Origin: a bacterium
GTDB lineage: Bacteria > Patescibacteriota > Microgenomatia > UBA8517
Assembly: GCA_030583725.1 (NCBI GenBank)
Contig: CP129472.1
Coordinates: 142,958 to 206,957, forward strand
DNA: 64,000 nt
Direction: 5' to 3'
Shown: in pieces, positions 1-64,000 of the stretch
Position numbering within the stretch: position 1 is the first letter of the stretch
How the letters are laid out: the number at the start of each line of letters is the position of its first letter
Notes under the pieces: model-generated
The model's input: only the letters and a program-made list of their open reading frames with translations
Databases searched by the model: none
Told to the model about the DNA's origin: nothing
Position numbers and translations under genes: made by a program

Positions 1-527
1 CAAAGGCAATCTCTGTAGGTAAATTTGTCTTACCTGTGTATTCAGCTACTGGATTACATATCAGTCATTCATCCAGAACAGGAAACAAACGCAATGAATA
101 TCTAAGTAATCGACGTTTATTTTATAAATTGATTGAAACAAGTCAAACAAATGATTACATAAATTGGTTAGATAAATCAAAAAATCGAATTATAGAGCAG
201 ATAAACAAGAAGCCTTCATCTAAGATATTACCAAAAAGCAAAAATGCAAATAATATTTTACCTAAACATCTAAACATAGATACATTGCTAGCAGTTGGTC
301 AATATCGCAAAATCACAGATCGCATAAATAATCTTGAAAAAACAGATACTAGCAAAGATACTAGTTATTGGAATCAAACGCCAGAATTCTACATAAAACA
401 AGGTACACTCTTTTACGAACAAGAGTTTTATGAGATAGCTCTTAGATGCTTTGAAATAGCGTTAGCAAAAGAGGATTCTAATAAAATTGCTTTAAAATAT
501 CATAATAGGTGTCTTAAAAAGATATGA
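1..527 (+). CDS. hypothetical protein, probably 5'-partial (track start is GTG at 36; frame stays open back to window start)
   Basis: ORF 36..527; no stop in the same frame back to nt 3; helical TPR-like C-terminus; no diagnostic motif. Confidence 0.35.
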   Translation, partial: KAISVGKFVLPVYSATGLHISHSSRTGNKRNEYLSNRRLFYKLIETSQTNDYINWLDKSKNRIIEQINKKPSSKILPKSKNANNILPKHLNIDTLLAVGQYRKITDRINNLEKTDTSKDTSYWNQTPEFYIKQGTLFYEQEFYEIALRCFEIALAKEDSNKIALKYHNRCLKKI

Positions 528-762
528 CACTTTTCTATCGTTTGTAAAAGTTATTTAGAGCTATTACATATTGATAATGTTGAGATAACTGTTTCATTAA
601 TACAGACTTCCTTGTATAATCGAGGTTGTTAGTTATACTATGGAGGTCATCGGTGCAAACAACACCTCTTAGACCACCCTGACGGGTTATTAGTTGAACA
701 AAATTTAAAAATAACCCTATTTTTGAACGTATTTTATTCAAAAACGATTCGAAAGTATTTTT

Positions 763-1116
763 ATGGTAGAAATATCAAACAGTTATCCCGATATTGTTTA
801 TAGTGATAATAATCTGGCAACGCTTCAAGTCAACGGTTTACTTGGCGAAGTTGCAGGGAAAGCCATGGTTGTTATTTACTTTAACTCTGTAGCAGTTATA
901 GAAAACTTACAAGTGCTACCTTCTTATAGACGCAATAAAATTGGTACAAATCTTGTAGCAAAAATAGAAGAGTGGTCGATAGACAAAAAGGCAAAGTATA
1001 CATTTATGAGATTCGCTCCATGTGATTTCGGAGATACATTCACTCTTTCTAAGTTACTTCTTGCTAATAATTATAGTTTTAACGGGATAGGTTTTATTAA
1101 GAAATTAAGTAATTAG
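763..1116 (+). CDS. GNAT-family N-acetyltransferase-like protein
   Basis: 117 aa; 'VLPSYRRNKIGTNLV' resembles the GNAT acetyl-CoA binding motif (R/Q-x-x-G-x-G/A). Confidence 0.4.
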   Translation: MVEISNSYPDIVYSDNNLATLQVNGLLGEVAGKAMVVIYFNSVAVIENLQVLPSYRRNKIGTNLVAKIEEWSIDKKAKYTFMRFAPCDFGDTFTLSKLLLANNYSFNGIGFIKKLSN

Positions 1117-1229
1117 TATTTAATGAATTGTTTTAAGATATTTTTTAAATAATCTATTTCATAATCGTCACTTCTAAAAACGGTTCTAGGTGTTTTTGTT
1201 AAGCCACCCATAAGGTGTATAATTAAATT

Positions 1230-1895
1230 ATGAAAAAGTTTTTAATTGGATTATTTATAATAATTTTTTTGGTTGTAATAGTTATTACATACTTAGGTTT
1301 TATGCCTGTTTTGTCTAACTATTTTTCAAAAACTGTTGATTTAGAAGTTAAAGCTGACAAATCTTTAGTTTATGCTTTTGAAGAAATGTATGGCCAGTCA
1401 AATGATAGTGGCAAAATTGATTTAGATGTTTACTTGACTAGCCAAGAAATAACTTCTATTTTTGCAGTATGGGAAGAAAGAGATAAAAACTTTCCACTTA
1501 AAAATGTACAAATAAAATTCCATCCAGATGGCACAGGTGAAGCTTCAGGATATTTAAAAATTGAAACTGCTGTAAATTTAGCTAAGGACTTGGGTTACTC
1601 TGATTCAGACATTGAAACAGGTAAAAAGTATATTAAATATGTTTCAGGCGATTTACCTTTTTATTTAAAAGCCACCGGAAATATGGATAACAGCACACTA
1701 GTTATTGCCCCTGAAGTTTTTAAGGTTGGAAAAGTTACAGTTCCATCTAATATCACAAATATGACAAGTACGGCTGTATCTGATATGGTAACTAGACGAC
1801 TAAACCAAATAGGTGGAGTAGATTTAGAAAAGGCAAATTTTAGATCAGGTGACTTTCATCTTCAAGGCTCTGTACCTGAAACAATCAAATACTGA
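1230..1895 (+). CDS. membrane-anchored hypothetical protein
   Basis: 221 aa; N-terminal TM helix (LIGLFIIIFLVVIVITYLGF), rest hydrophilic; possible TTGTTA-N16-TATAAT promoter ~1195-1222. Confidence 0.45.
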   Translation: MKKFLIGLFIIIFLVVIVITYLGFMPVLSNYFSKTVDLEVKADKSLVYAFEEMYGQSNDSGKIDLDVYLTSQEITSIFAVWEERDKNFPLKNVQIKFHPDGTGEASGYLKIETAVNLAKDLGYSDSDIETGKKYIKYVSGDLPFYLKATGNMDNSTLVIAPEVFKVGKVTVPSNITNMTSTAVSDMVTRRLNQIGGVDLEKANFRSGDFHLQGSVPETIKY

Positions 1896-1908
1896 TATAC
1901 TACTTAAT

Positions 1909-2820
1909 ATGCTTCTAGATAAAGTTGATGTTACATTTAAGGCTGGAGATGGTGGTAATGGTCGTGTATCTTTTAAAAAGATTGGCCGTGGTCCTGATGG
2001 TGGTAATGGTGGTCGTGGTGGAGACTTGTATGTTCAAGGTTCTTCAGATTTAACACTGCTAAACCAATTTAGCCAAAAAGACTTCTTCTCAGCAAATGAT
2101 GGAATTCTTGGTGGGAACAATATTAAAAGTGGCGGAAAAGGAAATGACTTAGTTCTTACCTTACCCATTGGGACATCACTAGTAAACAGGGATACAAACA
2201 AAGTTGTTTTAGAAATTAAGGACTCTACTCAAAAAATAAAACTACTAAATGGAGGTGATGGTGGAAAGGGGAATTGGGAATTTAGAAGCTCCAGAAACAC
2301 TACCCCCTTGAAAGCACAAAAGGGTTTTAAAGGCGAAATACTAAATCTAACATTAGACCTTAAATTAATTGCCAATTTTGGATTGATTGGACTACCCAAT
2401 TCTGGTAAAAGTAGTCTCTTAAATGAACTAACAAATTCAAATGCAAAGGTTGGGAATTATGCATTTACCACTCTTTCACCAAATTTAGGTGTAGTTAATG
2501 GAAAAGTAATTGCTGATATTCCTGGACTTATTGAAGGTGCCTCTGATGGTAAAGGACTTGGTATTAAATTCTTAAAACATATTGAAAAAGTAGATGTCTT
2601 GATCCACTGCATAGACTCAACGTCTGACGACTATAAAAAAGATTATGAGATTGTACGTAATGAATTATCTAAATTTAATGAAGAAATGCTTAAAAAGAAA
2701 GAAATCATTCTATTAACAAAGTCTGATTTAGTAGACGAAAAGAAAAAGTTCAAAAAAGGTATATCTATGTCTGTCTATGATATCGAGAGTCTCAATAAAC
2801 TAAAAAAACTATTAAACTAG
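1909..2820 (+). CDS. obg: GTPase Obg (no C-terminal OCT/TGS domain)
   Basis: Gly-rich Obg fold (FKAGDGGNGRVSFKK...GGNGGRGGDLYVQG) then G-domain with G1 'GLIGLPNSGKSSLL'; start moved from track 1849 to ATG 1909 (MLLDKVDV) to clear the upstream gene. Confidence 0.85.
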   Translation: MLLDKVDVTFKAGDGGNGRVSFKKIGRGPDGGNGGRGGDLYVQGSSDLTLLNQFSQKDFFSANDGILGGNNIKSGGKGNDLVLTLPIGTSLVNRDTNKVVLEIKDSTQKIKLLNGGDGGKGNWEFRSSRNTTPLKAQKGFKGEILNLTLDLKLIANFGLIGLPNSGKSSLLNELTNSNAKVGNYAFTTLSPNLGVVNGKVIADIPGLIEGASDGKGLGIKFLKHIEKVDVLIHCIDSTSDDYKKDYEIVRNELSKFNEEMLKKKEIILLTKSDLVDEKKKFKKGISMSVYDIESLNKLKKLLN

Positions 2821-4107
2821 TTACTTTCTTGTTACTTTGTAGTATTCTGGATAGTAAAGAAAAATTGCAGGCACTTCTTCAACCAAAAATCTCTGGAAAT
2901 CAAGATATAGTTTTTTTCTTGTTTCTTGGTCTAGTTCGGTTCTACCGTCTTCCAATAGTTTGTCAACTCTTACATTCTTAAACTTTGAGATGTTGGTTTC
3001 TGACTGTGTTGAGTGCCAAAGGCTATATTGATCAGGATCTTTGGGTATATCAACAGTTGCAAGAAAAACTTCATAATTTTCAGGTATAGTTGTGACTATC
3101 TCAACTTCAGTGTTTGCCCCATGGTCTTGCCATTCTTTGGATATACTTTCAGCAATTCTATAAAGATTTGGTAGAACTGAAATTTTCAAATTTATTCCTT
3201 TAATTTCTTCAACCTTGGTTGCGTCTTTTATATAGGGTTTGACCTGTGGATTATAACCCCAAGAAAAGGGTGATATGGGCCCCAATGCACGATTTTCATA
3301 CTGGTCTTTATCTATGGCATAATTTAGAGCCTGTCTAACAGCTTTCTCTGCTAACTTTTCGTTATCTGTATTTAAAAATATTCCCACAAAGTTGTCAAAG
3401 CTTGTATTTTTGTCTATTTCTATTGTTTTCCAGCCCTCAAAACTTGAAACGTCGTTGATTCTTTCAATTATGTCTATTTCTCCCAACTTAAAACCTAAAA
3501 TCAATCTCTCTTCAGAGGGGAAAAACTTGTAAACAAGTCTGTCTTTCTCCTTGTTTTGCAAAGTAATATTTTGTACATAGCCACCAGCTAAAGATACGTC
3601 TTTAACCTCCCATTCCCCTGTACCCAACAAGCCCTTTTTAAAGACTGGTTTACTTACGATAACAGGAAAGGCAGTAAACTGGCTATCAAGGCTAAACACT
3701 ATAGTTTGTTCATCAACAACACTAACTTGGGCGTCATTAAATTCATATTTAATTTCAGAGGCTAATACTTTCTTCTCATCTTGCCAGGTGACATTTTCAT
3801 CAAGTGTAAATATCCATGTTTTTCCACCATCTGTTGTTTGCCATGATTTGGCAATTGATGGAATTACATTACCATTCTCATCAGTTTTTGTTAAACCGTC
3901 AGAAATTTTAGTTGCAATAACTGGGGGCAGGTTATCTACGGTGTAGCGTCCAGCAATACCTATTTTCTGCTTCTCGGATATCATACTAGGTAGTAGGAAT
4001 GATAGAAAAAGAAAAACAATAATTCCAAAGACAAAGCCTAAAAAAATTATTGCCTTAAACCTTTTAAAAAAGGCTTGAATTAACCTGAAAATATATCGAG
4101 GTGACAT
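2821..4107 (-). CDS. ABC-transporter substrate-binding protein, family 5 (peptide/nickel-type), orphan (no permease/ATPase nearby)
   Basis: N-terminal TM/signal anchor; 'GLTKTDENGNVIPSIAKSWQTTDGGKTWIFTLDENVTWQDEKK' matches the SBP_bac_5 N-terminal signature. Confidence 0.5.
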   Translation of the reverse strand: MSPRYIFRLIQAFFKRFKAIIFLGFVFGIIVFLFLSFLLPSMISEKQKIGIAGRYTVDNLPPVIATKISDGLTKTDENGNVIPSIAKSWQTTDGGKTWIFTLDENVTWQDEKKVLASEIKYEFNDAQVSVVDEQTIVFSLDSQFTAFPVIVSKPVFKKGLLGTGEWEVKDVSLAGGYVQNITLQNKEKDRLVYKFFPSEERLILGFKLGEIDIIERINDVSSFEGWKTIEIDKNTSFDNFVGIFLNTDNEKLAEKAVRQALNYAIDKDQYENRALGPISPFSWGYNPQVKPYIKDATKVEEIKGINLKISVLPNLYRIAESISKEWQDHGANTEVEIVTTIPENYEVFLATVDIPKDPDQYSLWHSTQSETNISKFKNVRVDKLLEDGRTELDQETRKKLYLDFQRFLVEEVPAIFLYYPEYYKVTRK

Positions 4108-4120
4108 AATTAGTTTAAAA

Positions 4121-4327
4121 CTACATAAAAAGTGATATCGCAGACATAATTAAGAATAGACCAGCTACTACAAATGTAAGCCTATATACCAGTCTTTCAA
4201 CACCACGCCTTGTAAATGATGCTGAGTTTGAGCTTCTTGAAAATCCCCCACCCCTAACCTGAAGTAAAACAAATATTATTAACAAAATTGCACTAATAGA
4301 CTGTATTATTTGTACTAACTCTTTCAT
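4121..4327 (-). CDS. secG: preprotein translocase subunit SecG-like
   Basis: 68 aa, two TM segments flanking 'LLQVRGGGFSRSS' (SecG LLQ-x-x-G-G-G motif). Confidence 0.45.
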   Translation of the reverse strand: MKELVQIIQSISAILLIIFVLLQVRGGGFSRSSNSASFTRRGVERLVYRLTFVVAGLFLIMSAISLFM

Positions 4328-4379
4328 ATATTTGAATTATACCAAAAAAACAATTGTAAAGTTAGTTTGAAAAAGACTC

Positions 4380-4781
4380 TTAACGAATTAGCCAGTATAT
4401 AAAAGATGAAATTACAGAATGAAGGAATGAAAAAGCCAGGTAAGCCCAAAAGCTAACAAAATAGACAACAGGAATGTCTATCCAGACACTTGTAAAACCT
4501 GAAAATAAAAAGTTCTCTATCCTAAAGCCGGGTACCACCAAAGTCACTATGTACAAAACAGTTACAGCAGATACCCACCTAAATAGTCCAAAGGTAATCA
4601 TATTTACAGGAAGAAGAAGCAAATTAATTATTGGTTTTGCAATCAATGAAGCAACGGTTAGACCCAAACCAGTTAAGAGAAGTGTTTCAATACCATTTTC
4701 AAAGACTAATCCAACAACAACTGAAGATACCAAAAATATGGAAACGGTATCAATTACAAAATGGCGCAGTATTCTTTTCAC
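4380..4781 (-). CDS. YvlD/DUF360 (phage-holin-4_2 family) membrane protein
   Basis: 133 aa, 4 TM; 'NMITFGLFRWVSAVTVLYIVTLVVPGFRIENF' matches the family's T-x-GLF...pgf motif. Confidence 0.45.
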   Translation of the reverse strand: MKRILRHFVIDTVSIFLVSSVVVGLVFENGIETLLLTGLGLTVASLIAKPIINLLLLPVNMITFGLFRWVSAVTVLYIVTLVVPGFRIENFLFSGFTSVWIDIPVVYFVSFWAYLAFSFLHSVISSFIYWLIR

Positions 4782-4821
4782 TTTATATAGTTAAGTTTTT
4801 ACTTAATAAATTAAGTATTGT

Positions 4822-6102
4822 CTAATTAAAACTATCTGTCAAGAGTTTATGATGCAACCTTCTGGCAAAACGATGGGCCTCATCCCTAACTCTGGCTGTT
4901 ATGTTTAAGTTCAGGCCTTTAAGTCTAACTTTAACTCCATTTACAAATACCAATCTATCGGGGTTTTTAGCAATACCGACTACAGGTATGCCAAGTATTT
5001 TACATGCCTCATGGAAAACTTTTACTTGACCCAATCCCCCATCAACAATTATCAAGTCAGGCTTATCCCATTTATCAAGGTTTTTAATTCTTCTTTTTGC
5101 AATTTCTCTCATAGAATCATAGTCACTTTGCCCTTTAGGCTGTCTAACTTTAAAATGCCTGTATTCAGAGTTATGATTCTCACCTTCTGTTAGTACAACC
5201 ATAGACGCAGTAGTAAAGACACCTTGCAAGTGAGAGATGTCATAGCACTCAATTCTTTTTAACTTGGTTATTCTTATTCCATTTGAATTTAGAAGTTCTT
5301 TTAAGCTGTTGATTTCCATTAATCTTATGTCTTCAACTAGGTTTGGATTTTCAATAAATTTCTCAGTCTTGATTCGTTCCTGAGTAATATAATCTAGGAT
5401 CTTGATCTTATCGCGAAGAGTCATTGCTTTTTCAAAGTCCATATCTCGAGAATATTTTTTCATTTCTTTTTCGAGCGAGTTTCTAACAATATTAAATTTT
5501 CTACCTAAAATTAGTTTTATGTTTTTAATGTTTTGCCTATACTTTTTGGTCAGTTCTTTTCTATCTACTTCTGCCTCAGTACTAACTATCTCGTTTGGAC
5601 AAGGGCTACACAAACCCAAATGTGAGTAAAGACAAGGCTTTTTACCTATCTTGTGGTCCGAAAATGGAAATATTTTTCTTACCACCCTCAATATATATTT
5701 TACATTGTAAGAACTTGGAAACGGGCCATAGTCACCAGATTTTCTTGATGTTAGTATTCTTGGAAATTCTTCTTTTGTAATTAGAATATAAAGTGGGTGC
5801 TTATCATCCTTTAGGACAATATTATATTTTGGCTTATGTTTTTTAATTAATGATGACTCTAATAACAATGATTCAAAATCTGAAGTTACTTTAATGTAGG
5901 TTACCTTAGTAGCTTCTTGTACCATTAATTTAGTCTTAACCCCCAAAGTAATATTTAGATAACTGTTAAGGCGTGACTTTAGGTTTGAAGACTTACCAAT
6001 ATAAATAGGAGCATCTCCACTAGATGTGGTGCTTTTTTTCCAAAAAATATATACCCCTGGTGTTTGGGGAAGTTTTAAGAATTCTTTTTTGGAAATTTCC
6101 AT
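4822..6102 (-). CDS. uvrC: excinuclease ABC subunit C (UvrC), short form without the C-terminal (HhH)2 domain
   Basis: N-terminal GIY-YIG (GVYIFW...IYIGKSSNLKSRLNSY); RNase-H-like endonuclease domain with ECYDISH, IVDGGLGQ and C-terminal RDEAHRFA; protein ends 15 aa after DEAHRFA. Confidence 0.88.
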   Translation of the reverse strand: MEISKKEFLKLPQTPGVYIFWKKSTTSSGDAPIYIGKSSNLKSRLNSYLNITLGVKTKLMVQEATKVTYIKVTSDFESLLLESSLIKKHKPKYNIVLKDDKHPLYILITKEEFPRILTSRKSGDYGPFPSSYNVKYILRVVRKIFPFSDHKIGKKPCLYSHLGLCSPCPNEIVSTEAEVDRKELTKKYRQNIKNIKLILGRKFNIVRNSLEKEMKKYSRDMDFEKAMTLRDKIKILDYITQERIKTEKFIENPNLVEDIRLMEINSLKELLNSNGIRITKLKRIECYDISHLQGVFTTASMVVLTEGENHNSEYRHFKVRQPKGQSDYDSMREIAKRRIKNLDKWDKPDLIIVDGGLGQVKVFHEACKILGIPVVGIAKNPDRLVFVNGVKVRLKGLNLNITARVRDEAHRFARRLHHKLLTDSFN

Positions 6103-7913
6103 TTTTTAAATCTGAATAATATTGTTACAAGTATTAAAATAATTATGAAAAATACAAACAACAGATTATATATTACAACCTGTTTTTTATTTGTGGCAAC
6201 CGTAACACTTTCTCCGTCAACTAAAACTTTAACAATTTCAGGAGTCTTAGCTCCTAAAAATGAAAACGGGATTGTGATATGTGTATTATATACTTGAAAT
6301 GGAAGTAAAACATTAAGGGTTGAATTTTCTGGTCTTTCATAATTATCAAAATAGACCTTGGGATTAATGTTATAAATTGCAGTAGGTCCAGGGTTTTCAA
6401 TATTTAAATTTAAACTGTTTGCAACTAATGGTATCCAACGGTCAAGGTTTGCAGTGACATTGACAACAGAGTTTCTTTCCTGTGGTAGTGTGCCAAATGA
6501 TACAAAAACATCTTTCTGTGGATTTGCTCCAAGTTTATATGATCCTGCTGGATATGGTTTAATAGAACTTTTTCCGTGTATTACAAAAGTAAAGTGTCTT
6601 AAATCAAGCTTATTAAAGTAATCAACACCACCTGTAGTTGACCCCCATGTTGGATCAACAGGTATCCATGATTTTTTTTCATAATCGTAATATTCAGGCC
6701 AAGCATGCAAGACATCATTAACAAGTGAAAGAGGTTGGATTTCTGGGTTTTCAGTGTATGCAAAGCCATTAATCTCTCTTGCAGGTATTCCAGCGGCTCT
6801 TGAAATTGCAACAAAAAGGTCTGTAAATTCCATACAAATTGCTTGTGTGGGGTTCTGTAATGCAGAAACAGCCCCTAGTCTTTCTACATTTGGTCTAACT
6901 CTGGCATAATCATATTTAAGATGATTAGTTACATAGTCATATATTTGTTTTGGTGTTTTTAAGGTACTGGCAAGTTTAACTATTTCAGGATTTGAGGTTT
7001 CCCAGTATGTTTGTTCAGTCAGGTTTTCTTCTAATGACAATTGTGTTGGCCTGGGATATGGTCTTTGGGTTGCAAATATTTGTACATAACCCACGGCATT
7101 TACATCAATTCTCTCACGTGCCTTTAGCGTATATTTTGCAATCCAGTTGCCATCACTATCTACATACATACTAACTGGTCTTGGAGTTATGTTTGTATAG
7201 TATATTTTTTGAAATGCTGTGTCCGGAGGGAGTGTAATTTCAGTTTGTGACTCACGAGCCAATGGATTCTCCAAGTGGTAGTTTAAATTAAAACTAAATA
7301 CTTGGAACTGTCCAAAACCTGCAGTAATACCAGATCTTGAGACATCATCTTTATTAAATCTATATTTAAGTAGTTCTCCTTCTTTAACTGAACTTCTTGG
7401 TTTTGGAGAAATGTATGCTTCTTGACCTAAACTTTCAGGAATTTCTAAGTTTATAAAATAACTTGAAAAATCAGCATTTTCAGCAAGTCTAGGAATTGAT
7501 ATTTCCCAAACTTCTCCTGTTCTTATGGCAAATGAGCTTTCATCAAAGGCTACCCAAAAAGTTCTTGATTTATCCTTTCCAACAACTGAATCACTAAAAA
7601 CAACTTCAATTGATGTTGTATTGGCGTTTTGAGTTTTATTAACTGTTAGTGGGCCATTTACATCATAGGCCCTAATGTTTTGTGGAGTTATGCTGTCTAA
7701 TACTATGGAATATGAAGTAGCATATAAATTACTAAAAACATTAGTTAAAGTTACTTTATTTACAACTTCAGTAACTCCACTATTTTTAACTTTATAAGTA
7801 ACATCAAAATCAGTTACAAATTCACCAGCAGCCTTAACAGGGCGAGAAAATAGGAAGGTGTGAACAGCAAATAGAAAAAGCAAAAAAATAATAAATGTAG
7901 ATACCCTTTTCAT
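6075..7913 (-). CDS. secreted/membrane-anchored transglutaminase-like (Cys-His-Asp) domain protein
   Basis: Signal peptide, C-terminal TM anchor; 'QAICMEFTDLFVAISRAAGIPAREINGFAY' is the transglutaminase-core Cys motif. Confidence 0.65.
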   Translation of the reverse strand: MKRVSTFIIFLLFLFAVHTFLFSRPVKAAGEFVTDFDVTYKVKNSGVTEVVNKVTLTNVFSNLYATSYSIVLDSITPQNIRAYDVNGPLTVNKTQNANTTSIEVVFSDSVVGKDKSRTFWVAFDESSFAIRTGEVWEISIPRLAENADFSSYFINLEIPESLGQEAYISPKPRSSVKEGELLKYRFNKDDVSRSGITAGFGQFQVFSFNLNYHLENPLARESQTEITLPPDTAFQKIYYTNITPRPVSMYVDSDGNWIAKYTLKARERIDVNAVGYVQIFATQRPYPRPTQLSLEENLTEQTYWETSNPEIVKLASTLKTPKQIYDYVTNHLKYDYARVRPNVERLGAVSALQNPTQAICMEFTDLFVAISRAAGIPAREINGFAYTENPEIQPLSLVNDVLHAWPEYYDYEKKSWIPVDPTWGSTTGGVDYFNKLDLRHFTFVIHGKSSIKPYPAGSYKLGANPQKDVFVSFGTLPQERNSVVNVTANLDRWIPLVANSLNLNIENPGPTAIYNINPKVYFDNYERPENSTLNVLLPFQVYNTHITIPFSFLGAKTPEIVKVLVDGESVTVATNKKQVVIYNLLFVFFIIILILVTILFRFKKWKFPKKNS

Positions 7914-8500
7914 AATTTAATAGCTTGAAGTATGGTTTCATCTGAAATTAAAATGTTTGTATCAGTAGTATAGATTAATCCTTTATTTGGCTCGCTTTGA
8001 AACCCAATGTAAACGGTTTTCACCTTAAGTTTCTTGAGTTCATATACTGCAGGTTGTAAATCTGAATCAGAGCTACAAAGAATAGCAGTTTTTACCTTTT
8101 TGTTATATGCGTACGAAACTAAATCAACAGCAATTTTAACGTCAACACCTTTTTCTTTAAAAATGATTTTTCCATTAACATCTTGCCCCCTTACATTACC
8201 AAAAATAACTACATCATAATTTTCCTTTTTAAGATTATTAAACAATGATCTTTGAATATTAATTAACTTCTGTGATTTCTCCTTAGTTTTTGGATGTATA
8301 TGTAGCTTTGCAACATAATACTTTTTGGAATCGACATTATATTTGTCTAATACTTCTTTTAAAATCGAGTCTATACTTATTTTAGAAATGTCTTTTTTGT
8401 GTTTAATTTTTGAAGATTCTACTATTTTTTTTATTTTATAAAAAAAATTCTCTCCATCAATAAAAATAACTGTTCTATTCATAAACTTATTATGTCTCAA
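7910..8500 (-). CDS. NYN-domain (LabA/YacP-like) protein
   Basis: 'VIFIDGENFFYKIKK' N-terminus and 'AILCSSDSDLQPAV' acidic motif of NYN/LabA nucleases; overlaps upstream gene by 4 nt. Confidence 0.6.
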   Translation of the reverse strand: MRHNKFMNRTVIFIDGENFFYKIKKIVESSKIKHKKDISKISIDSILKEVLDKYNVDSKKYYVAKLHIHPKTKEKSQKLINIQRSLFNNLKKENYDVVIFGNVRGQDVNGKIIFKEKGVDVKIAVDLVSYAYNKKVKTAILCSSDSDLQPAVYELKKLKVKTVYIGFQSEPNKGLIYTTDTNILISDETILQAIKL

Positions 8501-8538
8501 TTATAAGGGTTTGGCAATAAAAAACCTCAGCGGGTCTT

Positions 8539-8574
8539 GCGACACAGGCTGAGGTGTTTATGAATGTATTATAA
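8539..8574 (-). terminator. rho-independent terminator downstream of uvrA
   Basis: Minus-strand RNA: CCUCAGC-(16 nt loop)-GCUGAGG followed by UUUUUU (plus-strand A6 at 8539-8544). Confidence 0.5.
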
Positions 8575-8649
8575 CAATGACAACGATATCTTGTCAATCT
8601 AACCTAACTTGACAAAACCTATAGTTAAGTCATCGCGTTAATATAAATG

Positions 8650-11520
8650 TTACAAATATTTACCTGTTACTGAATTACTATTTCTTTTTATATCCTTTGG
8701 AGTTCCTACTGCTATTATTTTACCCCCATTATCTCCACCTTCTGGCCCTAAATCTATTACCCAATCTGAATTTTTAATAACATCAATATTATGCTCTATC
8801 ACACAAACAGTGTTTCCTTTTGCAACTAATAGTCTTAAAACTTTAAGTAACTTTTCTACATCCGCAAAATGAAGTCCAGTTGTTGGTTCATCTAAAATGT
8901 AAAAAGTTTTTCCTGTTTGCCTTTTTGATAATTCTGTTGCTAATTTTACTCTTTGGGCTTCACCACCTGAAAGTTGAGTTGCAGGTTGACCTAACTCTAT
9001 ATATCCTAGGCCCACGTCCTCTAATGTTTCAAGTTTTTCATATATTTTAGGGTGTACTGAAAAAAACTCTTTGGCTTCAGATACTGTTAAGTTTAAGACA
9101 TCAGAAATGTTTTTACCCTTGTATGTAATTTCCAAAGTTTGAGAGTTATACCTTTTACCTTTACAAACTTCACAATTAACCCAAATGTCTGGCATAAACT
9201 GCATTTCAATTTTTGTTTGCCCTTGTCCTTCACAGGCTTCACACCTACCACCTTTCAAATTAAATGAAAATTGTCCTTTTTTGTAACCTAATACTTTAGC
9301 CTCTCTTGTTAACGCAAAAACATCTCGAACAGGGTCAAATATTCCAGTATAAGTTGCGGGGTTGCTTCTAGGAGTTCTGCCTATTGGTGATTGGTCTATT
9401 AGTATTGCTTTATCTATATTGTCCAATCCTTCTACTCTCTCATGTTCCCCGACATGGTCCTTAAAGAATGGGTTGAAGTGTTGTTGCAATATTGGATAGA
9501 CAGTATCTACAAGTAATGTGGATTTACCAGATCCTGAAACTCCAGTAATACAAATAAACTTACCTAATGGGAAATCAACATCTGTTTTTTTTAGATTATT
9601 ATGTGAAGCACCAAATATTTTAAAATTTCCGTGTGCAACATTAACTAAAACGCTGGGCAAGGACATTGCAGAAATTTTCTTTTTTCCTGATAGATATTTA
9701 CCTGTTAGTGAATCATTACTTCTAATGATATCTTGCAAGGTTCCTGAAGCGACTAGTTTTCCACCAAGTTTTCCAGCCAGTGGTCCAAAATCTGCTAAGT
9801 AATCTGCTTGTTTCATCATCTCTTCATCGTGTTCAACAACAACAACAGTATTACCAAGATTTTTTAAATGCTTTAAGGTATCTATAAGTTTCTGATTGTC
9901 TTTTTGGTGAAGTCCTATTGTGGGTTCGTCCAAAACATACAAAACTCCAGTTAAGCCTGAACCAATTTGGCTAGCAAGGCGTATCCTCTGAGCCTCACCA
10001 CCTGAAAGAGAACCTGCCATTCTGTCCAAGGTTAGATATTCAAGTCCTACAGATTTTAGAAAGTTAAGTCTACCTATAATTTCTTCAATAATTAGTTTTC
10101 CAATTTGAATTTCTCTTTCATTTATAATCTTTTCTTTTATTAAAGTGTTGATATATTGATATAAGAAACCTACTGAATAACTTGTAAACTCTGCAATGTT
10201 TTTGTTATCAATCGTGACAGACAAACTTTCTTTTTTAAGTCTTGTTCCATTACAACTTAGACAAACCATTTCTCTCATATACTTTTCAAATTCATTTTTA
10301 ATATAATCCGAGTCAGTTTCCTTGTACCTTCTCTCAATGCTTCCAACAATTCCTTCATATTTTTGCCATATCGTTGTATCCTTACCCCATTTGTTTTTTC
10401 CATTAACTTGATACAAATCATCTTTAGTACCATACAAAAGTAGATCTTTTTCTTTTTGATTTAAGTGTTTAATTGGAGTGTGTGCATTGATTTTATTCTT
10501 TTCACACATAGCTACAACAGTCTTTGCATACCAAGTCTCATGATCAAACATAGACGAGAAAGGAAGTATCCCACCTTCCATAATCGACAACTCTTCAGAA
10601 AAAACTAGATTAGGTTCTACTTTTTTTAACTTCCCAAGTCCTGTACAAGCTGGACAGGCTCCATGAGGAGAATTGAATGAAAAACTTCTAGGTTCAATCT
10701 CAGGTAATGAGATGTTGCATTTAGGACAAGAAAACTTTTCTGAGTATAAATGGTCTACATAGTTTTCAGGATAATCAGGAATTGCAAAAGATGCATCTTT
10801 GATTTCAGAAAGTATTACAAACCCATCAGCCAACCTCAAGGCTTGAGATACTGAATCAAAAAGTCTTGATTTTAAAGTGTTATTATCCTTTTTATCTATA
10901 ACTACCTTATCAATTACCACGTCTATACTGTGTTTGTTTGTTTTAATTAGTGTAAAGTCATCCTGCAATTCTTTATAAACTCCATCAATCCTAACTCTGG
11001 CATATCCTTTAGATATCAAATTATCAAATAAACTACTAAACTCTCCCTTTCTATCAGTTATCACAGGTGCCAAAAGATAGAATTTTCCTTTGTTAGCCAT
11101 AATTTTATTTACAATTTCTTCAAGTGTTTGCATTGATATTTCATTTTTACAATTTGGACAGTGAGGATGTCCAATCCTTGCAAACAGAAGTCTTAAATAG
11201 TCATATATTTCTGTAACTGTTCCAACTGTTGACCTTGGATTTCTGGAAGTAGTTTTTTGATCAATTGAAATTGCTGGAGACAACCCAGTTATTGAATCAA
11301 CATCTGGCTTTTCCATAATACCTAAAAATTGCCTGGCATAAGTAGACAGGCTTTCTACATATCTTCTTTGTCCTTCTGCATACAAGGTGTCAAAGGCAAA
11401 AGAAGACTTACCACTACCAGAAACTCCAGTTAAAACAGTTAACTTGTTTTTAGGAATATCAAGGTCAACACCTCGTAAATTGTGTTGTCTTGCACCCTTT
11501 ATTGATATATAGTCATTCAT
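8650..11520 (-). CDS. uvrA: excinuclease ABC subunit A (UvrA)
   Basis: 956 aa; two ABC modules (GVSGSGKSS / GVSGSGKST Walker A, LSGGEAQR signatures), zinc-finger Cys clusters, C-terminal 'VTGKYL'. Confidence 0.95.
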   Translation of the reverse strand: MNDYISIKGARQHNLRGVDLDIPKNKLTVLTGVSGSGKSSFAFDTLYAEGQRRYVESLSTYARQFLGIMEKPDVDSITGLSPAISIDQKTTSRNPRSTVGTVTEIYDYLRLLFARIGHPHCPNCKNEISMQTLEEIVNKIMANKGKFYLLAPVITDRKGEFSSLFDNLISKGYARVRIDGVYKELQDDFTLIKTNKHSIDVVIDKVVIDKKDNNTLKSRLFDSVSQALRLADGFVILSEIKDASFAIPDYPENYVDHLYSEKFSCPKCNISLPEIEPRSFSFNSPHGACPACTGLGKLKKVEPNLVFSEELSIMEGGILPFSSMFDHETWYAKTVVAMCEKNKINAHTPIKHLNQKEKDLLLYGTKDDLYQVNGKNKWGKDTTIWQKYEGIVGSIERRYKETDSDYIKNEFEKYMREMVCLSCNGTRLKKESLSVTIDNKNIAEFTSYSVGFLYQYINTLIKEKIINEREIQIGKLIIEEIIGRLNFLKSVGLEYLTLDRMAGSLSGGEAQRIRLASQIGSGLTGVLYVLDEPTIGLHQKDNQKLIDTLKHLKNLGNTVVVVEHDEEMMKQADYLADFGPLAGKLGGKLVASGTLQDIIRSNDSLTGKYLSGKKKISAMSLPSVLVNVAHGNFKIFGASHNNLKKTDVDFPLGKFICITGVSGSGKSTLLVDTVYPILQQHFNPFFKDHVGEHERVEGLDNIDKAILIDQSPIGRTPRSNPATYTGIFDPVRDVFALTREAKVLGYKKGQFSFNLKGGRCEACEGQGQTKIEMQFMPDIWVNCEVCKGKRYNSQTLEITYKGKNISDVLNLTVSEAKEFFSVHPKIYEKLETLEDVGLGYIELGQPATQLSGGEAQRVKLATELSKRQTGKTFYILDEPTTGLHFADVEKLLKVLRLLVAKGNTVCVIEHNIDVIKNSDWVIDLGPEGGDNGGKIIAVGTPKDIKRNSNSVTGKYL

Positions 11521-11567
11521 ACGTCAAACTTCCTCTGCAAACGCAAAGGATGTTACAATTATACAGT

Positions 11568-12332
11568 ATGAACTTATTTCAGACGATAGCCTTATCAATT
11601 GTAGAAGGAATTACTGAATTCCTGCCTATTTCTTCAACAGGACATTTAATTTTAACCGCAAAACTATTAGATATTGCCCAAACTGAATTTGTTAAATCTT
11701 TTCAAATTATTATCCAACTAGGTGCAATTTTGGCAGTTGTTGTAATTTATTTTAAAAAGTTGGTCTTAAGTCTTAATTGGAAGTTATACAAAAATATACT
11801 ATTAGCATTTTTACCATCTGTTGTTTTTGGATTACTTTTTTATGACTTTATTAAAGATTACTTAATTGGCAATTCAATGGTTGTTGTCTCAAGCCTACTT
11901 GCAGGAGGTATTGTAATGCTTCTATTTGAAAATTTTATAAAACCCAAAGATAATAAGTCTTTAAATAATATGCACTACTTATTAATTGGTTTGTTTCAGA
12001 TTTTTTCAATGATTCCCGGAGTTTCTCGTGCTTTTGCAACTATTTTTGGAGGTATGATTGTGGGAATGAATAGAAAGAACGCTACAGAATTTTCATTTTT
12101 TCTAGCAATTCCTACAATGTTAGGTGCTAGTGTTTTAGATGTAGTTAGAACAGATGTATCTGTTTGGACCAATGGTAACCTGACAACACTTGTAATTGGA
12201 TTTATTTTAAGTTTTTTAACTGCTTATATTGCAGTTAGATGGTTATTAAAATATGTTCAAAACCATAATTTTAAAATATTTGGCTGGTATAGAATAGTCC
12301 TTGCCTTGATTTTTATGTTTTTAGTTATATAA
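11568..12332 (+). CDS. uppP: undecaprenyl-diphosphatase (UppP/BacA)
   Basis: 'VEGITEFLPISSTGHLIL' N-terminal signature, polytopic membrane protein; start moved from track 11490 to ATG 11568 to clear uvrA. Confidence 0.85.
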   Translation: MNLFQTIALSIVEGITEFLPISSTGHLILTAKLLDIAQTEFVKSFQIIIQLGAILAVVVIYFKKLVLSLNWKLYKNILLAFLPSVVFGLLFYDFIKDYLIGNSMVVVSSLLAGGIVMLLFENFIKPKDNKSLNNMHYLLIGLFQIFSMIPGVSRAFATIFGGMIVGMNRKNATEFSFFLAIPTMLGASVLDVVRTDVSVWTNGNLTTLVIGFILSFLTAYIAVRWLLKYVQNHNFKIFGWYRIVLALIFMFLVI

Positions 12333-12340
12333 TTCAAGCC

Positions 12341-12601
12341 ATGACAGAACGATTTACAATATCAATGTATTTTCAGGGAACTGATAGACAGGTTATAGCT
12401 TCAGCGGTTGAAAAATCTAATCTCCCTGAAAACGTCGCAATTGTCGGTAAAAAAGAATATCGGGAAGCAAAGAAACCTTTTGTTGTTATTGCTCATGCGG
12501 CGTACCCAGACGAAGCTACGACCATCATAAAAGCTGGTGCGTTAGATTATGTAGAGATGGTAAACGACGCTGACAAATTGGCTCAAAGACTTAATAGTTA
12601 A
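12341..12601 (+). CDS. small receiver(REC)-like protein lacking the phospho-acceptor half (pseudo-receiver?)
   Basis: 86 aa; C-terminal 'PFVVIAHAAYPDEATTIIKAGALDYVEMVNDADKLAQRL' resembles REC beta4-alpha5; no DD pair/acceptor Asp in N-terminal half; locally higher GC; 4-nt overlap with uvrB stop. Confidence 0.35.
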   Translation: MTERFTISMYFQGTDRQVIASAVEKSNLPENVAIVGKKEYREAKKPFVVIAHAAYPDEATTIIKAGALDYVEMVNDADKLAQRLNS

Positions 12602-14622
12602 TTATTCAAGTTTTTTACCCTATCCCTAATCTCTGCAGCCAGTTCAAAATTTAAGTTTTTGGCAGCTATTACCATTTCTTTTTGCAGGTTTTTAATTAAT
12701 CTCTTTTTATCCATTGGAGTTAAACTTTCGGTTTCTATTTCTGATAAATGTGCAAAGGTTTCAAGACCAAAACCTAATGCTTTTTCAACATTTGAATCAT
12801 CTTGTTTTTCAATTAATTTTTCTCTTAAGGGCTTAACTATTGATTTTGGAGTTATTCCATACTTTTTATTCATTTCAAGCTGGTATTCTCGTCTTCTTTT
12901 TACTTCATCAAGAGCTCTTTGCATTGAGCCTGTAATTTTATCAGCGTACATAATAACTCGTCCCTCAATATGTCTTGCAGCCCTTCCCATTGTTTGTATT
13001 AGACTAGTTTGGCTTCTCAAGAAACCTTCTTTATCTGCATCTAAAATAGCAACTAAACCAACCTCTGGAAGATCTAGACCCTCTCTTAAGAGATTAATAC
13101 CAACTAGGACGTCATATGTACCCCTTCTTAGATTGTCTAAGATGTCTGTTCTGTCTAATGTGTGTACATCAGAATGCAAATAGGCAACTTTCATGCCTTG
13201 TTCTTCAAGATAATTGGATAAGTCCTCAGCAGTTTTTTTAGTTAGTGTAGTTACCAAAACTCTCCTTTTGTTTTTTGTTTCATTTTTAATTTCTTCAATA
13301 ACATCTTTAATTTGATCAGTAGTTGGCTTAATTGTTACTATTGGGTCTGGTATACCTGTAGGACGAACTAGTTGTTCTACAATATTGCCTTCAGAAAGTG
13401 AAAGTTCCCAATCATTTGGTGTTGCACTGAGAGCTATAAAGTTAGGGATCTTTCTCATAAACTCATCAAATTTAAGTGGTCTGTTGTCAAAGCTTGATGG
13501 AAGTCTAAAACCATAATCAACTAGTGTTGATTTTCTTGAGAAGTCGCCTGCGAACATTCCCCTTATCTGAGGAAATGTTATATGGCTTTCATCAACAACT
13601 ACTAGCCAGTCGTCGTGTCCAAATTTTGAAGAATTAACAGAAAAATAATCAAGAAGCGAAAATGGAGCATCTCCAGGCTTTCTACCATCAAAATATCTTG
13701 AATAGTTCTCAATACCTTTTACATATCCAACCTCTTTAATCATTTCTAGGTCATATTTAACTCTTTGTGATAATCTTTGTGCCTCAAGTAGCTTTTTCTC
13801 CTTTTTAAGACTATTAGCTCTTTGGTTTAAGTCAGTTTTAATTTGGTCAAAGGCCAAATTATGAGTCTTAGGATCAGTAATAAAGTGCTTTGCTGGATAA
13901 AGAGTAAATGGTAAGTTATGAATGCTAACCAAGGCTCCCGTAACAGAATGAATAGAACTAACTTTTTTTATTTTTACATCGTCTAACTCAATTCTAACTG
14001 CATCATCTGAATATGCTGGATAAACATCAATTGTTTCACCTCTAATTCTAAAAGTGCCCCTATTAAAACCAAATTCTGATCTTTCATATTGTAAGTCCAA
14101 AAGCCTATCAATTATTTGGTCACGGGTTACTTTCATTCCAGCAACAAACTCAAAGGCAAACTTACCATACTCATTGGGTGAGCCAATGTTATATATACAC
14201 GACACAGAAGCAACTACTATTACATCCTTTCTAGTCAACAAATTTGTTGTAGCTGCAAGTCTTAGTTTATCGATTAATTCATTAATTGCAGAGTCCTTTT
14301 CTATGTATGTGTCAGTCGAAGGAATATAACTTTCTGGTTGGTAATAGTCATAGTAGGAAACAAAATATGAAACTGCATTGTCAGGAAATAAATCTCTCAT
14401 CTCCTGATATAGTTGTGCTGCCAATGTTTTGTTGTGGGAGATTATAAGTGTTGGTTTTTGTAACTTTTCAATTACACAAGCAGCAGTCATTGTTTTCCCT
14501 GATCCAGTAACACCTAAAAGAGTTTGGTATTTAACATCTTTATTAATGTTGTCCACCAATTTGTCAATTGCCTTTTGCTGCTCAAGAATAGGTATATTTT
14601 TTGAAACTAATTTAAAATTCAT
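12598..14622 (-). CDS. uvrB: excinuclease ABC subunit B (UvrB)
   Basis: 674 aa; 'GVTGSGKT' Walker A, DESH helicase motif II 'VVDESHIT', beta-hairpin region, C-terminal UVR domain 'ELAAEIRDR'. Confidence 0.95.
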   Translation of the reverse strand: MNFKLVSKNIPILEQQKAIDKLVDNINKDVKYQTLLGVTGSGKTMTAACVIEKLQKPTLIISHNKTLAAQLYQEMRDLFPDNAVSYFVSYYDYYQPESYIPSTDTYIEKDSAINELIDKLRLAATTNLLTRKDVIVVASVSCIYNIGSPNEYGKFAFEFVAGMKVTRDQIIDRLLDLQYERSEFGFNRGTFRIRGETIDVYPAYSDDAVRIELDDVKIKKVSSIHSVTGALVSIHNLPFTLYPAKHFITDPKTHNLAFDQIKTDLNQRANSLKKEKKLLEAQRLSQRVKYDLEMIKEVGYVKGIENYSRYFDGRKPGDAPFSLLDYFSVNSSKFGHDDWLVVVDESHITFPQIRGMFAGDFSRKSTLVDYGFRLPSSFDNRPLKFDEFMRKIPNFIALSATPNDWELSLSEGNIVEQLVRPTGIPDPIVTIKPTTDQIKDVIEEIKNETKNKRRVLVTTLTKKTAEDLSNYLEEQGMKVAYLHSDVHTLDRTDILDNLRRGTYDVLVGINLLREGLDLPEVGLVAILDADKEGFLRSQTSLIQTMGRAARHIEGRVIMYADKITGSMQRALDEVKRRREYQLEMNKKYGITPKSIVKPLREKLIEKQDDSNVEKALGFGLETFAHLSEIETESLTPMDKKRLIKNLQKEMVIAAKNLNFELAAEIRDRVKNLNN

Positions 14623-14683
14623 TTCTATATTGTATCAAAAAGATGTACTTGACGCATTCGGTTTATGTTTGTATATTCATACT

Positions 14684-15319
14684 ATGGCACCAAATAGAAC
14701 AGCACCAGTAGTTTACAAAAGACAGGCCCAGATTTTAGATTTTATAAGACAAACCGTGGAAGCAAGTGGTTTTGCTCCAACTTTAAGATCAATAGCAGAT
14801 GCAATTGGCGTAAGGTCACTGGCTACAGTCCATGAGCATGTTGAAAGTTTGGTTGAAAAGGGGTTACTTAAAAGAACATCAGGAAGACTTCGCAAAATGG
14901 AGCTCACGATCCCAATTAATATAAATAATGAGGGTGTGACAGTACCAATACTAGGTTTTATTGCAGCTGGTCAGCCTATTGAAACAATGACAGATCCAAA
15001 TGCCCACATCTCAATTCCACCATCTTTTATGAAATCAGGCAAAAGAGTTTATGTACTTCAGGTACGGGGTCAATCTATGATTGAAGATCATATAGATGAC
15101 GGTGATTTTGTAATCTGTGAACAAGTTGAGACAGCAAATAATGGTGAAATAGTTGTAGCACTTTTAAAAACTGGTATGGCAACCCTAAAGAGATACTTTA
15201 AAGAAGCAACAAGGATAAGACTTGAACCTGCAAACTCAGCAATGGCTCCAATATTTGCTAAAGAAGTTACGATACAGGGTAAAGTTGTAGGTTTAATTAG
15301 AAAATACGGTAGAGTTTAA
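14684..15319 (+). CDS. lexA: LexA repressor
   Basis: N-terminal wHTH (QILDFIRQTVEASGFAPTLRSIADAIGV), Ala-Gly cleavage site 'FIAAGQPIE', S24 peptidase 'GQSMIED' Ser and 'ALLKTGMATLKRY' Lys; track start 14429 rejected (runs into uvrB). Confidence 0.85.
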   Translation: MAPNRTAPVVYKRQAQILDFIRQTVEASGFAPTLRSIADAIGVRSLATVHEHVESLVEKGLLKRTSGRLRKMELTIPININNEGVTVPILGFIAAGQPIETMTDPNAHISIPPSFMKSGKRVYVLQVRGQSMIEDHIDDGDFVICEQVETANNGEIVVALLKTGMATLKRYFKEATRIRLEPANSAMAPIFAKEVTIQGKVVGLIRKYGRV

Positions 15320-15347
15320 ACTTCCTAATACTAATATTCTTTAAATT

Positions 15348-17042
15348 CTACTGTAATAAATTTCTTCCACTCATTTGTGTTGGTATGCCAATTCCAAGAA
15401 GAGCTAGAACAGTAGGGGCAACATCAGCCAAAACACCTGAAGGTAATACTTGTCCCCTACCCATAAATTCTTTGGAAACAATAATTAACGGCACGGGATT
15501 TGTACTGTGTTCTGTTGATACTTGACCCGACTGTGCGTCAATCATCTGTTCGCAGTTTCCATGGTCTGCTGTTATAACTAATGCTCCATCGTAAGCCAAA
15601 CAAAAGTTTGCAAGTCTTCCAATGCATTCATCTACAGATTCACAGGCTTTAACAGCTGAACCTATATTTCCTGTATGACCTACCATATCAGGAGCAGCGT
15701 AATTAACTAAAATAAACTTATAATCATTTGTTCCCTTGATTTTATTTAAAATGGCGTCTGTTAGCTCGTAAGAGCTCATTTCCGGCTTTAAATCATATGT
15801 TGCCACCTTAGGTGATGGGACAATTAACCTCTCTTCCATTTCCATGGGTATTTCTTGCTGACCATTAAAGTAAAAGGTTACAAACCTTTCCTTTTCACTT
15901 TCGCAAGCCCTCAATTGTTTATATCCGTTTTCAGATATAACTCGTCCTAATGGCATATCAACATTTTCAGGTGCAAACGCAGCTTTTGCACCTTCTTCAA
16001 TTAATGGCTTTTCATATTCTGTCATAGTCGCAAAATATAAATTTTTAATTTTTTCATCTCTTGCAAAGGTATGAATTTCTGGCAGGTTTCCGTTTGTATG
16101 TTTATGTTTGTATTTAACCAAATAAGGGTCAAAAGACTGGACATTTTCAGCCTTGTTAAAATCAGCATAAACAAAAGCTCTTGATAACTGTCTAGGTCTG
16201 TCAACCCTGAAATTGTAAAAAATAACAGCATCATTTTCTTTAATTGTAGTTAGGGGGTTTCCTTGGTTATCGGTAACCACAGAAGGTTCAATAAATTCAT
16301 CTGTTTTACCATTCTCATAAGACATATCAACCGCCTCAATGCAGGACTTAACTAGATTTCCTTGACCTTTAGTTAATGCAAGATATGCTTTTTCTGTTCT
16401 CTCCCATCTATGATCTCTATCCATTGCCCAATATCTACCCATTATGGAGGCGATTCTTCCCACGTTCTCTCTTATGCAGGCTTCTTTGATCTGTTCAATG
16501 TAGATTTTGGCGGCAGTTGGTGGTGAATCACGACCATCAGTAAATAAATGTAAGAAAACTCTATCAAATTTGTTTCTACTACACAGTTGAACTAAAGCAA
16601 ATAAATGTTCTAGATTTGAGTGTACTCCTCCGGCACCAACTAAGCCCATCAGGTGTAAATTGGAATTATTATCTTTGGCATGTTTTATAGCTGACAAAAG
16701 TACCTGATTACTAAAAAATGTTCCATCAGCAATTGACATATTTATTCTCATTAAATCCTGATAGACAATTCTTCCTGCACCCAAATTAAGATGGCCTGTT
16801 TCAGTGTTTCCAGCCTCTCCACGCGGTAAACCTACTGACTCACCTGAGGCACTTAATTGAGTATGTGGATAGCCAGCAGCAAATCGGTTGATATTAACAG
16901 TATTGGCCATTGATATAGCATTTCCTGCTGATGGTGCTGATATACCCCAGCCATCAAGAACTGCCAATATTACAAATTTTGGATTGGTACTAGGTTTCAT
17001 AACGTAACTGATATCATTTATTTTTATTTTGGAAGTATTCAA
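15348..17042 (-). CDS. gpmI: 2,3-bisphosphoglycerate-independent phosphoglycerate mutase
   Basis: 'FVILAVLDGWGIS', 'GNTETGHLNLGAGRIVYQDL', C-terminal 'ITADHGNCE' iPGM signatures; 29-nt overlap with eno. Confidence 0.9.
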   Translation of the reverse strand: MNTSKIKINDISYVMKPSTNPKFVILAVLDGWGISAPSAGNAISMANTVNINRFAAGYPHTQLSASGESVGLPRGEAGNTETGHLNLGAGRIVYQDLMRINMSIADGTFFSNQVLLSAIKHAKDNNSNLHLMGLVGAGGVHSNLEHLFALVQLCSRNKFDRVFLHLFTDGRDSPPTAAKIYIEQIKEACIRENVGRIASIMGRYWAMDRDHRWERTEKAYLALTKGQGNLVKSCIEAVDMSYENGKTDEFIEPSVVTDNQGNPLTTIKENDAVIFYNFRVDRPRQLSRAFVYADFNKAENVQSFDPYLVKYKHKHTNGNLPEIHTFARDEKIKNLYFATMTEYEKPLIEEGAKAAFAPENVDMPLGRVISENGYKQLRACESEKERFVTFYFNGQQEIPMEMEERLIVPSPKVATYDLKPEMSSYELTDAILNKIKGTNDYKFILVNYAAPDMVGHTGNIGSAVKACESVDECIGRLANFCLAYDGALVITADHGNCEQMIDAQSGQVSTEHSTNPVPLIIVSKEFMGRGQVLPSGVLADVAPTVLALLGIGIPTQMSGRNLLQ

Positions 17043-18294
17043 GTTCTATTTCGATTGCAGTCAAACGATTATATTTAGCGATACGCTCACCCCTTGCAGG
17101 GGCTCCAAATTTTGCATAGTCTGAAGCTATACCAACAGCGAAATCTGCTATAAAAGTATCGTTGGTTTCTCCACTTCTATGTGAGGTTATTACTTTCCAA
17201 CCAGCGTCTTTTGCCATTTTAACAACTTGTAGTGTTTCTGAAACAGTTCCTATCTGATTGGGTTTAATAACAGCTCCGTTACAAGCTTTTTCATCAATTG
17301 CCTTCTGCAATCTTTTTGGATTTGTCACTAAGATATCGTCACCCACTATAATTGCAGTTCCAGATAGCTCTGCATTTATTTTTTTCCATGAGTTCCAAGC
17401 ATCTTCTTGAAATGGATCTTCTAAAATTGCCAAATGGTAGGTATTAATTAACTCTTTGTAATAATCAAGTAATTGGTCGTCACTTAAAGTCGAGGATCTA
17501 TCACGAATAGTGTAGTCACCATCTTTGTAAAAACTGTTGGCTGCAATATCTAAACCTAAAAAGACATCGCGACCCAGAGAATAGTTGGTTTGACGAACTG
17601 ATTCTACAAAAACTTCAAAAGCGTCTGCATTAGTAAATAAATTGGGGGCATAACCACCTTCGTGACCAACAGAATGTATAGCACCGCGTCGAGCTAAGTT
17701 ATCGCCAATTGTTTTATATATTTCAGCACCCATCTGAAGACCTTCTCTAAAGTTCTTGTTTGTTGCGGGTATCATCCAAAATTCTTGGAAGTCAAGGTTT
17801 CCTGCTCCGTGTAAACCTCCATTAATCATATTAAGAAGTGGAGTTGGAGTTTTTACCCCCTTTTTTAAACCTCTTTCTACACCTAGATCATTTATCCAAG
17901 TATAAAGGGATTTACTCTGTGACAATGCTGCAACCTTACAAACCACTTCAGAAACTGCAAGAATTGAGTTCCCACCATACTTTGATTTATTTTCTGTTCC
18001 ATCTAGACCTACTAGTTTTTGATCAATCTCTGCTTGCTTGGTTGAATCCATACCAACAATAGCTGGGCCCAAGATGGTATTAATATTTTCACAAGCCTTC
18101 AAAACTCCATCACCGTGGTACCTAGCTGGATCTGCGTCACGAAGTTCTAGGGCTTCATGTGAACCCATGGAAGTACCTGCAGGAACAGAAGCTGTTGCAA
18201 ATCTTCCATCATCAAGTAGACAATAACATTCAACTGTAGGAATACCTCTACTGTCTAATATTTCTCTTGACCAAATTCTTTTAATGACACTCAT
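17014..18294 (-). CDS. eno: enolase
   Basis: 'IWSREILDSRGIPTVEC' N-terminus, 'IKPNQIGTVSETL', 'SHRSGETND' enolase signatures. Confidence 0.95.
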   Translation of the reverse strand: MSVIKRIWSREILDSRGIPTVECYCLLDDGRFATASVPAGTSMGSHEALELRDADPARYHGDGVLKACENINTILGPAIVGMDSTKQAEIDQKLVGLDGTENKSKYGGNSILAVSEVVCKVAALSQSKSLYTWINDLGVERGLKKGVKTPTPLLNMINGGLHGAGNLDFQEFWMIPATNKNFREGLQMGAEIYKTIGDNLARRGAIHSVGHEGGYAPNLFTNADAFEVFVESVRQTNYSLGRDVFLGLDIAANSFYKDGDYTIRDRSSTLSDDQLLDYYKELINTYHLAILEDPFQEDAWNSWKKINAELSGTAIIVGDDILVTNPKRLQKAIDEKACNGAVIKPNQIGTVSETLQVVKMAKDAGWKVITSHRSGETNDTFIADFAVGIASDYAKFGAPARGERIAKYNRLTAIEIELEYFQNKNK

Positions 18295-18340
18295 TTTATT
18301 TTTATTAATTTATCACAAGCTCCGCTTTATATTATATATA

Positions 18341-20614
18341 TTATATTTTTTGTTCTGCAGAATGAATCATACCCCTGACCCTTGTAACGGCGTCAGGATT
18401 TACTGATATAGATGTTATACCAGCCTTAACTAATATTTCAATCATATCGTTATAGGTACTTGCAGCTTGACCACAAATAGAAGAGGTAACACCATATTTA
18501 TTACAAGTCTTGATAGCTTTTTTAATAGCCCACAATACCTCAGGGCTCATTTCATTAAATGCGGTAGCAACTGTAGAATTGTCACGGTCTGTACCTTGGA
18601 TTAACATTGTCAAATCATTACTACCAATAGAAATACCATCTATTCCTACTTTTATAAACTCATCTAACATTATGATGTTGACAGGCAGTTCAACCATCAT
18701 CCAAAATTTAAAACTAGGATCATCAAATAACCCTTCGGCTTGTACGAGTCTTCTGACTCTTCTTAGTTCATCAGGACTTCTAACAAAAGGAATCATAATT
18801 TGGAGATTTGGATATTTTTGTCTAACTTCTTTTAAGGCTCTTAACTCTAAGCTAAAAACTTCAGGGTCAGATATGTATCTAAAGGCGCCCCTGTAGCCAA
18901 GCATTGGGTTAGCCTCAACTGGTTCCCAGTGTTTACCACCTTCTAAACTCCTATATTCGTTGGTTTTAAAATCTGTAGCACGGTAAACAACTTGTCTAGG
19001 GTAAAAACTTTTACAAAACTCAGTTAACTTAAGAACCATTTTATCAACAAACTTATGTTGAACCTTTCTTTTTATGGCCTCTTTAGGATGCATACCAATA
19101 TCTGCAATCATAAACTCAGCCCTAAGAAGTCCAATTCCATCTACATCCATTTTTGAAACCTCTTGCGCTCTATCTGGTTCTGCAAGGTTAACATAGAGCT
19201 TGGTTGCGGTCTTGATGTTTTTACTGGAAGTTTTTTTAATTTCTGTCTTCACTTCATCTTTTATTTGACTCGTGTTTGTACCTGCAAAAATTTCTCCACT
19301 TGCACCATTAACAGTTACGTAATCACCATCTTTTAGGATTTTAGTTCCTTCTTTTGTTCCCACAACACAAGGAATACCCATTTCTCTTGAAACTATGGCA
19401 GCGTGACTTGTCATCCCACCCTCGTTGGTGACAATTGCAGAAGCCTTTTTCATTGCAGGAACGTAGTCAGGGGAGGTCATAGGTGCTACTAAAATATCTC
19501 CAGATTTTATTTTATCAATCTCTTTAGGTGACTTTAATATCTTGACGACACCAGTACCAACTCCAGGACTTGCAGGTATGCCTTTTAAGATAGGAGCTGT
19601 TGATTGTTCAACTTGACCTTTATCTTTTGCACTATGAACAGCCTTAGTTTTTTCAATGGTTGTAATTGGTCTGGTTTGGACAATGTATAGTTTTTCTTTT
19701 TCCAAAGCCCATTCAATGTCTTGTGGAAAATAGTAATGATCTTGTAGTCCTTGAGCTAATTTTGCCAATTCAACAATCTGTTTATCAGTCAATTTTATTT
19801 TATCTTGTAGTTTATTTGGAACAAGAATTTCTTTTGTGACATTTCCAGACTTAATAAACTGCATTTTTTGAGTATTTAACTCTTTTGAGAGAATTGAAAA
19901 TGTTTCTTTTTGTACTACATAGTGATCTGGTATATAACTTCCCTGAACTATCATTTCACCTAAGCCCCAGACAGCGTCAATAATTATCCTGTCTTTCTGG
20001 TTAGTAACTGGGTCAACTGAAAACATAATTCCACTAACTTCAGATTGAACCATTTTTTGAACAATTACAGATATACCAACTTTCTCATGTTTTATTTTGT
20101 TTTGAACACGGTAATATATAGCACGAGGCGTAAAAAGCGAGGCCCAACACTCACGAACAGCTACTTGTAAATTAGATTCACCCTTAATGTTTAAAAAGGT
20201 TGCTTGTTGACCTGCAAAACTCATACCAGGCAAGTCTTCTGCTGTAGCAGATGACCTAACAGCAACTAAGGCTTTGTTAAACACACCAGATATCTTTTTA
20301 TATTCTCTTACAATTTCTTTAAAAACTGCTTCAGGAAAATGCGCAGTACTTACTATTTTTTGTATTTTTCTAGAGGCTGTCTCAAGCTGGGCAGGGTCCT
20401 CAACATCAATAACACCCAATATTTCATATATTTTTGCAGCAATATCGTTATCTTTCAAAAAAATTTCATAGGCAGGGACAGTAACAGCAAAACCTGAAGG
20501 AACTGGAAATCCTGCTTTGGTCATTTCTCCAAGGTTTGCACCTTTTCCACCAACCAAAGAAAGTGAATCGCGATCTATGTGTTTAAAATCAATTACTAAG
20601 GGCAGACTTGACAT
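18341..20614 (-). CDS. ppsA: phosphoenolpyruvate synthase (pyruvate, water dikinase; PEP-utilising enzyme family)
   Basis: 757 aa; ATP-grasp N-terminus 'GGKGANLGEM', phosphohistidine 'GGMTSHAAIVSREMGIP', C-terminal PEP/pyruvate TIM domain; size fits PpsA rather than PPDK. Confidence 0.8.
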   Translation of the reverse strand: MSSLPLVIDFKHIDRDSLSLVGGKGANLGEMTKAGFPVPSGFAVTVPAYEIFLKDNDIAAKIYEILGVIDVEDPAQLETASRKIQKIVSTAHFPEAVFKEIVREYKKISGVFNKALVAVRSSATAEDLPGMSFAGQQATFLNIKGESNLQVAVRECWASLFTPRAIYYRVQNKIKHEKVGISVIVQKMVQSEVSGIMFSVDPVTNQKDRIIIDAVWGLGEMIVQGSYIPDHYVVQKETFSILSKELNTQKMQFIKSGNVTKEILVPNKLQDKIKLTDKQIVELAKLAQGLQDHYYFPQDIEWALEKEKLYIVQTRPITTIEKTKAVHSAKDKGQVEQSTAPILKGIPASPGVGTGVVKILKSPKEIDKIKSGDILVAPMTSPDYVPAMKKASAIVTNEGGMTSHAAIVSREMGIPCVVGTKEGTKILKDGDYVTVNGASGEIFAGTNTSQIKDEVKTEIKKTSSKNIKTATKLYVNLAEPDRAQEVSKMDVDGIGLLRAEFMIADIGMHPKEAIKRKVQHKFVDKMVLKLTEFCKSFYPRQVVYRATDFKTNEYRSLEGGKHWEPVEANPMLGYRGAFRYISDPEVFSLELRALKEVRQKYPNLQIMIPFVRSPDELRRVRRLVQAEGLFDDPSFKFWMMVELPVNIIMLDEFIKVGIDGISIGSNDLTMLIQGTDRDNSTVATAFNEMSPEVLWAIKKAIKTCNKYGVTSSICGQAASTYNDMIEILVKAGITSISVNPDAVTRVRGMIHSAEQKI

Positions 20615-20630
20615 TATTTAACTATACCAT

Positions 20631-21668
20631 TTAATTGATACTTTTAGAAAGTGATGATTTAAGTTTTAATATCCAAGGTTCAGGGCCAGGGTCAGTATCA
20701 TCAAGAATAGATATATAAAAACCAACCCAAGCGCAGTAATGCGCAAGTTCAAGTGACTGTGATAACACACTAGTGGTACTTAATGTATATGTAAAGGTGT
20801 TTAAATTTTGTTCTGCAAAAATATCTTTTGTTATTCTGTATCGAAGTTGTACTCTTTCATGATTAAATTTACTTTCAAAGAATAAATATTTTTTATTTAA
20901 AGCAGATGCAGGCTTCTGCGTAGCCTCAACCAAAACGTGATTAACTTCAGGGAAATCGTAAAATTCTGTAAAATTTCTGCTGATTTCACACATTGCATTA
21001 CGCCCTGCATTTAATGCACCTATAAAAGGTCTGCCACCAAATAGTACAGGAATGAAACCGTGAAGCTTTTTGGCAATTTCTTTTGCATTCCAATTAGTAC
21101 GAATTCCTTCAAGTTCCTTTAAGGCTGAATCTATTTCTGTTCCAGCGTTTGGCATAATCCCAATTGTTTGTAATACACCCATAAGCCCACCAAGTGACAC
21201 ACCTAACCCTGATTTTGGAAAACCTGTGGGATTTGTGTCTTTGGGGTCAATGATTGCACCCTGAATTTCACCAGAAGTGATCAGTTCACCAATTTTGCCG
21301 CCAGTTGAAATTCCTATTATCTGTGCGCCCCTAGATTTAGCAACTTGGTATCCTGAAAGTGTTTCTTCAGTGTTTCCCGAATAACTATTCAAAATTACCA
21401 ATGTTTTTTGGTTTACCCACTCTGGAAGACCATAGTCGTTATATACAACAAATGGTTTTTCATAATTGCTTTCTAAAAGCCCTTGAACAATTTTACCCGC
21501 ATTTGAAGAACCACCCATACCTGAAACAATGATATTATCAAAATCAGAAATTACAAATTTTAAAGTTGAAGCTTGAGAAAAAGTTTCACGAATCTGATCA
21601 GAAAACATTTGGAGTGCTTTTTCAACTCCTGATGGGTCTAATTTTGTATAGTCTTGATTTAAATCCAT
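20631..21668 (-). CDS. pgi: SIS-domain phosphoglucose isomerase (bifunctional PGI/PMI type)
   Basis: 'IIVSGMGGSSNAGKIV' and second SIS 'LVILNSYSGNTEETL'; start set to ATG 21668 (MDLNQDY) rather than track 21854, which would overlap the divergent HAD gene. Confidence 0.6.
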   Translation of the reverse strand: MDLNQDYTKLDPSGVEKALQMFSDQIRETFSQASTLKFVISDFDNIIVSGMGGSSNAGKIVQGLLESNYEKPFVVYNDYGLPEWVNQKTLVILNSYSGNTEETLSGYQVAKSRGAQIIGISTGGKIGELITSGEIQGAIIDPKDTNPTGFPKSGLGVSLGGLMGVLQTIGIMPNAGTEIDSALKELEGIRTNWNAKEIAKKLHGFIPVLFGGRPFIGALNAGRNAMCEISRNFTEFYDFPEVNHVLVEATQKPASALNKKYLFFESKFNHERVQLRYRITKDIFAEQNLNTFTYTLSTTSVLSQSLELAHYCAWVGFYISILDDTDPGPEPWILKLKSSLSKSIN

Positions 21669-21705
21669 ATTGAATAAATAATATACCAATGTTATCATTT
21701 TCACA

Positions 21706-22482
21706 ATGAAACCAATTAGCGAACTCACTGAAGATGATGTCAAGAACATAAAAGTTGTTTGTTTTGATGTAGATGGCGTAACTATTAAAAAAGGTACTGA
21801 GATTTCAGAAAAAGGAACAGAACTAAAGGTAAAAACTTCCCCACTTGAGGACAAAATACTCCAAAAAATAATAAAACTTAAGAAATATTTTCATATAACA
21901 GTTAATAGTGGAAGAAGCACTATGTATCTAACAAAAGTATTCCAGGAAATGCTTTGGGGCAATGCGAGCGTAATTGGAGAAATAGGAATTTTTACAGTTA
22001 AAGACGGAGAATTAAAACAGACTGATATATTTACTGATTATGAACTTGAAACTCTTCGAAAAATTACTGTAGATTTGCAAAAACTAGCTAATGAAAATGA
22101 TAAAGCAAGAGGATTTGAGCCGAAACAATTCTTAATTACACTCCACTGCTTTGAAGCAATTCCTGCAGTTGATGAAGTCGTAAAAAAACACGATATAAAG
22201 AATGAATTTTATTGCTGGTGGAACGGGGAAGCCTACGACATAGCACCGTATAGATTTAATAAAGGTGTTGGACTTAAGAAACTTTGCGAGCAACTTGGAA
22301 TCGACATTTCTCAGACCATAGCGGTTGGAAATGGAATCAATGACAAAGATATGACTGACGTTGCTGGAATTGGTGTCACAACCGACAAAGAGCATTTAGA
22401 GTCAGATTATTTTATAGATGGAGAACACCTAGGCGGTGAATATCTTATGGATAAGCTCCTGGAATTAAAAGGGGATAAATAA
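21706..22482 (+). CDS. HAD-superfamily hydrolase, subfamily IIB (Cof/sugar-phosphatase type)
   Basis: Motif I 'VVCFDVDGVTIKKG', motif IV 'AVGNGINDKDM'. Confidence 0.7.
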   Translation: MKPISELTEDDVKNIKVVCFDVDGVTIKKGTEISEKGTELKVKTSPLEDKILQKIIKLKKYFHITVNSGRSTMYLTKVFQEMLWGNASVIGEIGIFTVKDGELKQTDIFTDYELETLRKITVDLQKLANENDKARGFEPKQFLITLHCFEAIPAVDEVVKKHDIKNEFYCWWNGEAYDIAPYRFNKGVGLKKLCEQLGIDISQTIAVGNGINDKDMTDVAGIGVTTDKEHLESDYFIDGEHLGGEYLMDKLLELKGDK

Positions 22483-22489
22483 CTTACCC

Positions 22490-24709
22490 CTACTGACTTT
22501 GTTTGTATTGTGTGTAAAGTTGAAAACTATACTTCACTGCGTTATTATAAAACTCGTCCGAAATGTATTTTTTATGAAGTCTATTTCTTGTTCCATTAAA
22601 TTGTGCAATTGATTGAGCATATTTAATATTTTCCCATTGATCCTTTCCATAACAATATGCCTTGTTAACCGCATCAGTACCAGATGGCCTTACTTCCATA
22701 CATTTATTATTAAATAAAAAGTAAGTACCATCTCCGCAAAACATAATATCTGATAAGTCATCAAAAATTAAACCTGGCAATGATTCATTTAATATTTCTC
22801 TTACCTGGTCAATTGTTATCAAATTGTCACGATGCCCTAGTGCCAAGCTTAAAAAGTATGAATTATTATTGGTTTTAAGTTGCATCCCTTTTTCCTTTTC
22901 CTGAAGTAGTATCTTAATATCAGGCTCACTTTCATTATAGTATTTTTGATTGATTCTGATCTCATACTTAAATACAATTTTATTCTTTTCAAATATGCTG
23001 GCTAAATAGTCGACGAGTGTTAAGTGTTTTTCATCCAAACAACTCACCATAGCTGAAGTTATAATAATTGCCTCACCGGCGCTTTTCTCACGCATAGAAA
23101 TCGCCATTCTACCATTTTTACTTAATATCAACTCAGGTGGTCCAAATATTTCGCCACCACTCTCTTCACCAGCAAATAGCATTCTTGGTTTTTTCCCAAT
23201 ATTTATAGATTTTCCATAGACGTCATTTATAAAAATATCTTGTCCCGCTGAATTCTCAATTTTTCTTTCAATATTTATCATTGTATCGGCCAATTCTTTA
23301 AAACCTACTGGAGTGTTAATTACAGGTATATTATTTTTTATTGCCCACTCATCCCAACTTCTTTGTGATGCTGAAGTTTTTAAAATAAACCAATCATATT
23401 TAGTCCATAACTTAGCATTTTCTAAAGCCATTTTTTGAAAGTCAATGTTCATCAAAAATGACTGGTTTGGGGTGAACAATACAAGAATTCTATTATCTCC
23501 AATTACTGAGTAGACAACTCCCAGTTTTTGTAACACTTCAACTTTATCTTCTGACTCAACAACGGCAGTAACTAATCTATCAGCATCGGGGTCAGTTATT
23601 AAAACAACAGTTCCAATTGGGTAGTCTTTTAACAGATCATTGTATTTGATAGTTTCTATAACTGGCGTTTTAATTTTTGAAGTTTTTAAATCAGCATTGA
23701 CTATTGTCGTATCACAACCCCAATCAAAAAAAGATCCGTCATCTCCTATCATCTTGCCAACACCATGATTAAAGGAATCCTCTTCAGAGTGAATGAACTG
23801 AAATTTATCGTCTATTTCAAACGACTTAAGAACTGGTAAAAAAGTGTTTGTTAAACTTCCGCCAACAGAATCGATTATTAATCTGTTTCTGTATGTTTTA
23901 ATTGCCGATATATTTACATTTGTCGCAACTCCTTTTTTTAAATATTCTATATAGTCATCAATCCCATTGTTAATCGATTTTAGAAACTTGAAGTCCATAT
24001 TTTTATCATCGATTGATGAAAACTTTATTGAATATTTGCCCTTTTTGTTAACTACTTTTAATATTTTTTCAATTTTCTCAACAAACTTAAGAGATTCGCT
24101 TGGAATGTATTGACTCCCTTGGGTATTTAAATCCTTAGTTGCAATTTTCTTACACATAGCGTGTGACGAGGTAACATACTCTCCACCATATAAATCATAC
24201 ATAAAGATAATAAAAGAAATTAAGAAAATAGGGATTGTTTGGTAATCCTCTGTTAAGTAGGTCTTTATACCATAGGCGGACTGAATTCTAGCAATCAGTT
24301 CAACATACTGTTTTGAATTGTATCTGACCTCGCTGGCAACTATTTTTTCTTTATTATTATTTATATCCATTGCCACCAAGACCTTGCCCATCGTTGCAAG
24401 TGCAACTCCTACTAAATTAAGCGGGTACCTTGTATCCCAAGGGTAGAGTGGGTTTTGTAGACCCCTTATACCAGCAGTAGACACCTTCGCTTCTTCACGA
24501 TAGCTTTCAAACCAATTTTGAATGCCTAATCCGGGAGTGTTAAGATCAAAGTCGCTTAATTGATCTTTATAAAGTGTGAGTTCAAATTTATTACGGTTGT
24601 TAAGATCAATCAAAATATTATCCTTAACTTTTAGGGGTGTATCTTTTTCAACTTGGTCAAGAAAATGACCTTCTAAATCATTTTTGGCTACGGGTTTGCT
24701 AAACTTCAT
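22490..24709 (-). CDS. phosphoglucomutase/phosphomannomutase-family protein (large, 739 aa)
   Basis: All four alpha-D-phosphohexomutase motifs in order: 'STAGIRG', phosphoserine loop 'GGEYVTSSHAM' (variant of TASHNP), metal loop 'DPDADR', sugar loop 'GEESGG'. Confidence 0.7.
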   Translation of the reverse strand: MKFSKPVAKNDLEGHFLDQVEKDTPLKVKDNILIDLNNRNKFELTLYKDQLSDFDLNTPGLGIQNWFESYREEAKVSTAGIRGLQNPLYPWDTRYPLNLVGVALATMGKVLVAMDINNNKEKIVASEVRYNSKQYVELIARIQSAYGIKTYLTEDYQTIPIFLISFIIFMYDLYGGEYVTSSHAMCKKIATKDLNTQGSQYIPSESLKFVEKIEKILKVVNKKGKYSIKFSSIDDKNMDFKFLKSINNGIDDYIEYLKKGVATNVNISAIKTYRNRLIIDSVGGSLTNTFLPVLKSFEIDDKFQFIHSEEDSFNHGVGKMIGDDGSFFDWGCDTTIVNADLKTSKIKTPVIETIKYNDLLKDYPIGTVVLITDPDADRLVTAVVESEDKVEVLQKLGVVYSVIGDNRILVLFTPNQSFLMNIDFQKMALENAKLWTKYDWFILKTSASQRSWDEWAIKNNIPVINTPVGFKELADTMINIERKIENSAGQDIFINDVYGKSINIGKKPRMLFAGEESGGEIFGPPELILSKNGRMAISMREKSAGEAIIITSAMVSCLDEKHLTLVDYLASIFEKNKIVFKYEIRINQKYYNESEPDIKILLQEKEKGMQLKTNNNSYFLSLALGHRDNLITIDQVREILNESLPGLIFDDLSDIMFCGDGTYFLFNNKCMEVRPSGTDAVNKAYCYGKDQWENIKYAQSIAQFNGTRNRLHKKYISDEFYNNAVKYSFQLYTQYKQSQ

Positions 24710-24720
24710 AAAAATAAGAT

Positions 24721-25290
24721 TTATCGTATCTTTTTTGCCAATAGTAAGTCAAGGGAGAGAACTAAATCAGCTTTTCCAGTTTTTGCTTTTACATCAATTT
24801 CTGCTAATTCTGAAATCAATAATCCCACATCGGGAGTGGGATTTCTTCGGTACTTATCTTTTAACTTCCAAGCAATCATTGCCAGTATATATTCTACTGG
24901 TTGAGTTTTAAGCAACTCATGAAACAACTTAATAGAATAACCAGTTCCACTGTTAAAACTATCTAAAAACTTCCATAATATGACAGGTAGTTCAAACAAT
25001 TCTGCTGTGTCAGGATTTATTTTTTTTAAAGTTGGAGCTGGGATTTTTGCATTATGGTAAATTACTAAGTTTCCTGAATATTTTTTTAACTTATCAAGTA
25101 TTTTCACATCTAATAGACTATGATCTTTTAAGATGAAGAACTTGTTTTCATCAAATAGTGACTGATTTTCAACTTCAGTAAGACTATAGTCAACAACTTG
25201 CCATTTACGTTTTTTAGCAACTTCAATAAACTTTGTCAGTCTTAAATAACTTTTCTGTGTATCATTTCCATGTAATACTATAATTTTCAT
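24721..25290 (-). CDS. hypothetical protein (possibly DNA polymerase III delta-like)
   Basis: 189 aa from ATG 25290 (MKIIVLHGND); weak resemblance to HolA N-terminal layout; no catalytic motif. Confidence 0.3.
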   Translation of the reverse strand: MKIIVLHGNDTQKSYLRLTKFIEVAKKRKWQVVDYSLTEVENQSLFDENKFFILKDHSLLDVKILDKLKKYSGNLVIYHNAKIPAPTLKKINPDTAELFELPVILWKFLDSFNSGTGYSIKLFHELLKTQPVEYILAMIAWKLKDKYRRNPTPDVGLLISELAEIDVKAKTGKADLVLSLDLLLAKKIR

Positions 25291-25300
25291 TTTTTTTAAA

Positions 25301-25723
25301 TTAAAATCTTTGAGATGCATGATATTGTTCAATCAGGATCTCCAGTCTGTCATGGAAACTACCCTTTTTGTGTCTAGTGTGGGGTATTAGTGCTCCTGAA
25401 AAGTTTTTAGGGATATGTGTTAACTCGTGTAATAGTACTTTGTCCTGTTCTTTTTCACTTAGTTTATCAAAATGTTCAGAAATAACTTCAACCATATATG
25501 CAGGTGGAACATTTAAAGTCCTTTGCCAAAGGTTGGGTAATCCCCAAGTTCTGGCGTAGGCGCGTGCTTTTGAATTTTGTGATCTATAGAAGAATATTCT
25601 ATCAAAAGTTAACCAATTTAAGTCAAGAACTTCAATTAATTTTTTTGTTCTTTTTCTAATTTCAGGATCTAACTCCCAACTGACCTTTCCTATAGACTTC
25701 TGACCCTTTTTGTACTTTTTCAT
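25301..25723 (-). CDS. HExxH metal-dependent hydrolase-like protein (YgjP/DUF45-like)
   Basis: 140 aa; 'KVLLHELTHIPKNFSGALIPHTRHKKGSFHDRL' zinc-binding HExxH...H pattern. Confidence 0.4.
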   Translation of the reverse strand: MKKYKKGQKSIGKVSWELDPEIRKRTKKLIEVLDLNWLTFDRIFFYRSQNSKARAYARTWGLPNLWQRTLNVPPAYMVEVISEHFDKLSEKEQDKVLLHELTHIPKNFSGALIPHTRHKKGSFHDRLEILIEQYHASQRF

Positions 25724-25928
25724 TTAAATGTAATGCTACCACATCTTTGGAAGATGCAAAGTCTACACTTTTTTGGTTAATTAGTATCTTATCAATTTTT
25801 TGAAACAAAACTTCTTGACCATCTTTATATATCTTAATTTCATCTCCAACTGTTAAATTACCACTTAACTCAATTATGACGATACCTATCTTTTCATAAT
25901 AATTAATTACTTTACCTATTTTAAACAT
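25662..25928 (-). CDS. small hypothetical protein (beta-barrel, EF-Tu domain-2-like pattern)
   Basis: 88 aa ORF directly after ruvC; overlaps previous ORF by 62 nt in another frame, so one of the two starts is probably wrong. Confidence 0.3.
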   Translation of the reverse strand: MFKIGKVINYYEKIGIVIIELSGNLTVGDEIKIYKDGQEVLFQKIDKILINQKSVDFASSKDVVALHLNEKVQKGSEVYRKGQLGVRS

Positions 25929-25933
25929 TCTAC

Positions 25934-26470
25934 TTAACTCTTTTTAGAATCTATAAATTTTACTTCGTTTATAGTCATAGCGTGGGTCATGGCAATAGCC
26001 AAAGCATCAGCCGCATTGTCAAAATGTGTCTTTTTCTTATTTTCGCTTTTAACCTTATTGCCCAATATCTTTCTAACGTGTATCTGAACCTCTTTTTTAT
26101 TTGCACGACCTGATCCTGTAATTAATTTTTTAATAGTTCCAGGGGCATATTCTGCCACAAAAGTTTTAGTCTTTCTTGCAGCCAATAGAATGGCGCCTTG
26201 TGCTTGACCTACTGCAATTACTGTTTTAGCGTTGGTTGCAAAAAAAACTTTTTCAAAAACAAAAACGTCAGGTTTGTATTTGTTAATAAGATCTACTGTT
26301 TTTTCAAATATGATTTCTAATCTTTCCTCTTTTAGAAGATCTTTACTTGTTTCAATTAAGCCCCACTCAATAACTTTTAATCCTTTTCCTGAAATTGTAG
26401 TTATATCAGTTACTTCAATACAACCAAAACCAGTAGTTGCTGTTCCTGGATCAATGCCTAGTATTTTCAT
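25934..26470 (-). CDS. ruvC: crossover junction endodeoxyribonuclease RuvC
   Basis: 'MKILGIDPGTATTGFGCIE' N-terminus, catalytic acidic residues, C-terminal 'HFDNAADALAIAMTHA'. Confidence 0.9.
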   Translation of the reverse strand: MKILGIDPGTATTGFGCIEVTDITTISGKGLKVIEWGLIETSKDLLKEERLEIIFEKTVDLINKYKPDVFVFEKVFFATNAKTVIAVGQAQGAILLAARKTKTFVAEYAPGTIKKLITGSGRANKKEVQIHVRKILGNKVKSENKKKTHFDNAADALAIAMTHAMTINEVKFIDSKKS

Positions 26471-26490
26471 ACTTTAATAGTATAGCAGGA

Positions 26491-26883
26491 TTATTTTTTC
26501 GAAGATTTTTTGACAGTCTTTTTTGGAGCAGATTTAGCTAATTCTTTTCTATTATTCCTTGAGTAAATTTTGTCTATTTCTTTTGTTGATTTATCTCTGG
26601 TGTAATAAAGTTTTGCTTGTTTTACACCTCTTGTTCCTTTTTTAACAACTTCAATTTTTTCAATTGTTGGAAGAGAAATTGGAAAAATTCTTTCAATTCC
26701 AATTGTGGCTTCACCAATTCTTCTGACTGTAAAAGTTTTTCCATTGCCTTCACCTTTAATACCTAAAACCATACCCTCAAAAAAGGCGACACGAGTTTTT
26801 TCACCTTCTTTAATTCTTTGAAAGACTTTTATCCTATCTCCAACTCCAAACTCTGTTTCATTGTGTTTAATTTTTAATGCCAT
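26491..26883 (-). CDS. rplS: 50S ribosomal protein L19
   Basis: 'FGVGDRIKVFQRIKEGEKTRVAFFEGMVLGIKGEG...TFTVRRI...GIERIFPISLPTIEKIEVV...KQAKLYYTRD'; start at ATG 26883 (track start 26901 is a TTG). Confidence 0.9.
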   Translation of the reverse strand: MALKIKHNETEFGVGDRIKVFQRIKEGEKTRVAFFEGMVLGIKGEGNGKTFTVRRIGEATIGIERIFPISLPTIEKIEVVKKGTRGVKQAKLYYTRDKSTKEIDKIYSRNNRKELAKSAPKKTVKKSSKK

Positions 26884-26989
26884 ATGGGTATTATATATCA
26901 AAATTGTCTAGCTGAAAAGCGCAGGTTATTAAACTCAATGAAATTTACTATTTTAACTTTTAATTATCTCTCAAAGTGATTTTGTCAAA

Positions 26990-27211
26990 CTATCTTTCTT
27001 TTGAGCTTTGTGGTGTTATTTCTTTCTCTTTTTCTAAAGCCTCTAACCATCGTGTGATTCTTTCAGTGTCAGATGTCAAACTAACACTACCACCATCTGA
27101 AATTTTTCTGAGTGAAGTAATCATTCCTGCTGCAGTTCTACGGGAGTCACATTTTTGAAGCTTCTCAACTACAGTAACACCATCTTTAAGATATTTAACG
27201 TAAAATGGCAT
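26990..27211 (-). CDS. hypothetical small protein
   Basis: 73 aa between dnaE and rplS; no motif recognised. Confidence 0.25.
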   Translation of the reverse strand: MPFYVKYLKDGVTVVEKLQKCDSRRTAAGMITSLRKISDGGSVSLTSDTERITRWLEALEKEKEITPQSSKER

Positions 27212-30200
27212 TTAATTAAAAACTTTTCTAATTTCATCTTCCAACGTCTGACCCCAACTTACTTTCTGTTTTACATTAATTTTTTTTCCATCAGCCTCAA
27301 AATACAAACTAACTTCATCGTTACCTGTGTTTTTTAAAAAAATGTTTTTTAATTTGAGAAGTTTTTCTTTTGAAGTTCCTGCAGGAATTTTAACTAGATG
27401 ACTACCATCGTTTTTAAATTCAACCATACTTTCTGCTAAAAATGATAATTCGTCCTCTCTTAAATCAGCCTTACCAGTTATTAAGAGCACTTTTCCATCT
27501 ACAAGTAGATTTTTGACATTTTGGTACAGTTTGGGGAAAACTACTATGTCTATTAGTCCAGAAGTATCTTCTGCTTTAACAAATGCCATTTCTGAGTTAT
27601 TTTTTTTGGTTAAAATTGATCTTACTTCTTTAACAACAACTCCAATTTTAATTTCCTTACCCCTAAGTTCATCTGGAACTATTTCTGATACTTTGTGTGT
27701 AATTTCTGTTTCTAATGGTTCAAGTAGTTCAACAATTGGTTTTGCAGATATTGAAAAACCTAAGAGGTCTCTCTCAAAATTTTCTCTCTCCTCATCTGAA
27801 AAATCATCAACAGAATTATCTATAACTGATGAATCAGATACAAATGCAGATATTTTAGTTTCATCTTCTTCAGAAAAAAGACCAAATTGGCCATTATTGT
27901 CTTTTGGCTTTGAAAGCTTAGACTTAATTACATCCATAGCATTTAAGAGTGCAGTTCTTTTGCCAAATTTATCCATTGCGCCAACTTTAATTAAACTTTC
28001 CAAAACTTTTTTATTTACTTTTCTACCATCTACTCTGTTTATAAAATCCATAAAACTTAAAAAGGGACCGTCTTTCCTGGCTTCTAATATAATTTCAATT
28101 GCAATATTACCTACATTTTTAATAGCAGACAAGCCAAATCTTATAGCTTTTTCTTCCAATGAATCTTTATCTTTTGAAATAGAAAAATCTAAATCAGATT
28201 CATTAATATCTGGGTTTAAAATTATAATTCCCATTCTTCTACATTCATGAACAGCTTGACTTACTTTTTCAGAGTCAGAACTTTCAGCAGAAAGAAGTGC
28301 GTTCATATATTCAACGGGATAATTTGCTTTCATATATGAGGTGTAATAGGCAACCATGCCATATGATGCGGCGTGAGCTTTGTTAAAACCATATGACTGG
28401 AAAGGTTCAAAAAGCTTCCACAACTCATCTGCAAATTTTTGTGTTTGGCCATTTGCAATAATTCCTTTGGTTAATTTTTCCTTCTGGGCAGCCATTTCTT
28501 CAGGTATTTTTTTACCAACTGCTTTTCTAAATTTATCTGTTTCTTCCCAAGTGTAACCAGCAAGCTCCAAGGCACAGAACAAAAGATCATCCTGATAGAC
28601 AATTAATCCATATGATTTATCTAAAAACTTTTCCATTCTGGGGTCTAAAAATTTAACTAATTTTGGATTATTTTTTCTGGCAATATATTCTGGTATTACA
28701 GCTAATGGTCCAGGACGATACAAAGCCACCATGGCCATAATATCTTCAACCCTTTCAGGTTTTAGTTCTTTTAAGAACTTGGTCATTCCTGATCCATTAA
28801 GTTGAAAGGTTCCCATTGTTTCACCACGAGAAAGCATTTCATATGTTTTTTTGGCACTTTCATCTTTTGCTCCGTCAATTGGTAGTTTATGTAAATCAAT
28901 CTTAATTCCCCGTAAATCCTCAACAATTTTAATTGCATTACCTAAAATGGATAAGTTACGAATTCCTAGAACATCAAATTTAATTAGACCAACATCTTCA
29001 CAAGCATGCATTTCGTACTGTGTAATTGTTTTTTCCCCAGATGGTTCTTTTTGAATTGGAGCGAAATCTGTTAATTTGGTAGGTGAAACTACTACCCCTG
29101 CAGCATGAACAGATAAATGTCTGGCGTTACCTTCAATGTCTCTGGCTAAATCTATTATTTTTTTAGTATCTGAGTCACTGTCGTACAATGATTTTAAATC
29201 TGGTGTTTCATTTAGGGCTCTATCTACTGTCATCGGAAATCCTTGAGCCCCCAAGGGTATTAATTTTGCTATTTTATCTCCAATTGCATAGGGGTAACCC
29301 AATACTCGCGCAATATCCCTTACAGCTGCTTTTGCAAGCATTCTCCCAAAAGTACATATTTGGGCGGTTTTGTCTTCACCATAGGTCTTTGCTATGTAGC
29401 GTATGACGTCATCACGTCTATTATCAGATATGTCAAAGTCAATATCAGGTGGAGATGGTCTATAGGGGTTTAAAAAACGCTCAAACGGTAAATTGTAGGT
29501 TAAAGGGTTAACTGTTGTAATACCTAAGACATATGAAACAAGTGAACCTGCAGCTGAACCCCTGGTGTTGGTTATAATTCCATTGTTGGTGGCCCAATTA
29601 ACCATATCGTAAACAATCAAGAAGTAAGGTGCATAGCCTTTAGTGTTTATAATACTAAGTTCGTATTTTAGTCTTTCTTTGACTTCATCAGTTAAAATCT
29701 CAACACGTTCTGGAAGAAACTTCCAAGATAAATCTTCTAAATATTCACTATCTGTTTTTCCTTTGGGTAAATCGTATTTTGGAAATGACCAACTTCCGAT
29801 TGGAATCTCTAAATTACACTTGTTGGCAATTTTTACTGTGTTTTCAATAGCATCTGGTAAGTCAGGGAATACTTCTTGCATTTCTTCAGGAGTTTTAATA
29901 TAGAAGTCAGGATTATCAATGTATCGTAAACGTTTAACATCTGTCACATTTTTTCCAGTTGCAATACAGACTAATGCATCTTGGGCAGTTGCGTCATCCT
30001 TTTTGATATAGTGGGCATCATTTGTAGCAACAAGGGGTATACCTAAATCACGAGATAATTTTACAACACCTTCTTCAAACAACACTGAATTGTCAGCAAC
30101 CTTTTGTAAGTCAGTTCTAAGAATTGTATCTTTAACACTAGGAATAATTTTTTCATAGTGATGACGTTGAATTTCCATATAGAAATCTTCTCCAAATGTA

Positions 30201-30676
30201 TCCAAATACCATTCAGTTAGCTTCTTGGCTTCTTTATAATTTTTGTCTATCAAATGCCTTGGAATTTCAGCAGCAGGGCAACCAGAAAAACAAACTATTC
30301 CTTTTTTGTGTTTGGCAAGTATTTCTTTTGTGAAGCGAGGTCTGTAATAGTAACCTTCCATATGAGCAATAGAAGTTAGCTTCATTAGATTTTTATAACC
30401 CTCATAGTCTTTTGCGAGCAACGTTATATGAAAGTTATCTTTTACTTTTTCTTCCATTGAACGAGTCACATAACCCTCAAGACCAATAATGGGTTTAACT
30501 TCCTGTTTTTTACCTTCTTTGAAAAATTCAACAACGCCATACATTGCACCATGATCAGTAATTGCAATTGCATCCATATTATTTTCTTTAATATGGCTAA
30601 AAAGTTTTTTTATTTTAGACATCCCATCAAGAAGTGAATATTCTGTGTGGTTGTGAAGATGTACAAACTTAGACAT
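27212..30676 (-). CDS. dnaE: DNA polymerase III alpha subunit (DnaE)
   Basis: PHP N-terminus 'KFVHLHNHTEYSLLDG', polymerase core, C-terminal OB fold; start at ATG 30676 preferred over 30697. Confidence 0.95.
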   Translation of the reverse strand: MSKFVHLHNHTEYSLLDGMSKIKKLFSHIKENNMDAIAITDHGAMYGVVEFFKEGKKQEVKPIIGLEGYVTRSMEEKVKDNFHITLLAKDYEGYKNLMKLTSIAHMEGYYYRPRFTKEILAKHKKGIVCFSGCPAAEIPRHLIDKNYKEAKKLTEWYLDTFGEDFYMEIQRHHYEKIIPSVKDTILRTDLQKVADNSVLFEEGVVKLSRDLGIPLVATNDAHYIKKDDATAQDALVCIATGKNVTDVKRLRYIDNPDFYIKTPEEMQEVFPDLPDAIENTVKIANKCNLEIPIGSWSFPKYDLPKGKTDSEYLEDLSWKFLPERVEILTDEVKERLKYELSIINTKGYAPYFLIVYDMVNWATNNGIITNTRGSAAGSLVSYVLGITTVNPLTYNLPFERFLNPYRPSPPDIDFDISDNRRDDVIRYIAKTYGEDKTAQICTFGRMLAKAAVRDIARVLGYPYAIGDKIAKLIPLGAQGFPMTVDRALNETPDLKSLYDSDSDTKKIIDLARDIEGNARHLSVHAAGVVVSPTKLTDFAPIQKEPSGEKTITQYEMHACEDVGLIKFDVLGIRNLSILGNAIKIVEDLRGIKIDLHKLPIDGAKDESAKKTYEMLSRGETMGTFQLNGSGMTKFLKELKPERVEDIMAMVALYRPGPLAVIPEYIARKNNPKLVKFLDPRMEKFLDKSYGLIVYQDDLLFCALELAGYTWEETDKFRKAVGKKIPEEMAAQKEKLTKGIIANGQTQKFADELWKLFEPFQSYGFNKAHAASYGMVAYYTSYMKANYPVEYMNALLSAESSDSEKVSQAVHECRRMGIIILNPDINESDLDFSISKDKDSLEEKAIRFGLSAIKNVGNIAIEIILEARKDGPFLSFMDFINRVDGRKVNKKVLESLIKVGAMDKFGKRTALLNAMDVIKSKLSKPKDNNGQFGLFSEEDETKISAFVSDSSVIDNSVDDFSDEERENFERDLLGFSISAKPIVELLEPLETEITHKVSEIVPDELRGKEIKIGVVVKEVRSILTKKNNSEMAFVKAEDTSGLIDIVVFPKLYQNVKNLLVDGKVLLITGKADLREDELSFLAESMVEFKNDGSHLVKIPAGTSKEKLLKLKNIFLKNTGNDEVSLYFEADGKKINVKQKVSWGQTLEDEIRKVFN

Positions 30677-31193
30677 TTTTTTTGCTTCTAAACTCATCTT
30701 TATTCTTATACATTAGCTGGTCAGCTCGGCCTAATAGAGTCTCGAGTGTATCTTCTGGGACTCTTCCAGCAAAACCTATTGCTGCATTGAGGTTCGCAAG
30801 CTTCAGGGAATTGTTTATCTTTGGTAAAACCTTTGATTCAGCAACCTGGCTATCTGTTGAATGCATTAATAATACAAATTCATCTCCACCATATCTAAAA
30901 AAGTAATCTTGATCTCTTAGTTTATTTTGTAAGTCTTTGGCGAACATAGTCATCCTTCTATCACCTTCAGGATGACCTAGTGTGTCATTGACCGCCTTAA
31001 AGTCATTCAAATCAATTACAACTAGTGTTAATGGTGTGTTGTTTCTTAGAGATTCTTCAAACTGTCTAGGTGCTAATACCTCAAAGGCATTTCTACTAAA
31101 TGCACCGGTCATAAAATCACGTAAGGATTTTTCCTCCTCATCTTTCCATTCCAACTCATCAGGTTTAAAATCCTCACGTATATTGTCAGCCAT
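30669..31193 (-). CDS. stand-alone GGDEF-domain diguanylate cyclase (174 aa, no sensor domain)
   Basis: 'RYGGDEFVLL' active site with I-site 'RDQD' at canonical spacing; 'LVVIDLNDFKAVND' GGDEF N-terminal motif. Confidence 0.75.
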   Translation of the reverse strand: MADNIREDFKPDELEWKDEEEKSLRDFMTGAFSRNAFEVLAPRQFEESLRNNTPLTLVVIDLNDFKAVNDTLGHPEGDRRMTMFAKDLQNKLRDQDYFFRYGGDEFVLLMHSTDSQVAESKVLPKINNSLKLANLNAAIGFAGRVPEDTLETLLGRADQLMYKNKDEFRSKKNV

Positions 31194-31195
31194 AG

Positions 31196-32491
31196 TTATT
31201 TATTTAAGAATTTTAATAATATATCATTTAATTCTTTTGGATTTGCTTTTCCTTGCAATTTCTTTTGTGCTTGTCCTATTAAAAAGCCAATAACTTGCCC
31301 TTTACCATTTTTATATGAAGTAACTATATCAGGATTTTCTAAAATTACACTAGAAACTGCAGTTTCAACATCATTTGGTGTTGCAAATTCTGTTGTTTCT
31401 ATTTCTTTAATTTTTTTAATAAGTCCTGCAGGTTCTCTAAATTCACTATCCATTTTTTTATTAACCATTAAGTTAGCGATTAACTTGTAGTTATTATCAA
31501 ATTTTGCAGCTTCTTCAAAATAACTTGCTCTGCTTGGGTCTGAAACTAGAATTTCTATAAAATCTTTTGAAATATTATACTGGGTCTTAAATCTAATTCT
31601 TTTTTCATTGGGTAATTCTGGGATAGAACCTTGTATTCTTTTAATGTCCTCGTCAGACGTCTCAATTGGTGGTAAATCAGCCTCTGGAAAGTATCTATAG
31701 TCATCAGACCCTGATTTTGTTCGTTGTGAGAAGGTAGTTTGAGTTGTTTCATCATAGCCTCTAGTTTCTTGTTCTAGTTTCAGTCCTTTGTCTAAAGCTT
31801 CTGATTGTCTTTTTATTTCTGCTTTTAGTGCTTTTTCTAAAAATCTAAATGAATTAATGTTTTTAAGTTCCACCTTGTAGTTAGGGAGTTGTCCATCTTT
31901 TGAAAGTGAAATATTTGCTTCAAGCCTCATTGTTCCCTTTTCCATATCTGCATTACTTATGTTTAAATATCTAGCAATTAACTGCAGTTCTCTTAAGAAG
32001 CTTAAGACTTCATCTATTTCATTGAATACTGGTTTGGTAACAAGCTCTATTAGTGCACAACCTGAACGATTGAAATCTATAAGTGATACTTTTTTACCAT
32101 CAACTACTTGGTGGATTAGCTTACCTGCATCTTCTTCTAGATGTATATGGTCTATCTTTTTGCTCAGTAGTTCTCCACCAACACAAAAGGGATTGTCTTT
32201 TTGACTTGTTTGAAAACTTTTTGGTAAGTCAGAGTAAAAATAGTGTTTTCTGTAAAAGATACTTTTCTTACTTATTTTAGATCCCAAAGCTAGTCCAAGT
32301 TTAATAGTTTTTTCAATTGCTTGGCTATTTGCAAAGGGCAGTGCGCCGGGTAATCCTAAACAAATAGGGCAAGTTTGTGTGTTTGCCTGTTTGCCAAAAT
32401 GATCTTGTGGACACGAACAAAACATTTTTGAATTTGTGTTTGGCTCTATGTGTACTTCAAGACCAATGATTGTTGTATATTTATTATTCAT
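31196..32491 (-). CDS. gatB: Asp-tRNA(Asn)/Glu-tRNA(Gln) amidotransferase subunit B
   Basis: 'TIIGLEVHIE', Cys cluster 'MFCSCPQ...CPICLGLPGALP', C-terminal YqeY-like domain. Confidence 0.95.
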   Translation of the reverse strand: MNNKYTTIIGLEVHIEPNTNSKMFCSCPQDHFGKQANTQTCPICLGLPGALPFANSQAIEKTIKLGLALGSKISKKSIFYRKHYFYSDLPKSFQTSQKDNPFCVGGELLSKKIDHIHLEEDAGKLIHQVVDGKKVSLIDFNRSGCALIELVTKPVFNEIDEVLSFLRELQLIARYLNISNADMEKGTMRLEANISLSKDGQLPNYKVELKNINSFRFLEKALKAEIKRQSEALDKGLKLEQETRGYDETTQTTFSQRTKSGSDDYRYFPEADLPPIETSDEDIKRIQGSIPELPNEKRIRFKTQYNISKDFIEILVSDPSRASYFEEAAKFDNNYKLIANLMVNKKMDSEFREPAGLIKKIKEIETTEFATPNDVETAVSSVILENPDIVTSYKNGKGQVIGFLIGQAQKKLQGKANPKELNDILLKFLNK

Positions 32492-32502
32492 TTATTTATT
32501 CA

Positions 32503-33885
32503 CTAAAAAGCTGTTCTAGGTTTAAAATCTGTAGCTTTTTCATACAGCTTACCTAGATGAAACAAGTTATTCTCTTTAAATCTGGGCCCCATTAACTGAA
32601 AACCTAGAGGCAACTTATTTTTTGTAAATCCACTTGGAATTGCAATTGATGGAATTCCACACAAATTTGCAGTTGCAGCATAAATATCTGTTAAGTACAT
32701 AGCAAGTGGATCGTTTGTTTTTTCACCAATTTTAAATGCTGGAGTTGGGGCAACTGGTGCTATTATTGCATCTACTTTGGAAAAAACGTCGTCAGTCTCA
32801 TTTTTGATAATTGTTCTTACTTTCATTGCTTTCTCATAGTAGGCGTCATAATAACCACTAGACAACACATAGCTTCCAAGCATTATTCTGCGTTTGGCCT
32901 CTTCGCCAAAAGTGTCCCTAGCATTGCCATACCTGATTCCATCAAACCTGCCCAAATTACTTGAGACTTCAGCAGGTTGGATAATGTAATAGACTGAGAT
33001 AGCATACTTTGTTGAAGGTAGTGACACATCAACAAACTCTATATCCTCCGATTTAAAAACACTAATAACTTCTTGTATATCTTTTTCAATTTCGAGGGAG
33101 AGGCCTTTGATAAAAAACTCTTTTGGTACTCCAATTTTTAATTTAGATGTTTTAACTTGTCCTGCATCATAATTTTTAACAGTTCCATCAAATCCATCTT
33201 CTCCTTTTAATACATTAAATACAGTTTCAACGTCAAGGGTGGTATGTCCAAGAGGGCCCACAGTGTCAAGTGAGCTTGCCATTGCAATTACTCCATATCT
33301 TGATATTGCTCCGTATGTCGGTTTTAGAGAAACTATATGATTATAGTTAGCAGGTAATCTAATTGATCCACAAGTATCTGTGCCAGTTGAGATTAAACTT
33401 AAGTTTGCTGAAAGAACAGCGCCAGAACCTGAAGAAGAACCGCCAGCTATATATTCTTCATTCCAAGGATTCTTTGTAACTCCAAAGTCTGAATTCTCAC
33501 CACTACTTCCGTGTGCAAAAGCATCACAGTTAAGTTTTCCAAGTGGGATTGCTCCTGCATTTTCAAGTTTTTTAACCGAAGTTGCTGAATATGGTGGTAT
33601 GTAGCTTTCTAGTATTTTTGATCCAGCAGTCGTTCTTATAGATTCAGTCAAAAATATATCCTTGTATGAAACAGTAACTCCAGAAAGTGGGTTTGAAAAA
33701 TCACCTGACTTATCAAGTTCTTTTGCTTTTTCATATGCTTTTTCTTGACTAACAGTTAGAAATATATTGTATTTACTGTTGTATTTTTTAATTCTTGCAA
33801 GATAGTGGTCAACTAGTTCAACAGCACTAAACTTTTTAGATTTTAGACCATCTTGTGTTTCTTTAATGGTTAAGGGGTAAGTCAT
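32503..33885 (-). CDS. gatA: Asp-tRNA(Asn)/Glu-tRNA(Gln) amidotransferase subunit A
   Basis: Amidase signature 'GGSSSGSGAVLSANL', Ser-cisSer-Lys triad region. Confidence 0.95.
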   Translation of the reverse strand: MTYPLTIKETQDGLKSKKFSAVELVDHYLARIKKYNSKYNIFLTVSQEKAYEKAKELDKSGDFSNPLSGVTVSYKDIFLTESIRTTAGSKILESYIPPYSATSVKKLENAGAIPLGKLNCDAFAHGSSGENSDFGVTKNPWNEEYIAGGSSSGSGAVLSANLSLISTGTDTCGSIRLPANYNHIVSLKPTYGAISRYGVIAMASSLDTVGPLGHTTLDVETVFNVLKGEDGFDGTVKNYDAGQVKTSKLKIGVPKEFFIKGLSLEIEKDIQEVISVFKSEDIEFVDVSLPSTKYAISVYYIIQPAEVSSNLGRFDGIRYGNARDTFGEEAKRRIMLGSYVLSSGYYDAYYEKAMKVRTIIKNETDDVFSKVDAIIAPVAPTPAFKIGEKTNDPLAMYLTDIYAATANLCGIPSIAIPSGFTKNKLPLGFQLMGPRFKENNLFHLGKLYEKATDFKPRTAF

Positions 33886-34193
33886 TTGTCACTTCTCCCT
33901 TCTAGAATGGCAGGAACTTTAAAAAAGCCATTATGGCTATTGTCTGTCCCTGATAACGCTTTATCTTTTGTAAGTACAGGGAGTGAATTGATTTCATCTT
34001 TTCTTGTGATGTTACTTAAGCCCGTTGTTTGGGTTGTTGGCTCTACATTATCTGTGTTAACTTCTTTAAGTTGACCTATAAATTCAATGACTTTGGTCAA
34101 CTGTGGAGTAAACTTGGCAATTTCATTGTCAGTTAAAACAAGGTTTGAAAGCTGGGCTGTATGCAAAACTTGTCCTTTGGTTAACTTGACCAT
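33882..34193 (-). CDS. gatC: Asp-tRNA(Asn)/Glu-tRNA(Gln) amidotransferase subunit C
   Basis: 103 aa directly upstream of and overlapping gatA; 'VLHTAQLSNLVLTDNEIAKFTPQLTKVIEFIGQL' GatC pattern. Confidence 0.8.
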   Translation of the reverse strand: MVKLTKGQVLHTAQLSNLVLTDNEIAKFTPQLTKVIEFIGQLKEVNTDNVEPTTQTTGLSNITRKDEINSLPVLTKDKALSGTDNSHNGFFKVPAILEGRSDK

Positions 34194-34213
34194 ATGGACA
34201 TATAATACTTCAC

Positions 34214-35143
34214 TTACGCCATTTTTTGTAGTGTTGCTATTCTTTCTTTTACTGGTGGGTGAGTATTAAATAGATTTGAGAACCAAGAAACTTGCGATTT
34301 TGATTTGTCTTTAAATGGACTTTCAAAATAAAGGTGAGCGGTTGCTTTGTTTGCAGCTTCTAATGGCTCGTGGTCATTTGATATTTTCTGTAATGCCAAA
34401 ATGAGTCCCTGAGGCTGACGAGTTAAAGACACTGCAGTTGCATCTGCCATAAATTCTCTTCGTCTTGAAATTGCAAGTTTAATTAGGCTTGCGATGATTG
34501 GCGATAATAGGGCAAAAACTAGTCCTAAAATCATTATAATTGCCCCAAGTTGATTTTTTTCACTTCTATCAGAACCTCTTCCGTGGAAACTTACTCTCAA
34601 AAACCAATCAGCAAGAAGTGCGATTAAACCAACCATCACGGACACAATACTCATAAGCCTTATGTCATAATTTTTAATATGTGCCATCTCGTGAGCCACA
34701 ACTGCTTCAAGTTCAGTCCTGTTTAACTTGGCAAGAAGTCCAGTTGTAACACAAACCACGGCATGATCTGGGTCACGCCCTGTTGCAAAAGCATTGGGTG
34801 CTGAGTCTTCAATTACATATAATTTTGGTAAGGGAAGCCCAGATCCAATTGAAAGATTTTCTGCAACACTTCTAAATATTTTATCTTCTGCCTTATTTGC
34901 AACTCTTGCGCTTGATATTGAAAGCACAATTTTATCTGAATAGTAGTAACTGATAAAAGTAGAAACACCTGAAATTATCAATGCAATACCAACATAACCT
35001 AGACCTCCAACTCGGTAATCCATGTAATATCCAAAGGCTTGACCAAAAATATAAATTGTAAGAAATGAAAACACTAAAAATAACACAGTTATAACTGCGC
35101 TTTTCACTTTATTACTTTGCTGAACCTCGTATATATTTTGCAT
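34214..35143 (-). CDS. htpX: M48-family protease HtpX
   Basis: 'VVAHEMAHIKNYD' HExxH, 4 TM, C-terminal 'ATAHLYF'. Confidence 0.9.
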   Translation of the reverse strand: MQNIYEVQQSNKVKSAVITVLFLVFSFLTIYIFGQAFGYYMDYRVGGLGYVGIALIISGVSTFISYYYSDKIVLSISSARVANKAEDKIFRSVAENLSIGSGLPLPKLYVIEDSAPNAFATGRDPDHAVVCVTTGLLAKLNRTELEAVVAHEMAHIKNYDIRLMSIVSVMVGLIALLADWFLRVSFHGRGSDRSEKNQLGAIIMILGLVFALLSPIIASLIKLAISRRREFMADATAVSLTRQPQGLILALQKISNDHEPLEAANKATAHLYFESPFKDKSKSQVSWFSNLFNTHPPVKERIATLQKMA

Positions 35144-35703
35144 TAGAGATTAACTTTTGGTGATTTCATCTCTGCTGAGCTTACAGTTAGATGTTCACCA
35201 TCTTCTGCTGTTTCTAAACCTTTAAGTTCATCAAACTTAAACATGTTGGCAACAAGATTACTTGGAACAGAAACTCTTTTAACATTATAGTCAGCTGTTA
35301 AGTCAATCAAAAGTCTTCTTGCGTACATGACTTTGTCAGATGTATCTCTAAGTTCACCCATTAAGTTTTCCACAACTGTATTGGCCTTAAGTTCAGGATT
35401 GCTTTCAACTACTATCTTAAGTCCAGACAAAGCCTCAGAAATTTGTTTCGATGCATCTTGACCTTTAGAAAGTAACTTTCTAGCTTCAGATAACATTTCC
35501 ATTATTCCTTTTTCGTGCTTTATATAACCTTTTACAGAAACCTCTAGGTTTGGAATTAAGTCTGCTTGTCTTTTAAGTTGATTGCCTATTTCTTGAATTG
35601 AAGCTTTAATTCTTGCCTTGCTTGATACAAAAAAATTATATGTTGAAATAACCCAAAGCACTAATAAAACAGATAGTCCTATTAAAATAATTGTAATATT
35701 CAT
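35143..35703 (-). CDS. lemA: LemA-family protein
   Basis: N-terminal TM then typical LemA helical domain; 1-nt overlap with htpX. Confidence 0.75.
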   Translation of the reverse strand: MNITIILIGLSVLLVLWVISTYNFFVSSKARIKASIQEIGNQLKRQADLIPNLEVSVKGYIKHEKGIMEMLSEARKLLSKGQDASKQISEALSGLKIVVESNPELKANTVVENLMGELRDTSDKVMYARRLLIDLTADYNVKRVSVPSNLVANMFKFDELKGLETAEDGEHLTVSSAEMKSPKVNL

Positions 35704-35750
35704 ATATTAATCACCACCCTTCAACTAAATTGATAATAGGATATTAGGAT

Positions 35751-37448
35751 TTAAATGACAAGTCTTTTCAGAAACTCCTCTAAACTTAAGGTGTTTATTA
35801 TATCTTTCTTTTGGCACCAACCTCTTCTTGCAACGTCTACTCCATACCTCATATTATCCATCATTGAAACCTCATGGGTATCAGTCCCCAATGTCAGATT
35901 AACACCTAGTTTGACAGCTTCACGTACTAAAGTATCTGGTAAGTCCAACCGCATTGGGTCTGAATTAATCTCAATCCACTTATTGTTTTTTAGACAAAAG
36001 TCAAAAATAACTTCCCAGTTAAGTTCAACGCCCTCTCTTTCGTTAATTTTTCTTGCAGTTGGATGGGCGAATATTTTCACCTTTGGATGACTAAGAGCTG
36101 TTAAAACTCTTTTAGTCATATCGTCTCTATTAAGATCAAAAACAGTATGAATTGAAACTAATGCAAAGTCTAAAGTTTCTAACCCTTTCACGGAAACTGG
36201 CAAACTTCCGTCCTTACCTATGTCAATCTCGAGGCTATTGAACACTTTTTTTACACTACCTGTTCCACTTTTCACGACTGAGTAATTAAGTTGATCTACA
36301 ACTTCTTTTTTTCTTTTTAAGATATTAATAATTTCAGATTCGCTATGTTTACTTTTACTGGGGTTGTGCTCAGTGAAAGCAATATATTCGTAGTTTAGAT
36401 TATTAGCTTTACTAACTATTTCTTGCATACTGCTAGCACCTAAGTCGTGTGAAGTTTCAATATCAAAATCACTATGTATTTGTAAGTCCCCCTTAACGTC
36501 TTCTACGGAAACCAAATTAGGTAGCTTATCATTTAAAGATGCTTCTATTTCTCCAGTGTCTTCTCTGAGTTCAGGTTCAATATATGTAAGTTTTAAAAAA
36601 TTGTAGAAGTCTTGTTCATTTGCAAAGCTTAATCTTTCTTTCTTTGGGTTTTTAGTGTCTTTTGCTCCATATTCATTCAAACTGTAACCTAATTTTTTGG
36701 CACGTTCTCGAAGAGCAATGTTATGGAACTTACTACCTGTAAAGTGTTGCAGGACTGAGCCATATCTGGCAGGGTCCATTACTAGAATATCAACTTGTAC
36801 ATCACCAGGAAGCAAAAGTGAAGCTGTGCGATCCCCTTTTTCAATAATTTTTTGTGTTTTTGGATATTCTACAAACTTTTTAATGACTTCAGTTGGATTA
36901 TCTGTGGCAACTGCTATGTCAATGTCGCCCACTGTAGCGGTCTTTCTACGCAAAGAGCCTAGTGTATCTAACTTTTTGATGTGGGGGCTCATTTTAAGCC
37001 ACTCCATAACCTCAGAAGCAAGTTTTTCAGCATATGGTAGTAGTAGTCTTTTTGTTTTGGTAGCCATTTTTTGAGCTTCAAGCAGTTTTTCTTTAATTTC
37101 AGGTTTTGGAAGTTCTGCAAGCATTTTCAATGCTGTTTTTAATCCTACTTTGGGCAAAATCATTAGTTTAAATGCATCTTGGGGTATATCTTTCATTAAA
37201 TCTTTAAAATGCTTTGATTCACCAGTTCTAAATACCTCGTCAAGGTGTTTTGCAATTGAAGGCCCAATACCGGGAACATCGTCTAGTTTTCCATCATCCC
37301 ACAAATCTTTAAGTTCTGAAGTGGCATGTTCAACTGAAGTTGCAGCTCTATCATATGCAATTGCCTGAAATTTATACTTTATAGGGTCTTTTAATTGATA
37401 GGTAGCTGATACATTTTTCAAAAGTTCTGCAATTTGAAGATTGGTCAT
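35751..37448 (-). CDS. polX: DNA polymerase X with C-terminal PHP domain (PolX)
   Basis: Pol-beta-like N-terminus 'LQIAELLKNVSATYQLK...FQAIAYDRAA', HhH/fingers/palm 'GDIDIAVAT', C-terminal PHP 'AFTEHNP...GTDTHE'. Confidence 0.85.
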   Translation of the reverse strand: MTNLQIAELLKNVSATYQLKDPIKYKFQAIAYDRAATSVEHATSELKDLWDDGKLDDVPGIGPSIAKHLDEVFRTGESKHFKDLMKDIPQDAFKLMILPKVGLKTALKMLAELPKPEIKEKLLEAQKMATKTKRLLLPYAEKLASEVMEWLKMSPHIKKLDTLGSLRRKTATVGDIDIAVATDNPTEVIKKFVEYPKTQKIIEKGDRTASLLLPGDVQVDILVMDPARYGSVLQHFTGSKFHNIALRERAKKLGYSLNEYGAKDTKNPKKERLSFANEQDFYNFLKLTYIEPELREDTGEIEASLNDKLPNLVSVEDVKGDLQIHSDFDIETSHDLGASSMQEIVSKANNLNYEYIAFTEHNPSKSKHSESEIINILKRKKEVVDQLNYSVVKSGTGSVKKVFNSLEIDIGKDGSLPVSVKGLETLDFALVSIHTVFDLNRDDMTKRVLTALSHPKVKIFAHPTARKINEREGVELNWEVIFDFCLKNNKWIEINSDPMRLDLPDTLVREAVKLGVNLTLGTDTHEVSMMDNMRYGVDVARRGWCQKKDIINTLSLEEFLKRLVI

Positions 37449-37493
37449 GAATAAATTATAGCATCTGATGCTACTTCTTGTGATTAAGAATGA

Positions 37494-37715
37494 CTAACGA
37501 ATACCTAATTCTCTAACTTTTGCATCTAATTGTGCTGGAGTCCATCCTTTTAAAAATGCCTCCTGTTTCAATTTCTTAAACTGCGCGCCATTTTTTAGTT
37601 CGTCGTTTAGTTTTTCTACTCTACTACCTATATTTGTATCTACAGCTGGTCTAGTGATAGCCTCACCTTGTGCAGCAGTAGCGATATCTATCTTTGATTC
37701 AGTTACCTCAGTCAT
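37494..37715 (-). CDS. hypothetical small protein
   Basis: 73 aa, no motif recognised. Confidence 0.25.
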   Translation of the reverse strand: MTEVTESKIDIATAAQGEAITRPAVDTNIGSRVEKLNDELKNGAQFKKLKQEAFLKGWTPAQLDAKVRELGIR

Positions 37716-37762
37716 AATGTAATTATATTATATGTTTGAAAAATATGCAAAAATAATTAAGA

Positions 37763-37960
37763 TTACTGATTTTGTTCATCTTCACCTTTTTTGTCTTCTT
37801 CCCAAACTTTACCTTTCTTTTTAATATTTTCCTTAATAATTTCTTCTTGAACTATTGGTCTTTGATCACCACCCCGAGGAATCTTTTTCTTTTTATCTTT
37901 TTCTAGTGATTCTTCAAGAATTTTTTTTATATCTTCATCAGACAACTGTTTTTCACCCAT
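37763..37960 (-). CDS. small Lys/Glu-rich hypothetical protein
   Basis: 65 aa from internal ATG (MGEKQLSDEDIKK...); trimmed so it does not overlap the upstream PQ-loop gene. Confidence 0.2.
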   Translation of the reverse strand: MGEKQLSDEDIKKILEESLEKDKKKKIPRGGDQRPIVQEEIIKENIKKKGKVWEEDKKGEDEQNQ

Positions 37961-37973
37961 ATATTTGATTTTT

Positions 37974-38297
37974 TTAAGTAATTTTATAAATTGTAACACC
38001 AAACCAAACTGCAAAATCAAAAACTACCCATAATCCATTTAATAAAATCATTGGAAAATCTTTTCTTTTTAAGGAATACATTAACAAAGGTATAGTTAGT
38101 AAACCATACATTAACCAAGTAAAAGAAGAAACTCCTTCAGTTTGGCGTTTGACGTAAATAATGTAAAGCTGATCTAAGGTGGTAAAGGGAAGTAAAACTG
38201 CACAAATATTAGTAACTAAATCTAATCTATCATCCACTCCATTTTTGTTTTTATCTAAAAGAAGAACTTGTTTATTTTTGTATTTTTTAATTATCAT
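37974..38297 (-). CDS. small 3-TM PQ-loop/SemiSWEET-like membrane protein
   Basis: 107 aa; 'LDQLYIIYVKRQTEGVSSFTWLMYGL' resembles the PQ-loop motif with P replaced. Confidence 0.35.
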   Translation of the reverse strand: MIIKKYKNKQVLLLDKNKNGVDDRLDLVTNICAVLLPFTTLDQLYIIYVKRQTEGVSSFTWLMYGLLTIPLLMYSLKRKDFPMILLNGLWVVFDFAVWFGVTIYKIT

Positions 38298-38321
38298 TGA
38301 TTTTAAGATAAATATCTTAGA

Positions 38322-38669
38322 TCATATACTGATATCTATTTCAGCCTTTACCCTAAACCTATTTTTGTCCCCCTTAATCCTACCCGCCTCACTACCGGTG
38401 ACATTAGCAGACACGTTAATTCCATCATTTAGAACACCATCAACACCTATAATCTCCCCATCAATAAACTTGCTGGCCATTCCAATCAGTACTGAGCTCT
38501 CAGGTCCATTTAACTTTGTTCGTGTTTCATTTTCATGCCTGTAAATTGATCCATGAGAATAAGAAGATCTTTCTAAAATTTTCTCATAGAACTTAAGAAA
38601 CTGATCCTCAACCACAGAATCTAAAAAAACTATGTCTACGCACAGCTGTTTCGTGTATTTAGTTCTCAT
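38322..38669 (-). CDS. hypothetical protein (GC-elevated islet)
   Basis: 115 aa; Gly-rich beta pattern 'IDGEIIGVDGVLNDGINVSANVTGSEAGRIKG'; no confident family. Confidence 0.3.
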   Translation of the reverse strand: MRTKYTKQLCVDIVFLDSVVEDQFLKFYEKILERSSYSHGSIYRHENETRTKLNGPESSVLIGMASKFIDGEIIGVDGVLNDGINVSANVTGSEAGRIKGDKNRFRVKAEIDISI

Positions 38670-38778
38670 AACTACTGGTAGTATACCAAAGATTTATATT
38701 TCCGTACTATCCACCTCTAATTAATTTAACAGAATCAATGATACGAGTTTAGAATCCAATTAACACTTTGGTAAGTAT

Positions 38779-39141
38779 TTATAAAGTTTCGTTGTGTGGT
38801 CTTATAAATTGCCTTTTTTCACACATTTGTAAGAATTTGTGAAAATCGGTTACATCGTTTTTATTCATCTCAGAAATTAATGTATCAGCAATCTCTTCAT
38901 TTTCCTCGTCTAAATGAAAAGCTACACTCAAACTTGGTCCTACTAATTGTAAAACTCTAGCCAACCTATGATTTCCATCTACAGCCACCAAACCAAGAGC
39001 GCCCTGGCTTATTTTTATACCATGAGAAGACAAATCGACGGCTCCTTGTGCGAGTAGGCTAGGAATTGCTTTACAAGCCCTGCTCCAGTTCAATTCCCTT
39101 GTTCCATCTCCCGGATGAATAGAGTTGATACTTTCGATCAT
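38779..39141 (-). CDS. hypothetical protein (GC-elevated islet)
   Basis: 120 aa, no confident family. Confidence 0.3.
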   Translation of the reverse strand: MIESINSIHPGDGTRELNWSRACKAIPSLLAQGAVDLSSHGIKISQGALGLVAVDGNHRLARVLQLVGPSLSVAFHLDEENEEIADTLISEMNKNDVTDFHKFLQMCEKRQFIRPHNETL

Positions 39142-39262
39142 ACGTTATTATATAATCAATATTTGAATTTTGCAATATTATAGGTTAAAAGTTTGAGTTG
39201 GGAGATGGTACAGTCAAGTGTACTTTGTGCCTAAAATTCACGGCGAGGTCAATTGTACGAGT

Positions 39263-39820
39263 TTAGAGTTTGTGAATTATTTCTTTAATCTCCTTATTAG
39301 TTTTTACCTGTGCGATATTTGGTGAAAAGTATTTCATACTAACATCATGATGTGTTTGGTCATACGAACCAACACAATCTTTAGCTATTACAATTTCGTA
39401 ATCACGCATATAAGCATCGATAACTGTTGTACGTACACAGGCATGAGTATTTATTCCACAAAAAATTAGGTGGCTAGGTTTTAATTGAGTTAAAACTTCA
39501 TCCAAATTTGTTTTAAAGAAGCCACTATATCTTTTTTTAATGATAAAAGTGTCGTAATCACTCTCGTTCAATCCGTCAAGCAATTCGTTGTCCATTGTAC
39601 CTTCGGCCACTTCAACCTTACCAGACTTTTTATTTCCTAAAGGGGCATCACTTAAATCTGGTTTCATTGATTGTTTTATCCAGACAATAGAAAACTTTGA
39701 ATTTCTAAACTCATTAACTAAATCGTTTATATTTTGAACTAAATTATCTCTTTGTTTATTTAACTCTTCTTTTGCAAAAAAACCTTTTTGCATATCGATT
39801 ATAATTAAGGCTGGATTCAT
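39263..39820 (-). CDS. isochorismatase-family cysteine hydrolase (nicotinamidase-like)
   Basis: 'ALIIIDMQKGFF' N-terminus and catalytic Cys region 'LIFCGINTHACVRTTVIDAY'. Confidence 0.8.
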   Translation of the reverse strand: MNPALIIIDMQKGFFAKEELNKQRDNLVQNINDLVNEFRNSKFSIVWIKQSMKPDLSDAPLGNKKSGKVEVAEGTMDNELLDGLNESDYDTFIIKKRYSGFFKTNLDEVLTQLKPSHLIFCGINTHACVRTTVIDAYMRDYEIVIAKDCVGSYDQTHHDVSMKYFSPNIAQVKTNKEIKEIIHKL

Positions 39821-39918
39821 AAATATATTATACCAAAATACCCAACTTCGTTGTGAAGTATATACGGTTTGACATGGTTAACTGAAGCAAAATACTTAGT
39901 GACATCTATAAATTAACT

Positions 39919-40179
39919 TGGCGGGATCGACGAGACTCGAACTCGCAACCTCTTCCGTGCAATAAATCCTAAAGTTTCCTTTAAGCTTGGACTATCTCAT
40001 CAACCTCGTGGGTTGCCAGGTATATAGTCTCTACACATTTACGACGCATTTGCGACGATTTAGCTCGGGATTACCATTTTAAAGGTTTCCCCGAATTAGC
40101 CTGATGTTCATCTTTATATTGCTAAAAAGAGCTGCCACTTTCGACAGGGAAGCACTCTAACCAATTGAGCTACGACCCC
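39919..40179 (-). tRNA. tRNA-Asp (anticodon GUC) interrupted by a group I intron; CCA encoded
   Basis: 5' exon GGGGTCGTAGCTCAATTGGTTAGAGTGCTTCCCTGT plus 3' exon CACGGAAGAGGTTGCGAGTTCGAGTCTCGTCGATCCCGCCA assemble into a canonical cloverleaf (7-bp acceptor with one G-U, D GCTC/GAGT, anticodon CTTCC/GGAAG loop CUGUCAC, T GCGAG-TTCGAGT-CTCGT). Confidence 0.8.
39960..40143 (-). ncRNA. group I self-splicing intron (184 nt) between anticodon positions U35 and C36
   Basis: Follows exonic U, ends in G; P1-like hairpin with U-G at splice site; P/Q/R/S-like core elements AAUUCGGGGAAACC, AAUCCCGAGC, GUGUAGAGACUAUA, GAGAUAGUCCAAG (P7 GACUA/UAGUC). Confidence 0.75.
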
Positions 40180-40255
40180 ACCAAATTAACTTAATGGTAT
40201 TTTACTATAAAATAGACACGCGTGCTACCAATAATAATTTCTAGTTGGATAAAAC

Positions 40256-40513
40256 CTAATCTGAATATGTCTTTCCGACGACAATACCCTCTATTATTGA
40301 TCCGTCTTTAATATCCAGTGTCATGATTTCATGACAAACTTCACCAAAAAACGTTTTTGGGATGCTAATATGGCAAGCTACACGCGTTGCTACTGTCGAT
40401 CGGTCTACAGGATGACCCTTGTCTTGTGATATAACAACTTTACATTTGTTACAAATTACAAGATGGCCAGTTGAGTCCTTAACTGAAGTGATAGAAATAA
40501 TATCCTTTGACAT
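40256..40513 (-). CDS. hypothetical small protein with CxxC pair
   Basis: 85 aa from ATG 40513 (MSKDIISITSVKD...); 'VICNKCKV' and 'ACH...CHE' possible zinc-ribbon. Confidence 0.3.
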   Translation of the reverse strand: MSKDIISITSVKDSTGHLVICNKCKVVISQDKGHPVDRSTVATRVACHISIPKTFFGEVCHEIMTLDIKDGSIIEGIVVGKTYSD

Positions 40514-40683
40514 TTGGGTTATTATAGGTAGCGAAAGGCACAGAATCAATCACTTTCTAAAATGATGCCTAAGTTTGTCCCACTTGACTTCAAATCAAAT
40601 CTAATATAAATTGCGTTTAGCTTCTAAACACTTATAATTTTTTATAAAGTGACTTGCCCTTCAGAAGATTTTAAAAAATATGA

Positions 40684-41223
40684 TTGGTGGTGAATAATTT
40701 GAAATTTAACTTAAAAAAGACATTGAAAGCTATTAAACTTAATGAATCTTCAATTTCCATGGTCTTAGGTCTAATTGTTGTTTTAATTGTAGGAAGTTTG
40801 ACAGTTAAGTATTTGAGAAATGACAGTGGAAGAATCCCTGAAGAACTATTAAACAACTCAATCGAATCTACAACTAAAAAACATACTGTGGCAAAAGGTG
40901 AAAATCTTTGGATTTTGGCAGAAAATTACTATGGTGATGGTTTTAAATGGGTAGATATTGCAACTGAAAACAAATTAGAAAATGCATCTGTTATAGAAGA
41001 GGGGCAAGAATTGATAATTCCTAACCTTGAAATTGCAGAAGTAGAACAAACAGAGAATGCAATTACCTCAGCAACATATGAAGTAGTAAAAGGTGATTCA
41101 CTTTGGGATATATCAGTCAGAGCATATGGAGATGGTTATAGATGGGCAGACATTGCAAAAGCAAATAATATTGCTAATCCAAACATAATCCACTCAGGAA
41201 ATATACTTGTACTACCTAGGTAA
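40684..41223 (+). CDS. membrane-anchored protein with two LysM peptidoglycan-binding domains
   Basis: TM 'MVLGLIVVLIVGSLTV'; LysM 1 'HTVAKGENLWILAENYYGDGFKWVDIA', LysM 2 'YEVVKGDSLWDISVRAYGDGYRWADIAKANNI'; start ambiguous (TTG 40684 / GTG / later ATG). Confidence 0.7.
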   Translation: MVVNNLKFNLKKTLKAIKLNESSISMVLGLIVVLIVGSLTVKYLRNDSGRIPEELLNNSIESTTKKHTVAKGENLWILAENYYGDGFKWVDIATENKLENASVIEEGQELIIPNLEIAEVEQTENAITSATYEVVKGDSLWDISVRAYGDGYRWADIAKANNIANPNIIHSGNILVLPR

Positions 41224-41261
41224 AAATTGTTTTTAGATGAGGTAAAGATATATAATAATCT

Positions 41262-41390
41262 CGCTAAACAGCGGGGTATGAAATTATGTTTCATACCTAA
41301 AGTCTCTGCGGGATTAGTTAAACAGTCTAACACCTCCTTCCCAAGGAGGAGAAACGAGTGCGACCCTCGTATCCCGCTCAAAATTAAATT
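41262..41390. ncRNA. GC-rich structured RNA candidate in a convergent intergenic gap
   Basis: 11-bp long-range helix AGCGGGGUAUG(41269-79)/CGUAUCCCGCU(41377-87) with two G-U pairs, competing 10-bp local hairpin GGUAUGAAAU/GUUUCAUACC, 7-bp CCUCCUU/AAGGAGG hairpin; strand unresolved. Confidence 0.3.
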
Positions 41391-42430
41391 TAGTCCGTAT
41401 CTTCGGACAATTCTAGTGATTTGATATCAGGCAGTGCCCTTCCTGTTACCCCTTGAAGATCTCCATACATCCCATGAGTATGGTCAATTACTTTTCTAAT
41501 TTCTTTTTCTTGCCTTGCCCATTTGCTACTAAACCACCTTTTTTCTTTTTCTATATCTTCTTGCATGGTTCCAAAGGCTTCTACGATTCCTTCTACTCTA
41601 TGTTTAAATTCATTTCCAGTCAAATACTCATACAACACCTTCATTTTTTCATCTACGTTGGTGGCGTTTTGTTTTTCATGATAGATATTCACAAGATTGA
41701 ATCGTAGAGACATGGCAAGAAGTGTAAAATTACTAATATTACAAACCCAAACCCCATCTTTAAAACCAACACCTTTATCTTTTAAGTCTTCTGGCAAATT
41801 AATTGAGACTAGGACTGCAAGGTCAGCCTTGGCCTGTCTTTGATCTTCTTTAAGTTTGGTAATCCAAGTATCACTCCATTTTGCATTTTTACTTTCCCAG
41901 ATTATGTTTCCGCAATTTCTGCCTAATTTATCAACTACGGTCTGGATTACATCAGCACCCCTAACACCTTTTTTAACTTCATTAATTTCATCATTAGGAA
42001 ATTCCTGTTTTAATTTAGTCTCAATTGTAAGTTCAAGTGTTTCTCCTTGTGTTTGTTGTGATCCTTGATTAGCTTTCTTTTGTGCTTCTTCAAGTGATTT
42101 TTTAAGGTCATTAATTAATTTTTCTTTTTCTACATCTTTTAACTGATGTTCTTCTGCAGCTTTTTTCCTAGCTTCACTTCTGATTGTGTCTTCACTCTCC
42201 ATTAGTTTCTTTTTCATCTCTACTTCTCTCATTTCATCTTTTTCACGCAGGGTTTTTATTTCATCAAGAAGTTTGCCCATATCTGACGTGAATTTTCTTC
42301 TAACTTCATCAACCTCATTTTGGGCTTTTTTACGTTCTTCTAAAATTATGGAGTCTTTAATATCATGGGCTAGTTGCTCAGCAACATCAATTATATTCCC
42401 ACATTTATTACATTTAACAGTATTTGCCAT
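41390..42430 (-). CDS. zinc-ribbon/coiled-coil protein with C-terminal PD-(D/E)xK-like nuclease motif (DUF2130-like), MGE-associated
   Basis: N-terminal 'CNKCGN', long Lys/Glu coiled coil, C-terminal 'GADVIQTV...GNIIWESKNAKW' (D...E-x-K). Confidence 0.5.
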   Translation of the reverse strand: MANTVKCNKCGNIIDVAEQLAHDIKDSIILEERKKAQNEVDEVRRKFTSDMGKLLDEIKTLREKDEMREVEMKKKLMESEDTIRSEARKKAAEEHQLKDVEKEKLINDLKKSLEEAQKKANQGSQQTQGETLELTIETKLKQEFPNDEINEVKKGVRGADVIQTVVDKLGRNCGNIIWESKNAKWSDTWITKLKEDQRQAKADLAVLVSINLPEDLKDKGVGFKDGVWVCNISNFTLLAMSLRFNLVNIYHEKQNATNVDEKMKVLYEYLTGNEFKHRVEGIVEAFGTMQEDIEKEKRWFSSKWARQEKEIRKVIDHTHGMYGDLQGVTGRALPDIKSLELSEDTD

Positions 42431-42433
42431 AGT

Positions 42434-43252
42434 TTATTTTTTGTTTTTCAATTTTAAATAATTTCTGCCAGTTACCACTTTTTGGTTTGTTTTTGATTCT
42501 AAGTCAAGCCTTGCTCGTTTCGCTATTCTACCACCTTTAACAGCAGGAATTTTATTCTCTTTAAAGCCAACTGCATTTTCTGCTTCTGAAATTTGCCTTG
42601 TTGAAAGTTCAGCTAAAGCAGTAAATATCAATTCAGCATCAGACATGTGATCTCTTAAATTTTGATTAGCCAGACCTTTTAGGTTTTTGTGCTCCCTAAC
42701 TGTCAAATCGCTCCACTCTTGATGGATGATGTTTGTTAATATTGCATATTCATTTTCCTTTTTAACCTTGTGATCCTTCCAGTAATCTGTCAACTTGTTT
42801 CGTATTTCCTGACCCATCATTCTCTGCTGTATCCATTTTTGGCTCCTACCCATTCTTTGCCAGTAGTCCCGAGCCCGGTTTAAAGACCTTTCAGGATCTG
42901 ACATATCTTGAATTCTTTGATGGCCTACTTTTGCCAGCCAAAGTTTAATCGGCTCGGCTTTTGGAGATGTAACAGACTGGATTAAACGAAACAAAGTTTC
43001 AACGTCAGCAGCATCAGTCAAGTATTTCTTGCCATCAGTTGAGATCATTTTCAGTTGTACGATTTTTTCGTACACCTTACTATTTTCCAACTTTAACTTA
43101 CGTTTTAGATCAGATAGATATCGTTTTGGAATACTGCTTTCAGTGAGCAAGCCAATTATATCCACTACAGAAAAAAACCATTTTTCTTGTTTTTCATCCC
43201 AATGCCTGCGAATATTTTTTCCTTTAAATATTACTAAATCCTTGGAGGTCAT
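42434..43252 (-). CDS. Bro-N domain protein (phage antirepressor/DinD-like)
   Basis: 'DLVIFKGKNIRRHWDEKQEKWFFSVVDIIGLLTES' Bro-N signature; start at MTSKDL. Confidence 0.55.
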   Translation of the reverse strand: MTSKDLVIFKGKNIRRHWDEKQEKWFFSVVDIIGLLTESSIPKRYLSDLKRKLKLENSKVYEKIVQLKMISTDGKKYLTDAADVETLFRLIQSVTSPKAEPIKLWLAKVGHQRIQDMSDPERSLNRARDYWQRMGRSQKWIQQRMMGQEIRNKLTDYWKDHKVKKENEYAILTNIIHQEWSDLTVREHKNLKGLANQNLRDHMSDAELIFTALAELSTRQISEAENAVGFKENKIPAVKGGRIAKRARLDLESKTNQKVVTGRNYLKLKNKK

Positions 43253-43325
43253 AATTAACAATAACCCCAAGATAATACGAAGTCAATATACATAATCTGT
43301 CAAAAACTATATAATTCCTATGTAC

Positions 43326-43398
43326 GCCGGGGTAACTCAGCTGGTAGAGTAGCTGTATCGTAAACAGCAAGTCGTGAGTTCGAATCTCACCCTCGGCT
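43326..43398 (+). tRNA. tRNA-Thr (anticodon CGU)
   Basis: GCCGGGG-TA-ACTC-AGCTGGTA-GAGT-A-GCTGT-ATCGTAA-ACAGC-AAGTC-GTGAG-TTCGAAT-CTCAC-CCTCGGC-T; all stems pair (one G-U in acceptor); CCA not encoded. Confidence 0.85.
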
Positions 43399-43402
43399 CA
43401 AA

Positions 43403-44762
43403 ATGCTTACAAAATCAGACTTTTTATTATTTTTAAAAGCTCCACTACATCTCTGGGCCAAGAAACACAAAAAATTAGACAAAAAGACCCCCTCTGCATA
43501 TGAACAACATTTAATGAAGCAAGGATATGATGTTGAAAAACTTGCAAGAAAACTATTACCTCACGCAGTTTGGCAAAAACCATATATTACTGATGAACTA
43601 GAAATCAGGCAGGATGCATTAATCAAGTTTGATGATGGTAGCGCTAATTTATATGAAGTTAAAAGCTCAACAGAAGTGAAAAAGGAACATTTGTTTGATT
43701 TAGCCTTTCAAGCAATTGCCACAGAAGAAAAGGTAAAACTTAAAAAAGTTTTCACGGTTACTATAAATAAGGATTATGTCAAAAAAGGTGAAATTGATGT
43801 TAACGCATTTTTTGTAATTACAGACTTAACAAAGCAAATTAGGGAATTAAAACCAGTAGTGCAAGAAAAGATTCTAGACGCCATAAATGTAGCAAATAAA
43901 GAAAGTAAAGACTATATAGAAAACTGCCTAAACCCCAAAACCTGCCCCTGTATTAATCTCTGCTATCCAAATCTACCGGAGAAATCAATTTTTAATATAC
44001 CCTACTTAAATTACAAAAAGAAAAGAGAGTTAGTAGATATGAAAATACTAGACATTACAAAAATTCCAGAGAGTATTGAGTTAAACGAAAAACAAAAAAG
44101 AGTAGTCACAGTAATTTCAAACAACAAGCCATACTTAAACAGTCAAAGATTAAAAGAGTTTTTAGATTCTTTTACATATCCAATTTACTTTTTAGACTAT
44201 GAAACATATTCACTAGCAATACCAATTTATAATAACTACAAGCCATATCAACACATGGTTTTTCAGTATTCACTGCACATAGTAAATAATGATGGAACAG
44301 TAACACATAAAGAGTATTTAGAAACTGAAACAGGAGACCCATCAAAAAATTTAATTAAAAAGTTAAAAAAAGACATAGGCCCAGTTGGCTCAGTCGTTTC
44401 ATGGAATAAACAGTTTGAATGTAGCAGAAATAACGATATGGCACTTCTCTACCCTGAATATAAAGAATTTTTAGAAGGTATTAATAATAGAATGATTGAC
44501 CTTGCTGATTTCATAAACAAAGAAATATATATTCACCCAGACTTTTTTAGGTAGCTGGTCTATCAAAAATGTTTTACCTGTCATGGTTCCTGAGCTTTCC
44601 TACAAAAAATTAAAAGTAAACAAAGGAGACCAAGCAATGTTAACTTGGTGGGAGATGGTAAATAGTAAAACGAAAAGTGAAGCAAAAGATCTCTTGGAAT
44701 ACTGTGCTCTCGATACCCTCGCCATGGTTAAAATTTGGGAAAAGCTAAAAACAATCTTATAA
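43403..44762 (+). pseudogene. Cas4/RecB-like PD-(D/E)xK nuclease fused to DEDDy-type 3'-5' exonuclease (DUF83-DUF2779 architecture), interrupted by a frameshift in a T6 run
   Basis: N-terminal 'DALIKFDD...LYEVKSS' + 'QAIA' + Cys cluster 'CLNPKTCPCINLC'; exo motifs 'FLDYETYS', 'SWNKQFE'; track ORF stops at TAG 44552 right after TTTTTT (44543-48); frame 0 continues '...MLTWWEMVNS...LLEYCALDTLAM' (Y-x3-D) to 44762. Confidence 0.5.
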
Positions 44763-44797
44763 ATATTTATCTATACATCGTGTGCTCAATAAAAGAA

Positions 44798-45589
44798 TTA
44801 TGCATTTGCTACAGTTTGAGAAGCTCTGTGCTCTTTCTTGTGCACTCGTTTGATTTGATCTGTTAGTTTGACCAACTTTTCTCTAATATCCTTCAATTCT
44901 TTTAACCTTTTCTGTATATCTGCATTGCCAATGAGTGCAGCGTGCAATCCCGTAACCCTCTGGTTTGGTGCAGACCATCCGATGTATTTGCATATTTGCT
45001 GGTCAGTCATGTTAGAAAATAATCTTCCTCTAAGATACTGAATTACCGATCTATCATTTGCAGCATCCACATTGTGCTGATGGTGATTTGCTCTGACATT
45101 TTGGTAAAGAATACCTTCCATTTTCTCTCCTAATACGTAGGCTTTTCGAGTAAGCTGATAAAAATCGTTATATTTGTTTATAAGATCGTTGTCTGGGTAA
45201 TATGCATCGTGGTTGTTTATCTGGTCAAAGTTTGCTTGATATACATCAAACAATGGATTGATGTGTGACCCATCAAAATAGAATTTATTGAGGCCGCTCA
45301 AGTTCCAAACACTTGGACCTCTATCATAAGCTTCTTGGATATCGACCAATAGCCTACGTTCATAAAATGACTTTGCCCGAGACTTGCTTGCTTGATACTC
45401 ATTTGATTCCTGAAGATAGTAAAAGATTGCAGCAATAACACCCCCGACAATTCCACCTCCGACAATTTCAGATGTTAGGTTGTCTTTCAATGATTGACCC
45501 AAAGAAGAACATAAATTGATTGCAACTATAGCCAATATGCACAAAAGCGATATTGCCGCAATAAATTTCAATAATCTTTTTTGATCCAT
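44798..45589 (-). CDS. hypothetical membrane protein (two N-terminal TM helices, Gly-zipper 'GGGIVGGVIAAIF')
   Basis: 263 aa; co-directional with and immediately downstream of the R-M cassette. Confidence 0.4.
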   Translation of the reverse strand: MDQKRLLKFIAAISLLCILAIVAINLCSSLGQSLKDNLTSEIVGGGIVGGVIAAIFYYLQESNEYQASKSRAKSFYERRLLVDIQEAYDRGPSVWNLSGLNKFYFDGSHINPLFDVYQANFDQINNHDAYYPDNDLINKYNDFYQLTRKAYVLGEKMEGILYQNVRANHHQHNVDAANDRSVIQYLRGRLFSNMTDQQICKYIGWSAPNQRVTGLHAALIGNADIQKRLKELKDIREKLVKLTDQIKRVHKKEHRASQTVANA

Positions 45590-45600
45590 AGGTTACATTA

Positions 45601-46101
45601 TTATTTGTTATATAAAATATTTGAATTATTACAAACTAACTTTGTTATACTTATATTCCATGCTCGCATTGTTTTATGCCAATGTCTGAATTTTAGAAAT
45701 TGGTCCCATGTTAATTCAAGAATCAATTTTGGCATATAATTTTTGTCGATTTGAACAAGAATTAGATATTCGAATTTCTTTTCCGGAATTTCTACATCTC
45801 CAGGATTTCCCATGCCGTGAAATACACCTGTAGTTTTGTTCGGTTCAGACATCGTTTTTATACTATATCTGTCCCCATTATTACTAGTAGCGTCAATATT
45901 TTTTGTGCCCTTTTGAACTAGTTGTAATTTAGAATAATTTGGCTTTGAGTTGCAAATTGAAACAACCAAAAACTCACCTCTGTCACCTATTATATTATTA
46001 GTTCTAACTAAACCTCTTTTTCTTAATTCAGATACTGAATTTGCATATAACAACCAAAGTTCATCATTTGATACTGAATCTAGATCATCCATCTTTATCA
46101 A
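45601..46101 (-). CDS. small nuclease-fold-like hypothetical protein
   Basis: 166 aa; 'IGDRGEFLVVSI...LQLVQKGTKNIDA...RYSIKTM' loosely fits a PD-(D/E)xK/Hjc-Mrr-like core; 17-nt overlap with upstream gene. Confidence 0.3.
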   Translation of the reverse strand: MIKMDDLDSVSNDELWLLYANSVSELRKRGLVRTNNIIGDRGEFLVVSICNSKPNYSKLQLVQKGTKNIDATSNNGDRYSIKTMSEPNKTTGVFHGMGNPGDVEIPEKKFEYLILVQIDKNYMPKLILELTWDQFLKFRHWHKTMRAWNISITKLVCNNSNILYNK

Positions 46102-47125
46102 TTACAAGCAATGTAGATAATAAATTTTCTAGCCTTATGAAAAAGGTGTAAGGTGCAAGCAATGTATCCTCACCACCTCCACCACCACGGCTATTCGACC
46201 AGCTAACCCCAGTCAAAAAGTCACTCAGCAGGATTGAATCCCATTGCACAAATAATCTATCTTCGCGATTGTTAACTTGTCTTACATTATAAATTATAGG
46301 TATATTAATTTTATTTAGTAAATATAAATACCAAAGTATTCTTCTAGAATCCCAACCATATTGCCAACTTTGTAAATTAGTAGTGCCGTTTGATATCGGA
46401 GTTTTTTCTTTAATTTCTACAAGAAAAAGATTACTGTTTATAAAAACAAAACCGTCTAAATCTATTATTTGCCTGCCTTGTGCCTTTCGCATTACGACAT
46501 CTAAAAAATATCTCGTGGCATATATCTTTTGTAATATTTTAATATCATAGTTATTGAAATAATCAAATTGTTCTCTTTTTCTTAATGGGAATTTACGTAC
46601 TTTTTGTGTAGAAATAGAAAAACTGTTTAGGATAAAGTCAAAATTACCATTTTGGATAACATTGAATTTCCCACTCACCGCATTAAATAAATAAAAAGTA
46701 AATTTAGGCTTCAGTATATGATCTTGCGATCTTTCGGGTCGCTTACTTTTTTTTGTTTCAAATTGTTCAGTTTCCCAATCGTTTAAATTAATTTTTATAT
46801 ATAATAACTGTTTAATTTCCTCCCATGTAGACATTTTTTTATAAATATTGACGTAGTCAATTTCGTTGTCACTAGAGATTGTTGTGTAAATAAATGAGTT
46901 TTTGTCACGACTGTCACCCGATAACTTTTTTGATATAAGTTGTCCTCCTTCGAGAAACTTTGTATCAGATCTTGATTGCATAAGATTCTCAAATTCTACT
47001 TCAGCTTTAAAACCTAATACTCTTCGCTTAAAATAATCGTTGTTTGTAACCCTACTATCACTAACAGAGCTTGTCGATGAACACATTACTTTATACAAAC
47101 TTTCTATTATTTGGTTTTTAGTCAT
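46085..47125 (-). CDS. candidate type II restriction endonuclease (PD-(D/E)xK) of the M-C-R cassette
   Basis: 346 aa; 'IIDLDGFVFINSNLFLVEIKEK' = D-x(n)-E-x-K in correct spacing; sits 6 nt after the C-protein gene. Confidence 0.45.
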   Translation of the reverse strand: MTKNQIIESLYKVMCSSTSSVSDSRVTNNDYFKRRVLGFKAEVEFENLMQSRSDTKFLEGGQLISKKLSGDSRDKNSFIYTTISSDNEIDYVNIYKKMSTWEEIKQLLYIKINLNDWETEQFETKKSKRPERSQDHILKPKFTFYLFNAVSGKFNVIQNGNFDFILNSFSISTQKVRKFPLRKREQFDYFNNYDIKILQKIYATRYFLDVVMRKAQGRQIIDLDGFVFINSNLFLVEIKEKTPISNGTTNLQSWQYGWDSRRILWYLYLLNKINIPIIYNVRQVNNREDRLFVQWDSILLSDFLTGVSWSNSRGGGGGEDTLLAPYTFFIRLENLLSTLLVIDKDG

Positions 47126-47131
47126 ACAATT

Positions 47132-47356
47132 TTATAAAAAATGAGTAACCTTTGTTTTATATATTTTAGAGATTTGTTCAAGTTCAGTAATATCCAACCT
47201 ACGTTCACCTAATTCTATCTTGGAGATATAAGATTGAGGTTTACCTAATTTACTGGCAACATGTAATTGTGTCAAACCCAAACTAATTCTTAATTTTTTG
47301 AGTTTTTGTATAACCAACTTATATTTTTTTGTGTATATTAGATTAGACATGAACAA
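47132..47356 (-). CDS. HTH XRE-family controller (C) protein of restriction-modification system
   Basis: 74 aa; 'LRISLGLTQLHVASKLGKPQSYISKIELGERR' HTH_3; position between M and R genes. Confidence 0.7.
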   Translation of the reverse strand: MFMSNLIYTKKYKLVIQKLKKLRISLGLTQLHVASKLGKPQSYISKIELGERRLDITELEQISKIYKTKVTHFL

Positions 47357-47362
47357 ATAATA

Positions 47363-47394
47363 TATCCTTAATTAGGATAACCCAAAATAGGATA
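47363..47394 (-). promoter_or_regulatory. candidate C-box-like operator upstream of the C gene
   Basis: Near-palindrome TATCCTTAATTAGGATA (47363-79) plus a second direct TAGGATA half-site 15 bp away (47388-94), in the 38-bp gap between the MTase stop and C start. Confidence 0.25.
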
Positions 47395-48378
47395 TTATTT
47401 ATTGAAGAATTTTATGATATTTTTAGCAAGCGCTTTAATTACAGGTACTGCAACGCTATTGCCAAACTGTTTGTAAGCCTGCATGTCACTTACAGGGATA
47501 ATATAACTTTCTGGATAGCCTTGCAAGCGTGCGGCTTCTCTCGGTGTTATTTTCCTTGGATTTTTTCCTTTTTGTTCAATCAATATTTCTGAACCGTCCT
47601 TGTAATACCTTGCTGAAATTGTGCTTGTGTATTCAGATTCCTCATTAAACAATGAATATCCAAAACCATTTCCTTTTTCTCTGTGTTCTTTCTTTCTTCT
47701 TTGGTGACCAGCCCATAATTTATCGGAAATAGTATGTTTTGGATCAATTTCCTTATCTAAGATATTACCAAGTCTTGTTTTAGTTTTGGGCTCAATAGGA
47801 AATTTAAAATCTACATCCTCTTTAAATCCGATTATGTAGATTCTTGCTCTATTTTGAGGCAAACCAAAATCTTTTGCATTTAACACCTGATGAAAAACTT
47901 TATACCCCAGTTTTTCAAGGGTCCCTACAATAACTTTCAAAGTATTACCTTTGTCGTGCGTTCCCAAATTTCTTACGTTCTCAAGAAAAACAACCTTTGG
48001 TTTGTGATGTTCCACAATTCTAGCAATATCAAAAAAGAGTGTTCCTCTGATGTCTCCAAACCCTTTCTTTAAACCTGCCTGAGAAAATGGCTGGCAAGGA
48101 AAACCTGCGAGCAAAACATCAAACGGTGGTATTTCTTCTGCTTTAATTTTGGTTATATCACCATATGGGACTTCCCCAAAATTAGCACTATAAGTTTTTT
48201 GTGCATGACTATCCCATTCAGAGGAAAAAACACATTCACCATCAACACTTTCAAATCCTAATCTAATTCCACCAATACCTGCAAATAAGTCTATAAATTT
48301 AAATTTTCCTTTTTTCTCTTTTTTAGATGGATTACTAAACAAATCAGTTAAAATTATTGGTTGCTTAACGTTAGCCAT
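47395..48378 (-). CDS. DNA (cytosine-5)-methyltransferase
   Basis: 327 aa; motif I 'FIDLFAGIGGIRLGF', motif IV 'GFPCQPFSQAG', motif VI 'ENVRNL', C-terminal motif X. Confidence 0.9.
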   Translation of the reverse strand: MANVKQPIILTDLFSNPSKKEKKGKFKFIDLFAGIGGIRLGFESVDGECVFSSEWDSHAQKTYSANFGEVPYGDITKIKAEEIPPFDVLLAGFPCQPFSQAGLKKGFGDIRGTLFFDIARIVEHHKPKVVFLENVRNLGTHDKGNTLKVIVGTLEKLGYKVFHQVLNAKDFGLPQNRARIYIIGFKEDVDFKFPIEPKTKTRLGNILDKEIDPKHTISDKLWAGHQRRKKEHREKGNGFGYSLFNEESEYTSTISARYYKDGSEILIEQKGKNPRKITPREAARLQGYPESYIIPVSDMQAYKQFGNSVAVPVIKALAKNIIKFFNK

Positions 48379-48483
48379 TCACTAATTCTAGCATTTTTGA
48401 CGTCAAAATAGTTAGGAATTACTACGGTTTTTATTCACTCCCCTACTCTTGCGAAATGTTTTTTTAAGGTATATAGTTATTAT

Positions 48484-49404
48484 ATGGATGATTTGCTGGA
48501 AGATGCAGTAAATGTTTGTATTCAATATGACAGAGCTTCTGCTTCACTTCTGCAAAGAAGATTATCAATAGGTTACGCCAGAGCTGCTAGAATTATTGAC
48601 CAACTAGAGTCTGCTGGTGTACTTGGTATGTCTGATGGTAGCAGTAAACCTCGGGAAGTTTTAATTAAATCATATAAAGAATTTAAAACAAAAGATGATC
48701 ATGGGTTAGTTGCTGAAAAGAAAGATGAGTTTAAAGAAACTTCTAAGGAGTATACTCCAATTGTTGCAGATTTTTTAACTGATGATATTAAAAAATTATT
48801 AAAACCTACTGACTTACCATATATAAAAAATGACCTTACCCGAATTGGTAATTTAATTGTCACAGGGAACGTGATTAGTAAAAAGTATGAATATATAAAA
48901 ACTTATTTACTGTTTTTACTTTCAAAGTTTAATTTGTCTGATGTTAGAGTAATAATTGATGACGGGACTGGAAAACTTAAAAAGTTTGGCAGTATCCCAC
49001 ACCTTTTAACTTCCATTATTGATAAATCTGAAGAATCTCTTTCATCACTTCGCTGGCTAAGTCGAGAAATGGATAGAAGAATTGAAATAATTAATAAAGA
49101 TGATAAAACCACTTTTCCTGAGATTATTTACATAGGAAATATATTCAGTTTCTATAACAGTGATATTGAATATGCAATCAAAAGAATTTCTTCAATGGGT
49201 GCATATGCAAAAATTCATTTAATTTTGCTTGGTGATAGACTTGGTGACTTTCCAAAACAAATCAAAGACAATATCCCCGCAAGACTTGAGTTTAGTAAAT
49301 TTGGAGAAGCTGAAGCAGTATTTAGTTTTAAGGAAAAAATAAAAATTAGAATAACTGAATTAGACAAAGTGAAAGTTATAGATTATTTAGCAAATCTTAG
49401 CTAA
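48484..49404 (+). CDS. FtsK/SpoIIIE-family protein with N-terminal gamma (wHTH) domain and degenerate beta (RecA-like) domain - predicted pseudo-ATPase
   Basis: aa 1-60 match FtsK-gamma (DDLLEDAVNVCIQYDRASASLLQRRLSIGYARAARIIDQLESAGV...PREVL); downstream region aligns to FtsK beta (SDVRVIIDD...IPHLLTSII...LRWLSREMDRRIEII; KIHLILLGDRLGDFPKQIKDNIPARLEF) but Walker A is GNVISKKY and Walker B is IGNIF. Confidence 0.6.
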   Translation: MDDLLEDAVNVCIQYDRASASLLQRRLSIGYARAARIIDQLESAGVLGMSDGSSKPREVLIKSYKEFKTKDDHGLVAEKKDEFKETSKEYTPIVADFLTDDIKKLLKPTDLPYIKNDLTRIGNLIVTGNVISKKYEYIKTYLLFLLSKFNLSDVRVIIDDGTGKLKKFGSIPHLLTSIIDKSEESLSSLRWLSREMDRRIEIINKDDKTTFPEIIYIGNIFSFYNSDIEYAIKRISSMGAYAKIHLILLGDRLGDFPKQIKDNIPARLEFSKFGEAEAVFSFKEKIKIRITELDKVKVIDYLANLS

Positions 49405-49420
49405 TTTAGCCTCAAAACTA

Positions 49421-49449
49421 TTGACAAGCGCTTGCTATGGTGGTAATAT
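49421..49449 (+). promoter_or_regulatory. consensus sigma70-type promoter TTGACA-N17-TAATAT
   Basis: -35 TTGACA 49421-26, 17-nt spacer, -10 TAATAT 49444-49; predicted TSS ~49456. Confidence 0.5.
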
Positions 49450-49455
49450 TCTATT

Positions 49456-49586
49456 GAAGCGTACACTAATAACTTAAGTAGTGCCTTAATGTTCCCTCGG
49501 AATATCCGGGACGTTAAAGTTAAGGGTAAACATTATTTAAGACGTCGCTTCACCAATTTACTCAATCTTCGGATTGAGTTTTTTGA
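49456..49586 (+). ncRNA. candidate ~130-nt small RNA (unknown family)
   Basis: Bounded by the promoter above and the terminator below; 5' GAAGCG (49456-61) pairs with CGCUUC (49546-51) as closing helix; internal CCUUAA/UUAAGG and CUCGG/CCGGG hairpins. Confidence 0.4.
49560..49585 (+). terminator. rho-independent terminator
   Basis: CUCAAUC-UUCG-GAUUGAG followed by UUUUUU. Confidence 0.55.
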
Positions 49587-49647
49587 TTTTCAGAACTGTA
49601 ATTTTTATTTAAAAGATTAAATAGTGTATAATTATTTTTAAAGTATT

Positions 49648-49962
49648 ATGAAATTTTCAATTAGACTTCTATATTTATATCTTTTTTCTTTCATTGGGCT
49701 GTTAATTGCTGTGATTGGATCAGTTCAACTTGTTGATTTAGGACTAAAAATATATCTTTTCCAAGATGCTGACAAATATGAATATGCAAGACCTGTAAAG
49801 TTAGAAGGTATGGAAGAAGTAAACTATGAGGAAGAACAAAAAATGGCAGATAGGGAAAACACCAGACAAAGGCAAAGACAAGCTTCAAACGCCATTGCTA
49901 TGATTTTAGTTGGTTTCCCTCTATATAAATATCACTGGAAGCTACTTCAGAAAGAAAAATAA
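49648..49962 (+). CDS. small two-TM membrane protein
   Basis: 104 aa; TM1 'LLYLYLFSFIGLLIAVIGSV', charged loop, TM2 'AIAMILVGFPLY'. Confidence 0.4.
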   Translation: MKFSIRLLYLYLFSFIGLLIAVIGSVQLVDLGLKIYLFQDADKYEYARPVKLEGMEEVNYEEEQKMADRENTRQRQRQASNAIAMILVGFPLYKYHWKLLQKEK

Positions 49963-49964
49963 AT

Positions 49965-50141
49965 TTAATTTTTCTCTAATTGTTTTTTAAGAAGTTTGTA
50001 TACGTTTTTCTTTGTTTCTTCAACTGTCATACCCCACTCTCTGGCCATTTCTTCAAAAGAAGCATCAGTTAAAGATGCACCTTTTACATCGGGCTTACCC
50101 ATATTGTCATCTGGAATATCGCATCCGCAATTGAAACACAT
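49965..50141 (-). CDS. 58-aa Cys-rich small protein (below the ORF-track size cutoff)
   Basis: Hand translation: MCFNCGCDIPDDNMGKPDVKGASLTDASFEEMAREWGMTVEETKKNVYKLLKKQLEKN; fills the 195-nt gap between two annotated genes. Confidence 0.3.
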   Translation of the reverse strand: MCFNCGCDIPDDNMGKPDVKGASLTDASFEEMAREWGMTVEETKKNVYKLLKKQLEKN

Positions 50142-50157
50142 ATGATATTATCATACT

Positions 50158-50883
50158 ATGCAGTTTAAACTTGTCAAGAAGTTGGACGAGGCAAAAGGTA
50201 CAAAGACTTTTGTTTTTAGACCCAATGAAAAAATTAATTTTGAAGCAGGGCAATATATATACATTACCCTTCCCAAATTAAACTATCCAGATGCAAGGGG
50301 AGAAACACGCCACTTTACAATCTCAAACTCCCCAACTGAAGGAGATGATATAAAAGTTACTACCAGAATGAGGGAGGAATCAGGATATAAAAAAACCTTG
50401 GATGAACTTTCCGTTGGCACAGTTGTAGAGGGACGTGGCCCACAAGGTTTTTTTGTTTTACCTACCAACAATCCAGATAAACTAAGCCGTCCACCGCTAC
50501 CCCAAATCAATTTGTTCATTGCTGGTGGAATAGGTATTACTCCATTTAGATCAATGATTAAATATGCTATCGATAGTGGCCTAAGCACACCAATATATTT
50601 AATCTATTCAAACTCAGACAGTGATTTTGTTTTTAAAAAAGAATTAGACACATGGCAAAAAGAATACAGCAACCTAAAAATTGAGTACATAGACACATCT
50701 GTTGATGGTAGGATTGATGAAATTAAATTAAAAAAACTTATTAATCAGTGGAATTTAGTTATAGTCAATTTTACTGCTTGGGTTGTTGGTCCCAATCCAT
50801 TTGTTGATGCAGTGGAAGAATTACTTGTAAACTTAAACATCTCAGAAGATAACATTAAGTCAGAAAAATTCACTGGATATTAA
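50158..50883 (+). CDS. FAD/NAD(P)-binding oxidoreductase of the ferredoxin-NADP reductase family
   Basis: FAD motif 'RHFTISNSP' (R-x-Y/F-S/T), NAD motif 'LFIAGGIGITPFRSMI'. Confidence 0.75.
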   Translation: MQFKLVKKLDEAKGTKTFVFRPNEKINFEAGQYIYITLPKLNYPDARGETRHFTISNSPTEGDDIKVTTRMREESGYKKTLDELSVGTVVEGRGPQGFFVLPTNNPDKLSRPPLPQINLFIAGGIGITPFRSMIKYAIDSGLSTPIYLIYSNSDSDFVFKKELDTWQKEYSNLKIEYIDTSVDGRIDEIKLKKLINQWNLVIVNFTAWVVGPNPFVDAVEELLVNLNISEDNIKSEKFTGY

Positions 50884-50907
50884 AAAAATGTATCCTAATA
50901 CAAGCAA

Positions 50908-51228
50908 CTAGTCATCATATTTTCCGTTAATTATATCCACCAATCTTTCTCTATCAATCCTGCCCTTGTTATCTATACAAACATCGTCTATTTGAATTAT
51001 TTGAGAAAGGGTGAAGCCATCCCTTAGTAAATCGCCCAAAGCTTTTAAAAATCTATTTTTCATTCCAATTTTGGAGTCACCGCACCTTGTCTCAAACCTC
51101 TCCTTAACTTCTTCAGGCAAAACTTCAAAAACACTATTCGAATCCGACAGAGTCGGATGAATGGCTTCATTTATTCTTCTAGGGGACACATTAACCCTTA
51201 TTTCAAGCAAGCGATCTCTTAAACTCAT
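50908..51228 (-). CDS. hypothetical protein
   Basis: 106 aa, last gene of a three-gene minus-strand unit with the Cas4-like nuclease. Confidence 0.3.
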   Translation of the reverse strand: MSLRDRLLEIRVNVSPRRINEAIHPTLSDSNSVFEVLPEEVKERFETRCGDSKIGMKNRFLKALGDLLRDGFTLSQIIQIDDVCIDNKGRIDRERLVDIINGKYDD

Positions 51229-51288
51229 ATCAATTGCTATATATTCTTTGGAGCAGTACTGTATTCTAAAGTAAACTTATATCTATTT

Positions 51289-52113
51289 CTAGAGTATATA
51301 AATATCTTGCCTTGTATCTGACTCACCAACCTTTTCACCCTCACCACGAAGTATCCTTTCAAGAGGTCTGCATTTGATACATCCTTTGTGGGGACAAACA
51401 AAATGGTTAAGTTGTCTTGCTAGTTTTATTCTTCTACCAATTGTTAATATTTTTTCTTTTGATTCTTCATAGTTAGGGAGTTCTTTTTCTGTTAGTTCCT
51501 TGCTTTTGTCCAAATACCAGTATGAAGCCTTAGATACCGGTCTTGATTGTGTATTTGTTGCAAGTAACAAATAAATAGGAAGCTGTAGCGACTCACTGTC
51601 TTCTTCATTTTTTCCTGTCTTAAAATCAATAATATGCACTGAATCTCTTTTTTCTATATATTCCAACCAATCAATTTTTCCGCAAAGAATTATGTCATCC
51701 TCCTCAGACAAATAATAATTAGGTATAAAATCAGACTGGATTTTTACAGCTTTATTTAAAAGCGGTCCTGGATTGTCTTCAACCATTTTAAGCATCTTTA
51801 AACCTCTCTCCTTAAAACCCTCCTCTTCATCAACTGATTTAAACCCTCCCACTTTTCCTGTCACTTTTTTCCAAGCAACCTCAAATTTTTTTGAAAGAGG
51901 TATTTTGAACCTTTCACCAACAGGTAATACTGATAATGACTCAACCACATCATGAACCACTTGACCCAATGAAAGTGCAGGTGAGGTAACAGTTATTTTA
52001 TTTCCAGTATTTGGGTCTTTATATACATTTCTCAAGTAGTATGCCCTGGGACAAGATAAAAAGTCAGATATTGAAGAATGACTAACCCAGACCGCCTTAT
52101 ATTTGTCTTTCAT
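51289..52113 (-). CDS. stand-alone Cas4-like PD-(D/E)xK nuclease with C-terminal Fe-S Cys cluster
   Basis: N-terminal 'SISDFLSCPRAYYL', 'ILCGKIDWLE...VHIIDFKTGK' (D / D-x-K), 'LQLPIYLLL' (Q-x3-Y), 'FVCPHKGCIKC' (C-x4-C-x2-C). Confidence 0.7.
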   Translation of the reverse strand: MKDKYKAVWVSHSSISDFLSCPRAYYLRNVYKDPNTGNKITVTSPALSLGQVVHDVVESLSVLPVGERFKIPLSKKFEVAWKKVTGKVGGFKSVDEEEGFKERGLKMLKMVEDNPGPLLNKAVKIQSDFIPNYYLSEEDDIILCGKIDWLEYIEKRDSVHIIDFKTGKNEEDSESLQLPIYLLLATNTQSRPVSKASYWYLDKSKELTEKELPNYEESKEKILTIGRRIKLARQLNHFVCPHKGCIKCRPLERILRGEGEKVGESDTRQDIYIL

Positions 52114-52117
52114 TGAG

Positions 52118-52525
52118 TCATTTTACACTATTTCCGAATTTCTTTTTTCTGCTTTCTAAATTTTTCTTTAATGCCCTTGTCAACTGATTTTTTTGACTTC
52201 GGTTGAGTATCTTTCGCACATCTTCCTCAGATAATGGTTGACCTGGAACTCCCGAGACAAATACAACTGAATTATCCTCTAGAACAAGAGCGCTGACTCT
52301 AGGTGAAACCGACTTATATATGTTACCAACTTCAACAGGTACAGACTCACCATTTATTTGGTAGGTTTGAGAAACCAATGGTTCTGGATCTATGTCACCA
52401 TAGCCAACAACACTACCTTTCTTGTTATACTTTCTCAAGAGCTCGGTCAACGCTTCCTCGTTTTTTATTTGAGCTTGGATTCTAGCTTTATTCTTTCCCA
52501 AAATCTGTGTTCTTTCTTTTGACAT
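52118..52525 (-). CDS. hypothetical protein
   Basis: 135 aa, immediately upstream of and co-directional with the Cas4-like nuclease (4-nt gap). Confidence 0.35.
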   Translation of the reverse strand: MSKERTQILGKNKARIQAQIKNEEALTELLRKYNKKGSVVGYGDIDPEPLVSQTYQINGESVPVEVGNIYKSVSPRVSALVLEDNSVVFVSGVPGQPLSEEDVRKILNRSQKNQLTRALKKNLESRKKKFGNSVK

Positions 52526-52587
52526 ACTTAAATTATACCAGTTGCAGTCAAAATAATGACTTTTGTAGTATACTAGTCTTACCTAAT

Positions 52588-53301
52588 ATGAAAAGATATT
52601 CTAGGCTTGCTAACGTAGAAGAAAAGAAAAATATAAAAAAGGCTTACTTATATGTAGTTTTGTCTATAATTGCTTTAGTTTTACTTGTCTTTCTAGGAAT
52701 TCCTACTCTAGTACGTTTTGCTGGCTTTGTTGGAGAAATTACAAAATCTGGTAAACCTGTGGAAATAGTGGATACTACCCCACCTGCACCACCCCAATTT
52801 GATGAGATACCAGAGTTTACCAATAGTAGCTCACTTAAGATTACAGGTAAGTCTGAAAGTGGAGCCACAATACTAATTAGGGCAAACAACAGTACAGTAG
52901 AAGTAGTTGCAAATAGTGATGGAGAATTTAACTATACTTTTCAACTTAAAAAGGGAGAAAACACACTAGATGCCAAAGCTCGTGACTTGGCCAATAATGA
53001 AAGTACTCAGACAAACACATATAGGATTATTTTTGACAGTGAAGTTCCTGAAATAGTAATTGAATCTCCTGCTGATGGAGCAAGTTTCTATGGTAGTGGT
53101 CAAAGGCAACTGTCAGTTAAGGGAACTGTCAGTGAAAAGGTAAATTTAACCATAAATGAAAGATTAGTAACTGTAAGAGACGATGGAACCTTTAATTTTG
53201 CAACTACACTTACAGAGGGAGAAAACAAGTTTGAAGTCAAAGCTGTTGATATGTCTGGAAATGAGTCTTCAACTTCCTTTACCGTTAATTTTGCTTCCTA
53301 A
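52588..53301 (+). CDS. membrane-anchored surface protein with tandem Ig-like beta-sandwich repeats
   Basis: Start at ATG 52588 (MKRYSRLANVEEKK; track start 52507 is GTG), TM 'AYLYVVLSIIALVLLVFLGIP', repeated 'G..T(L/N)..A/KA.D.(A/S)(N/G)NES' units. Confidence 0.45.
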   Translation: MKRYSRLANVEEKKNIKKAYLYVVLSIIALVLLVFLGIPTLVRFAGFVGEITKSGKPVEIVDTTPPAPPQFDEIPEFTNSSSLKITGKSESGATILIRANNSTVEVVANSDGEFNYTFQLKKGENTLDAKARDLANNESTQTNTYRIIFDSEVPEIVIESPADGASFYGSGQRQLSVKGTVSEKVNLTINERLVTVRDDGTFNFATTLTEGENKFEVKAVDMSGNESSTSFTVNFAS

Positions 53302-54321
53302 ACCCACGAGGCTAAACATCCAAAACATTATATGAGGATAAAAAAGACTATTGGCAAAAATACTATGCACCAATACCGCCAAAAAACTAATTGTTAAAAA
53401 TGGGCTTGTGGGGATTTGTAAAATGAAATATATAAATAATATAAAACCAATAATACCGGTGGTTGCCAGTAAAAATAAAATAGAAGAATCAGAACCACTA
53501 CAAGAATGAGAATCTATGTTCACTTCACCTAGATACTTTACTCTTGCATTACAAATATTATTAAATCCAACACCTACTAGTGGAGACCTTTTAATAATTT
53601 CAAAAGTTTCTCTATAATTTTCAAGTTTATTGTTCCCACTTACTGTTCTTGCAAAATTAGTACCCTCACCAATGTTCTTTGGTAAAAATACTATCACTAA
53701 CACAAAAATTAAAATGCCTAAATATTTTTTATTCAGTAGTGAAACTAGAAACAAAAGAAGGTAGCTAATTCTTGAGTATGTGAATAAAATACTTAATGCT
53801 AGAAAATAAAAAGCTAAATTATTCTTTTTTTGTAGTGCAACAATAACACCTAACACTAGAACTAACCCCAAAAATGTTGGATCTAGAAATGTACCCGTCA
53901 TCCTTAATAGGTGATCATCCCAGCCAAAATACTTTAATGTTGTTAAATCAGGCCAAATTAAATATTGAATCCAGCCAAAAATTGCACTGGCTATACTAGC
54001 TACCAGTAGATATTTTAGAATTAAAGACTTTTGTTTTACGAAGTTAGAAATATAGACTGCTACAAATGCATATGAAGTAAGCCTAGCTAAATATAATATG
54101 CTTTTTAATTCAAAAAACTGATAATTAATAACTAAGGAAAATAAACAAAATAAAATAAAGTAGATAAAATATTTAAACCATGAAGGGTATGTGGGTTTAT
54201 GCAACAAAGTAAGCAGTGCAAGTAGTAAAACGGCTATGTCAAAAAGATTTACAAAGCCAAACTTAAAAAGCTGGCCAAAAGGAAATATGATTAGTGTTGC
54301 AAAAAATATAATTTTAACCAT
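53269..54321 (-). CDS. O-antigen ligase/polymerase-like polytopic membrane protein
   Basis: 350 aa, >=10 TM, 'FTYSRISYLLLFLV' ligase-type loop. Confidence 0.5.
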   Translation of the reverse strand: MVKIIFFATLIIFPFGQLFKFGFVNLFDIAVLLLALLTLLHKPTYPSWFKYFIYFILFCLFSLVINYQFFELKSILYLARLTSYAFVAVYISNFVKQKSLILKYLLVASIASAIFGWIQYLIWPDLTTLKYFGWDDHLLRMTGTFLDPTFLGLVLVLGVIVALQKKNNLAFYFLALSILFTYSRISYLLLFLVSLLNKKYLGILIFVLVIVFLPKNIGEGTNFARTVSGNNKLENYRETFEIIKRSPLVGVGFNNICNARVKYLGEVNIDSHSCSGSDSSILFLLATTGIIGFILFIYFILQIPTSPFLTISFLAVLVHSIFANSLFYPHIMFWMFSLVGLGSKINGKGS

Positions 54322-54836
54322 GCGAGATATGAGTGTAATGATTGCATTATACTAAATACAATATGTTTTGACTTTATATAGGTAACTATTAATTTTCCAA
54401 TTGGGAAAAATATAATTTTAAAAAGAGTTGATCGCTTTCCTTCTTTCAGGTTTTCTTTAGCATGTAAGTCTGAATATTTATTTATTTTTTTTAAGTAGTC
54501 TGTTAAATTGTCTGCAGTATTATGAATAATAACGTTGTCTAAATTACTTACATTTTTAATATCCCATGTTTCATGTACTCCTCTCTTCCATGTTACAAAC
54601 TTTCTTTTACCCAATCTTAATATTTTGTCATCCCCTACATATTGACCCAAAAAATAATTCTTGCGTGTTAAATAATAACCATCGTATTTGTTTGAAATGT
54701 TTTTAATAGGACTTGACAATTTCTCGTCAGAGTCTAGGAACAAAACCCAATCAGCTTTTGATTTTTGCAAAAGTTCATTTCGTGCTTTTGCAAAATCAGT
54801 AATATTAGATTTTTTTAGTTCCAAAATATTTAACAT
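54291..54836 (-). CDS. family-2 glycosyltransferase lacking the N-terminal nucleotide-binding portion (remnant?)
   Basis: Begins at GT2 mid-region 'AKARNELLQKSKADWVLFLDSDEKL' (DxD); no 'VIIPxxN...DDGS' upstream, space occupied by the flippase gene in another frame. Confidence 0.4.
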   Translation of the reverse strand: MLNILELKKSNITDFAKARNELLQKSKADWVLFLDSDEKLSSPIKNISNKYDGYYLTRKNYFLGQYVGDDKILRLGKRKFVTWKRGVHETWDIKNVSNLDNVIIHNTADNLTDYLKKINKYSDLHAKENLKEGKRSTLFKIIFFPIGKLIVTYIKSKHIVFSIMQSLHSYLAWLKLYFLQH

Positions 54837-56046
54837 AGTAATATAGTGTTAAGGGGATTGAAAAAATAACAGCAATGATTGTTGCATAACCTGCACCCAC
54901 CAAACCAAATATTTTAATTAGGGGGTATAGGATAACAGCTAAGCAGATAGTACTAGTTAGGGTTATATATGTAACAGCTTCTTGTTTTCCAATTCCTAAG
55001 AATAGTGAAAAAAACGAATTAGATATTGCCTTGATAACCCCATAAATGGCTAAAAGTTGTAGAACAGGTGCAGCTGGTAACCAATTTTCGCCTAAAGCAA
55101 ACATAACTATTTCTACAGGAAACTTAAAAATAAAATAGCCGAAGGGAATAGCAAATAGGCAAATTATGAACAATGTCTTTAAAAATGCTTTCTTTAGCCT
55201 CTGTGTCTCATCTTTTAAATTAACATATATTGGAAAGGTCACTTTATTAAAAATTTCCCCAACTTCAGAAACTGGAAGTGTGGAAATTTTGTATGCCTGT
55301 TGATAAATTCCCAAACTTGCAGTTCCCAAGATACGACCAACTACAATATCATCTAAATTTTGAAACAAATAATTAAAAACACCAGCTCCTGTTATCCACT
55401 TACCACGATTTATAACTTCTAAAGTTTTCTCCTTATCAAAAATAAACTTTGGGATTGGTTTAAAAAACTTAAAAGATAAAAATACCTCTAGAGTGGTTGA
55501 GATGATCATTGCATATACAAGAGAATTTTCAGATTTTGTAATGAGGCCTAACAGAATTGCAAAAAACACATTAACAATAAATACTCCCGAATCGTAGAAG
55601 AATTGTTTGTTAAACTCCAAATTCTTTTGATATTTTACACAGGCTGGATTTATAAAACCACGAATCATGGGAACAACACTGACAAGATACAATATATTAA
55701 CTGCTGAAACATTTTTAAAATATCCTGCTATAACTGGAGCTAAAATTAAAATTAAAAGTCCAACTATCAAACCTCTTACAATAGAAACAACCCAAGCAGA
55801 ATTTAAATAACTATCAATATTTTTATTCTTTTGAATTAAGAATATGTTTATCCCTGTCTCTGTTAACATCTCAAGAAATCCTAAGACTAGTGAAGCAATA
55901 CCATATATACCAAATTGGGCTGGAAGTAATACTCTTGCAAGAACTGCAATTTTTAGTAACGCAAGTAACCTAGTAAGGCCACGTAGGGCACCCATCCAAC
56001 TAATTCCTTTTAGTGCTTGATTGTAGTATCCCATGACTAAATCCAA
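54805..56046 (-). CDS. polysaccharide biosynthesis protein / Wzx-type oligosaccharide flippase
   Basis: 413 aa, ~12 TM, N-terminal 'GALRGLTRLLALLKIAVLARVLLPAQFGIYG' typical of PST-family flippases; true start may be internal Met. Confidence 0.75.
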   Translation of the reverse strand: MDLVMGYYNQALKGISWMGALRGLTRLLALLKIAVLARVLLPAQFGIYGIASLVLGFLEMLTETGINIFLIQKNKNIDSYLNSAWVVSIVRGLIVGLLILILAPVIAGYFKNVSAVNILYLVSVVPMIRGFINPACVKYQKNLEFNKQFFYDSGVFIVNVFFAILLGLITKSENSLVYAMIISTTLEVFLSFKFFKPIPKFIFDKEKTLEVINRGKWITGAGVFNYLFQNLDDIVVGRILGTASLGIYQQAYKISTLPVSEVGEIFNKVTFPIYVNLKDETQRLKKAFLKTLFIICLFAIPFGYFIFKFPVEIVMFALGENWLPAAPVLQLLAIYGVIKAISNSFFSLFLGIGKQEAVTYITLTSTICLAVILYPLIKIFGLVGAGYATIIAVIFSIPLTLYYYVKYFGTKKI

Positions 56047-56902
56047 TTATACCAGCAATATCTGAAACAAATTGAAGCAGAACACCCCAAGTTCCAGCCT
56101 TTCTAAAAGCCCAGAAGGCATAAAGAGTTAAGAGTGATAAAAAGTACAAGTTTCCAAAGTAATAAAATGTTAAAACAAAAATTAAGTAACGTAAAAAGAC
56201 AGTTAATATTTTAATATTGTGAGTCTTAAACTTTTTAATAGGATGCCACCAAATTCCAGATAGCGCGTCGCCTTTTGCATATCTATAAATACTTATCGCA
56301 AACTCTGATAAATCTTTTGGCAAACTCCAATCAACCATTGCATTTTTTGCAACAACAAACTTTGCCCCAACTTTTAAAAGCTCTAAATTAAAAACAGTAT
56401 CCTCTGCAGTTTCAGTCAATTTTTCAGGAAAACCACCAGCCCTTTTCCAGATATCTTTTGTAAAGGCCAAAGACCTGGCTGATGGCATGAAGTCAGAATT
56501 AATATCTTTTTTGTTAACCCCCAAAAAAACACTGCATGCTTTTTGAAATGAATTTTTGGTAATCATTTCATAACCACCTGCAACGACGTCAACCTTATTG
56601 TTCTTTTCTGTAAATGGAAATGTCAACTTTTCTAACCAGTTATAGTGTGGCAAACATCCAGCGTCAGTAACTGCAATAATTTCGTTCTTTGCCTTTTTAA
56701 TTGAAATATTTCTACCCTTTGACCTTGAACAATTTTTATATTTTTTAGCATCAATAATTATAATTTCATCAGGTTTTAGTGTTTGACTGTTTAAAGCATT
56801 AAGAAGTTTATTGATAGTTTCCTCTGATTCATTAAGTACAGTTACACAAACTGATGCTTTTACAAAACTCTGATCTTGCCAAGCTTTGCTTATTTTCGCC
56901 AT
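56000..56902 (-). CDS. family-2 glycosyltransferase
   Basis: 'VCVTVLNESEETINKLLNALNSQT...DEIIIIDAKKY...IAVTDAGC' GT2 N-terminal layout, C-terminal TM segments. Confidence 0.75.
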   Translation of the reverse strand: MAKISKAWQDQSFVKASVCVTVLNESEETINKLLNALNSQTLKPDEIIIIDAKKYKNCSRSKGRNISIKKAKNEIIAVTDAGCLPHYNWLEKLTFPFTEKNNKVDVVAGGYEMITKNSFQKACSVFLGVNKKDINSDFMPSARSLAFTKDIWKRAGGFPEKLTETAEDTVFNLELLKVGAKFVVAKNAMVDWSLPKDLSEFAISIYRYAKGDALSGIWWHPIKKFKTHNIKILTVFLRYLIFVLTFYYFGNLYFLSLLTLYAFWAFRKAGTWGVLLQFVSDIAGIIGFSHGILQSSTKRN

Positions 56903-57696
56903 AATTTTAGATAGACTTCACAAATTTTACTCCAAGTAGGTATTTTTTTTATTGACATAATTTCATTCCAATAGTCTTCTTTTAATTTATTGTGGGAAAA
57001 TGTCAAAATTTTGCAGTTCGCATTTTTAGCTTCTAAGTATGAAAGATATCCAGAGGGTACACAATATTCTGCAGTTTTTAAATATTTTTCAGGGTTTGGG
57101 TCATTAGTTATATATTTAACTTTATACTTTTCTCTTTGTTTTTTGAGCCATTTCTGAAATTCAAAATATCCAGTGTCTTTTTCTTGTCTTCCAAGCCATA
57201 CAACTGTATTTTTTATTTTTGTTTGTCGGCCATAGTCTTGACCAAGCTTTCTGACCGCCCCATGAATTATGTAATCTGGTTTTATTTTGTAATACTTTTC
57301 AATATACTTACCTACTGCGATACTTCCGTTACATAAATAGTTTGCAACTTTTTTGTTTAAGATGTTATATATTGGTATTGGATATTTTCCTTCCCAGCCA
57401 TGAAAAGTTATGAAAATTTTTTTGAAAGGTAATAAAAAACAAAAAGGTAAATACCAAATAAACACATCGTGAATATGTATAATATCTGTTTTATATAAAA
57501 CTTTGATATTTTTTAAAAACCAAAACCAAATATATAGAAGTCCAATGATTTTAATGTGTGGTTGTTTAATATCCTCTTCGGAAATAGTAGTAACTACATA
57601 ATCCTTCTTTTTCAATTCTTCACTAATCTCCCTAATATGTTTTTCAACACCACCAATATGTGGAGGTTTATGTTTGGAAATAAATAATATTCTCAT
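56890..57696 (-). CDS. compact GT4/GT1-like glycosyltransferase
   Basis: N-terminal 'MRILFISKHKPPHIGGVEKHIREISEEL', C-terminal 'VPSGYLSYLEAKNANCKIL' (E-x7-E region). Confidence 0.55.
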   Translation of the reverse strand: MRILFISKHKPPHIGGVEKHIREISEELKKKDYVVTTISEEDIKQPHIKIIGLLYIWFWFLKNIKVLYKTDIIHIHDVFIWYLPFCFLLPFKKIFITFHGWEGKYPIPIYNILNKKVANYLCNGSIAVGKYIEKYYKIKPDYIIHGAVRKLGQDYGRQTKIKNTVVWLGRQEKDTGYFEFQKWLKKQREKYKVKYITNDPNPEKYLKTAEYCVPSGYLSYLEAKNANCKILTFSHNKLKEDYWNEIMSIKKIPTWSKICEVYLKLWRK

Positions 57697-57761
57697 ACGC
57701 TTTCCATTCTAATAAATGTAAATAAAATATTCATGATTTATAAGTTGAAAAGTAAACATTT

Positions 57762-58418
57762 TCATTTCTTGGTCACTATGACTATAAGTAAATTCGGTAT
57801 CCCAATTTGAAAAAGTTTGGATACCATGGTTTTCATCCAAAAAAACTTATTATAAGCGAAAAGATATTTAGATTTTGTTATCTGGAAACCCGAAGCATTT
57901 AATAAACTAGCTAACTTTTTTTCTGTAAAAATTTGGAGATGTTGATTGTTCATACTATCAATTTTTGATTCATTGAGTGGTACAGATACTATAAGTTTTG
58001 CTTGTTTGTTCATGACTCTAAATATTTCGTCCATAACTCTTCGTAGCACTATTGAATTTAAATGTTCCAAGACATCTAACGCACAAATGACATCAAAAAA
58101 ACCACTTTTAAATGGTAATTTACTACCTAACTTCTGTTGTATAAACGTTCCTTTGAAGTTAACATTTGCGCGTTTAACTGCCTCGTGTGAGATATCTATC
58201 CCAAATAACACTAGATTTAAATTCTTATCAATAACTTTTTGTTCTAAATATCCATACCCAAAGCCTAAGTCAAGCAAATTTCCCTTTAACTTTGAGATTT
58301 CAGAGACCACAATTTTATTTTTCATTTTATATATAGGCGACTGAAACAGTGTTGTACGATTACTTTTTATTTTATTATCCCAAAATTTTACAGAATTTTT
58401 CATTTTAGTTGTTGACAT
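57762..58418 (-). CDS. class I SAM-dependent methyltransferase
   Basis: Motif I 'LLDLGFGYGYL', motif II 'FDVICALDVLEHL'. Confidence 0.8.
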   Translation of the reverse strand: MSTTKMKNSVKFWDNKIKSNRTTLFQSPIYKMKNKIVVSEISKLKGNLLDLGFGYGYLEQKVIDKNLNLVLFGIDISHEAVKRANVNFKGTFIQQKLGSKLPFKSGFFDVICALDVLEHLNSIVLRRVMDEIFRVMNKQAKLIVSVPLNESKIDSMNNQHLQIFTEKKLASLLNASGFQITKSKYLFAYNKFFWMKTMVSKLFQIGIPNLLIVIVTKK

Positions 58419-60562
58419 GTATTTTTTTAAGATGCATATTTATATTTATAGTGAGTGTTAAAAAAACTATATTAGTTAAGTTTTTCATCTTCATTGTCGC
58501 ACTGATAATTGTTTTGTCTAGACCTCTTATTATACACGCTCTAGATTTAAAATCTGAGTGGAATTACAATACAGAAATACCACTTTTAAACGGTGTGGCT
58601 AGTAGTTATTCATTCATTTTAAATGATAAGATTTATTTGATCGGAGGTGCTGGCGCAATATCACTTCCTGTGGGGTATTTTTCACAACTCAATTCATTGG
58701 GCGAAATTTTAAATTGGGAGGAGTTATCCAGTACCCCAAATATATATTGGCATTCAGGAGCGAATAATAATAAGTATGTATACATTCTTGGTGGGGCTCG
58801 TGGCTTACCCTCTATTTTACTGGACGAAGTAGTGTACGCTGAAATACAGAGCAACGGTGATATTACCACATGGAACACAACACAGAAACTACCATTGAAA
58901 CTAAGTTTTGGATCAGCTTTTATCTTTGATAATAGCGTCTATTATGTAGGAGGTTCGACAAATGGCGAAAATCAAGCGAGCTCAAGAAATGAAATTTACA
59001 AGTCTACAATAAGTGTTGATGACGGTAGTTTAGGAGAATGGACGCTAGCAGGTACATTACCAGTTAGATTGCAAAGATTTTCACTTTATGTCCATAATGA
59101 TAAGGTAGCAATCATTGGTGGTATTTCAAACACCGGCATAACTAACTCTGTTTATTTGGGCACAATTGACACAAATGGTCTAATATCTAGCTGGATCACG
59201 CAGCCAAACCTACTATTTCCTAACAATAGAGGTTCATTAACTGCACTTAATGATAACCTAGTACTGATTGGCGGTTATTCCCCCAGCGTAACAAATAAAG
59301 TTGTGTACGCACCCATATTAAGCAATTCGTCGATAGGTGAATGGAATGAGAGCGATGCAATCTTACCTTACACAAATTGTTGTTCTGCGGTCTCGACTAG
59401 CGGAAACTACATATACATTCTTGGCGGACATAATGGTCAGAATTATACGAGGAATGTTTTGTTTAACTCATCACCAACACCATTACCAACTCCAATTATC
59501 CCAATAATGCAGGTGACAAATTTAAAACAATATACTGGAGGTTGGGAGAATGACTGGTATGATCATATAAGTGGAACAATTAAACAATATGGTTGTGCAC
59601 TAACTTCTGCCGTCATGGTTTTGCAATATCATGGTCATAGTATTTCTCCAGATACTCTAAATGACTGGCTAAAAACACAAAGTGATGGTTATATTAGAAA
59701 TGGTTTAATTAATTGGCTTGCAGTTTCAAGATATACAAAATTGAATGATTCAAGTAGTTCACCAACTTTGGAATATAAGAGATATACTCCAACACAAGAA
59801 AATTTGGATAATGAATTAACCAATAACAGACCTGCAATTTTAAAACAACCTGGTCATTTTGTGGTAGCAACTGGAAAAATGCACGATGGAATTTATACTA
59901 TTAATGACCCAGGGTATGAGAACAGGTCTGACCTGAGTCCATATGGTAATTATTCCTTGGCCATTAATTCATATACTCCAACACATTCTGATCTCTCATA
60001 TATTATGTTTACTGTTGACCAACACATTAATCTGGAGCTACTTGACTCACATGGAAATCCTGTAGAAAGCCAGTCATTTATAGAAGAACCAATAAATGAT
60101 CTTGAAAATACTAGTAACACCAGTGGAGAGGTTTTAAAGGTTTTAATTTTTGAAAAGCCTAAAGGTTCAAGTTATACACTTAATGTTAGTGGAGCTAGTG
60201 GATCATACGAATTGGATTCATATATGTATTCTATTGATGGCAATGTAACAATGAATAAATTTAGTGGTTCATTAATGGGCGGGGATACAGATATATACAA
60301 CATCAAGTTTAATTCAAAAAGTAAAGTTAAACTTTCAATTGATGGAATATTACTTAATTTGGATAACGCATATAAAAACAAACTAATTAAAAATAAAGGA
60401 ATTTACCAATCTATAAAAATGCATATTAAGTTTTATCAAAGGTTTCACTCAGACAATATTATTAAATTTTTGATTAAACATATAAAAAGACTTACACCAA
60501 GATTTATTGACACAACTTACTCACTAAACTTAAGGCAAGATTTAACTACTTTGATTAAATAA
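58409..60562 (+). CDS. secreted Kelch-type beta-propeller protein with papain-like C39-like peptidase domain and C-terminal beta-sandwich
   Basis: Signal/TM N-terminus; repeated 'YxxGG' Kelch blades; 'GCALTSAVMVLQYHG' Cys and 'PGHFVVATGKMHDGIYTINDPG' His of Peptidase_C39_2-like fold. Confidence 0.6.
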   Translation: MLTCIFLRCIFIFIVSVKKTILVKFFIFIVALIIVLSRPLIIHALDLKSEWNYNTEIPLLNGVASSYSFILNDKIYLIGGAGAISLPVGYFSQLNSLGEILNWEELSSTPNIYWHSGANNNKYVYILGGARGLPSILLDEVVYAEIQSNGDITTWNTTQKLPLKLSFGSAFIFDNSVYYVGGSTNGENQASSRNEIYKSTISVDDGSLGEWTLAGTLPVRLQRFSLYVHNDKVAIIGGISNTGITNSVYLGTIDTNGLISSWITQPNLLFPNNRGSLTALNDNLVLIGGYSPSVTNKVVYAPILSNSSIGEWNESDAILPYTNCCSAVSTSGNYIYILGGHNGQNYTRNVLFNSSPTPLPTPIIPIMQVTNLKQYTGGWENDWYDHISGTIKQYGCALTSAVMVLQYHGHSISPDTLNDWLKTQSDGYIRNGLINWLAVSRYTKLNDSSSSPTLEYKRYTPTQENLDNELTNNRPAILKQPGHFVVATGKMHDGIYTINDPGYENRSDLSPYGNYSLAINSYTPTHSDLSYIMFTVDQHINLELLDSHGNPVESQSFIEEPINDLENTSNTSGEVLKVLIFEKPKGSSYTLNVSGASGSYELDSYMYSIDGNVTMNKFSGSLMGGDTDIYNIKFNSKSKVKLSIDGILLNLDNAYKNKLIKNKGIYQSIKMHIKFYQRFHSDNIIKFLIKHIKRLTPRFIDTTYSLNLRQDLTTLIK

Positions 60563-60575
60563 TGTATAATTAGGT

Positions 60576-60830
60576 ATGATGCAAGGGAGCAAACGTACAG
60601 GACATACGGGTTGGAAAATTACCGTACCTACACCTTCAGAAGAGCCAGCTGCAGGACATGTTTCACTGGATGGAACAGAAGTTATCCCAAAAGTTAATTT
60701 ACCAGTTACACCACGGGACAAAGAGATAAAAACAGTACTTGCACCAACGATTGAGGGTGCTAAGAAAAACCCAGAAGATGAAATAAACCCTAAGGGATCA
60801 ACTATTTTACCTGAGGTAAGAATTTCTTAA
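60576..60830 (+). CDS. hypothetical small protein
   Basis: 84 aa, locally higher GC; 3' end overlaps the convergent membrane-protein gene by 29 nt. Confidence 0.2.
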   Translation: MMQGSKRTGHTGWKITVPTPSEEPAAGHVSLDGTEVIPKVNLPVTPRDKEIKTVLAPTIEGAKKNPEDEINPKGSTILPEVRIS

Positions 60831-61404
60831 AATTTAAATACACTTCTCTTAATCTTTTTACTACTGCATACATAAAAATAGCTTGACAGAACCAGAAGAA
60901 AATCATAAACCAAGGTTTTGTTACATCAGTGCCTACATTTATACTATGTGCAGATACAAAGATAAATGCCAAATAATTCAACATATGCAGTTTTCTCCAG
61001 TTTACTGCTAACCACTGATCAACTTTTTTTCCAAATAGTAAAAATCCATTTCTACCAGAGAAGCTGGCCAAGCTTTGCTTATACTTTGCAACAATAACTG
61101 CAATTGTAAAAATATAAAATGCAAATCTCCCTAAGCTTAAAAACCACTCATATTTGTTATTACCACACATTACACAAAAATCTACAAAAACATAAAATGG
61201 ATCAATTTCACCTGACAGAAAATATCTATAGATAACAAAAAGAAGTGGATGTAAAAGAATAAATGTATATGCAAATATACCACTAATCATATGAAATCTT
61301 AAATACTTTCTATCAGTACTTAAAAAAACCTGCAGGGTAATTAAAGCAAATGCAGTTATTCCTGTTATTCTTTGTAATAAATTAATAATTTCTAAATTTG
61401 TCAT
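60802..61404 (-). CDS. polytopic membrane protein (ferric-reductase/MsrQ-like transmembrane domain?)
   Basis: Start at ATG 61404 (MTNLEII) because track start 61470 would run through the tRNA-Val gene; 6 TM with conserved His in 'ILLHPLLF' and 'SAHSINVG'. Confidence 0.4.
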   Translation of the reverse strand: MTNLEIINLLQRITGITAFALITLQVFLSTDRKYLRFHMISGIFAYTFILLHPLLFVIYRYFLSGEIDPFYVFVDFCVMCGNNKYEWFLSLGRFAFYIFTIAVIVAKYKQSLASFSGRNGFLLFGKKVDQWLAVNWRKLHMLNYLAFIFVSAHSINVGTDVTKPWFMIFFWFCQAIFMYAVVKRLREVYLNFKKFLPQVK

Positions 61405-61408
61405 ATTT

Positions 61409-61485
61409 TGGTGGATTCGCCCCGATTTGAACGGGGGGCCTTTGCAATGTGAATGCAACGCTCTAACCAACTGAGCTACGAATCC
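61409..61485 (-). tRNA. tRNA-Val (anticodon CAC), CCA encoded
   Basis: rc: GGATTCG-TA-GCTC-AGTTGGTTA-GAGC-G-TTGCA-TTCACAT-TGCAA-AGGCC-CCCCG-TTCAAAT-CGGGG-CGAATCC-A-CCA; all stems Watson-Crick. Confidence 0.85.
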
Positions 61486-61563
61486 CTATATCTATATTAG
61501 AGTAATAATATCATCTTTTTAGTTCTTTTCACAGAATTGACATCTGGCTTGAATTAACCTAAA

Positions 61564-62649
61564 TTGATTATTGTCGTGGCAAAATTAAATGACATACAAC
61601 TTGCCCTTTCATACGATGATGTACTTCTGGTACCTCAATATTCAAGTATAAATAGTAGAAACGAAGTATCATTAAAAACCAAAATTAGTAACAAAGTTAC
61701 ATTAGAAATACCACTAATAACTGCAAATATGAGTGATGTTACTGACGTAAAAATGGCAACTGCCATTGCAAAACTTGGAGGTCTTGGAGTCATACCAAGA
61801 TTTTTACCAATAGAAATGCAGGCAAACGAGGTTTTTGAGGTCAAAAAAACATCTCAAATTGTTGGTGCTGCAGTTGGAGCTAGAAATGGTATTGTTGAAA
61901 GGGCTGAAAGTTTAGTTAAAGCAGGCGTTGATATTTTGTTCATAGATGTAGCTCATGGCCATATGCAAAAAAATATAGATGCAACTAAAAAGTTAAAACA
62001 ATTGTTTGGTAATTCAGTTGACATTGTATCAGGCAACACAGCAACTTTTGAAGCCACAGATGACCTTTTTAAGGCAGGTGCAGACTGTGTTAAAGTAGGA
62101 GTAGGACCAGGTTCTATTTGTACAACAAGAATTGAAACAGGGTCAGGTATACCTCAAATAACTGCAATTTTAGAAGCTGCCAAAGCTGCAAGGAAACATA
62201 AAAAATTTATAATTGCAGACGGTGGAATTAAAACTTCTGGAGATGTTGTTAAAGCCCTTGCTGCTGGTGCATCTGCAGTAATGGCAGGTAGTATTTTTGC
62301 AGGTTGTGATGAATCTCCTGGTAAGATTGTTAAAATTAAGGGCAAAAAATTCAAAGTTTACAATGCCTCTACTTCAATGGCTGAAAAGAAAAGGCATTTT
62401 TTATTTAACAAAAAAGAAGTTGAATCTCACTATATCAAACAAATTGAAGGAGTAGAGTCAATTGTCCCCTACAAAGGATCCCTTTCATCATTAGTAGAAA
62501 GATATGTTGCAAATATACGTTCCGGCCTAAGTTACTCTGGTGCAGAAAACATCAATAAGTTATGGCAGAACTCAAAATTTGTAAGAATAACCTCACAAGG
62601 ACTAAAGGAAAGTGGCTCTCATGATGTGCTACTATACAACACACGTTAA
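61564..62649 (+). CDS. IMP dehydrogenase/GMP reductase-family protein without CBS subdomain
   Basis: '[13 protein letters not shown]', '[13 protein letters not shown]', '[24 protein letters not shown]' catalytic Cys loop, '[25 protein letters not shown]'. Confidence 0.85.
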
Positions 62650-62660
62650 AGACTAATATA

Positions 62661-63212
62661 ATGTTATCTATGCTACACAAACTTGGAGCCTTTTTTATGG
62701 ATATTTTAGAAGTTATTGTCTTGGCTGTTGGTATTTTTTTGATTGTCTATCTTTTAATCTTAAGGCCTCACAAAATTAAGGGCCAATCAATGCACCCCAC
62801 TTTTCCAGATGGTGAATACTTATTAACAGAAAAGGTTACATATTATAGAAATGACCCACAAAGGGGTGATGTTGTAGTTTTTAAACCACCTATCTCAGAT
62901 GATGAGTTTATAAAAAGAATAATTGCAACCCCAGGAGACAGTGTTATGGTCTTAAATGGCAGAGTTTTTATAAATGACACTGAACTTAAAGAAGACTATA
63001 TAAAAGTAAACACAAACTCTAGTAATTTTCTTGCTGAAGGAGAAAAATACACAGTACCAGAAGGGAATTATATTGTCATGGGTGACAATAGACCACACTC
63101 TTCAGACTCTAGGGCTTGGGGACCTATCACCAAAAAAGCTATAACAGGCAAAGCATGGTTGGTTTATTATCCATTTAACTTAGCAGGAACTATAAAATCT
63201 CCAAATTATTAA
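62661..63212 (+). CDS. lepB: signal peptidase I
   Basis: TM anchor, 'GQSMHPTFPDGEYLL' (Ser box), 'GDVVVFK', 'IKRIIATPGD' (Lys box), 'GDNRPHSSDSRAWGPI'. Confidence 0.85.
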   Translation: MLSMLHKLGAFFMDILEVIVLAVGIFLIVYLLILRPHKIKGQSMHPTFPDGEYLLTEKVTYYRNDPQRGDVVVFKPPISDDEFIKRIIATPGDSVMVLNGRVFINDTELKEDYIKVNTNSSNFLAEGEKYTVPEGNYIVMGDNRPHSSDSRAWGPITKKAITGKAWLVYYPFNLAGTIKSPNY

Positions 63213-63229
63213 GTACTTTTTAAAAAAAG

Positions 63230-64000
63230 TTAATTTGCAACTGCCTTATAGATTAATTGAAGTGTGCTTTCAGTTTCATCTAATGAACCTTTCAACACAA
63301 AGGTAAGTCTTGTTTCACGTCTGGATCTTGCAAGTCTAACTTGATGTTTTTCTCCAAGTGCTTTTTCAAAATCTGATCTCATTTTGTCTATTTCTTCAGA
63401 AATTATATGCATTTTAGGTAGATTAGCTTTTGGCTTCTGGTCTGCTTGTGCTTTCATCCTTCTTGCTAGTTCTTCAGCTCTTCTGACTGAGCCTGACTCA
63501 CGCAATATAATTTTATATGCTTCAACCATCAAGTCAGTGTCATCAATTGCTGCTAGGGCCCTTGCGTGACCTTCAGAGATAAGTCCTGAAAGAAGTCCAT
63601 CTTTTAATGCGTCTGGTAGTGTCAGTAAACGTAATGAGTTGCTGACGTAGGCAACTGACTTACCAATCCTGACTGCTACTTCTGATGTTGTTAAACCAAA
63701 CTCATCCATTAACCTCTCAAATCCTTTGGCACGATCTAAGGAATTTAGATCAACCCTCTGGACATTCTCTACTATTGCCATTTCAAGCATTCCTTTAGGG
63801 GTTGTTTCACGAATAATGACAGGTACGTGGGTCAAACCTGCAAGCTTTGAAGCTCTCCATCTACGTTCTCCAGCAATTAATTGGTATCCAGCAGGAGTTT
63901 TGGCAGCAACTAAAGGTTCTAATATTCCATGCTCACGAATTGAATCTACTAAGTCTACTAAGCTTTCTGGAGTAATTGCACCTCTTGGTTGTAATGGGTT
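63230..64000 (-). CDS. parB: chromosome partitioning protein ParB/Spo0J (N-terminus beyond window end)
   Basis: 'GERRWRASKLAGLTHVPVII' ParB box II and 'LEMAIVENVQRVDLNSLDRAKGFERL'; frame open to nt 64000 (track Met at 63835 is an in-frame TTG). Confidence 0.85.
   Translation of the reverse strand, partial: NPLQPRGAITPESLVDLVDSIREHGILEPLVAAKTPAGYQLIAGERRWRASKLAGLTHVPVIIRETTPKGMLEMAIVENVQRVDLNSLDRAKGFERLMDEFGLTTSEVAVRIGKSVAYVSNSLRLLTLPDALKDGLLSGLISEGHARALAAIDDTDLMVEAYKIILRESGSVRRAEELARRMKAQADQKPKANLPKMHIISEEIDKMRSDFEKALGEKHQVRLARSRRETRLTFVLKGSLDETESTLQLIYKAVAN

What the first reader, a model, noticed from the sequence alone, without database searches (positions are those of the whole stretch)
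39919..40179. tRNA-Asp(GUC) gene split by a 184-nt group I intron inserted after anticodon U35
Read on the minus strand, 36 nt at 40179->40144 (GGGGTCGTAGCTCAATTGGTTAGAGTGCTTCCCTGT) and 41 nt at 39959->39919 (CACGGAAGAGGTTGCGAGTTCGAGTCTCGTCGATCCCGCCA) form a complete tRNA-Asp: anticodon loop CUGUCAC, all four stems paired, CCA encoded. The 184 nt between them start after an exonic U and end with G, the group I 5'/3' splice-site rule. They open with a P1-like hairpin (exon CUGU|C pairing GGCAG, giving a U-G pair at the splice site). They carry near-verbatim group I core elements: P-like AAUUCGGGGAAACC, Q-like AAUCCCGAGC, R-like GUGUAGAGACUAUA (compare Azoarcus tRNA-Ile intron GUGUAGAGACUAGA) and S-like GAGAUAGUCCAAG, so P7 = GACUA/UAGUC. 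Known bacterial tRNA group I introns sit in Leu(UAA), fMet, Ile(CAU) and Arg(CCU) genes of cyanobacteria/proteobacteria. One in tRNA-Asp of a CPR-like genome would be unusual, and it is the only tRNA-Asp visible in the window.
Basis: partly seen in the sequence, partly recalled or inferred. Interest (0 to 1): 0.8.

Follow-up and report, generated by a model that had tools for sequence, protein, structure and literature searches.

The report
Known group I intron in tRNA-Asp

Summary
Window 39919-40179 (minus strand) holds a 36-nt and a 41-nt exon that join into a canonical 77-nt tRNA-Asp(GUC) with an encoded CCA. The 184 nt between them are a group I intron (Rfam RF00028, 82.3 bits, E 2e-19). 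Of the eight possible boundaries in the anticodon loop, only 35/36 gives U at -1 and G at the intron end.

I collected 25 more tRNA-Asp genes interrupted at the same site and aligned them. The alignment supports P1-P9, including the P3/P7 pseudoknot: 82% of cells are paired against 35-49% when partners are slid, with many compensatory changes.

It is not novel. [quoted passage not shown] That paper describes this class and shows precise in vitro self-splicing of a tRNA-Asp intron that is 75% identical to this one. Its tables also show this is the genome's only tRNA-Asp.

Verdict: real, correctly interpreted, already known.

The parts
40144..40179 (-). 5' exon of tRNA-Asp(GUC): acceptor 5' strand, D arm, anticodon stem 5' strand and loop up to U35
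   Evidence: Sequence GGGGTCGTAGCTCAATTGGTTAGAGTGCTTCCCTGT. ARAGORN calls tRNA-Asp(gtc) after joining.
39960..40143 (-). 184-nt group I intron with no ORF
   Evidence: RF00028 at 82.3 bits, E 2.2e-19. Identical to the intron listed at 182917-183100 of GCA_030583725.1 in Table S3 of PMC13011429.
39919..39959 (-). 3' exon of tRNA-Asp: C36 onward, T arm, acceptor 3' strand, discriminator G73 and encoded CCA
   Evidence: Sequence CACGGAAGAGGTTGCGAGTTCGAGTCTCGTCGATCCCGCCA.
40132..40147 (-). P1: exon CUGU plus intron C1 paired with the internal guide GGCAG, placing the U(-1).G wobble at the 5' splice site
   Evidence: All 5 pairs are formed in 26/26 sequences. The U.G pair is invariant and the first intron pair covaries (AU 12, CG 12, GC 2).
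40111..40130 (-). P2 hairpin capped by a GCAA (GNRA) tetraloop
   Evidence: All 8 pairs show changes on both sides. All 10 sequences of the window's own clade show a GNRA loop at L2 in register; the other clade is out of register by a base in this MAFFT alignment.
40100..40104 (-). P3 5' strand (UCAGG)
   Evidence: Pairs with 40016-40020. 3 of the 5 pairs have compensatory changes and 78% of cells are paired.
40065..40094 (-). P4 (6 bp), J4/5 and a very short P5 (3 bp with an 8-nt loop)
   Evidence: 93% of cells are paired and 4 pairs have changes on both sides. RNAalifold recovers the helix on its own.
40035..40064 (-). P6
   Evidence: The basal pairs GC/GU are 100% paired with covariation. 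The inner helix is length-variable and poorly aligned by MAFFT.
40024..40029 (-). P7 5' strand (GACUAU), the guanosine-binding helix
   Evidence: Five pairs with 39990-39994 are invariant in 26/26 sequences. P7 crosses P3, which makes the pseudoknot.
40016..40020 (-). P3 3' strand (CCUGG)
40001..40015 (-). P8 hairpin (5 bp with a 5-nt loop), following P3 directly
   Evidence: It pairs in the window sequence. It is length-variable in homologues and not well aligned, with 47% of cells paired.
39990..39995 (-). P7 3' strand (AUAGUC), preceded by J8/7 AUGAG
39968..39985 (-). P9 hairpin (7 bp) capped by a GAAA tetraloop
   Evidence: 95% of cells are paired and 6 of 7 pairs have compensatory changes. 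L9 is GAAA in 23/26 sequences.
39960..39960 (-). Terminal guanosine (omega G) at the 3' splice site
   Evidence: Of the 8 possible boundaries in the anticodon loop, only this one combines U at -1 with G at the intron end.
40204..40231 (-). Promoter-like site TTGGTA-16-TATAGT, about 25 nt upstream of the tRNA 5' end (weak evidence)
   Evidence: A 9/12 consensus match. The number of such sites in the region is not above the shuffled expectation, so this is only a candidate.

Best explanation
This is the single tRNA-Asp(GUC) gene of a Microgenomatia (Patescibacteria/CPR) genome, interrupted between anticodon nucleotides U35 and C36 by a compact 184-nt group I intron that carries no endonuclease gene.

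Inferred mechanism. The precursor is transcribed as one RNA. The intron folds into the P1-P9 core. Its internal guide GGCAG pairs with the exon's CUGU, so U35 forms the U.G wobble that marks the 5' splice site. A free guanosine bound in P7 attacks there. The intron's last G then takes the same site, and the freed 3'-OH of U35 attacks the 3' splice site. That joins U35 to C36 and restores the anticodon loop CUGUCAC.

Because no other tRNA-Asp exists in the genome, splicing must work in the cell.

Shown here: the sequence, the family match, the exon cloverleaf, the unique U/G boundary, covariation support for the helices, and identity to the published locus. Shown by others: precise in vitro self-splicing of a 75%-identical tRNA-Asp intron. 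Inferred: that this particular 184-nt copy self-splices.
For: RF00028 full-length hit at 82.3 bits, E 2.2e-19.

The joined exons are called tRNA-Asp(gtc) with all four arms, G73 and CCA.

Only the 35/36 boundary has U(-1) and omega G.

The 26-sequence alignment A1 gives 82.3% of cells paired, against 35-49% when partners are slid. The covariation score is 0.393 against at most 0.193, and 0/500 shuffles reach the observed values. P1 is 100% paired with an invariant U.G. P3, P4, P2 and P9 carry compensatory changes, and P7 is invariant.

RNAalifold independently recovers P1, P2, P4, P5, P6, P7, P9 and the flanking anticodon stem.

The locus is 261/261 nt identical to the Table S3 row for GCA_030583725.1 in PMC13011429, with the same intron coordinates.

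Table S2 of that paper gives Asp = 0 (tRNAscan-SE), 1 (ARAGORN) and 1 (tFind) for this complete genome.

The paper shows GTP-dependent splicing, a sequenced ligated product, and loss of ligation in the omega G-to-C mutant, for the GCA_001029755.1 tRNA-Asp intron. That intron matches this one at 150 of 200 aligned positions.

The DNA is identical in three independent assemblies.
Against: This exact copy has not been assayed. It is the shortest length quoted for the published census (range 184-894 nt). Its P5 is only about 3 bp, so self-splicing efficiency without help is an extrapolation.

The single-sequence MFE is not exceptional (z = -1.38), although MFE folding cannot represent the pseudoknot.

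The P8 and inner P6 columns are poorly aligned, so those helices rest mainly on the window sequence itself.

My homologue set was selected with a pattern that required ...TGT at the 5' boundary and G+CAC at the 3' boundary. Conservation of those boundary bases in the set is therefore not independent evidence.
Confidence: 0.93

Rival explanations
1. The intron is genuine but does not self-splice efficiently. In the cell it would depend on a protein chaperone or cofactor, because the peripheral elements (P5, P6, P8) are cut down to a minimum.
For: 184 nt is the minimum length reported among 333 bacterial tRNA introns. P5 is about 3 bp with an 8-nt loop and P8 is 5 bp. The single-sequence folding z-score is only -1.38.
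Against: A 196-nt homologue with the identical P3-P5 and P7 core sequence self-splices precisely in vitro without protein. L9 is a GNRA tetraloop in 24 of the 26 sequences, and L2 is one in all 10 sequences of the window's own clade; such loops usually make stabilising tertiary contacts (general knowledge of small bacterial group I introns).
Confidence: 0.1
2. The gene is a dead tRNA pseudogene carrying a decayed intron relic.
For: None specific. tRNAscan-SE-type tools do not call the gene (Table S2).
Against: It is the only tRNA-Asp in a complete genome. Every core helix is intact, and P1, P7 and omega G are conserved across 26 genomes. The exons are 94% identical to an intron-less tRNA-Asp of another genome (Table S3).
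Confidence: 0.03
3. The boundaries are shifted by two bases, making this a tRNA-Ala(UGC) gene with an intron at 33/34, as ARAGORN or tFind call some sister loci.
For: A cut two bases upstream also leaves a U at -1, and ARAGORN calls the product tRNA-Ala(tgc). Such calls were made for GCA_001029755.1 and GCA_023898525.1.
Against: With that cut the intron would end in U, not G. U33 pairs with A, not G, in P1. The acceptor stem has G3-C70 and discriminator G73, not the G3.U70 and A73 of tRNA-Ala (plus textbook identity rules). The sequenced splice product of the homologue is at 35/36. The paper lists Asp 35/36 for this locus from all three approaches.
Confidence: 0.01
4. The locus is an assembly chimera or artefact.
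For: The source is a metagenome-derived genome.
Against: The sequence is 100% identical across the locus in three independent Logan assemblies, including an 82.8-kb contig. The same architecture is found in 25 other genomes.
Confidence: 0.01

Closest known systems
The same locus as published: tRNA-Asp(GTC) 35/36 intron of GCA_030583725.1 (Microgenomatia), Table S3 of Nakagawa et al., mSystems 2026 (PMC13011429; bioRxiv 10.1101/2025.07.03.662931)
   Same: 261/261 nt identical, same strand, same exon/intron boundaries, same 184-nt intron.
   Different: Nothing. The window is evidently a piece of that genome (window 39919-40179 corresponds to genome 182876-183136).
tRNA-Asp(GUC) 35/36 intron of Candidatus Woesebacteria GW2011_GWF1_31_35 (GCA_001029755.1, CP011214; locus L078), shown to self-splice in vitro
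   Same: Same host tRNA (the 73 exon bases listed for it differ from the window at one position), same insertion site, and the same core sequences for P3-P5, J6/7-P7 and P7'. 150 of 200 aligned intron positions are identical, and changes in P3, P8 and P9 are compensatory.
   Different: It is 196 nt against 184 nt, with longer P6 and P8 hairpins. It has been assayed and the window copy has not.
tRNA-Asn(GUU) 35/36 group I introns of Patescibacteria
   Same: Same unusual insertion site between anticodon positions 35 and 36, same phylum, and the same published subgroup (IA).
   Different: Different host tRNA. Four of them carry HNH homing-endonuclease genes, whereas the window intron has no ORF.
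Classical bacterial tRNA group I introns (tRNA-Leu(UAA) of cyanobacteria, tRNA-fMet, tRNA-Ile(CAU) of Azoarcus, tRNA-Arg(CCU)), subgroup IC3
   Same: They are small, ORF-less introns in the anticodon loop.
   Different: Their insertion sites are 34/35, 33/34 and 36/37 rather than 35/36. They are classed IC3, whereas no Patescibacteria tRNA intron was classed IC.

Membership tests
Group I intron (Rfam RF00028) | Covariance-model match above the curated gathering score | tested here: met
   82.3 bits against 50, E 2.2e-19, model positions 1-253 of 253.
Group I intron (Rfam RF00028) | The 5' splice site follows a U that forms a U.G wobble with the internal guide in P1 | tested here: met
   U35 pairs with G9 of the intron. 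The U.G pair is present in 26/26 aligned genes and P1 is 100% paired.
Group I intron (Rfam RF00028) | The intron ends with G (omega G) | tested here: met
   G at 39960. It is the only one of 8 candidate boundaries with both U(-1) and G(omega).
Group I intron (Rfam RF00028) | Conserved core P3-P8, with P3 and P7 forming a pseudoknot, supported by covariation | tested here: met
   P3 is 78% paired with 3 compensatory pairs. P4-P5 is 93% paired. P7 has 5 invariant pairs. Overall 82.3% of cells pair against 35-49% when slid, and 0/500 shuffles reach that. P8 is length-variable and poorly aligned.
Group I intron (Rfam RF00028) | Guanosine-dependent two-step self-splicing | not testable with these tools
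   Shown in vitro for the 75%-identical GCA_001029755.1 tRNA-Asp intron, with an omega G-to-C control and a sequenced product. Not done for this copy.
tRNA-Asp(GUC) | The joined exons fold into a cloverleaf with anticodon GUC | tested here: met
   ARAGORN calls tRNA-Asp(gtc), 77 nt, anticodon loop CUGUCAC.
tRNA-Asp(GUC) | Identity features fit Asp rather than the alternative Ala reading (G73 discriminator, no G3.U70) | tested here: met
   The discriminator is G and the acceptor stem has G3-C70. The identity rules come from textbook knowledge. The exons are 94% identical to an intron-less tRNA-Asp (Table S3).
Patescibacteria 35/36 tRNA-Asn/Asp intron class (Nakagawa et al. 2026) | Insertion between anticodon nucleotides 35 and 36 | tested here: met
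   The paper lists 35/36 for this locus.
Patescibacteria 35/36 tRNA-Asn/Asp intron class (Nakagawa et al. 2026) | The host is a Patescibacteria genome | tested here: met
   Exact identity to the GCA_030583725.1 (class Microgenomatia) entry. Window GC is 33.5%. Most homologues come from Microgenomates, Woesebacteria, Daviesbacteria, Paceibacterota and Saccharibacteria MAGs.
Patescibacteria 35/36 tRNA-Asn/Asp intron class (Nakagawa et al. 2026) | Structural subgroup IA by subgroup covariance models | not testable with these tools
   The paper says no Patescibacteria tRNA intron was classed IC and 25 of 28 introns at 35/36 were IA. The per-intron table (S5) is not in the held text. I see no room for the extra P7.1/P7.2 helices, because P8 follows P3 directly.
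   No subgroup models are available here. The published classification argues against it.

The most novel reading that the evidence does not exclude
At 184 nt this is the shortest length quoted for the published census of 333 bacterial tRNA introns. From my own knowledge, it is about 20 nt shorter than the 205-nt Azoarcus intron that is usually cited as the smallest natural self-splicing group I ribozyme.

It might be more than a tolerated parasite. It sits in the only tRNA-Asp gene of a genome with few regulators. Its guanosine-dependent splicing could gate the supply of tRNA-Asp according to GTP level or growth state, which would make it an RNA-level regulator. Nakagawa et al. speculate along these lines for the class.
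Probability: 0.08. Interest if true: 0.5.

Novelty: already known. Interest (0 to 1): 0.12.

Why it matters
The practical point is annotation. Standard tRNA finders miss this gene (Table S2 of PMC13011429), which makes the genome look as though it lacks tRNA-Asp and lowers completeness scores for CPR genomes.

Biologically, it is one more instance of a class that is already described and experimentally validated.

The only residual interest is its size. At 184 nt (and 183 nt in locus L074) these are among the most compact natural group I introns, which could be useful as minimal ribozyme scaffolds.

Tried and rejected
- **Loose search pattern.** The genome contigs pattern (ATAGTCC...GCAC.....RGGTYGCG) was too loose. 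It therefore gives a lower bound, not a census. It did not return the window's own genome.
- **Failed regular expression.** My first pattern for the 5' exon was too strict and found nothing. It was corrected.
- **Single-sequence folding.** MFE folding of the precursor gave z = -1.38, which is not informative because the pseudoknotted core cannot be modelled.
- **Spurious ARAGORN call.** ARAGORN with long introns also proposes a tRNA-Gln with a 980-nt intron at 61409-62481 (-). I reject this as a ghost call, because it overlaps the intact tRNA-Val(CAC) at 61409-61485 and has no group I match even at E <= 0.1.
- **Other structured RNAs.** A permissive Rfam search of the whole window found no second intron.
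- **Literature on minimal size.** A search for a citable statement on the smallest group I intron returned nothing usable. That comparison rests on my own knowledge.
- **Subgroup call.** Table S5 of the paper, which holds the per-intron subgroup calls, is not in the held text, so IA versus IC3 could not be checked for this copy.
- **Earlier report.** Table 1 of Williams 2020 is an image, so I could not see whether Asp at this position was already listed in 2020.

Full report
**1. What is there**

On the minus strand, window 40179-40144 (36 nt) and 39959-39919 (41 nt) flank a 184-nt insert at 40143-39960.

Joined, the two pieces are called tRNA-Asp(gtc) by ARAGORN. The product is 77 nt, has all four arms, anticodon loop CUGUCAC, discriminator G and an encoded CCA.

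Default ARAGORN and the Rfam tRNA model do not see the gene. They find only tRNA-Gly(CCC), tRNA-Thr(CGU) and tRNA-Val(CAC) in the window. ARAGORN run with introns allowed does find the tRNA-Asp.

Rfam RF00028 (group I intron) matches 39968-40159 (-) over the whole model at 82.3 bits, against a gathering score of 50, with E = 2.2e-19.

**2. Boundaries**

I slid a 184-nt intron through all eight positions of the anticodon loop. Only the cut after U35 gives both a U before the 5' splice site and a G at the intron's end.

The two-base-shifted alternative would give tRNA-Ala(UGC) with an intron at 33/34. Published tools sometimes output this for sister loci. That alternative would end the intron in U. 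It also conflicts with the acceptor stem (G3-C70, G73), which lacks the alanine identity pair (plus textbook identity rules).

**3. Structure**

By hand, the intron folds into a minimal group I architecture (coordinates verified):
- P1: exon CUGU plus C1 pairs with GGCAG, with the U.G wobble at the splice site.
- P2: capped by a GCAA tetraloop.
- P3: UCAGG/CCUGG.
- P4: 6 bp.
- P5: very short.
- P6.
- P7: GACUAU/AUAGUC.
- P8: 5 bp, following P3 directly.
- P9: capped by a GAAA tetraloop.
- A terminal G.

To test this, I scanned one genome per GTDB species with a pattern built from the P7 3' strand and the 3' exon. The pattern was loose and the scan was cut at 120 rows. It still yielded 25 further tRNA-Asp(GUC) genes with 183-246-nt inserts at the same site, all called tRNA-Asp after joining.

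On the 26-sequence alignment A1, my structure including the P3/P7 pseudoknot performed as follows:
- 82.3% of cells are paired, against 35-49% when the 3' partners are slid by 1-3 columns.
- The covariation score is 0.393, against at most 0.193 for the slid versions.
- 0 of 500 shuffles reach the observed values.
- P1 is paired in every sequence, with an invariant U.G.
- P2, P3, P4 and P9 carry many two-sided changes.
- P7 is invariant.
- P8 and the inner part of P6 vary in length and are badly aligned by MAFFT, so they are not tested well.

RNAalifold, which knows nothing of my drawing, recovers P1, P2, P4, P5, P6, P7 and P9. It also recovers the covarying tRNA anticodon stem that closes the whole intron.

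One caveat applies. My selection pattern required TGT and G+CAC at the boundaries, so conservation of those particular bases in the set is built in.

**4. It is already published**

[quoted passage not shown] The paper reports the following:
- In vitro, the tRNA-Asn intron of GCA_016700035.1 and the tRNA-Asp intron of GCA_001029755.1 splice precisely with GTP. The ligated products were sequenced, and an omega G-to-C mutant blocks exon ligation.
- 19 of the 28 introns at 35/36 found in 4,934 complete bacterial genomes are from Patescibacteria.
- None of the Patescibacteria tRNA introns fall in subgroup IC, and 25 of the 28 introns at 35/36 are IA.

Their Table S3 contains a row for GCA_030583725.1 (Microgenomatia, minus strand, Asp(GTC) 35/36, gene 182876-183136, intron 182917-183100). 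Its sequence is identical at 261/261 positions to window 39919-40179, with the same exon/intron case boundaries. The window is therefore part of that genome.

Their Table S2 (header checked) gives tRNA-Asp counts of 0 (tRNAscan-SE), 1 (ARAGORN) and 1 (tFind) for this complete genome. The interrupted gene is thus the only tRNA-Asp.

The assayed Woesebacteria intron (locus L078 here) matches the window intron at 150 of 200 aligned positions. The P3-P5 and P7 cores are identical, and the differences in P3, P8 and P9 are compensatory.

Earlier, Williams (bioRxiv 2020, 10.1101/2020.01.27.920355) had already expanded the four classical intron-bearing bacterial tRNAs to 21 cases with the tFind tool.

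**5. How it most likely works**

The mechanism is standard group I chemistry:
- The gene is transcribed as one precursor. A weak promoter-like site, TTGGTA-16-TATAGT, lies about 25 nt upstream.
- The internal guide selects U35 through the U.G wobble.
- Exogenous guanosine bound in P7 cleaves the 5' splice site.
- The terminal G swaps into the same site.
- The 3'-OH of U35 joins to C36 and rebuilds the GUC anticodon.

What is shown here is the architecture and its evolutionary conservation. What is shown by others is catalysis, in a close homologue. What is inferred is activity of this 184-nt copy. That inference is strongly implied by its being the sole tRNA-Asp gene in the genome.

There is no open reading frame in the intron, so it is not independently mobile.

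**6. Rivals**

- A decayed relic is unlikely, because the core is intact and conserved and there is no back-up gene.
- The tRNA-Ala reading fails the omega G rule and the identity rules.
- An assembly artefact is excluded by 100% identical DNA in three independent Logan assemblies and by 25 parallel cases.
- Partial dependence on a protein helper in vivo cannot be excluded for so small an intron. The homologue needs none in vitro.

**7. Comparison and novelty**

The claim that such an intron would be unusual is out of date, because this is the characteristic tRNA intron type of the phylum and this locus is itself in the literature.

The suggested kinship with the Azoarcus IC3 intron was recalled from memory and is not supported by the published subgroup calls. 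I could not run subgroup models. The intron shows no room for the P7.1/P7.2 helices often seen in IA introns, so the subgroup label remains model-based.

Two small points go slightly beyond the paper:
- One copy (L074) is 183 nt, a base shorter than the 184-nt minimum the paper quotes.

**8. Verdict**

The feature is real, it was correctly interpreted, and it is already known. Interest is low.

Noticed in passing
window 49455-49552 (+): A strong match to the Rfam DUF3800-V RNA motif (RF02964, 63.5 bits against gathering 37.4), but no DUF3800 gene lies next to it. Upstream is an ORF with an N-terminal FtsK gamma domain plus a partial FtsK/SpoIIIE domain (48484-49404 +). Downstream is a small DUF5671-like ORF (49648-49962 +). 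A C5 DNA methylase lies at 47395-48378 (-).
   Followed up: partly
window 40132-40147 (-) and the following CTCTTTTTAG: The simple terminator scan flags the intron's P1 hairpin plus the U-rich 5' strand of P2 as an intrinsic-terminator-like site. GCAGCUUUUU-like sequence is common at this spot in the homologues. It is probably just P1/P2, but a terminator-like hairpin inside an essential tRNA precursor is curious.
   Followed up: no
loci L001, L021, L054, L074, L095, L114 (also L035): MAGs labelled 'uncultured Gammaproteobacteria' or 'Pseudomonadota' carry tRNA-Asp 35/36 introns; L001, L021, L054, L074, L095 and L035 belong to the window's own clade. Exons are nearly identical to the Microgenomatia gene and local GC is only 34-43%. 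Either the taxon labels are wrong or the intron class reaches outside Patescibacteria.
   Followed up: partly
locus L074:4039-4221 (+): This tRNA-Asp intron is 183 nt, one base shorter than the window's 184 nt, which is the minimum quoted in PMC13011429.
   Followed up: no
alignment A1 (window plus 25 loci): The tRNA-Asp introns fall into two sequence clades. One has GGCUAAUUCGGGGAAACC and GUGUAGAGACUAUAUACC. The other has GGGAUAUCGGUGAAGGC and CCGUAGAGACUAGAUACC. Daviesbacteria (a Microgenomatia lineage) carry the second type, which is otherwise seen in Paceibacteria and Saccharibacteria. Intron clades therefore do not simply follow host classes.
   Followed up: no
window 35751-44554: The neighbourhood of the tRNA gene holds a PolX-like polymerase with a PHP domain (35751-37448 -), an isochorismatase-family hydrolase (39263-39820 -), a LysM protein (40684-41223 +), DUF2130 (41390-42430 -), a Bro-N domain protein (42434-43270 -) and DUF2779 (43403-44554 +). 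A run of five small ORFs between 37494 and 39141 (-) was noted; the one I scanned myself (38779-39141) has no Pfam match, and the contig look-up lists none for the others.
   Followed up: partly
window 61409-62481 (-): ARAGORN with long introns allowed proposes a tRNA-Gln(ttg) with a 980-nt intron. It overlaps the intact tRNA-Val(CAC) at 61409-61485 and has no intron-family match, so it is most likely a ghost call.
   Followed up: partly

Follow-up and report, generated by a model that had tools for sequence, protein, structure and literature searches.

A predicted Type II restriction-modification operon with a putative BisI-family endonuclease gene and a membrane-protein gene at its tail

The locus and its neighbours

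All positions refer to the window, by which we mean the whole stretch of 64,000 nucleotides that was analyzed. In this small-genome bacterium the minus strand between 48378 and 44798 carries five co-directional and tightly packed genes, which we read as a single operon (Table 1). The methyltransferase gene is separated by 38 nt from that of the controller and the latter by 6 nt from the gene for the endonuclease R346. Two further genes ride on this module, as had been proposed: a BisI-like gene, which overlaps R346 by 17 nt (8 nt if it begins at its ATG), and, 11 nt beyond it, the gene for a protein that we call TM263. All open reading frames of the original prediction are present where it had placed them, and so is tRNA-Thr(CGT). 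It had overlooked tRNA-Gly(CCC).

Table 1. Genes and other features of the segment, with positions in the window
Feature	Positions	Strand	Remarks
C5 cytosine DNA methyltransferase, 327 aa	47395..48378	-	Operon gene 1
Inverted repeat TATCCT-AATTA-AGGATA	47363..47379	-	Just upstream of the C start; read from the sequence
Controller (C) protein, HTH_3 family, 74 aa	47132..47356	-	Operon gene 2; alternative ATG start at 47350
Predicted Type II restriction endonuclease R346, PD-(D/E)XK, 346 aa	46085..47125	-	Operon gene 3
Putative BisI-family endonuclease, 166 aa (163 aa from the ATG at 46092)	45601..46101	-	Operon gene 4; overlaps the 3' end of R346
TM263, 263 aa, two transmembrane helices	44798..45589	-	Operon gene 5, the last
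DUF2779/UU173-family protein	43403..44762	+	Convergent with the operon; broken by a frameshift
tRNA-Thr (CGT)	43326..43399	+	ARAGORN
Bro-N domain protein	42434..43270	-	Pfam, PADLOC and PHROG match (phrog_15286)
DUF2130 protein	41390..42430	-	Pfam; N-terminal CxxC and coiled coil
tRNA-Gly (CCC)	41308..41379	+	ARAGORN; directly left of the DUF2130 gene
FtsK-gamma domain protein, degenerate FtsK ATPase region	48484..49404	+	Divergent from the operon

Searches with Pfam, PADLOC and NCBIfam models upheld the family assignments made earlier for the DUF2130, Bro-N, DUF2779, DNA methylase, HTH_3 and FtsK_gamma proteins. The DUF2130 protein matches its Pfam family at 1.6e-63. The Bro-N protein (Pfam Bro-N, 7.1e-7; phrog_15286, 4.4e-84) corresponds to the PADLOC single-gene defence candidate PDC-S13 (1.7e-115). 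The FtsK-like gene matches FtsK_gamma (4.6e-24) and part of FtsK_SpoIIIE (3.8e-9), with TGNVISKK in the Walker A position, and nothing that we saw connects it with the system encoded by the operon. What had been described as a fusion of Cas4-like and DEDDy exonuclease domains is a DUF2779 protein (Pfam, 4.4e-42) that has weak Cas4 matches, a Cas4-like N-terminus and an RNase H-like exonuclease C-terminus. A +1 frameshift in a run of T, at about 44543-44551, breaks its reading frame into two parts, 43403-44554 and 44583-44762. Both pieces match successive portions of NCBIfam UU173, and removal of one T from the run restores ...DFLGSWSIKNVLPVMVPELSY. Either the gene is a pseudogene or the break is a sequencing error in the homopolymer.

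The original prediction joined these neighbours to the operon in one composite defence locus. For the DUF2130, Bro-N and FtsK-like genes the argument is one of proximity, and we do not follow it; DUF2779 is an exception, since in four more loci (L056, L079, L084 and L096) its gene has a BisI-like gene close by, and in the last three the two are directly adjacent. The locus had also been described as a tRNA-associated island. If the whole of 41.3-49.4 kb were one mobile element, it would have entered at the tRNA genes and have since lost its integrase. Two tRNA genes do lie in the left part of the segment, the content is of accessory type with core genes on both sides, the restriction-modification (R-M) module is scattered over distant phyla, and in one other locus (L029) a large serine recombinase directly follows a related M-R'-BisI cassette. 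Against this, no integrase or recombinase is found among the ORFs of 110 aa or more that were scanned with Pfam between 27 and 60.6 kb, as the original prediction had already remarked for its segment; no direct repeat derives from tRNA-Thr or tRNA-Gly that could be an att repeat; and the GC content (0.30-0.36) does not clearly deviate from that of the window (about 0.33). For these reasons the island remains unproven, and a single mobile element seems to us improbable.

Methyltransferase, controller and R346

The product of gene 1 matches Pfam DNA_methylase at 7.8e-111 and NCBIfam dcm at 1.3e-106. Its catalytic core is similar to that of M.HhaI (1.2e-78), and the alignment recovers the FAGIGG, PCQ and ENV motifs. 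Its target-recognition region cannot be aligned with the loops of M.HhaI and is common only to orthologues in two other loci, L011 and L029. The controller matches HTH_3 (2.9e-13) and the PADLOC Control_protein models (1.4e-7 and 4.9e-6). The inverted repeat upstream of its start, near which there is a further copy of TATCCTA at 47388-47394, may be a C-box-like operator, or may merely hold the ribosome-binding site.

R346 is a PD-(D/E)XK nuclease. Its family is not represented by a model in Pfam, NCBIfam or PADLOC, and solved structures resemble it in no more than the generic fold. In six of seven genome loci, drawn from widely separated phyla, the R346 homologue adjoins an orthologous C5 methylase of 58-73% identity, and in L102 a homologue lies beside a C5 methylase; altogether a methylase lies beside the R346 homologue in seven of nine loci examined, and in the other two the flank is cut off or unreadable. 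This pairing indicates that the methylase and R346 are a true pair. Genes 1-3 are a genuine Type II system, and the M-C-R cassette of the original prediction is real. It counts against our interpretation of the operon that no 4-mer or 6-mer palindrome and no GCNGC variant is strikingly depleted within the window.

The two appended genes in other genomes

The 166-aa protein matches the PADLOC model mREase_II PDLC03205 at 2.3e-49. It matches Eco15I of the PDB at 5e-4 when searched alone and at 4.8e-5 as a family profile, with low identity; an Eco15I fragment in turn matches the same PADLOC models (PDLC03205, 1.6e-12). Equivalents of the active-site residues are conserved in its family as E40, D67 and S77-I-K79, the last of these with a substitution, as the catalytic motif described for the BisI family is QIK or QVK (PMC11347163) and the window subfamily has S in place of Q. 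The (H/R)(V/I/T/M) methyl-pocket motif of the same study is not clearly recognizable; the family of the 166-aa protein shows WH(K/S)TMRAW there. The low identity, the S for Q and the missing pocket motif count against our reading of gene 4. From its PADLOC and Eco15I matches and its catalytic positions we assign the protein to the BisI family, putatively as an m5C-dependent Type IIM endonuclease. Characterized BisI members cut inside GCNGC only if two to four of the cytosines are 5-methyl or 5-hydroxymethyl.

The subfamily comes mostly from Patescibacteria-type metagenome bins. Among 82 loci with a homologue, 58 have a marker of a C5-methylase system within 4.5 kb, and in 50 a C5-methylase, Vsr or restriction gene lies co-directionally at a distance of no more than 150 nt, which bears out the supposition that this gene is linked to R-M elsewhere. 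Most of the BisI homologues in the literature are solitary, with no methylase gene close by (PMC4926085). A close association with methylases that look active is therefore unusual, and the role of gene 4 could be a different one. Gene 4 and R346 occur together three times, in two gene orders.

The original prediction held that the extra components are not part of a described system. This is not so for the 166-aa protein, for whose family PADLOC models exist, but it stands for TM263, an uncharacterized restriction-associated membrane protein. Its fold is all-helical, and the helical domain on the cytoplasmic side is conserved. It matches no known family or fold, and comparison of sequence and structure gives no clue to its activity. 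Its linkage to restriction and defence elsewhere, also anticipated, is found in five of ten other contexts (six of eleven with the window), where the homologue is directly downstream of a nuclease gene: Type I HsdR three times (L010, L100 and L101, 4-14 nt from the HsdR 3' end or overlapping it), a Type III-like Res gene (L098, 137 nt) and an OLD nuclease gene (L004, overlap of 4 nt). As the three HsdR-linked homologues fall within a single subclade, the number of independent associations is about four.

A two-pronged operon and its closest relatives

It is the recurrence of the same gene pairs in other genomes that provides the non-random evidence for this locus. In our view the five genes probably constitute a C-controlled Type II R-M system with a BisI-family second prong and a membrane protein accessory to restriction, though we hold this with some reserve. 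The C5 methyltransferase would mark the host's own sites and R346 would cut the unmethylated sites of incoming DNA, while the controller, by analogy with other C-controlled systems, probably delays expression of the endonuclease. DNA whose dense cytosine modification protects it from the Type II enzyme would then fall to gene 4. The host itself would be spared, as its own methylase would add only a single methyl group to each strand of sites that are sparse and differ in sequence. We count in favour of such compatibility that B. subtilis T30 has both BisI and a CCWGG methylase (PMC4926085; PMC8281217). TM263 would be an accessory of restriction rather than a housekeeping protein, most likely a back-up effector that acts on the membrane, or an anchor that holds the nuclease there.

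Other roles can be suggested for gene 4. If it were a housekeeping partner of C5 methylation, it might deal with T:G mismatches or m5C-deamination lesions alongside or instead of Vsr. Like Vsr, it accompanies C5 methylases that differ widely in specificity instead of keeping to one, its translation is often coupled to that of Vsr, and BisI-family enzymes tolerate T for m5C in their site (PMC11347163). However, the Vsr in question is bona fide and present in 26 of the loci, so the BisI-like protein is no replacement for it; N6/N4-type methylase systems precede the gene in L078 and L088; and all characterized members of the family are restriction enzymes that cut both strands (PMC4926085, PMC11347163). 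We consider such a role unlikely. If gene 4 instead encoded a conventional methylation-sensitive endonuclease, or a second R-M subunit, the neighbouring methylase would be protective and methylated DNA would not be the target. One might think so from its overlap with the R346 stop codon, from several loci with an M-R-Vsr-like layout in which it is the sole nuclease beside a C5 methylase (e.g. L053, L054, L036 and L071), and from the nearest fold relative of the BisI family, the methylation-sensitive PvuII (PMC11347163). Yet the rider remains 43-60% identical to the window protein throughout 80 loci, whereas the methylases beside it, clustered at 45% identity, make up no fewer than 15 groups with unrelated target-recognition regions, and it accompanies complete known M+R pairs with Pfam-confirmed R.HinP1I, R.HpaII and R.HaeII. 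Most R346 loci are without a BisI-like gene, so it is no obligate subunit either. We consider a conventional endonuclease or subunit unlikely as well.

TM263 may be unconnected with restriction, a small mobile or niche-specific membrane gene residing in variable regions that collect defence genes. In half of the ten other contexts no nuclease gene immediately precedes it (instead an HTH gene, unknown genes, an IS element or nothing), large serine recombinases or transposases are nearby in L004, L006 and L009, and the protein has no match in defence databases. On the other hand, in the window and five other contexts the gene lies within 137 nt of a nuclease 3' end (within 10 nt in three, overlapping in two), the nucleases are of four unrelated kinds, the spacing is closer than mere co-residence in an island would give, and no homologue was found in viral contigs. 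An unconnected gene is a possibility to be taken seriously, albeit doubtful.

As a kind, an R-M system with a methyl-dependent back-up nuclease is known; the arrangement is new and recurrent, as in related genomes both extra genes turn up repeatedly as the last members of other restriction systems. With C-controlled Type II systems the operon shares a canonical C5 methylase, an HTH controller directly upstream of a PD-(D/E)XK endonuclease and an M-R pairing conserved across genomes. It differs in the unmodelled endonuclease family and in the order M-C-R in a single direction with two genes appended. Gene 4 resembles BisI, NhoI and Eco15I of Type IIM (PMC4926085, PMC8281217, PMC11347163) in its size class (about 165-175 aa, a single PD-(D/E)XK domain), in the similarity found in both directions through PADLOC models and in its Glu, Asp and xK catalytic positions; BisI itself also adjoins a C5 methylase gene, though a dead one. 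Apart from the altered motifs, the window subfamily differs in that its genes habitually share operons with known endonucleases, with Vsr and with methylases that look intact.

In E. coli, McrBC and Mrr lie beside EcoKI hsd, in an immigration-control type of clustering with classical R-M. There too a nuclease for unmodified DNA adjoins one for modified DNA, with complementary coverage. That is a loose island, whereas the window nucleases share one operon with overlapping reading frames and the same small rider stands behind many R-M systems. For TM263 a possible model is offered by PrrC and RloC, back-up effectors in Type I R-M loci, which are soluble anticodon nucleases with ATPase domains. 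They also are extra genes in or behind a restriction operon, from families that move with restriction genes. TM263, in contrast, has two transmembrane helices, no recognizable catalytic domain and no similarity to them in sequence or fold, and the nucleases that it accompanies are of the Type I, Type III-like, Type IIM and OLD kinds.

The operon and its restriction-modification core

Of the five minus-strand genes at 48378-44798, the first three encode a putatively controller-regulated Type II m5C system, the fourth a nuclease of the BisI family and the fifth a so far uncharacterised membrane protein. A system of this kind is already known; what is new is the recurrent, fixed operon arrangement of the BisI-like gene, which we call the rider, and a family of restriction-linked proteins to which the last gene product, TM263 (263 aa, two transmembrane helices), belongs. 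The original prediction, a composite defence locus around a tRNA-Thr gene, was sound as an observation and only partly right as an interpretation. All of its ORFs are where it placed them, the tRNA is confirmed, and its domain guesses were borne out by profile searches, which gave DUF2130, Bro-N, DUF2779, C5 methylase, HTH_3 and FtsK-gamma.

Features of the operon and its surroundings (window positions)
Feature	Position	Evidence or remark
DnaE, GatB, GatA, M48 peptidase, LemA, PolX		left flank
tRNA-Gly(CCC)	41308-41379	ARAGORN; absent from the original prediction; 10 nt between it and the DUF2130 gene end
DUF2130 protein	41390-42430	profile search
Bro-N protein	42434-43270	full-length match to PADLOC candidate PDC-S13, 1.7e-115 (residues 7-277); phrog_15286
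tRNA-Thr(CGT)	43326-43399	ARAGORN
DUF2779 gene	43403-44554	profile search
59-aa ORF	44583-44762	matches the C-terminal end of the DUF2779 family
TM263	44798-45589 (-)	gene 5; 11 nt downstream of the BisI-like gene
BisI-like protein, 166 aa	45601-46101 (-)	gene 4; overlaps the 3' end of R346
R346 endonuclease, 346 aa	46085-47125 (-)	PD-(D/E)XK
HTH_3 controller-like protein	47132-47356 (-)	HTH_3 profile; matches PADLOC Control_protein models
Inverted repeat TATCCT-AATTA-AGGATA	47363-47379	directly ahead of the controller gene
C5 DNA methylase, 327 aa	47395-48378 (-)	Pfam DNA_methylase 7.8e-111; FAGIGG, PCQ and ENV motifs in M.HhaI alignment
FtsK-gamma protein	48484-49404	profile search; degenerate ATPase region
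PD-(D/E)XK protein, 274 aa	51289-52113	PDDEXK_1 (weak Cas4); 2 kb right of the region
Oxidoreductase, PDDEXK_1/Cas4-like protein, polysaccharide genes		right flank

The methylase, the controller and R346 are a genuine restriction-modification system. R346 is a separate gene whose product has a nuclease fold, and its location co-varies with that of the methylase across genomes. Homologues of R346 directly adjoin a C5 methylase, 58-73% identical to that of the window, in six of the seven reference-genome loci (the seventh ends at a contig end), and an eighth locus, L102, has a C5 methylase in this pairing as well. The hosts of the reference loci are unclassified MAGs, Doudnabacteria, a Bacteroidetes MAG, Prochlorococcus and Pelagibacteraceae single cells, and Bdellovibrionota; such travel of methylase and endonuclease together across phyla is how mobile Type II systems behave. 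The gap that separates the methylase gene from the controller gene holds three TATCCT(A) half-sites (47363-47394), two of which make up the inverted repeat. This repeat may be the controller operator (C-box), or it may merely be part of a ribosome-binding region. Promoter and terminator sites were no more numerous than in shuffled sequence, so that scan was uninformative on the operon boundaries.

The catalytic core of the methylase is close to M.HhaI and its target-recognition loops are not; since only the core aligns, we dropped any assignment of specificity from likeness to M.HhaI. No palindrome of four or six nucleotides is clearly depleted in the 64-kb window, GCGC included (27 observed, 32.5 expected). 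The target-recognition region is common only to orthologues in two other loci, L011 and L029. In L029 (5953-10006), where this region is 74-76% identical to that of the window, the place of the endonuclease after the methylase is taken by a non-homologous 337-aa gene; a BisI-like gene and a 496-aa large serine recombinase come next, in this order. This looks like an endonuclease replacement on a mobile cassette.

A BisI-like rider on Type II operons

The 166-aa protein had been taken for an unknown. Its sequence places it in the BisI nuclease family. It matches, over its whole length, the PADLOC model PDLC03205 ('Type II methyl-directed restriction enzyme', mREase_II) at 2.3e-49, as well as three sister models, and in the reverse search a fragment of Eco15I matches the same PADLOC models (PDLC03205 at 1.6e-12). 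Among solved structures its only meaningful matches are Eco15I (5e-4 for the sequence alone, 4.8e-5 for a profile of 30 sequences) and NhoI, which are the two crystallised BisI-family enzymes. The active site of the family consists of a Glu in helix 1, a 'PD' Asp and a (Q/D/E)xK motif (PMC11347163). Their equivalents, all invariant among 30 homologues, are E40, D67 and K79 in the numbering of the 163-aa NCBI protein, whose start is three codons into the window ORF; Ser replaces Gln at the first position of the last motif (SIK). In NhoI and Eco15I an (H/R)(V/I/T/M) dipeptide near the C-terminus forms an internal methyl pocket (PMC11347163); the corresponding region of the present family reads WH(K/S)TMRAW, with no exact match to the dipeptide in an alignment of modest confidence there. 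We infer that the 166-aa protein is methylation-dependent. Its family had no relatives in IMG/VR, which was searched as a check on phage origin.

Modification-dependent nucleases are usually seen as lone genes that sit uneasily in one cell with methylases. BisI itself adjoins an inactive C5 methylase gene, and most of its homologues have no companion methylase (PMC4926085; PMC8281217). The subfamily in the window differs in this usual, not strictly defining, orphan trait of the BisI family (Type IIM). At least 319 homologues were found, and neighbours were clustered in 80 metagenome loci whose BisI-like proteins are 43-60% identical to that of the window; with the window and L011 these make 82 loci. 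A C5 methylase lies within 4.5 kb of the rider in 46 of the 82, and in 19 of the 31 that extend at least 2.5 kb on both sides. In 50 of the 82 a methylase, a Vsr gene or a known partner gene is co-directional with the rider and no more than 150 nt from it. The BisI-like rider is thus habitual on Type II operons, mostly those with cytosine methylases. We did not find this operon pattern with C5 methylase or Vsr described in the literature, which, our coverage being incomplete, is weak evidence of novelty.

Several more specific roles for the rider can be considered. It could be the cognate endonuclease of the methylase beside it. The rider is conserved, though, and the methylases next to it make up at least 15 groups at 45% identity, so it cannot be cognate to every one of these. 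It could also form an obligate pair with R346. The two do occur together in the window, in L011 and in L102, in two different gene orders; of the nine loci retrieved with R346, however, only two (L011 and L102) have both, and R346 is in none of the 80 metagenome BisI loci, hence we rejected such a pair. A replacement for Vsr was down-weighted, as real Vsr genes adjoin the rider in 26 loci. Nor is the rider exclusive to C5-methylase systems: in L078 and L088 it comes after systems with an N6/N4-type methylase. In L088 (4136-7062) this methylase is accompanied by an endonuclease that has a B3-like DNA-binding domain of the NgoFVII type, and the BisI-like gene follows.

Some other neighbours were noted. 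Directly upstream of the R346, BisI-like and methylase module of L102 there is a DUF5343 and HEPN_Swt1 gene pair (1880-3110). Upstream of the BisI-like gene, at no more than 4.5 kb from it, L011, L026, L028, L031, L041 and L061 encode a protein of about 345 aa with a Walker A motif (cluster 8), which we would guess from its sequence to be DnaX-like; it may mark a preferred insertion neighbourhood. Large serine recombinases occur near the rider in L029 and in five more loci (L027, L040, L041, L045, L058), and near members of the TM263 family in L004 and L006. They may move both kinds of cassette, BisI-like and TM263, in small-genome bacteria.

What might be the benefit of such an arrangement? 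The Type II enzyme would attack unmethylated foreign DNA. HinP1I, HpaII and HaeII, which are known partner enzymes elsewhere, are all blocked by cytosine methylation, so a phage would escape them if its cytosines were heavily methylated or hydroxymethylated. Such heavily modified phage DNA would be the type of substrate suited to the BisI-family nuclease encoded by gene 4, as characterised enzymes of this family cut GCNGC only with two to four cytosines modified (PMC4926085, PMC11347163). The host methylase would place one methyl per strand, at a different and sparse site, and the BisI substrate would not be created. If it were a GCGC-type methylase, it follows from the site geometry that only the 9-mer GCGCNGCGC would put two methyls inside GCNGC, and this 9-mer is absent from the 64-kb window. 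If correct, this division of labour, with restriction-modification acting on unmodified DNA and the BisI-like enzyme on modified DNA, would explain both the bias towards mainly C5 methylases and the coexistence with them.

In dozens of uncultured lineages the BisI-like enzyme shares its operon with C5 methylases that look active. Should it be methyl-dependent, the operon would be a compact two-layer restriction design; this would also account for the several methyls per short site that BisI enzymes need, as it is this need that would allow safe coexistence. Without methyl-dependence, the family would have a second role tied to cytosine methylation.

TM263, a membrane protein that follows restriction nucleases

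TM263 is the cleaner unknown of the two. Two transmembrane helices at its N-terminus, of which the second is glycine-rich, precede a conserved helical domain (WNLSGxNKFYFD, RxxHHK) and a long C-terminal helix. The family is rare (16 close homologues; 66 cluster representatives in a set of 1.84 billion proteins) and had no relatives in viral contigs (IMG/VR). Four profile libraries gave zero matches, also when 40 distant members were scanned, and structure comparison gave no meaningful neighbour. A HEPN-type RNase was considered and rejected, as TM263 does not have an Rx4-6H motif in an all-helical domain with the HEPN fold.

This well-conserved family has one consistent feature only, its place behind restriction nucleases of several types. 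In L010, L100 and L101 the gene ahead of the homologue encodes a Type I HsdR, and from its 3' end the homologue is 10 nt away, 4 nt away or overlapping by 14 nt. In L098 it comes after a Res-like helicase-endonuclease, and in L004 it overlaps by 4 nt the gene of an OLD-family ATPase-TOPRIM nuclease, with a serine recombinase next. The HsdR-linked proteins are one subclade; once this is allowed for, and with the BisI-like gene of the window included, the independent associations number about four, and the nucleases involved are of four kinds. We therefore read TM263 as a restriction-associated accessory. The serious alternative is that it is merely a co-resident mobile gene: in the remaining five contexts there is an HTH gene, unknown small genes, an IS element or nothing upstream. 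Read as an accessory, TM263 offers restriction systems a concrete candidate for a new function, accessory or back-up, and its glycine-rich helix and its position at the operon end would suit either a back-up effector that acts on the membrane or a membrane tether.

A wider speculation joins both riders. TM263 would represent a new class of restriction accessory, a membrane module added at the 3' end to nucleases that are unrelated to one another (Type I HsdR, Type III-like Res, OLD, BisI-like). Its task could be that of a guard, killing or depolarising the cell once a phage neutralises the upstream nuclease, or it could hold the nuclease at the site of DNA entry. The BisI-like rider would in addition provide 'unmodified plus hypermodified' dual restriction in single operons of many small-genome bacteria. 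Taken as a whole we consider this proposal rather improbable.

The surroundings of the operon

The region is plainly accessory in content and only a candidate insertion. The lack of an integrase or recombinase noted in the original prediction holds for the genes between 41.3 and 49.4 kb and for the Pfam-scanned ORFs of at least 110 aa between 27 and 60.6 kb. No tRNA-derived direct repeat (att) was found in 40500-52500, and GC content across the segment is 0.30-0.36, compared with about 0.33 for the window. Named relatives of the source genes are mostly from Patescibacteria/CPR bins.

Among the neighbours that the claim of a composite defence locus groups with the operon, the DUF2779 gene alone shows any recurrent link; no functional tie was found for the DUF2130, Bro-N and FtsK-like genes. 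The first two of these three are bracketed by the two tRNAs, and PDC-S13, the model matched by the Bro-N protein, is only a candidate defence system. The DUF2779 gene is broken. Deletion of one T in the run at about 44543-44551 gives a continuous frame, DFLGSWSIKNVLPVMVPELSY (a +1 frameshift), in which the conserved GSWSIK...VPELSY motif is regained; the break is either a true frameshift, making this a pseudogene, or a homopolymer error of sequencing or assembly. DUF2779 genes are also found near the BisI-like gene in L056 (9996-11480), L079 (737-1019), L084 (6534-7958) and L096 (3-224), being directly adjacent to it in the last three, which hints at a recurrent link between the two.

Follow-up and report, generated by a model that had tools for sequence, protein, structure and literature searches.

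A BisI-family nuclease and an orphan membrane protein in a putative composite restriction operon of a CPR bacterium

Closest described systems

CPR bacteria rely heavily on restriction-modification (R-M)-type defence. Some Type I R-M operons carry embedded accessory genes for abortive infection, such as PrrC/RloC, Abi_2/HEPN and RhuM-type genes. Abortive infection is also the province of effectors with two transmembrane (TM) helices, among them the 2TM proteins of CBASS or Pycsar, those of the retron Ec48 type and RexB-like proteins. Members of the BisI family (BisI, Eco15I, NhoI, Bth171I, Bce1273I) are modification-dependent Type IIM restriction enzymes of 150-190 aa with a PvuII-like fold, an extra N-terminal dimerisation helix and an E...D...(Q/S)xK active site; many of their genes stand alone or are carried by mobile elements, and some lie beside a C5 methylase (PMC4926085; PMC11347163). 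Most BisI homologues have no companion C5 methyltransferase (MTase), and BisI is itself found together with C5 MTases that differ in specificity (PMC4926085). A methylation-based BREX system and a Type IV enzyme that share one defence island are documented to give complementary protection (PMC8565348).

We analysed a 64-kb stretch of DNA from an ultra-small CPR bacterium (the window), in which a minus-strand unit reads M - C - R (346 aa) - 163/166 aa - 263 aa (Table 1). We lean towards reading this unit as a composite restriction operon with one passenger, in which a BisI nuclease would add complementary restriction to the R-M system and the last gene would be a membrane-acting defence gene. 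The 163/166-aa nuclease shares the structural traits of the BisI family listed above and its homologues share the genomic settings. It differs from described members in sequence (about 20% identity to those crystallised, about 35% to those of the Bacillus branch), in having SIK where they have QIK or QVK, and in its setting in a CPR bacterium, where the gene forms part of an M-C-R operon and is translationally coupled. In the BREX and BrxU pairing on pEFER, unmodified and modified invaders are both restricted from one locus (PMC8565348), as we propose here. Unlike that pairing, the present nucleases apparently share one transcription unit behind a C protein, and the modification-dependent partner would be a small Type IIM enzyme, not a GmrSD Type IV enzyme.

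The 263-aa protein resembles the two-TM effectors in its predicted N-terminal TM hairpin followed by a cytoplasmic domain and in its defence-island setting, and its Gly-zipper TM helix is compatible with the formation of an oligomeric pore. It differs from them in showing no sequence or fold similarity, in a cytoplasmic domain that is predicted to adopt a novel all-helical fold, and in its partners: no cyclase or reverse transcriptase was found near family genes in the window or at 12 other loci, nor a RexA-like gene near the 263-aa gene. Like the PrrC/RloC, Abi_2/HEPN and RhuM-type genes, members of the 263-aa family sit inside restriction operons or form their last gene, with placement behind hsdR retained. 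However, the protein has no ATPase or anticodon-nuclease domain and, unlike the Type I accessories, it is membrane-anchored and its relatives occur behind Type II, Type III and OLD-like nucleases as well.

Layout of the operon

Table 1. Positions in the window of the genes of the unit and of its flank
Feature	Position	Strand	Remarks
C5 cytosine DNA methyltransferase, 327 aa	47395..48378	-	first gene of operon; Pfam DNA_methylase E=8e-111
Controller (C) protein, HTH_3, 74 aa	47132..47356	-	Pfam HTH_3 E=3e-13; PADLOC Control_protein
Putative cognate Type II restriction endonuclease, 346 aa	46085..47125	-	position behind C and D-x12-E-x-K motif
BisI-family PD-(D/E)XK restriction endonuclease, Type IIM candidate, 166 aa	45601..46101	-	PADLOC mREase_II; TTG start
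Orphan two-TM all-helical protein, 263 aa	44798..45589	-	last gene of operon; ATG start
DUF2779 / Cas4-like gene, split over two frames	43403..44762	+	context, outside operon
tRNA-Thr	43326..43399	+	ARAGORN; edge of variable block, context

The genes of the unit are tightly packed. A preliminary description placed two minus-strand ORFs behind the 346-aa ORF, the first (166 aa, from TTG) overlapping it by 17 nt and the second following after an 11-nt gap, which is correct for the starts in Table 1. The deposited annotation (P0017) and the alignment of homologues point to ATG 46092 as the likely start of the nuclease, giving 163 aa and an 8-nt overlap (ATGGATGA) with the stop of the upstream gene. 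Only 6 nt separate the C gene from the 346-aa gene. Scans for promoters and terminators stayed at chance level, and no terminator-like site was seen inside the operon. A Cas4-like DUF2779 gene had been described as a frameshifted neighbour in series with the two ORFs. It is indeed split over two frames (43403-44554 and 44583-44762), but it lies on the opposite strand and converges with the operon; its 383-aa ORF matches Pfam DUF2779 (E=4e-42), and the 59-aa ORF in the other frame has weak exonuclease-type matches.

In the upstream part of the unit, M and C are clear, and the gene after them encodes a putative R with a D-x12-EIK motif. The methylase matches M.HhaI over its full length (E=1e-78), and the motifs FAGIGG, PCQ, ENV, QxRxR and GNS are all intact in its translation. 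The target-recognition region aligns poorly, so that no specificity can be read from the M.HhaI match. Palindrome avoidance in the 64-kb window allows no assignment of specificity either: CATG and GATC are the most depleted, with GCGC and GGCC weakly so. The C protein also matches PADLOC Control_protein models (E=1e-7 to 1e-3). The 346-aa protein carries IDLDGFVFINSNLFLVEIK (D-x12-E-x-K, with EIK), and this motif, together with its place behind M and C, suggests that it is the cognate R. It was previously called a restriction endonuclease (REase), a label that its position and motif make plausible; searches of Pfam, PADLOC, NCBIfam, PHROGs, PDB and plasmids gave no family match.

Both downstream ORFs are real, conserved genes, but they do not form a conserved pair. 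The nuclease has at least 319 homologues and the membrane protein has 16 close homologues and 66 homologous clusters, with purifying selection in the membrane family (dN/dS 0.07-0.10). The two genes are adjacent in the present window only, and thus they do not constitute a single two-gene add-on system. The earlier suggestion of R-M plus accessory genes survives in the sense that each gene, separately, rides on R-M or nuclease loci.

The BisI-family nuclease

The 163/166-aa protein is a second restriction enzyme of the BisI family, with a PD-(D/E)XK fold. It matches the PADLOC mREase_II model PDLC03205 over its full length (E=2.3e-49), and three more mREase_II models match as well. Similarity to Eco15I is detectable with the single sequence (E=5e-4) and with a profile (E=4e-5, residues 5-161). 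The AlphaFold2 (AF2) model (pLDDT 90.8) has helices at residues 9-25 and 35-49 and, after them, a mixed sheet; in a Foldseek search of the PDB its top 11 matches are NhoI/Eco15I structures (E about 4e-10 at best, TM 0.60-0.64), and PvuII and DpnI come after them. Among canonical Type II enzymes, PvuII is the one most closely related to the BisI family (PMC11347163). At 163/166 aa in a single PvuII-like domain with an extra N-terminal helix, the protein has the size and architecture of a BisI-type enzyme of 150-190 aa. The preliminary description took it for an uncharacterised protein with a loose nuclease-fold pattern (GDRGEF, IDA, SIKTM), in a gene arrangement that matched no described add-on system. 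The pattern is present and corresponds to the catalytic residues E40, D67 and S77-x-K79, and the 'uncharacterised accessory' is now an ordinary member of a known family.

Catalytic E40, D67 and S77-I-K79 line up with the E, AD and QIK of Eco15I. They are invariant in 42 homologues and likewise in the plasmid homologues, with Ser in place of Gln (SIK) throughout this branch. A 164-aa homologue from B. thuringiensis (35% identity) keeps the catalytic E, D and SxK and is set among Tyr-recombinase, capsid and terminase genes, a prophage setting that has been described for Bth171I and Bce1273I (PMC4926085). Near the C-terminus of BisI-family enzymes, an (H/R)(V/I/T/M) dipeptide forms the pocket for the methyl group of the internal 5mC (PMC11347163). 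In the HMM alignment, T141-M142 of our nuclease stand opposite the H-V of Eco15I, flanked by K140 and R143-A144, a tentative placement; no exact copy of the dipeptide is seen, and the surrounding segment W138-H-K-T-M-R-A-W145 is invariant across the subfamily.

BisI-like genes have been appended to C5-methylase operons independently in Patescibacteria and on plasmids of Rhizobium and Sinorhizobium. On one Patescibacteria contig (L028) the order is M - R.HinP1I - BisI-like - Vsr. Its methylase is 32% identical to that of the window and the R genes are unrelated, whereas the nuclease is 57% identical. Plasmids of S. meliloti and R. etli carry CopG - M - hyp - Vsr - BisI-like. This recurrence agrees with a scheme in which unmodified and m5C-modified DNA are restricted by complementary enzymes. 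Solitary copies occur too: no MTase lies within 4-5 kb of four homologues (L027, at 56% identity, L024, L025 and L032). Such copies are expected for modification-dependent enzymes and support this property for the nuclease. The preliminary description had raised the question of whether homologues of the two ORFs co-occur with C5 MTases or REases. BisI-like genes recur in C5-methylase operons and the 263-aa family recurs behind four nuclease classes, but both also have solitary copies.

From these comparisons, the nuclease probably cuts methylated DNA. By analogy with characterised members of the family, which is typified by cleavage within GCNGC-type sites bearing 2-4 modified cytosines, it is most likely a homodimer that would cut short, GC-rich, GCNGC-like sites, and these only if several of their cytosines bear a 5-methyl or 5-hydroxymethyl group. 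We infer both its modification dependence and the logic of complementary restriction. The paired C5-methylase R-M system would need a specificity that does not overlap that of the nuclease, a compatibility that we assume. Phages whose cytosines are methylated or replaced, and which thereby evade the Type II enzyme, would then be met by the nuclease, and this escape route would be closed.

Alternatively, the nuclease could be a conventional, methylation-blocked Type IIP enzyme, that is, a second R from which the cell is protected by the adjacent C5 methylase. Its presence in C5-MTase operons (the window, L028 and the Rhizobium plasmids) and its PvuII-like fold agree with this idea, as does a methyl-pocket motif that is not clearly present, the aligned residues being K-T-M-R-A. 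There is also precedent within the family, as Bce1273I and Bth171I cut unmodified DNA at RGNCY/RSNSY sites, and Xu et al. speculated that enzymes of this kind might turn into Type II REases on acquiring a methylase (PMC4926085). However, another R candidate already sits between M and the BisI-like gene, both in the window and in L028. Homologues at 35-56% identity have no methylase nearby, an arrangement that would be lethal with a conventional REase, and the linked methylases differ (32% identity) while the nuclease is conserved at 57%. We therefore think a Type IIP enzyme unlikely and retain modification-dependent cleavage as our reading. The independent wiring of BisI-type enzymes into C5-methylase operons of distant lineages suggests that one mobile unit could restrict methylated and unmethylated DNA alike. 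Such a composite R-M and BisI strategy could be common in CPR bacteria.

The 263-aa membrane protein

The last gene of the operon is unrelated to the BisI-like nuclease. As first described, its product has two N-terminal TM helices, the second rich in Gly: Kyte-Doolittle peaks are centred at residues 12-25 and 47-51, and the all-helical AF2 model (pLDDT 86) places N-terminal helices at 3-27 and 32-60. The alignment of 16 family sequences has 40 invariant columns, and E41, G44/G46, D106, N111, E155, D/E158 and R166 are conserved. Remote-homology searches and structure prediction, which led from the nuclease to NhoI and Eco15I, gave no match for this protein. Pfam, NCBIfam, PADLOC and PHROG returned noise only, as did Pfam when run on 41 members of the family; in the PDB, sequence and profile searches alike picked up coiled-coil noise from the C-terminal helix; and the AF2 model has no fold match to any solved structure or known effector. 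We considered and rejected a HEPN reading, as R166-A-N-H169-H170 has 2-3 spacer residues in place of Rx4-6H and no HEPN structure appears among the Foldseek matches. With His residues less than 66% conserved in the 41-sequence family alignment, reading R..HH..D as a HEPN or HD-type motif was dropped as well.

The family is rare. It comprises 66 clusters among 1.84 billion representatives, with 2 loci in 185,579 GTDB species genomes and 4 in JGI metagenomes, and no member was found in the viral contigs, phage genomes or plasmids searched. A third, profile-based homology search gained one usable distant member. Our neighbourhood survey took in 13 loci, most of them close relatives found in CPR metagenomes. 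At six of them the gene lies directly behind a co-oriented defence nuclease gene: BisI-like (the window), HsdR (L012, L013 and L021), Type III Res (L019) and an OLD-like ATPase-TOPRIM (L004). Four nuclease classes thus precede family genes, though the three or four hsdR cases represent one lineage. At a seventh locus, an intact copy follows an hsdR remnant of about 40 codons. A defence neighbour is absent at about half of the 13 loci. Solo copies stand beside tRNA-Val and tRNA-Ala, others are near serine recombinases or IS elements, and two solo copies (L001 and L022) are set among housekeeping genes, the setting seen for the more distant member examined (P0169).

On this guilt by association, we propose the 263-aa protein as a candidate new phage-defence gene product that would be autonomous, mobile and membrane-acting. 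The family appears to move horizontally. Its gene has repeatedly come to rest at the end of a unit that encodes a restriction or defence nuclease, tightly coupled to the gene before it, and it also survives alone next to tRNA genes. The model suggests a two-TM hairpin with both termini inside the cell, a cytoplasmic helical domain bearing a conserved polar cluster, and a C-terminal coiled-coil helix; TM2 would combine a Gly zipper with a conserved Glu. We infer every part of the mechanism: the cytoplasmic domain would act as sensor and the TM hairpin would oligomerise and perturb the membrane, resulting in defence or exclusion. In a bolder version, to which we give little weight, the family would be an unrecognised class of membrane-acting anti-phage proteins, working by abortive infection or exclusion, with a novel fold in the cytoplasmic domain. 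CPR bacteria would have enlisted it time and again as a second line behind nucleases of Type I, II/IIM, III and OLD type, perhaps triggered once restriction has failed or been blocked. Should the protein prove active, it would add a fold not seen before and perhaps a 'restriction back-up' logic that is also new; otherwise it is one more island passenger.

The protein could instead be a dedicated accessory of the nuclease upstream, serving as a membrane tether that holds restriction enzymes where DNA enters the cell, or as a guard that triggers membrane damage once phage anti-restriction proteins inhibit the nuclease. The guard idea is modelled on the logic of PrrC or of retrons. Close coupling of the last gene, mostly with gaps of -4 to +11 nt, would be expected of such an accessory. 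The linkage to hsdR, moreover, is kept past saturation of synonymous sites (dS >1), and the family's rate of evolution is 4-5 times that of the linked hsdR, as in arms-race genes. Four unrelated nuclease architectures as partners argue against a specific protein-protein interface, however, and intact copies persist with an hsdR remnant, alone by tRNAs or by IS elements. We consider a dedicated accessory decidedly improbable. The preliminary description had likened the arrangement to an R-M system with an accessory effector or sensor; we found no evidence for either role in the membrane protein, and copies also occur alone.

A third reading is that the protein has no part in defence and is a lineage-restricted membrane protein, with a role in the envelope, in signalling or in the maintenance or exclusion of mobile elements, that resides in variable tRNA-proximal islands where defence genes collect. 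The solo copies amid housekeeping genes, the recombinases, IS elements and tRNAs nearby, the lack of any PADLOC model match and the absence from plasmid and phage collections are all consistent with it. Yet a shared island leaves unexplained why the gene occupies an adjacent, co-oriented and often overlapping place behind a nuclease, of four classes in all, at 6 of the 13 loci. The probability of this arrangement by chance is about 2e-5, a rough estimate that assumes 2% of genes to be such nucleases and about 9 independent contexts. A non-defence role is, in our judgement, possible but doubtful, and we keep the autonomous defence gene as the candidate.

Longer members of the family show no informative domain fusion, and one of them (P0185) was set aside as a spurious repeat protein. 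The extra C-terminal half of another (P0177) matches the upstream neighbour of the L006 copy at E=0.13 only, and paralogy of the 263-aa protein with the two membrane proteins upstream of L006 was rejected (hhalign probability <1%). The gene for the 263-aa protein is a single gene of 0.8 kb.

A divergent BisI-family nuclease

The smaller of the two genes encodes a new, divergent member of the BisI family. A Pfam search with the 166-aa protein gave only a sub-threshold match to DUF6998; its PADLOC matches are to four models named 'Type II methyl-directed restriction enzyme', of which the best covers the full length (E=2.3e-49). A PDB sequence search returned Eco15I (E=5e-4) and, more weakly, NhoI (E=0.14) as the sole meaningful matches, and a 42-sequence profile aligned with Eco15I over residues 5-161 (E=4e-5). 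The AF2 model built on the 42-sequence alignment is confident (pLDDT 90.8, pTM 0.84). NhoI and Eco15I chains are its top PDB matches (E down to 4e-10, TM 0.60-0.64), with PvuII and DpnI next. PvuII is the nearest canonical Type II relative of the BisI family (PMC11347163).

Three elements make up the BisI-family active site: a Glu carried by helix alpha1, the Asp from a degenerate 'PD', and QxK (PMC11347163). The equivalents here are E40, D67 and S77-I-K79. All are invariant in 42 CPR homologues and in plasmid homologues of Bacillus, Exiguobacterium and Sinorhizobium, and SxK is thus what this branch normally carries. The GDRGEF / IDA / SIKTM pattern, which the preliminary description had called a loose nuclease-fold pattern, coincides with this active site. 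A published feature of the family is an (H/R)(V/I/T/M) dipeptide that touches internal methyl groups (PMC11347163); the segment aligned with it is an invariant W-H-K-T-M-R-A-W in this branch, in which the dipeptide is not confidently placed. A B. thuringiensis homologue (164 aa, 35% identity) is flanked by a Tyr recombinase and by phage capsid, portal and terminase genes, a genomic context like that of Bth171I and Bce1273I, two characterised enzymes of 164 aa each (PMC4926085).

The earlier view of a nuclease-like gene riding on a restriction-modification (R-M) system is partly right: the gene encodes a restriction enzyme of a known kind. The coordinates, strand, gap and overlap first reported for both ORFs agree with ours, and neither is a chance ORF, since both have many homologues. 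In the deposited annotation the smaller gene begins at ATG 46092, which yields a 163-aa protein (P0017) and a ATGGATGA overlap with the upstream stop; this is a likelier start than that of the 166-aa form.

Layout of the restriction locus

The window is part of a contig of 841,695 bp from an uncultured bacterium of CPR/Patescibacteria type (MAG: bacterium QY322; locus tags QY322_01100 and QY322_01105). Five tightly packed minus-strand genes, from the methyltransferase to the 263-aa ORF, are joined in order by a 38-nt gap, a 6-nt gap, the overlap and an 11-nt gap. No terminator-like sites were found on the minus strand within this block (scan at chance level).

Features of the restriction locus and its surroundings (window coordinates)
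Feature	Position	Strand	Remark
FtsK-like protein, 306 aa	48484-49404	+	
C5 methyltransferase	47395-48378	-	
HTH controller protein	47132-47356	-	
346-aa ORF	46085-47125	-	
166-aa ORF	45601-46101	-	BisI-like
263-aa ORF	44798-45589	-	membrane protein
DUF2779/Cas4-like gene, 59-aa ORF	44583-44762	+	convergent with restriction block
DUF2779/Cas4-like gene, 383-aa ORF	43403-44554	+	convergent with restriction block
tRNA-Thr	43326-43399		
Bro-N domain protein	42434-43270	-	PADLOC phage-defence candidate PDC-S13, E=1.7e-115
DUF2130 protein	41390-42430	-	adjoins Bro-N gene
tRNA-Gly	41308-41379		

The two tRNA genes lie 1.4-3.5 kb from the five-gene block; together with the R-M block and the Bro-N and DUF2130 genes, they mark the region as a small tRNA-proximal defence island. 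Given the PDC-S13 match and the neighbouring DUF2130 gene, the island reaches past the R-M operon, with tRNA-Gly and tRNA-Thr interspersed. GC content is ~33% across the window, and composition does not break at the restriction locus. The DUF2779/Cas4-like gene, split between two frames, is consistent with a frameshifted UU173-type protein; its 59-aa piece has weak 3'-5' exonuclease / RNase H-like matches. The FtsK-like gene sits directly upstream of the methylase gene, in divergent orientation. Its unusual product has an N-terminal gamma (KOPS-binding) domain and an incomplete FtsK/SpoIIIE ATPase region, and may represent a fragment or what remains of a mobile-element translocase.

BisI-like genes and C5 methylases

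The assignment to the BisI family is firm, and the enzyme is likely to be modification dependent; two characterised family members cut unmodified DNA as well (PMC4926085). Close homologues with no methylase nearby are found on Exiguobacterium and Bacillus plasmids and at L027, a locus where the BisI-like gene has a GIY-YIG/helicase protein on one side and an AAA_15 ATPase on the other. Such methylase-free homologues are what would be expected of a modification-dependent enzyme. A companion C5 MTase is absent for most BisI homologues (Xu et al.; PMC4926085).

The composite of R-M and BisI genes recurs beyond the window. On the Patescibacteria contig L028 (3167-6995), a C5 methylase, an R.HinP1I-family REase, a BisI-like protein (57% identical to ours in the homologue alignment A2), Vsr and DUF4238 form one tight block, with gaps of 0-4 nt from methylase to Vsr. 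Because the methylases of the two operons are only 32% identical and their R genes unrelated, we regard them as independent assemblies. The gene order on plasmids of S. meliloti and R. etli is CopG - C5 methylase - hypothetical - Vsr - BisI-like, and in R. leguminosarum the BisI-like gene is divergent from a CopG - methylase pair. The BisI gene itself adjoins an inactive C5 methylase (PMC4926085).

The window methylase has every catalytic motif; its catalytic domain matches M.HhaI strongly, and its target-recognition region aligns poorly. Palindrome statistics in the 64-kb window identified no target for it. The most depleted 4-bp palindromes, CATG (103 observed, 163 expected, z=-5.6) and GATC (121 against 165, z=-4.1), hint at other restriction pressures in the genome, unrelated to the C5 system.

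The simplest reading of the operon would be complementary restriction by its two enzymes, a principle documented for BREX and BrxU (PMC8565348) that we infer may apply here. The Type II enzyme would cut unmodified DNA, and the BisI-type enzyme would cut DNA in which cytosines are methylated or replaced to evade the Type II enzyme. Host methylation would then have to avoid creating multiply methylated GCNGC-type sites.

The 263-aa membrane protein

The 263-aa protein is a rare, mobile and uncharacterised membrane protein with a striking propensity to follow restriction nucleases. Searches of Pfam, NCBIfam, PADLOC and PHROGs found no match to it, a Pfam scan of 41 family members returned nothing, and PDB sequence and profile searches gave only coiled-coil noise from the last helix. 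The family is small: a 5.8-billion-sequence set contains 16 of its proteins, and an exhaustive HMMER search across 1.84 billion representatives gave 66 clusters. Locus scans found it twice in 185,579 species genomes, and not in plasmids, phages or viral contigs. Nearly all full-length members are ~250-300 aa long and align to the profile over its whole length.

Forty positions are invariant across 16 close members, and dN/dS is 0.07-0.10 among closer pairs (Nei-Gojobori; dS near saturation). The best-kept positions in the 41-member set are E41, G44, G46, K69, R90, W95, F103-Y-F-D106, S108, N111, D115, E155, D/E158, R166, D179, Y185 and R236. HEPN and HD readings of R166/H169/H170/D179 were rejected on conservation and spacing. 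In the all-helical AF2 model (pLDDT 86, pTM 0.73), a pair of TM helices at the N-terminus precedes a cytoplasmic bundle, and the C-terminal helix spans 40 residues. Both this model and hydropathy show the hydrophobic helix pair and the Gly-rich stretch described previously. Charge distribution suggests an N-in/C-in topology. Foldseek found no credible match in PDB or BFVD.

Intact copies were recovered at 13 distinct loci. In six of these, the gene directly upstream on the same strand encodes a defence nuclease: the BisI-like enzyme in the window; Type I HsdR at L012, L013 and L021 (PF11867 E about 1e-132; PADLOC REase_I E<=1e-140); Type III Res at L019 (ResIII + RE_endonuc, called as two ORFs; PADLOC REase_III E=7e-75); and, at L004, an OLD/GajA-like ATPase-TOPRIM with a 4-nt overlap, then a serine recombinase and tRNA genes. 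All copies linked to hsdR belong to a single clade, which leaves four independent nuclease associations in ~9 independent contexts. If ~2% of genes are such nucleases, the probability of this by chance is, as a rough estimate, of the order of 1e-5. Within the clade, hsdR linkage is retained across synonymous-site saturation. The passenger evolves several-fold faster than the upstream subunit: at L012, L013 and L021, HsdR is 94-95% identical (dN/dS 0.012-0.018) and the downstream proteins 72-83% (dN/dS 0.07-0.10).

Elsewhere the partner is different or missing. At L008 and L009, all that survives of a Type I hsdR in the DNA ahead of an intact copy (L008:1-534, L009:1-202) is its last ~40 codons. 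At L001 the gene stands alone among housekeeping genes, with tRNA-Val and an HTH gene next to it; it is alone too at L022, where a 24%-identical member adjoins tRNA-Ala. It lies beside IS transposases at L010 and behind unrelated small or membrane proteins at L006 and L020; the 1.1-kb contig L017 has ~290 nt upstream, with no recognisable gene. None of the other loci surveyed has a BisI-like gene, so the BisI-like and 263-aa genes are not a conserved pair.

The variety of upstream partners and the persistence of copies without any partner disfavour a specific nuclease-binding accessory role; a nuclease-linked guard or tether is quite improbable. These neighbourhoods favour an autonomous function, merely co-expressed with restriction genes. 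The Gly-zipper TM helix with its conserved Glu, the coiled-coil tail and the conserved polar cluster in the cytoplasmic domain would fit either a sensor-plus-pore effector of abortive-infection type or an exclusion protein. The protein does not resemble known 2-TM effectors, and neither a cyclase nor an RT nor any other signal generator was found near family genes at the loci surveyed. We tentatively suggest an autonomous defence effector of abortive-infection type or an exclusion protein; that the gene is a non-defence island passenger seems rather unlikely. From its neighbourhoods in this small sample, the gene can reasonably be proposed as a new defence candidate.

Further upstream at L008 and L009, the DNA has many stops in translation and tRNA-like TΨC-arm strings (GGTTCGAATCC), in which ARAGORN calls no tRNA; it may represent island-boundary or att remnants. 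NUDIX hydrolase genes lie within 1-7 kb of the family gene at L001, L004, L006, L012 and L022, and adh_short genes just downstream at L006 and L022, a recurrence that may be mere CPR gene-content background. The distant member P0177 (500 aa) has an extra C-terminal half with a TM segment and a beta-rich domain. This half weakly resembles a separate 256-aa protein just upstream of the family gene at L006 (5226-5996; BLASTP E=0.13, 24% over 124 aa), a possible fusion/neighbour link.
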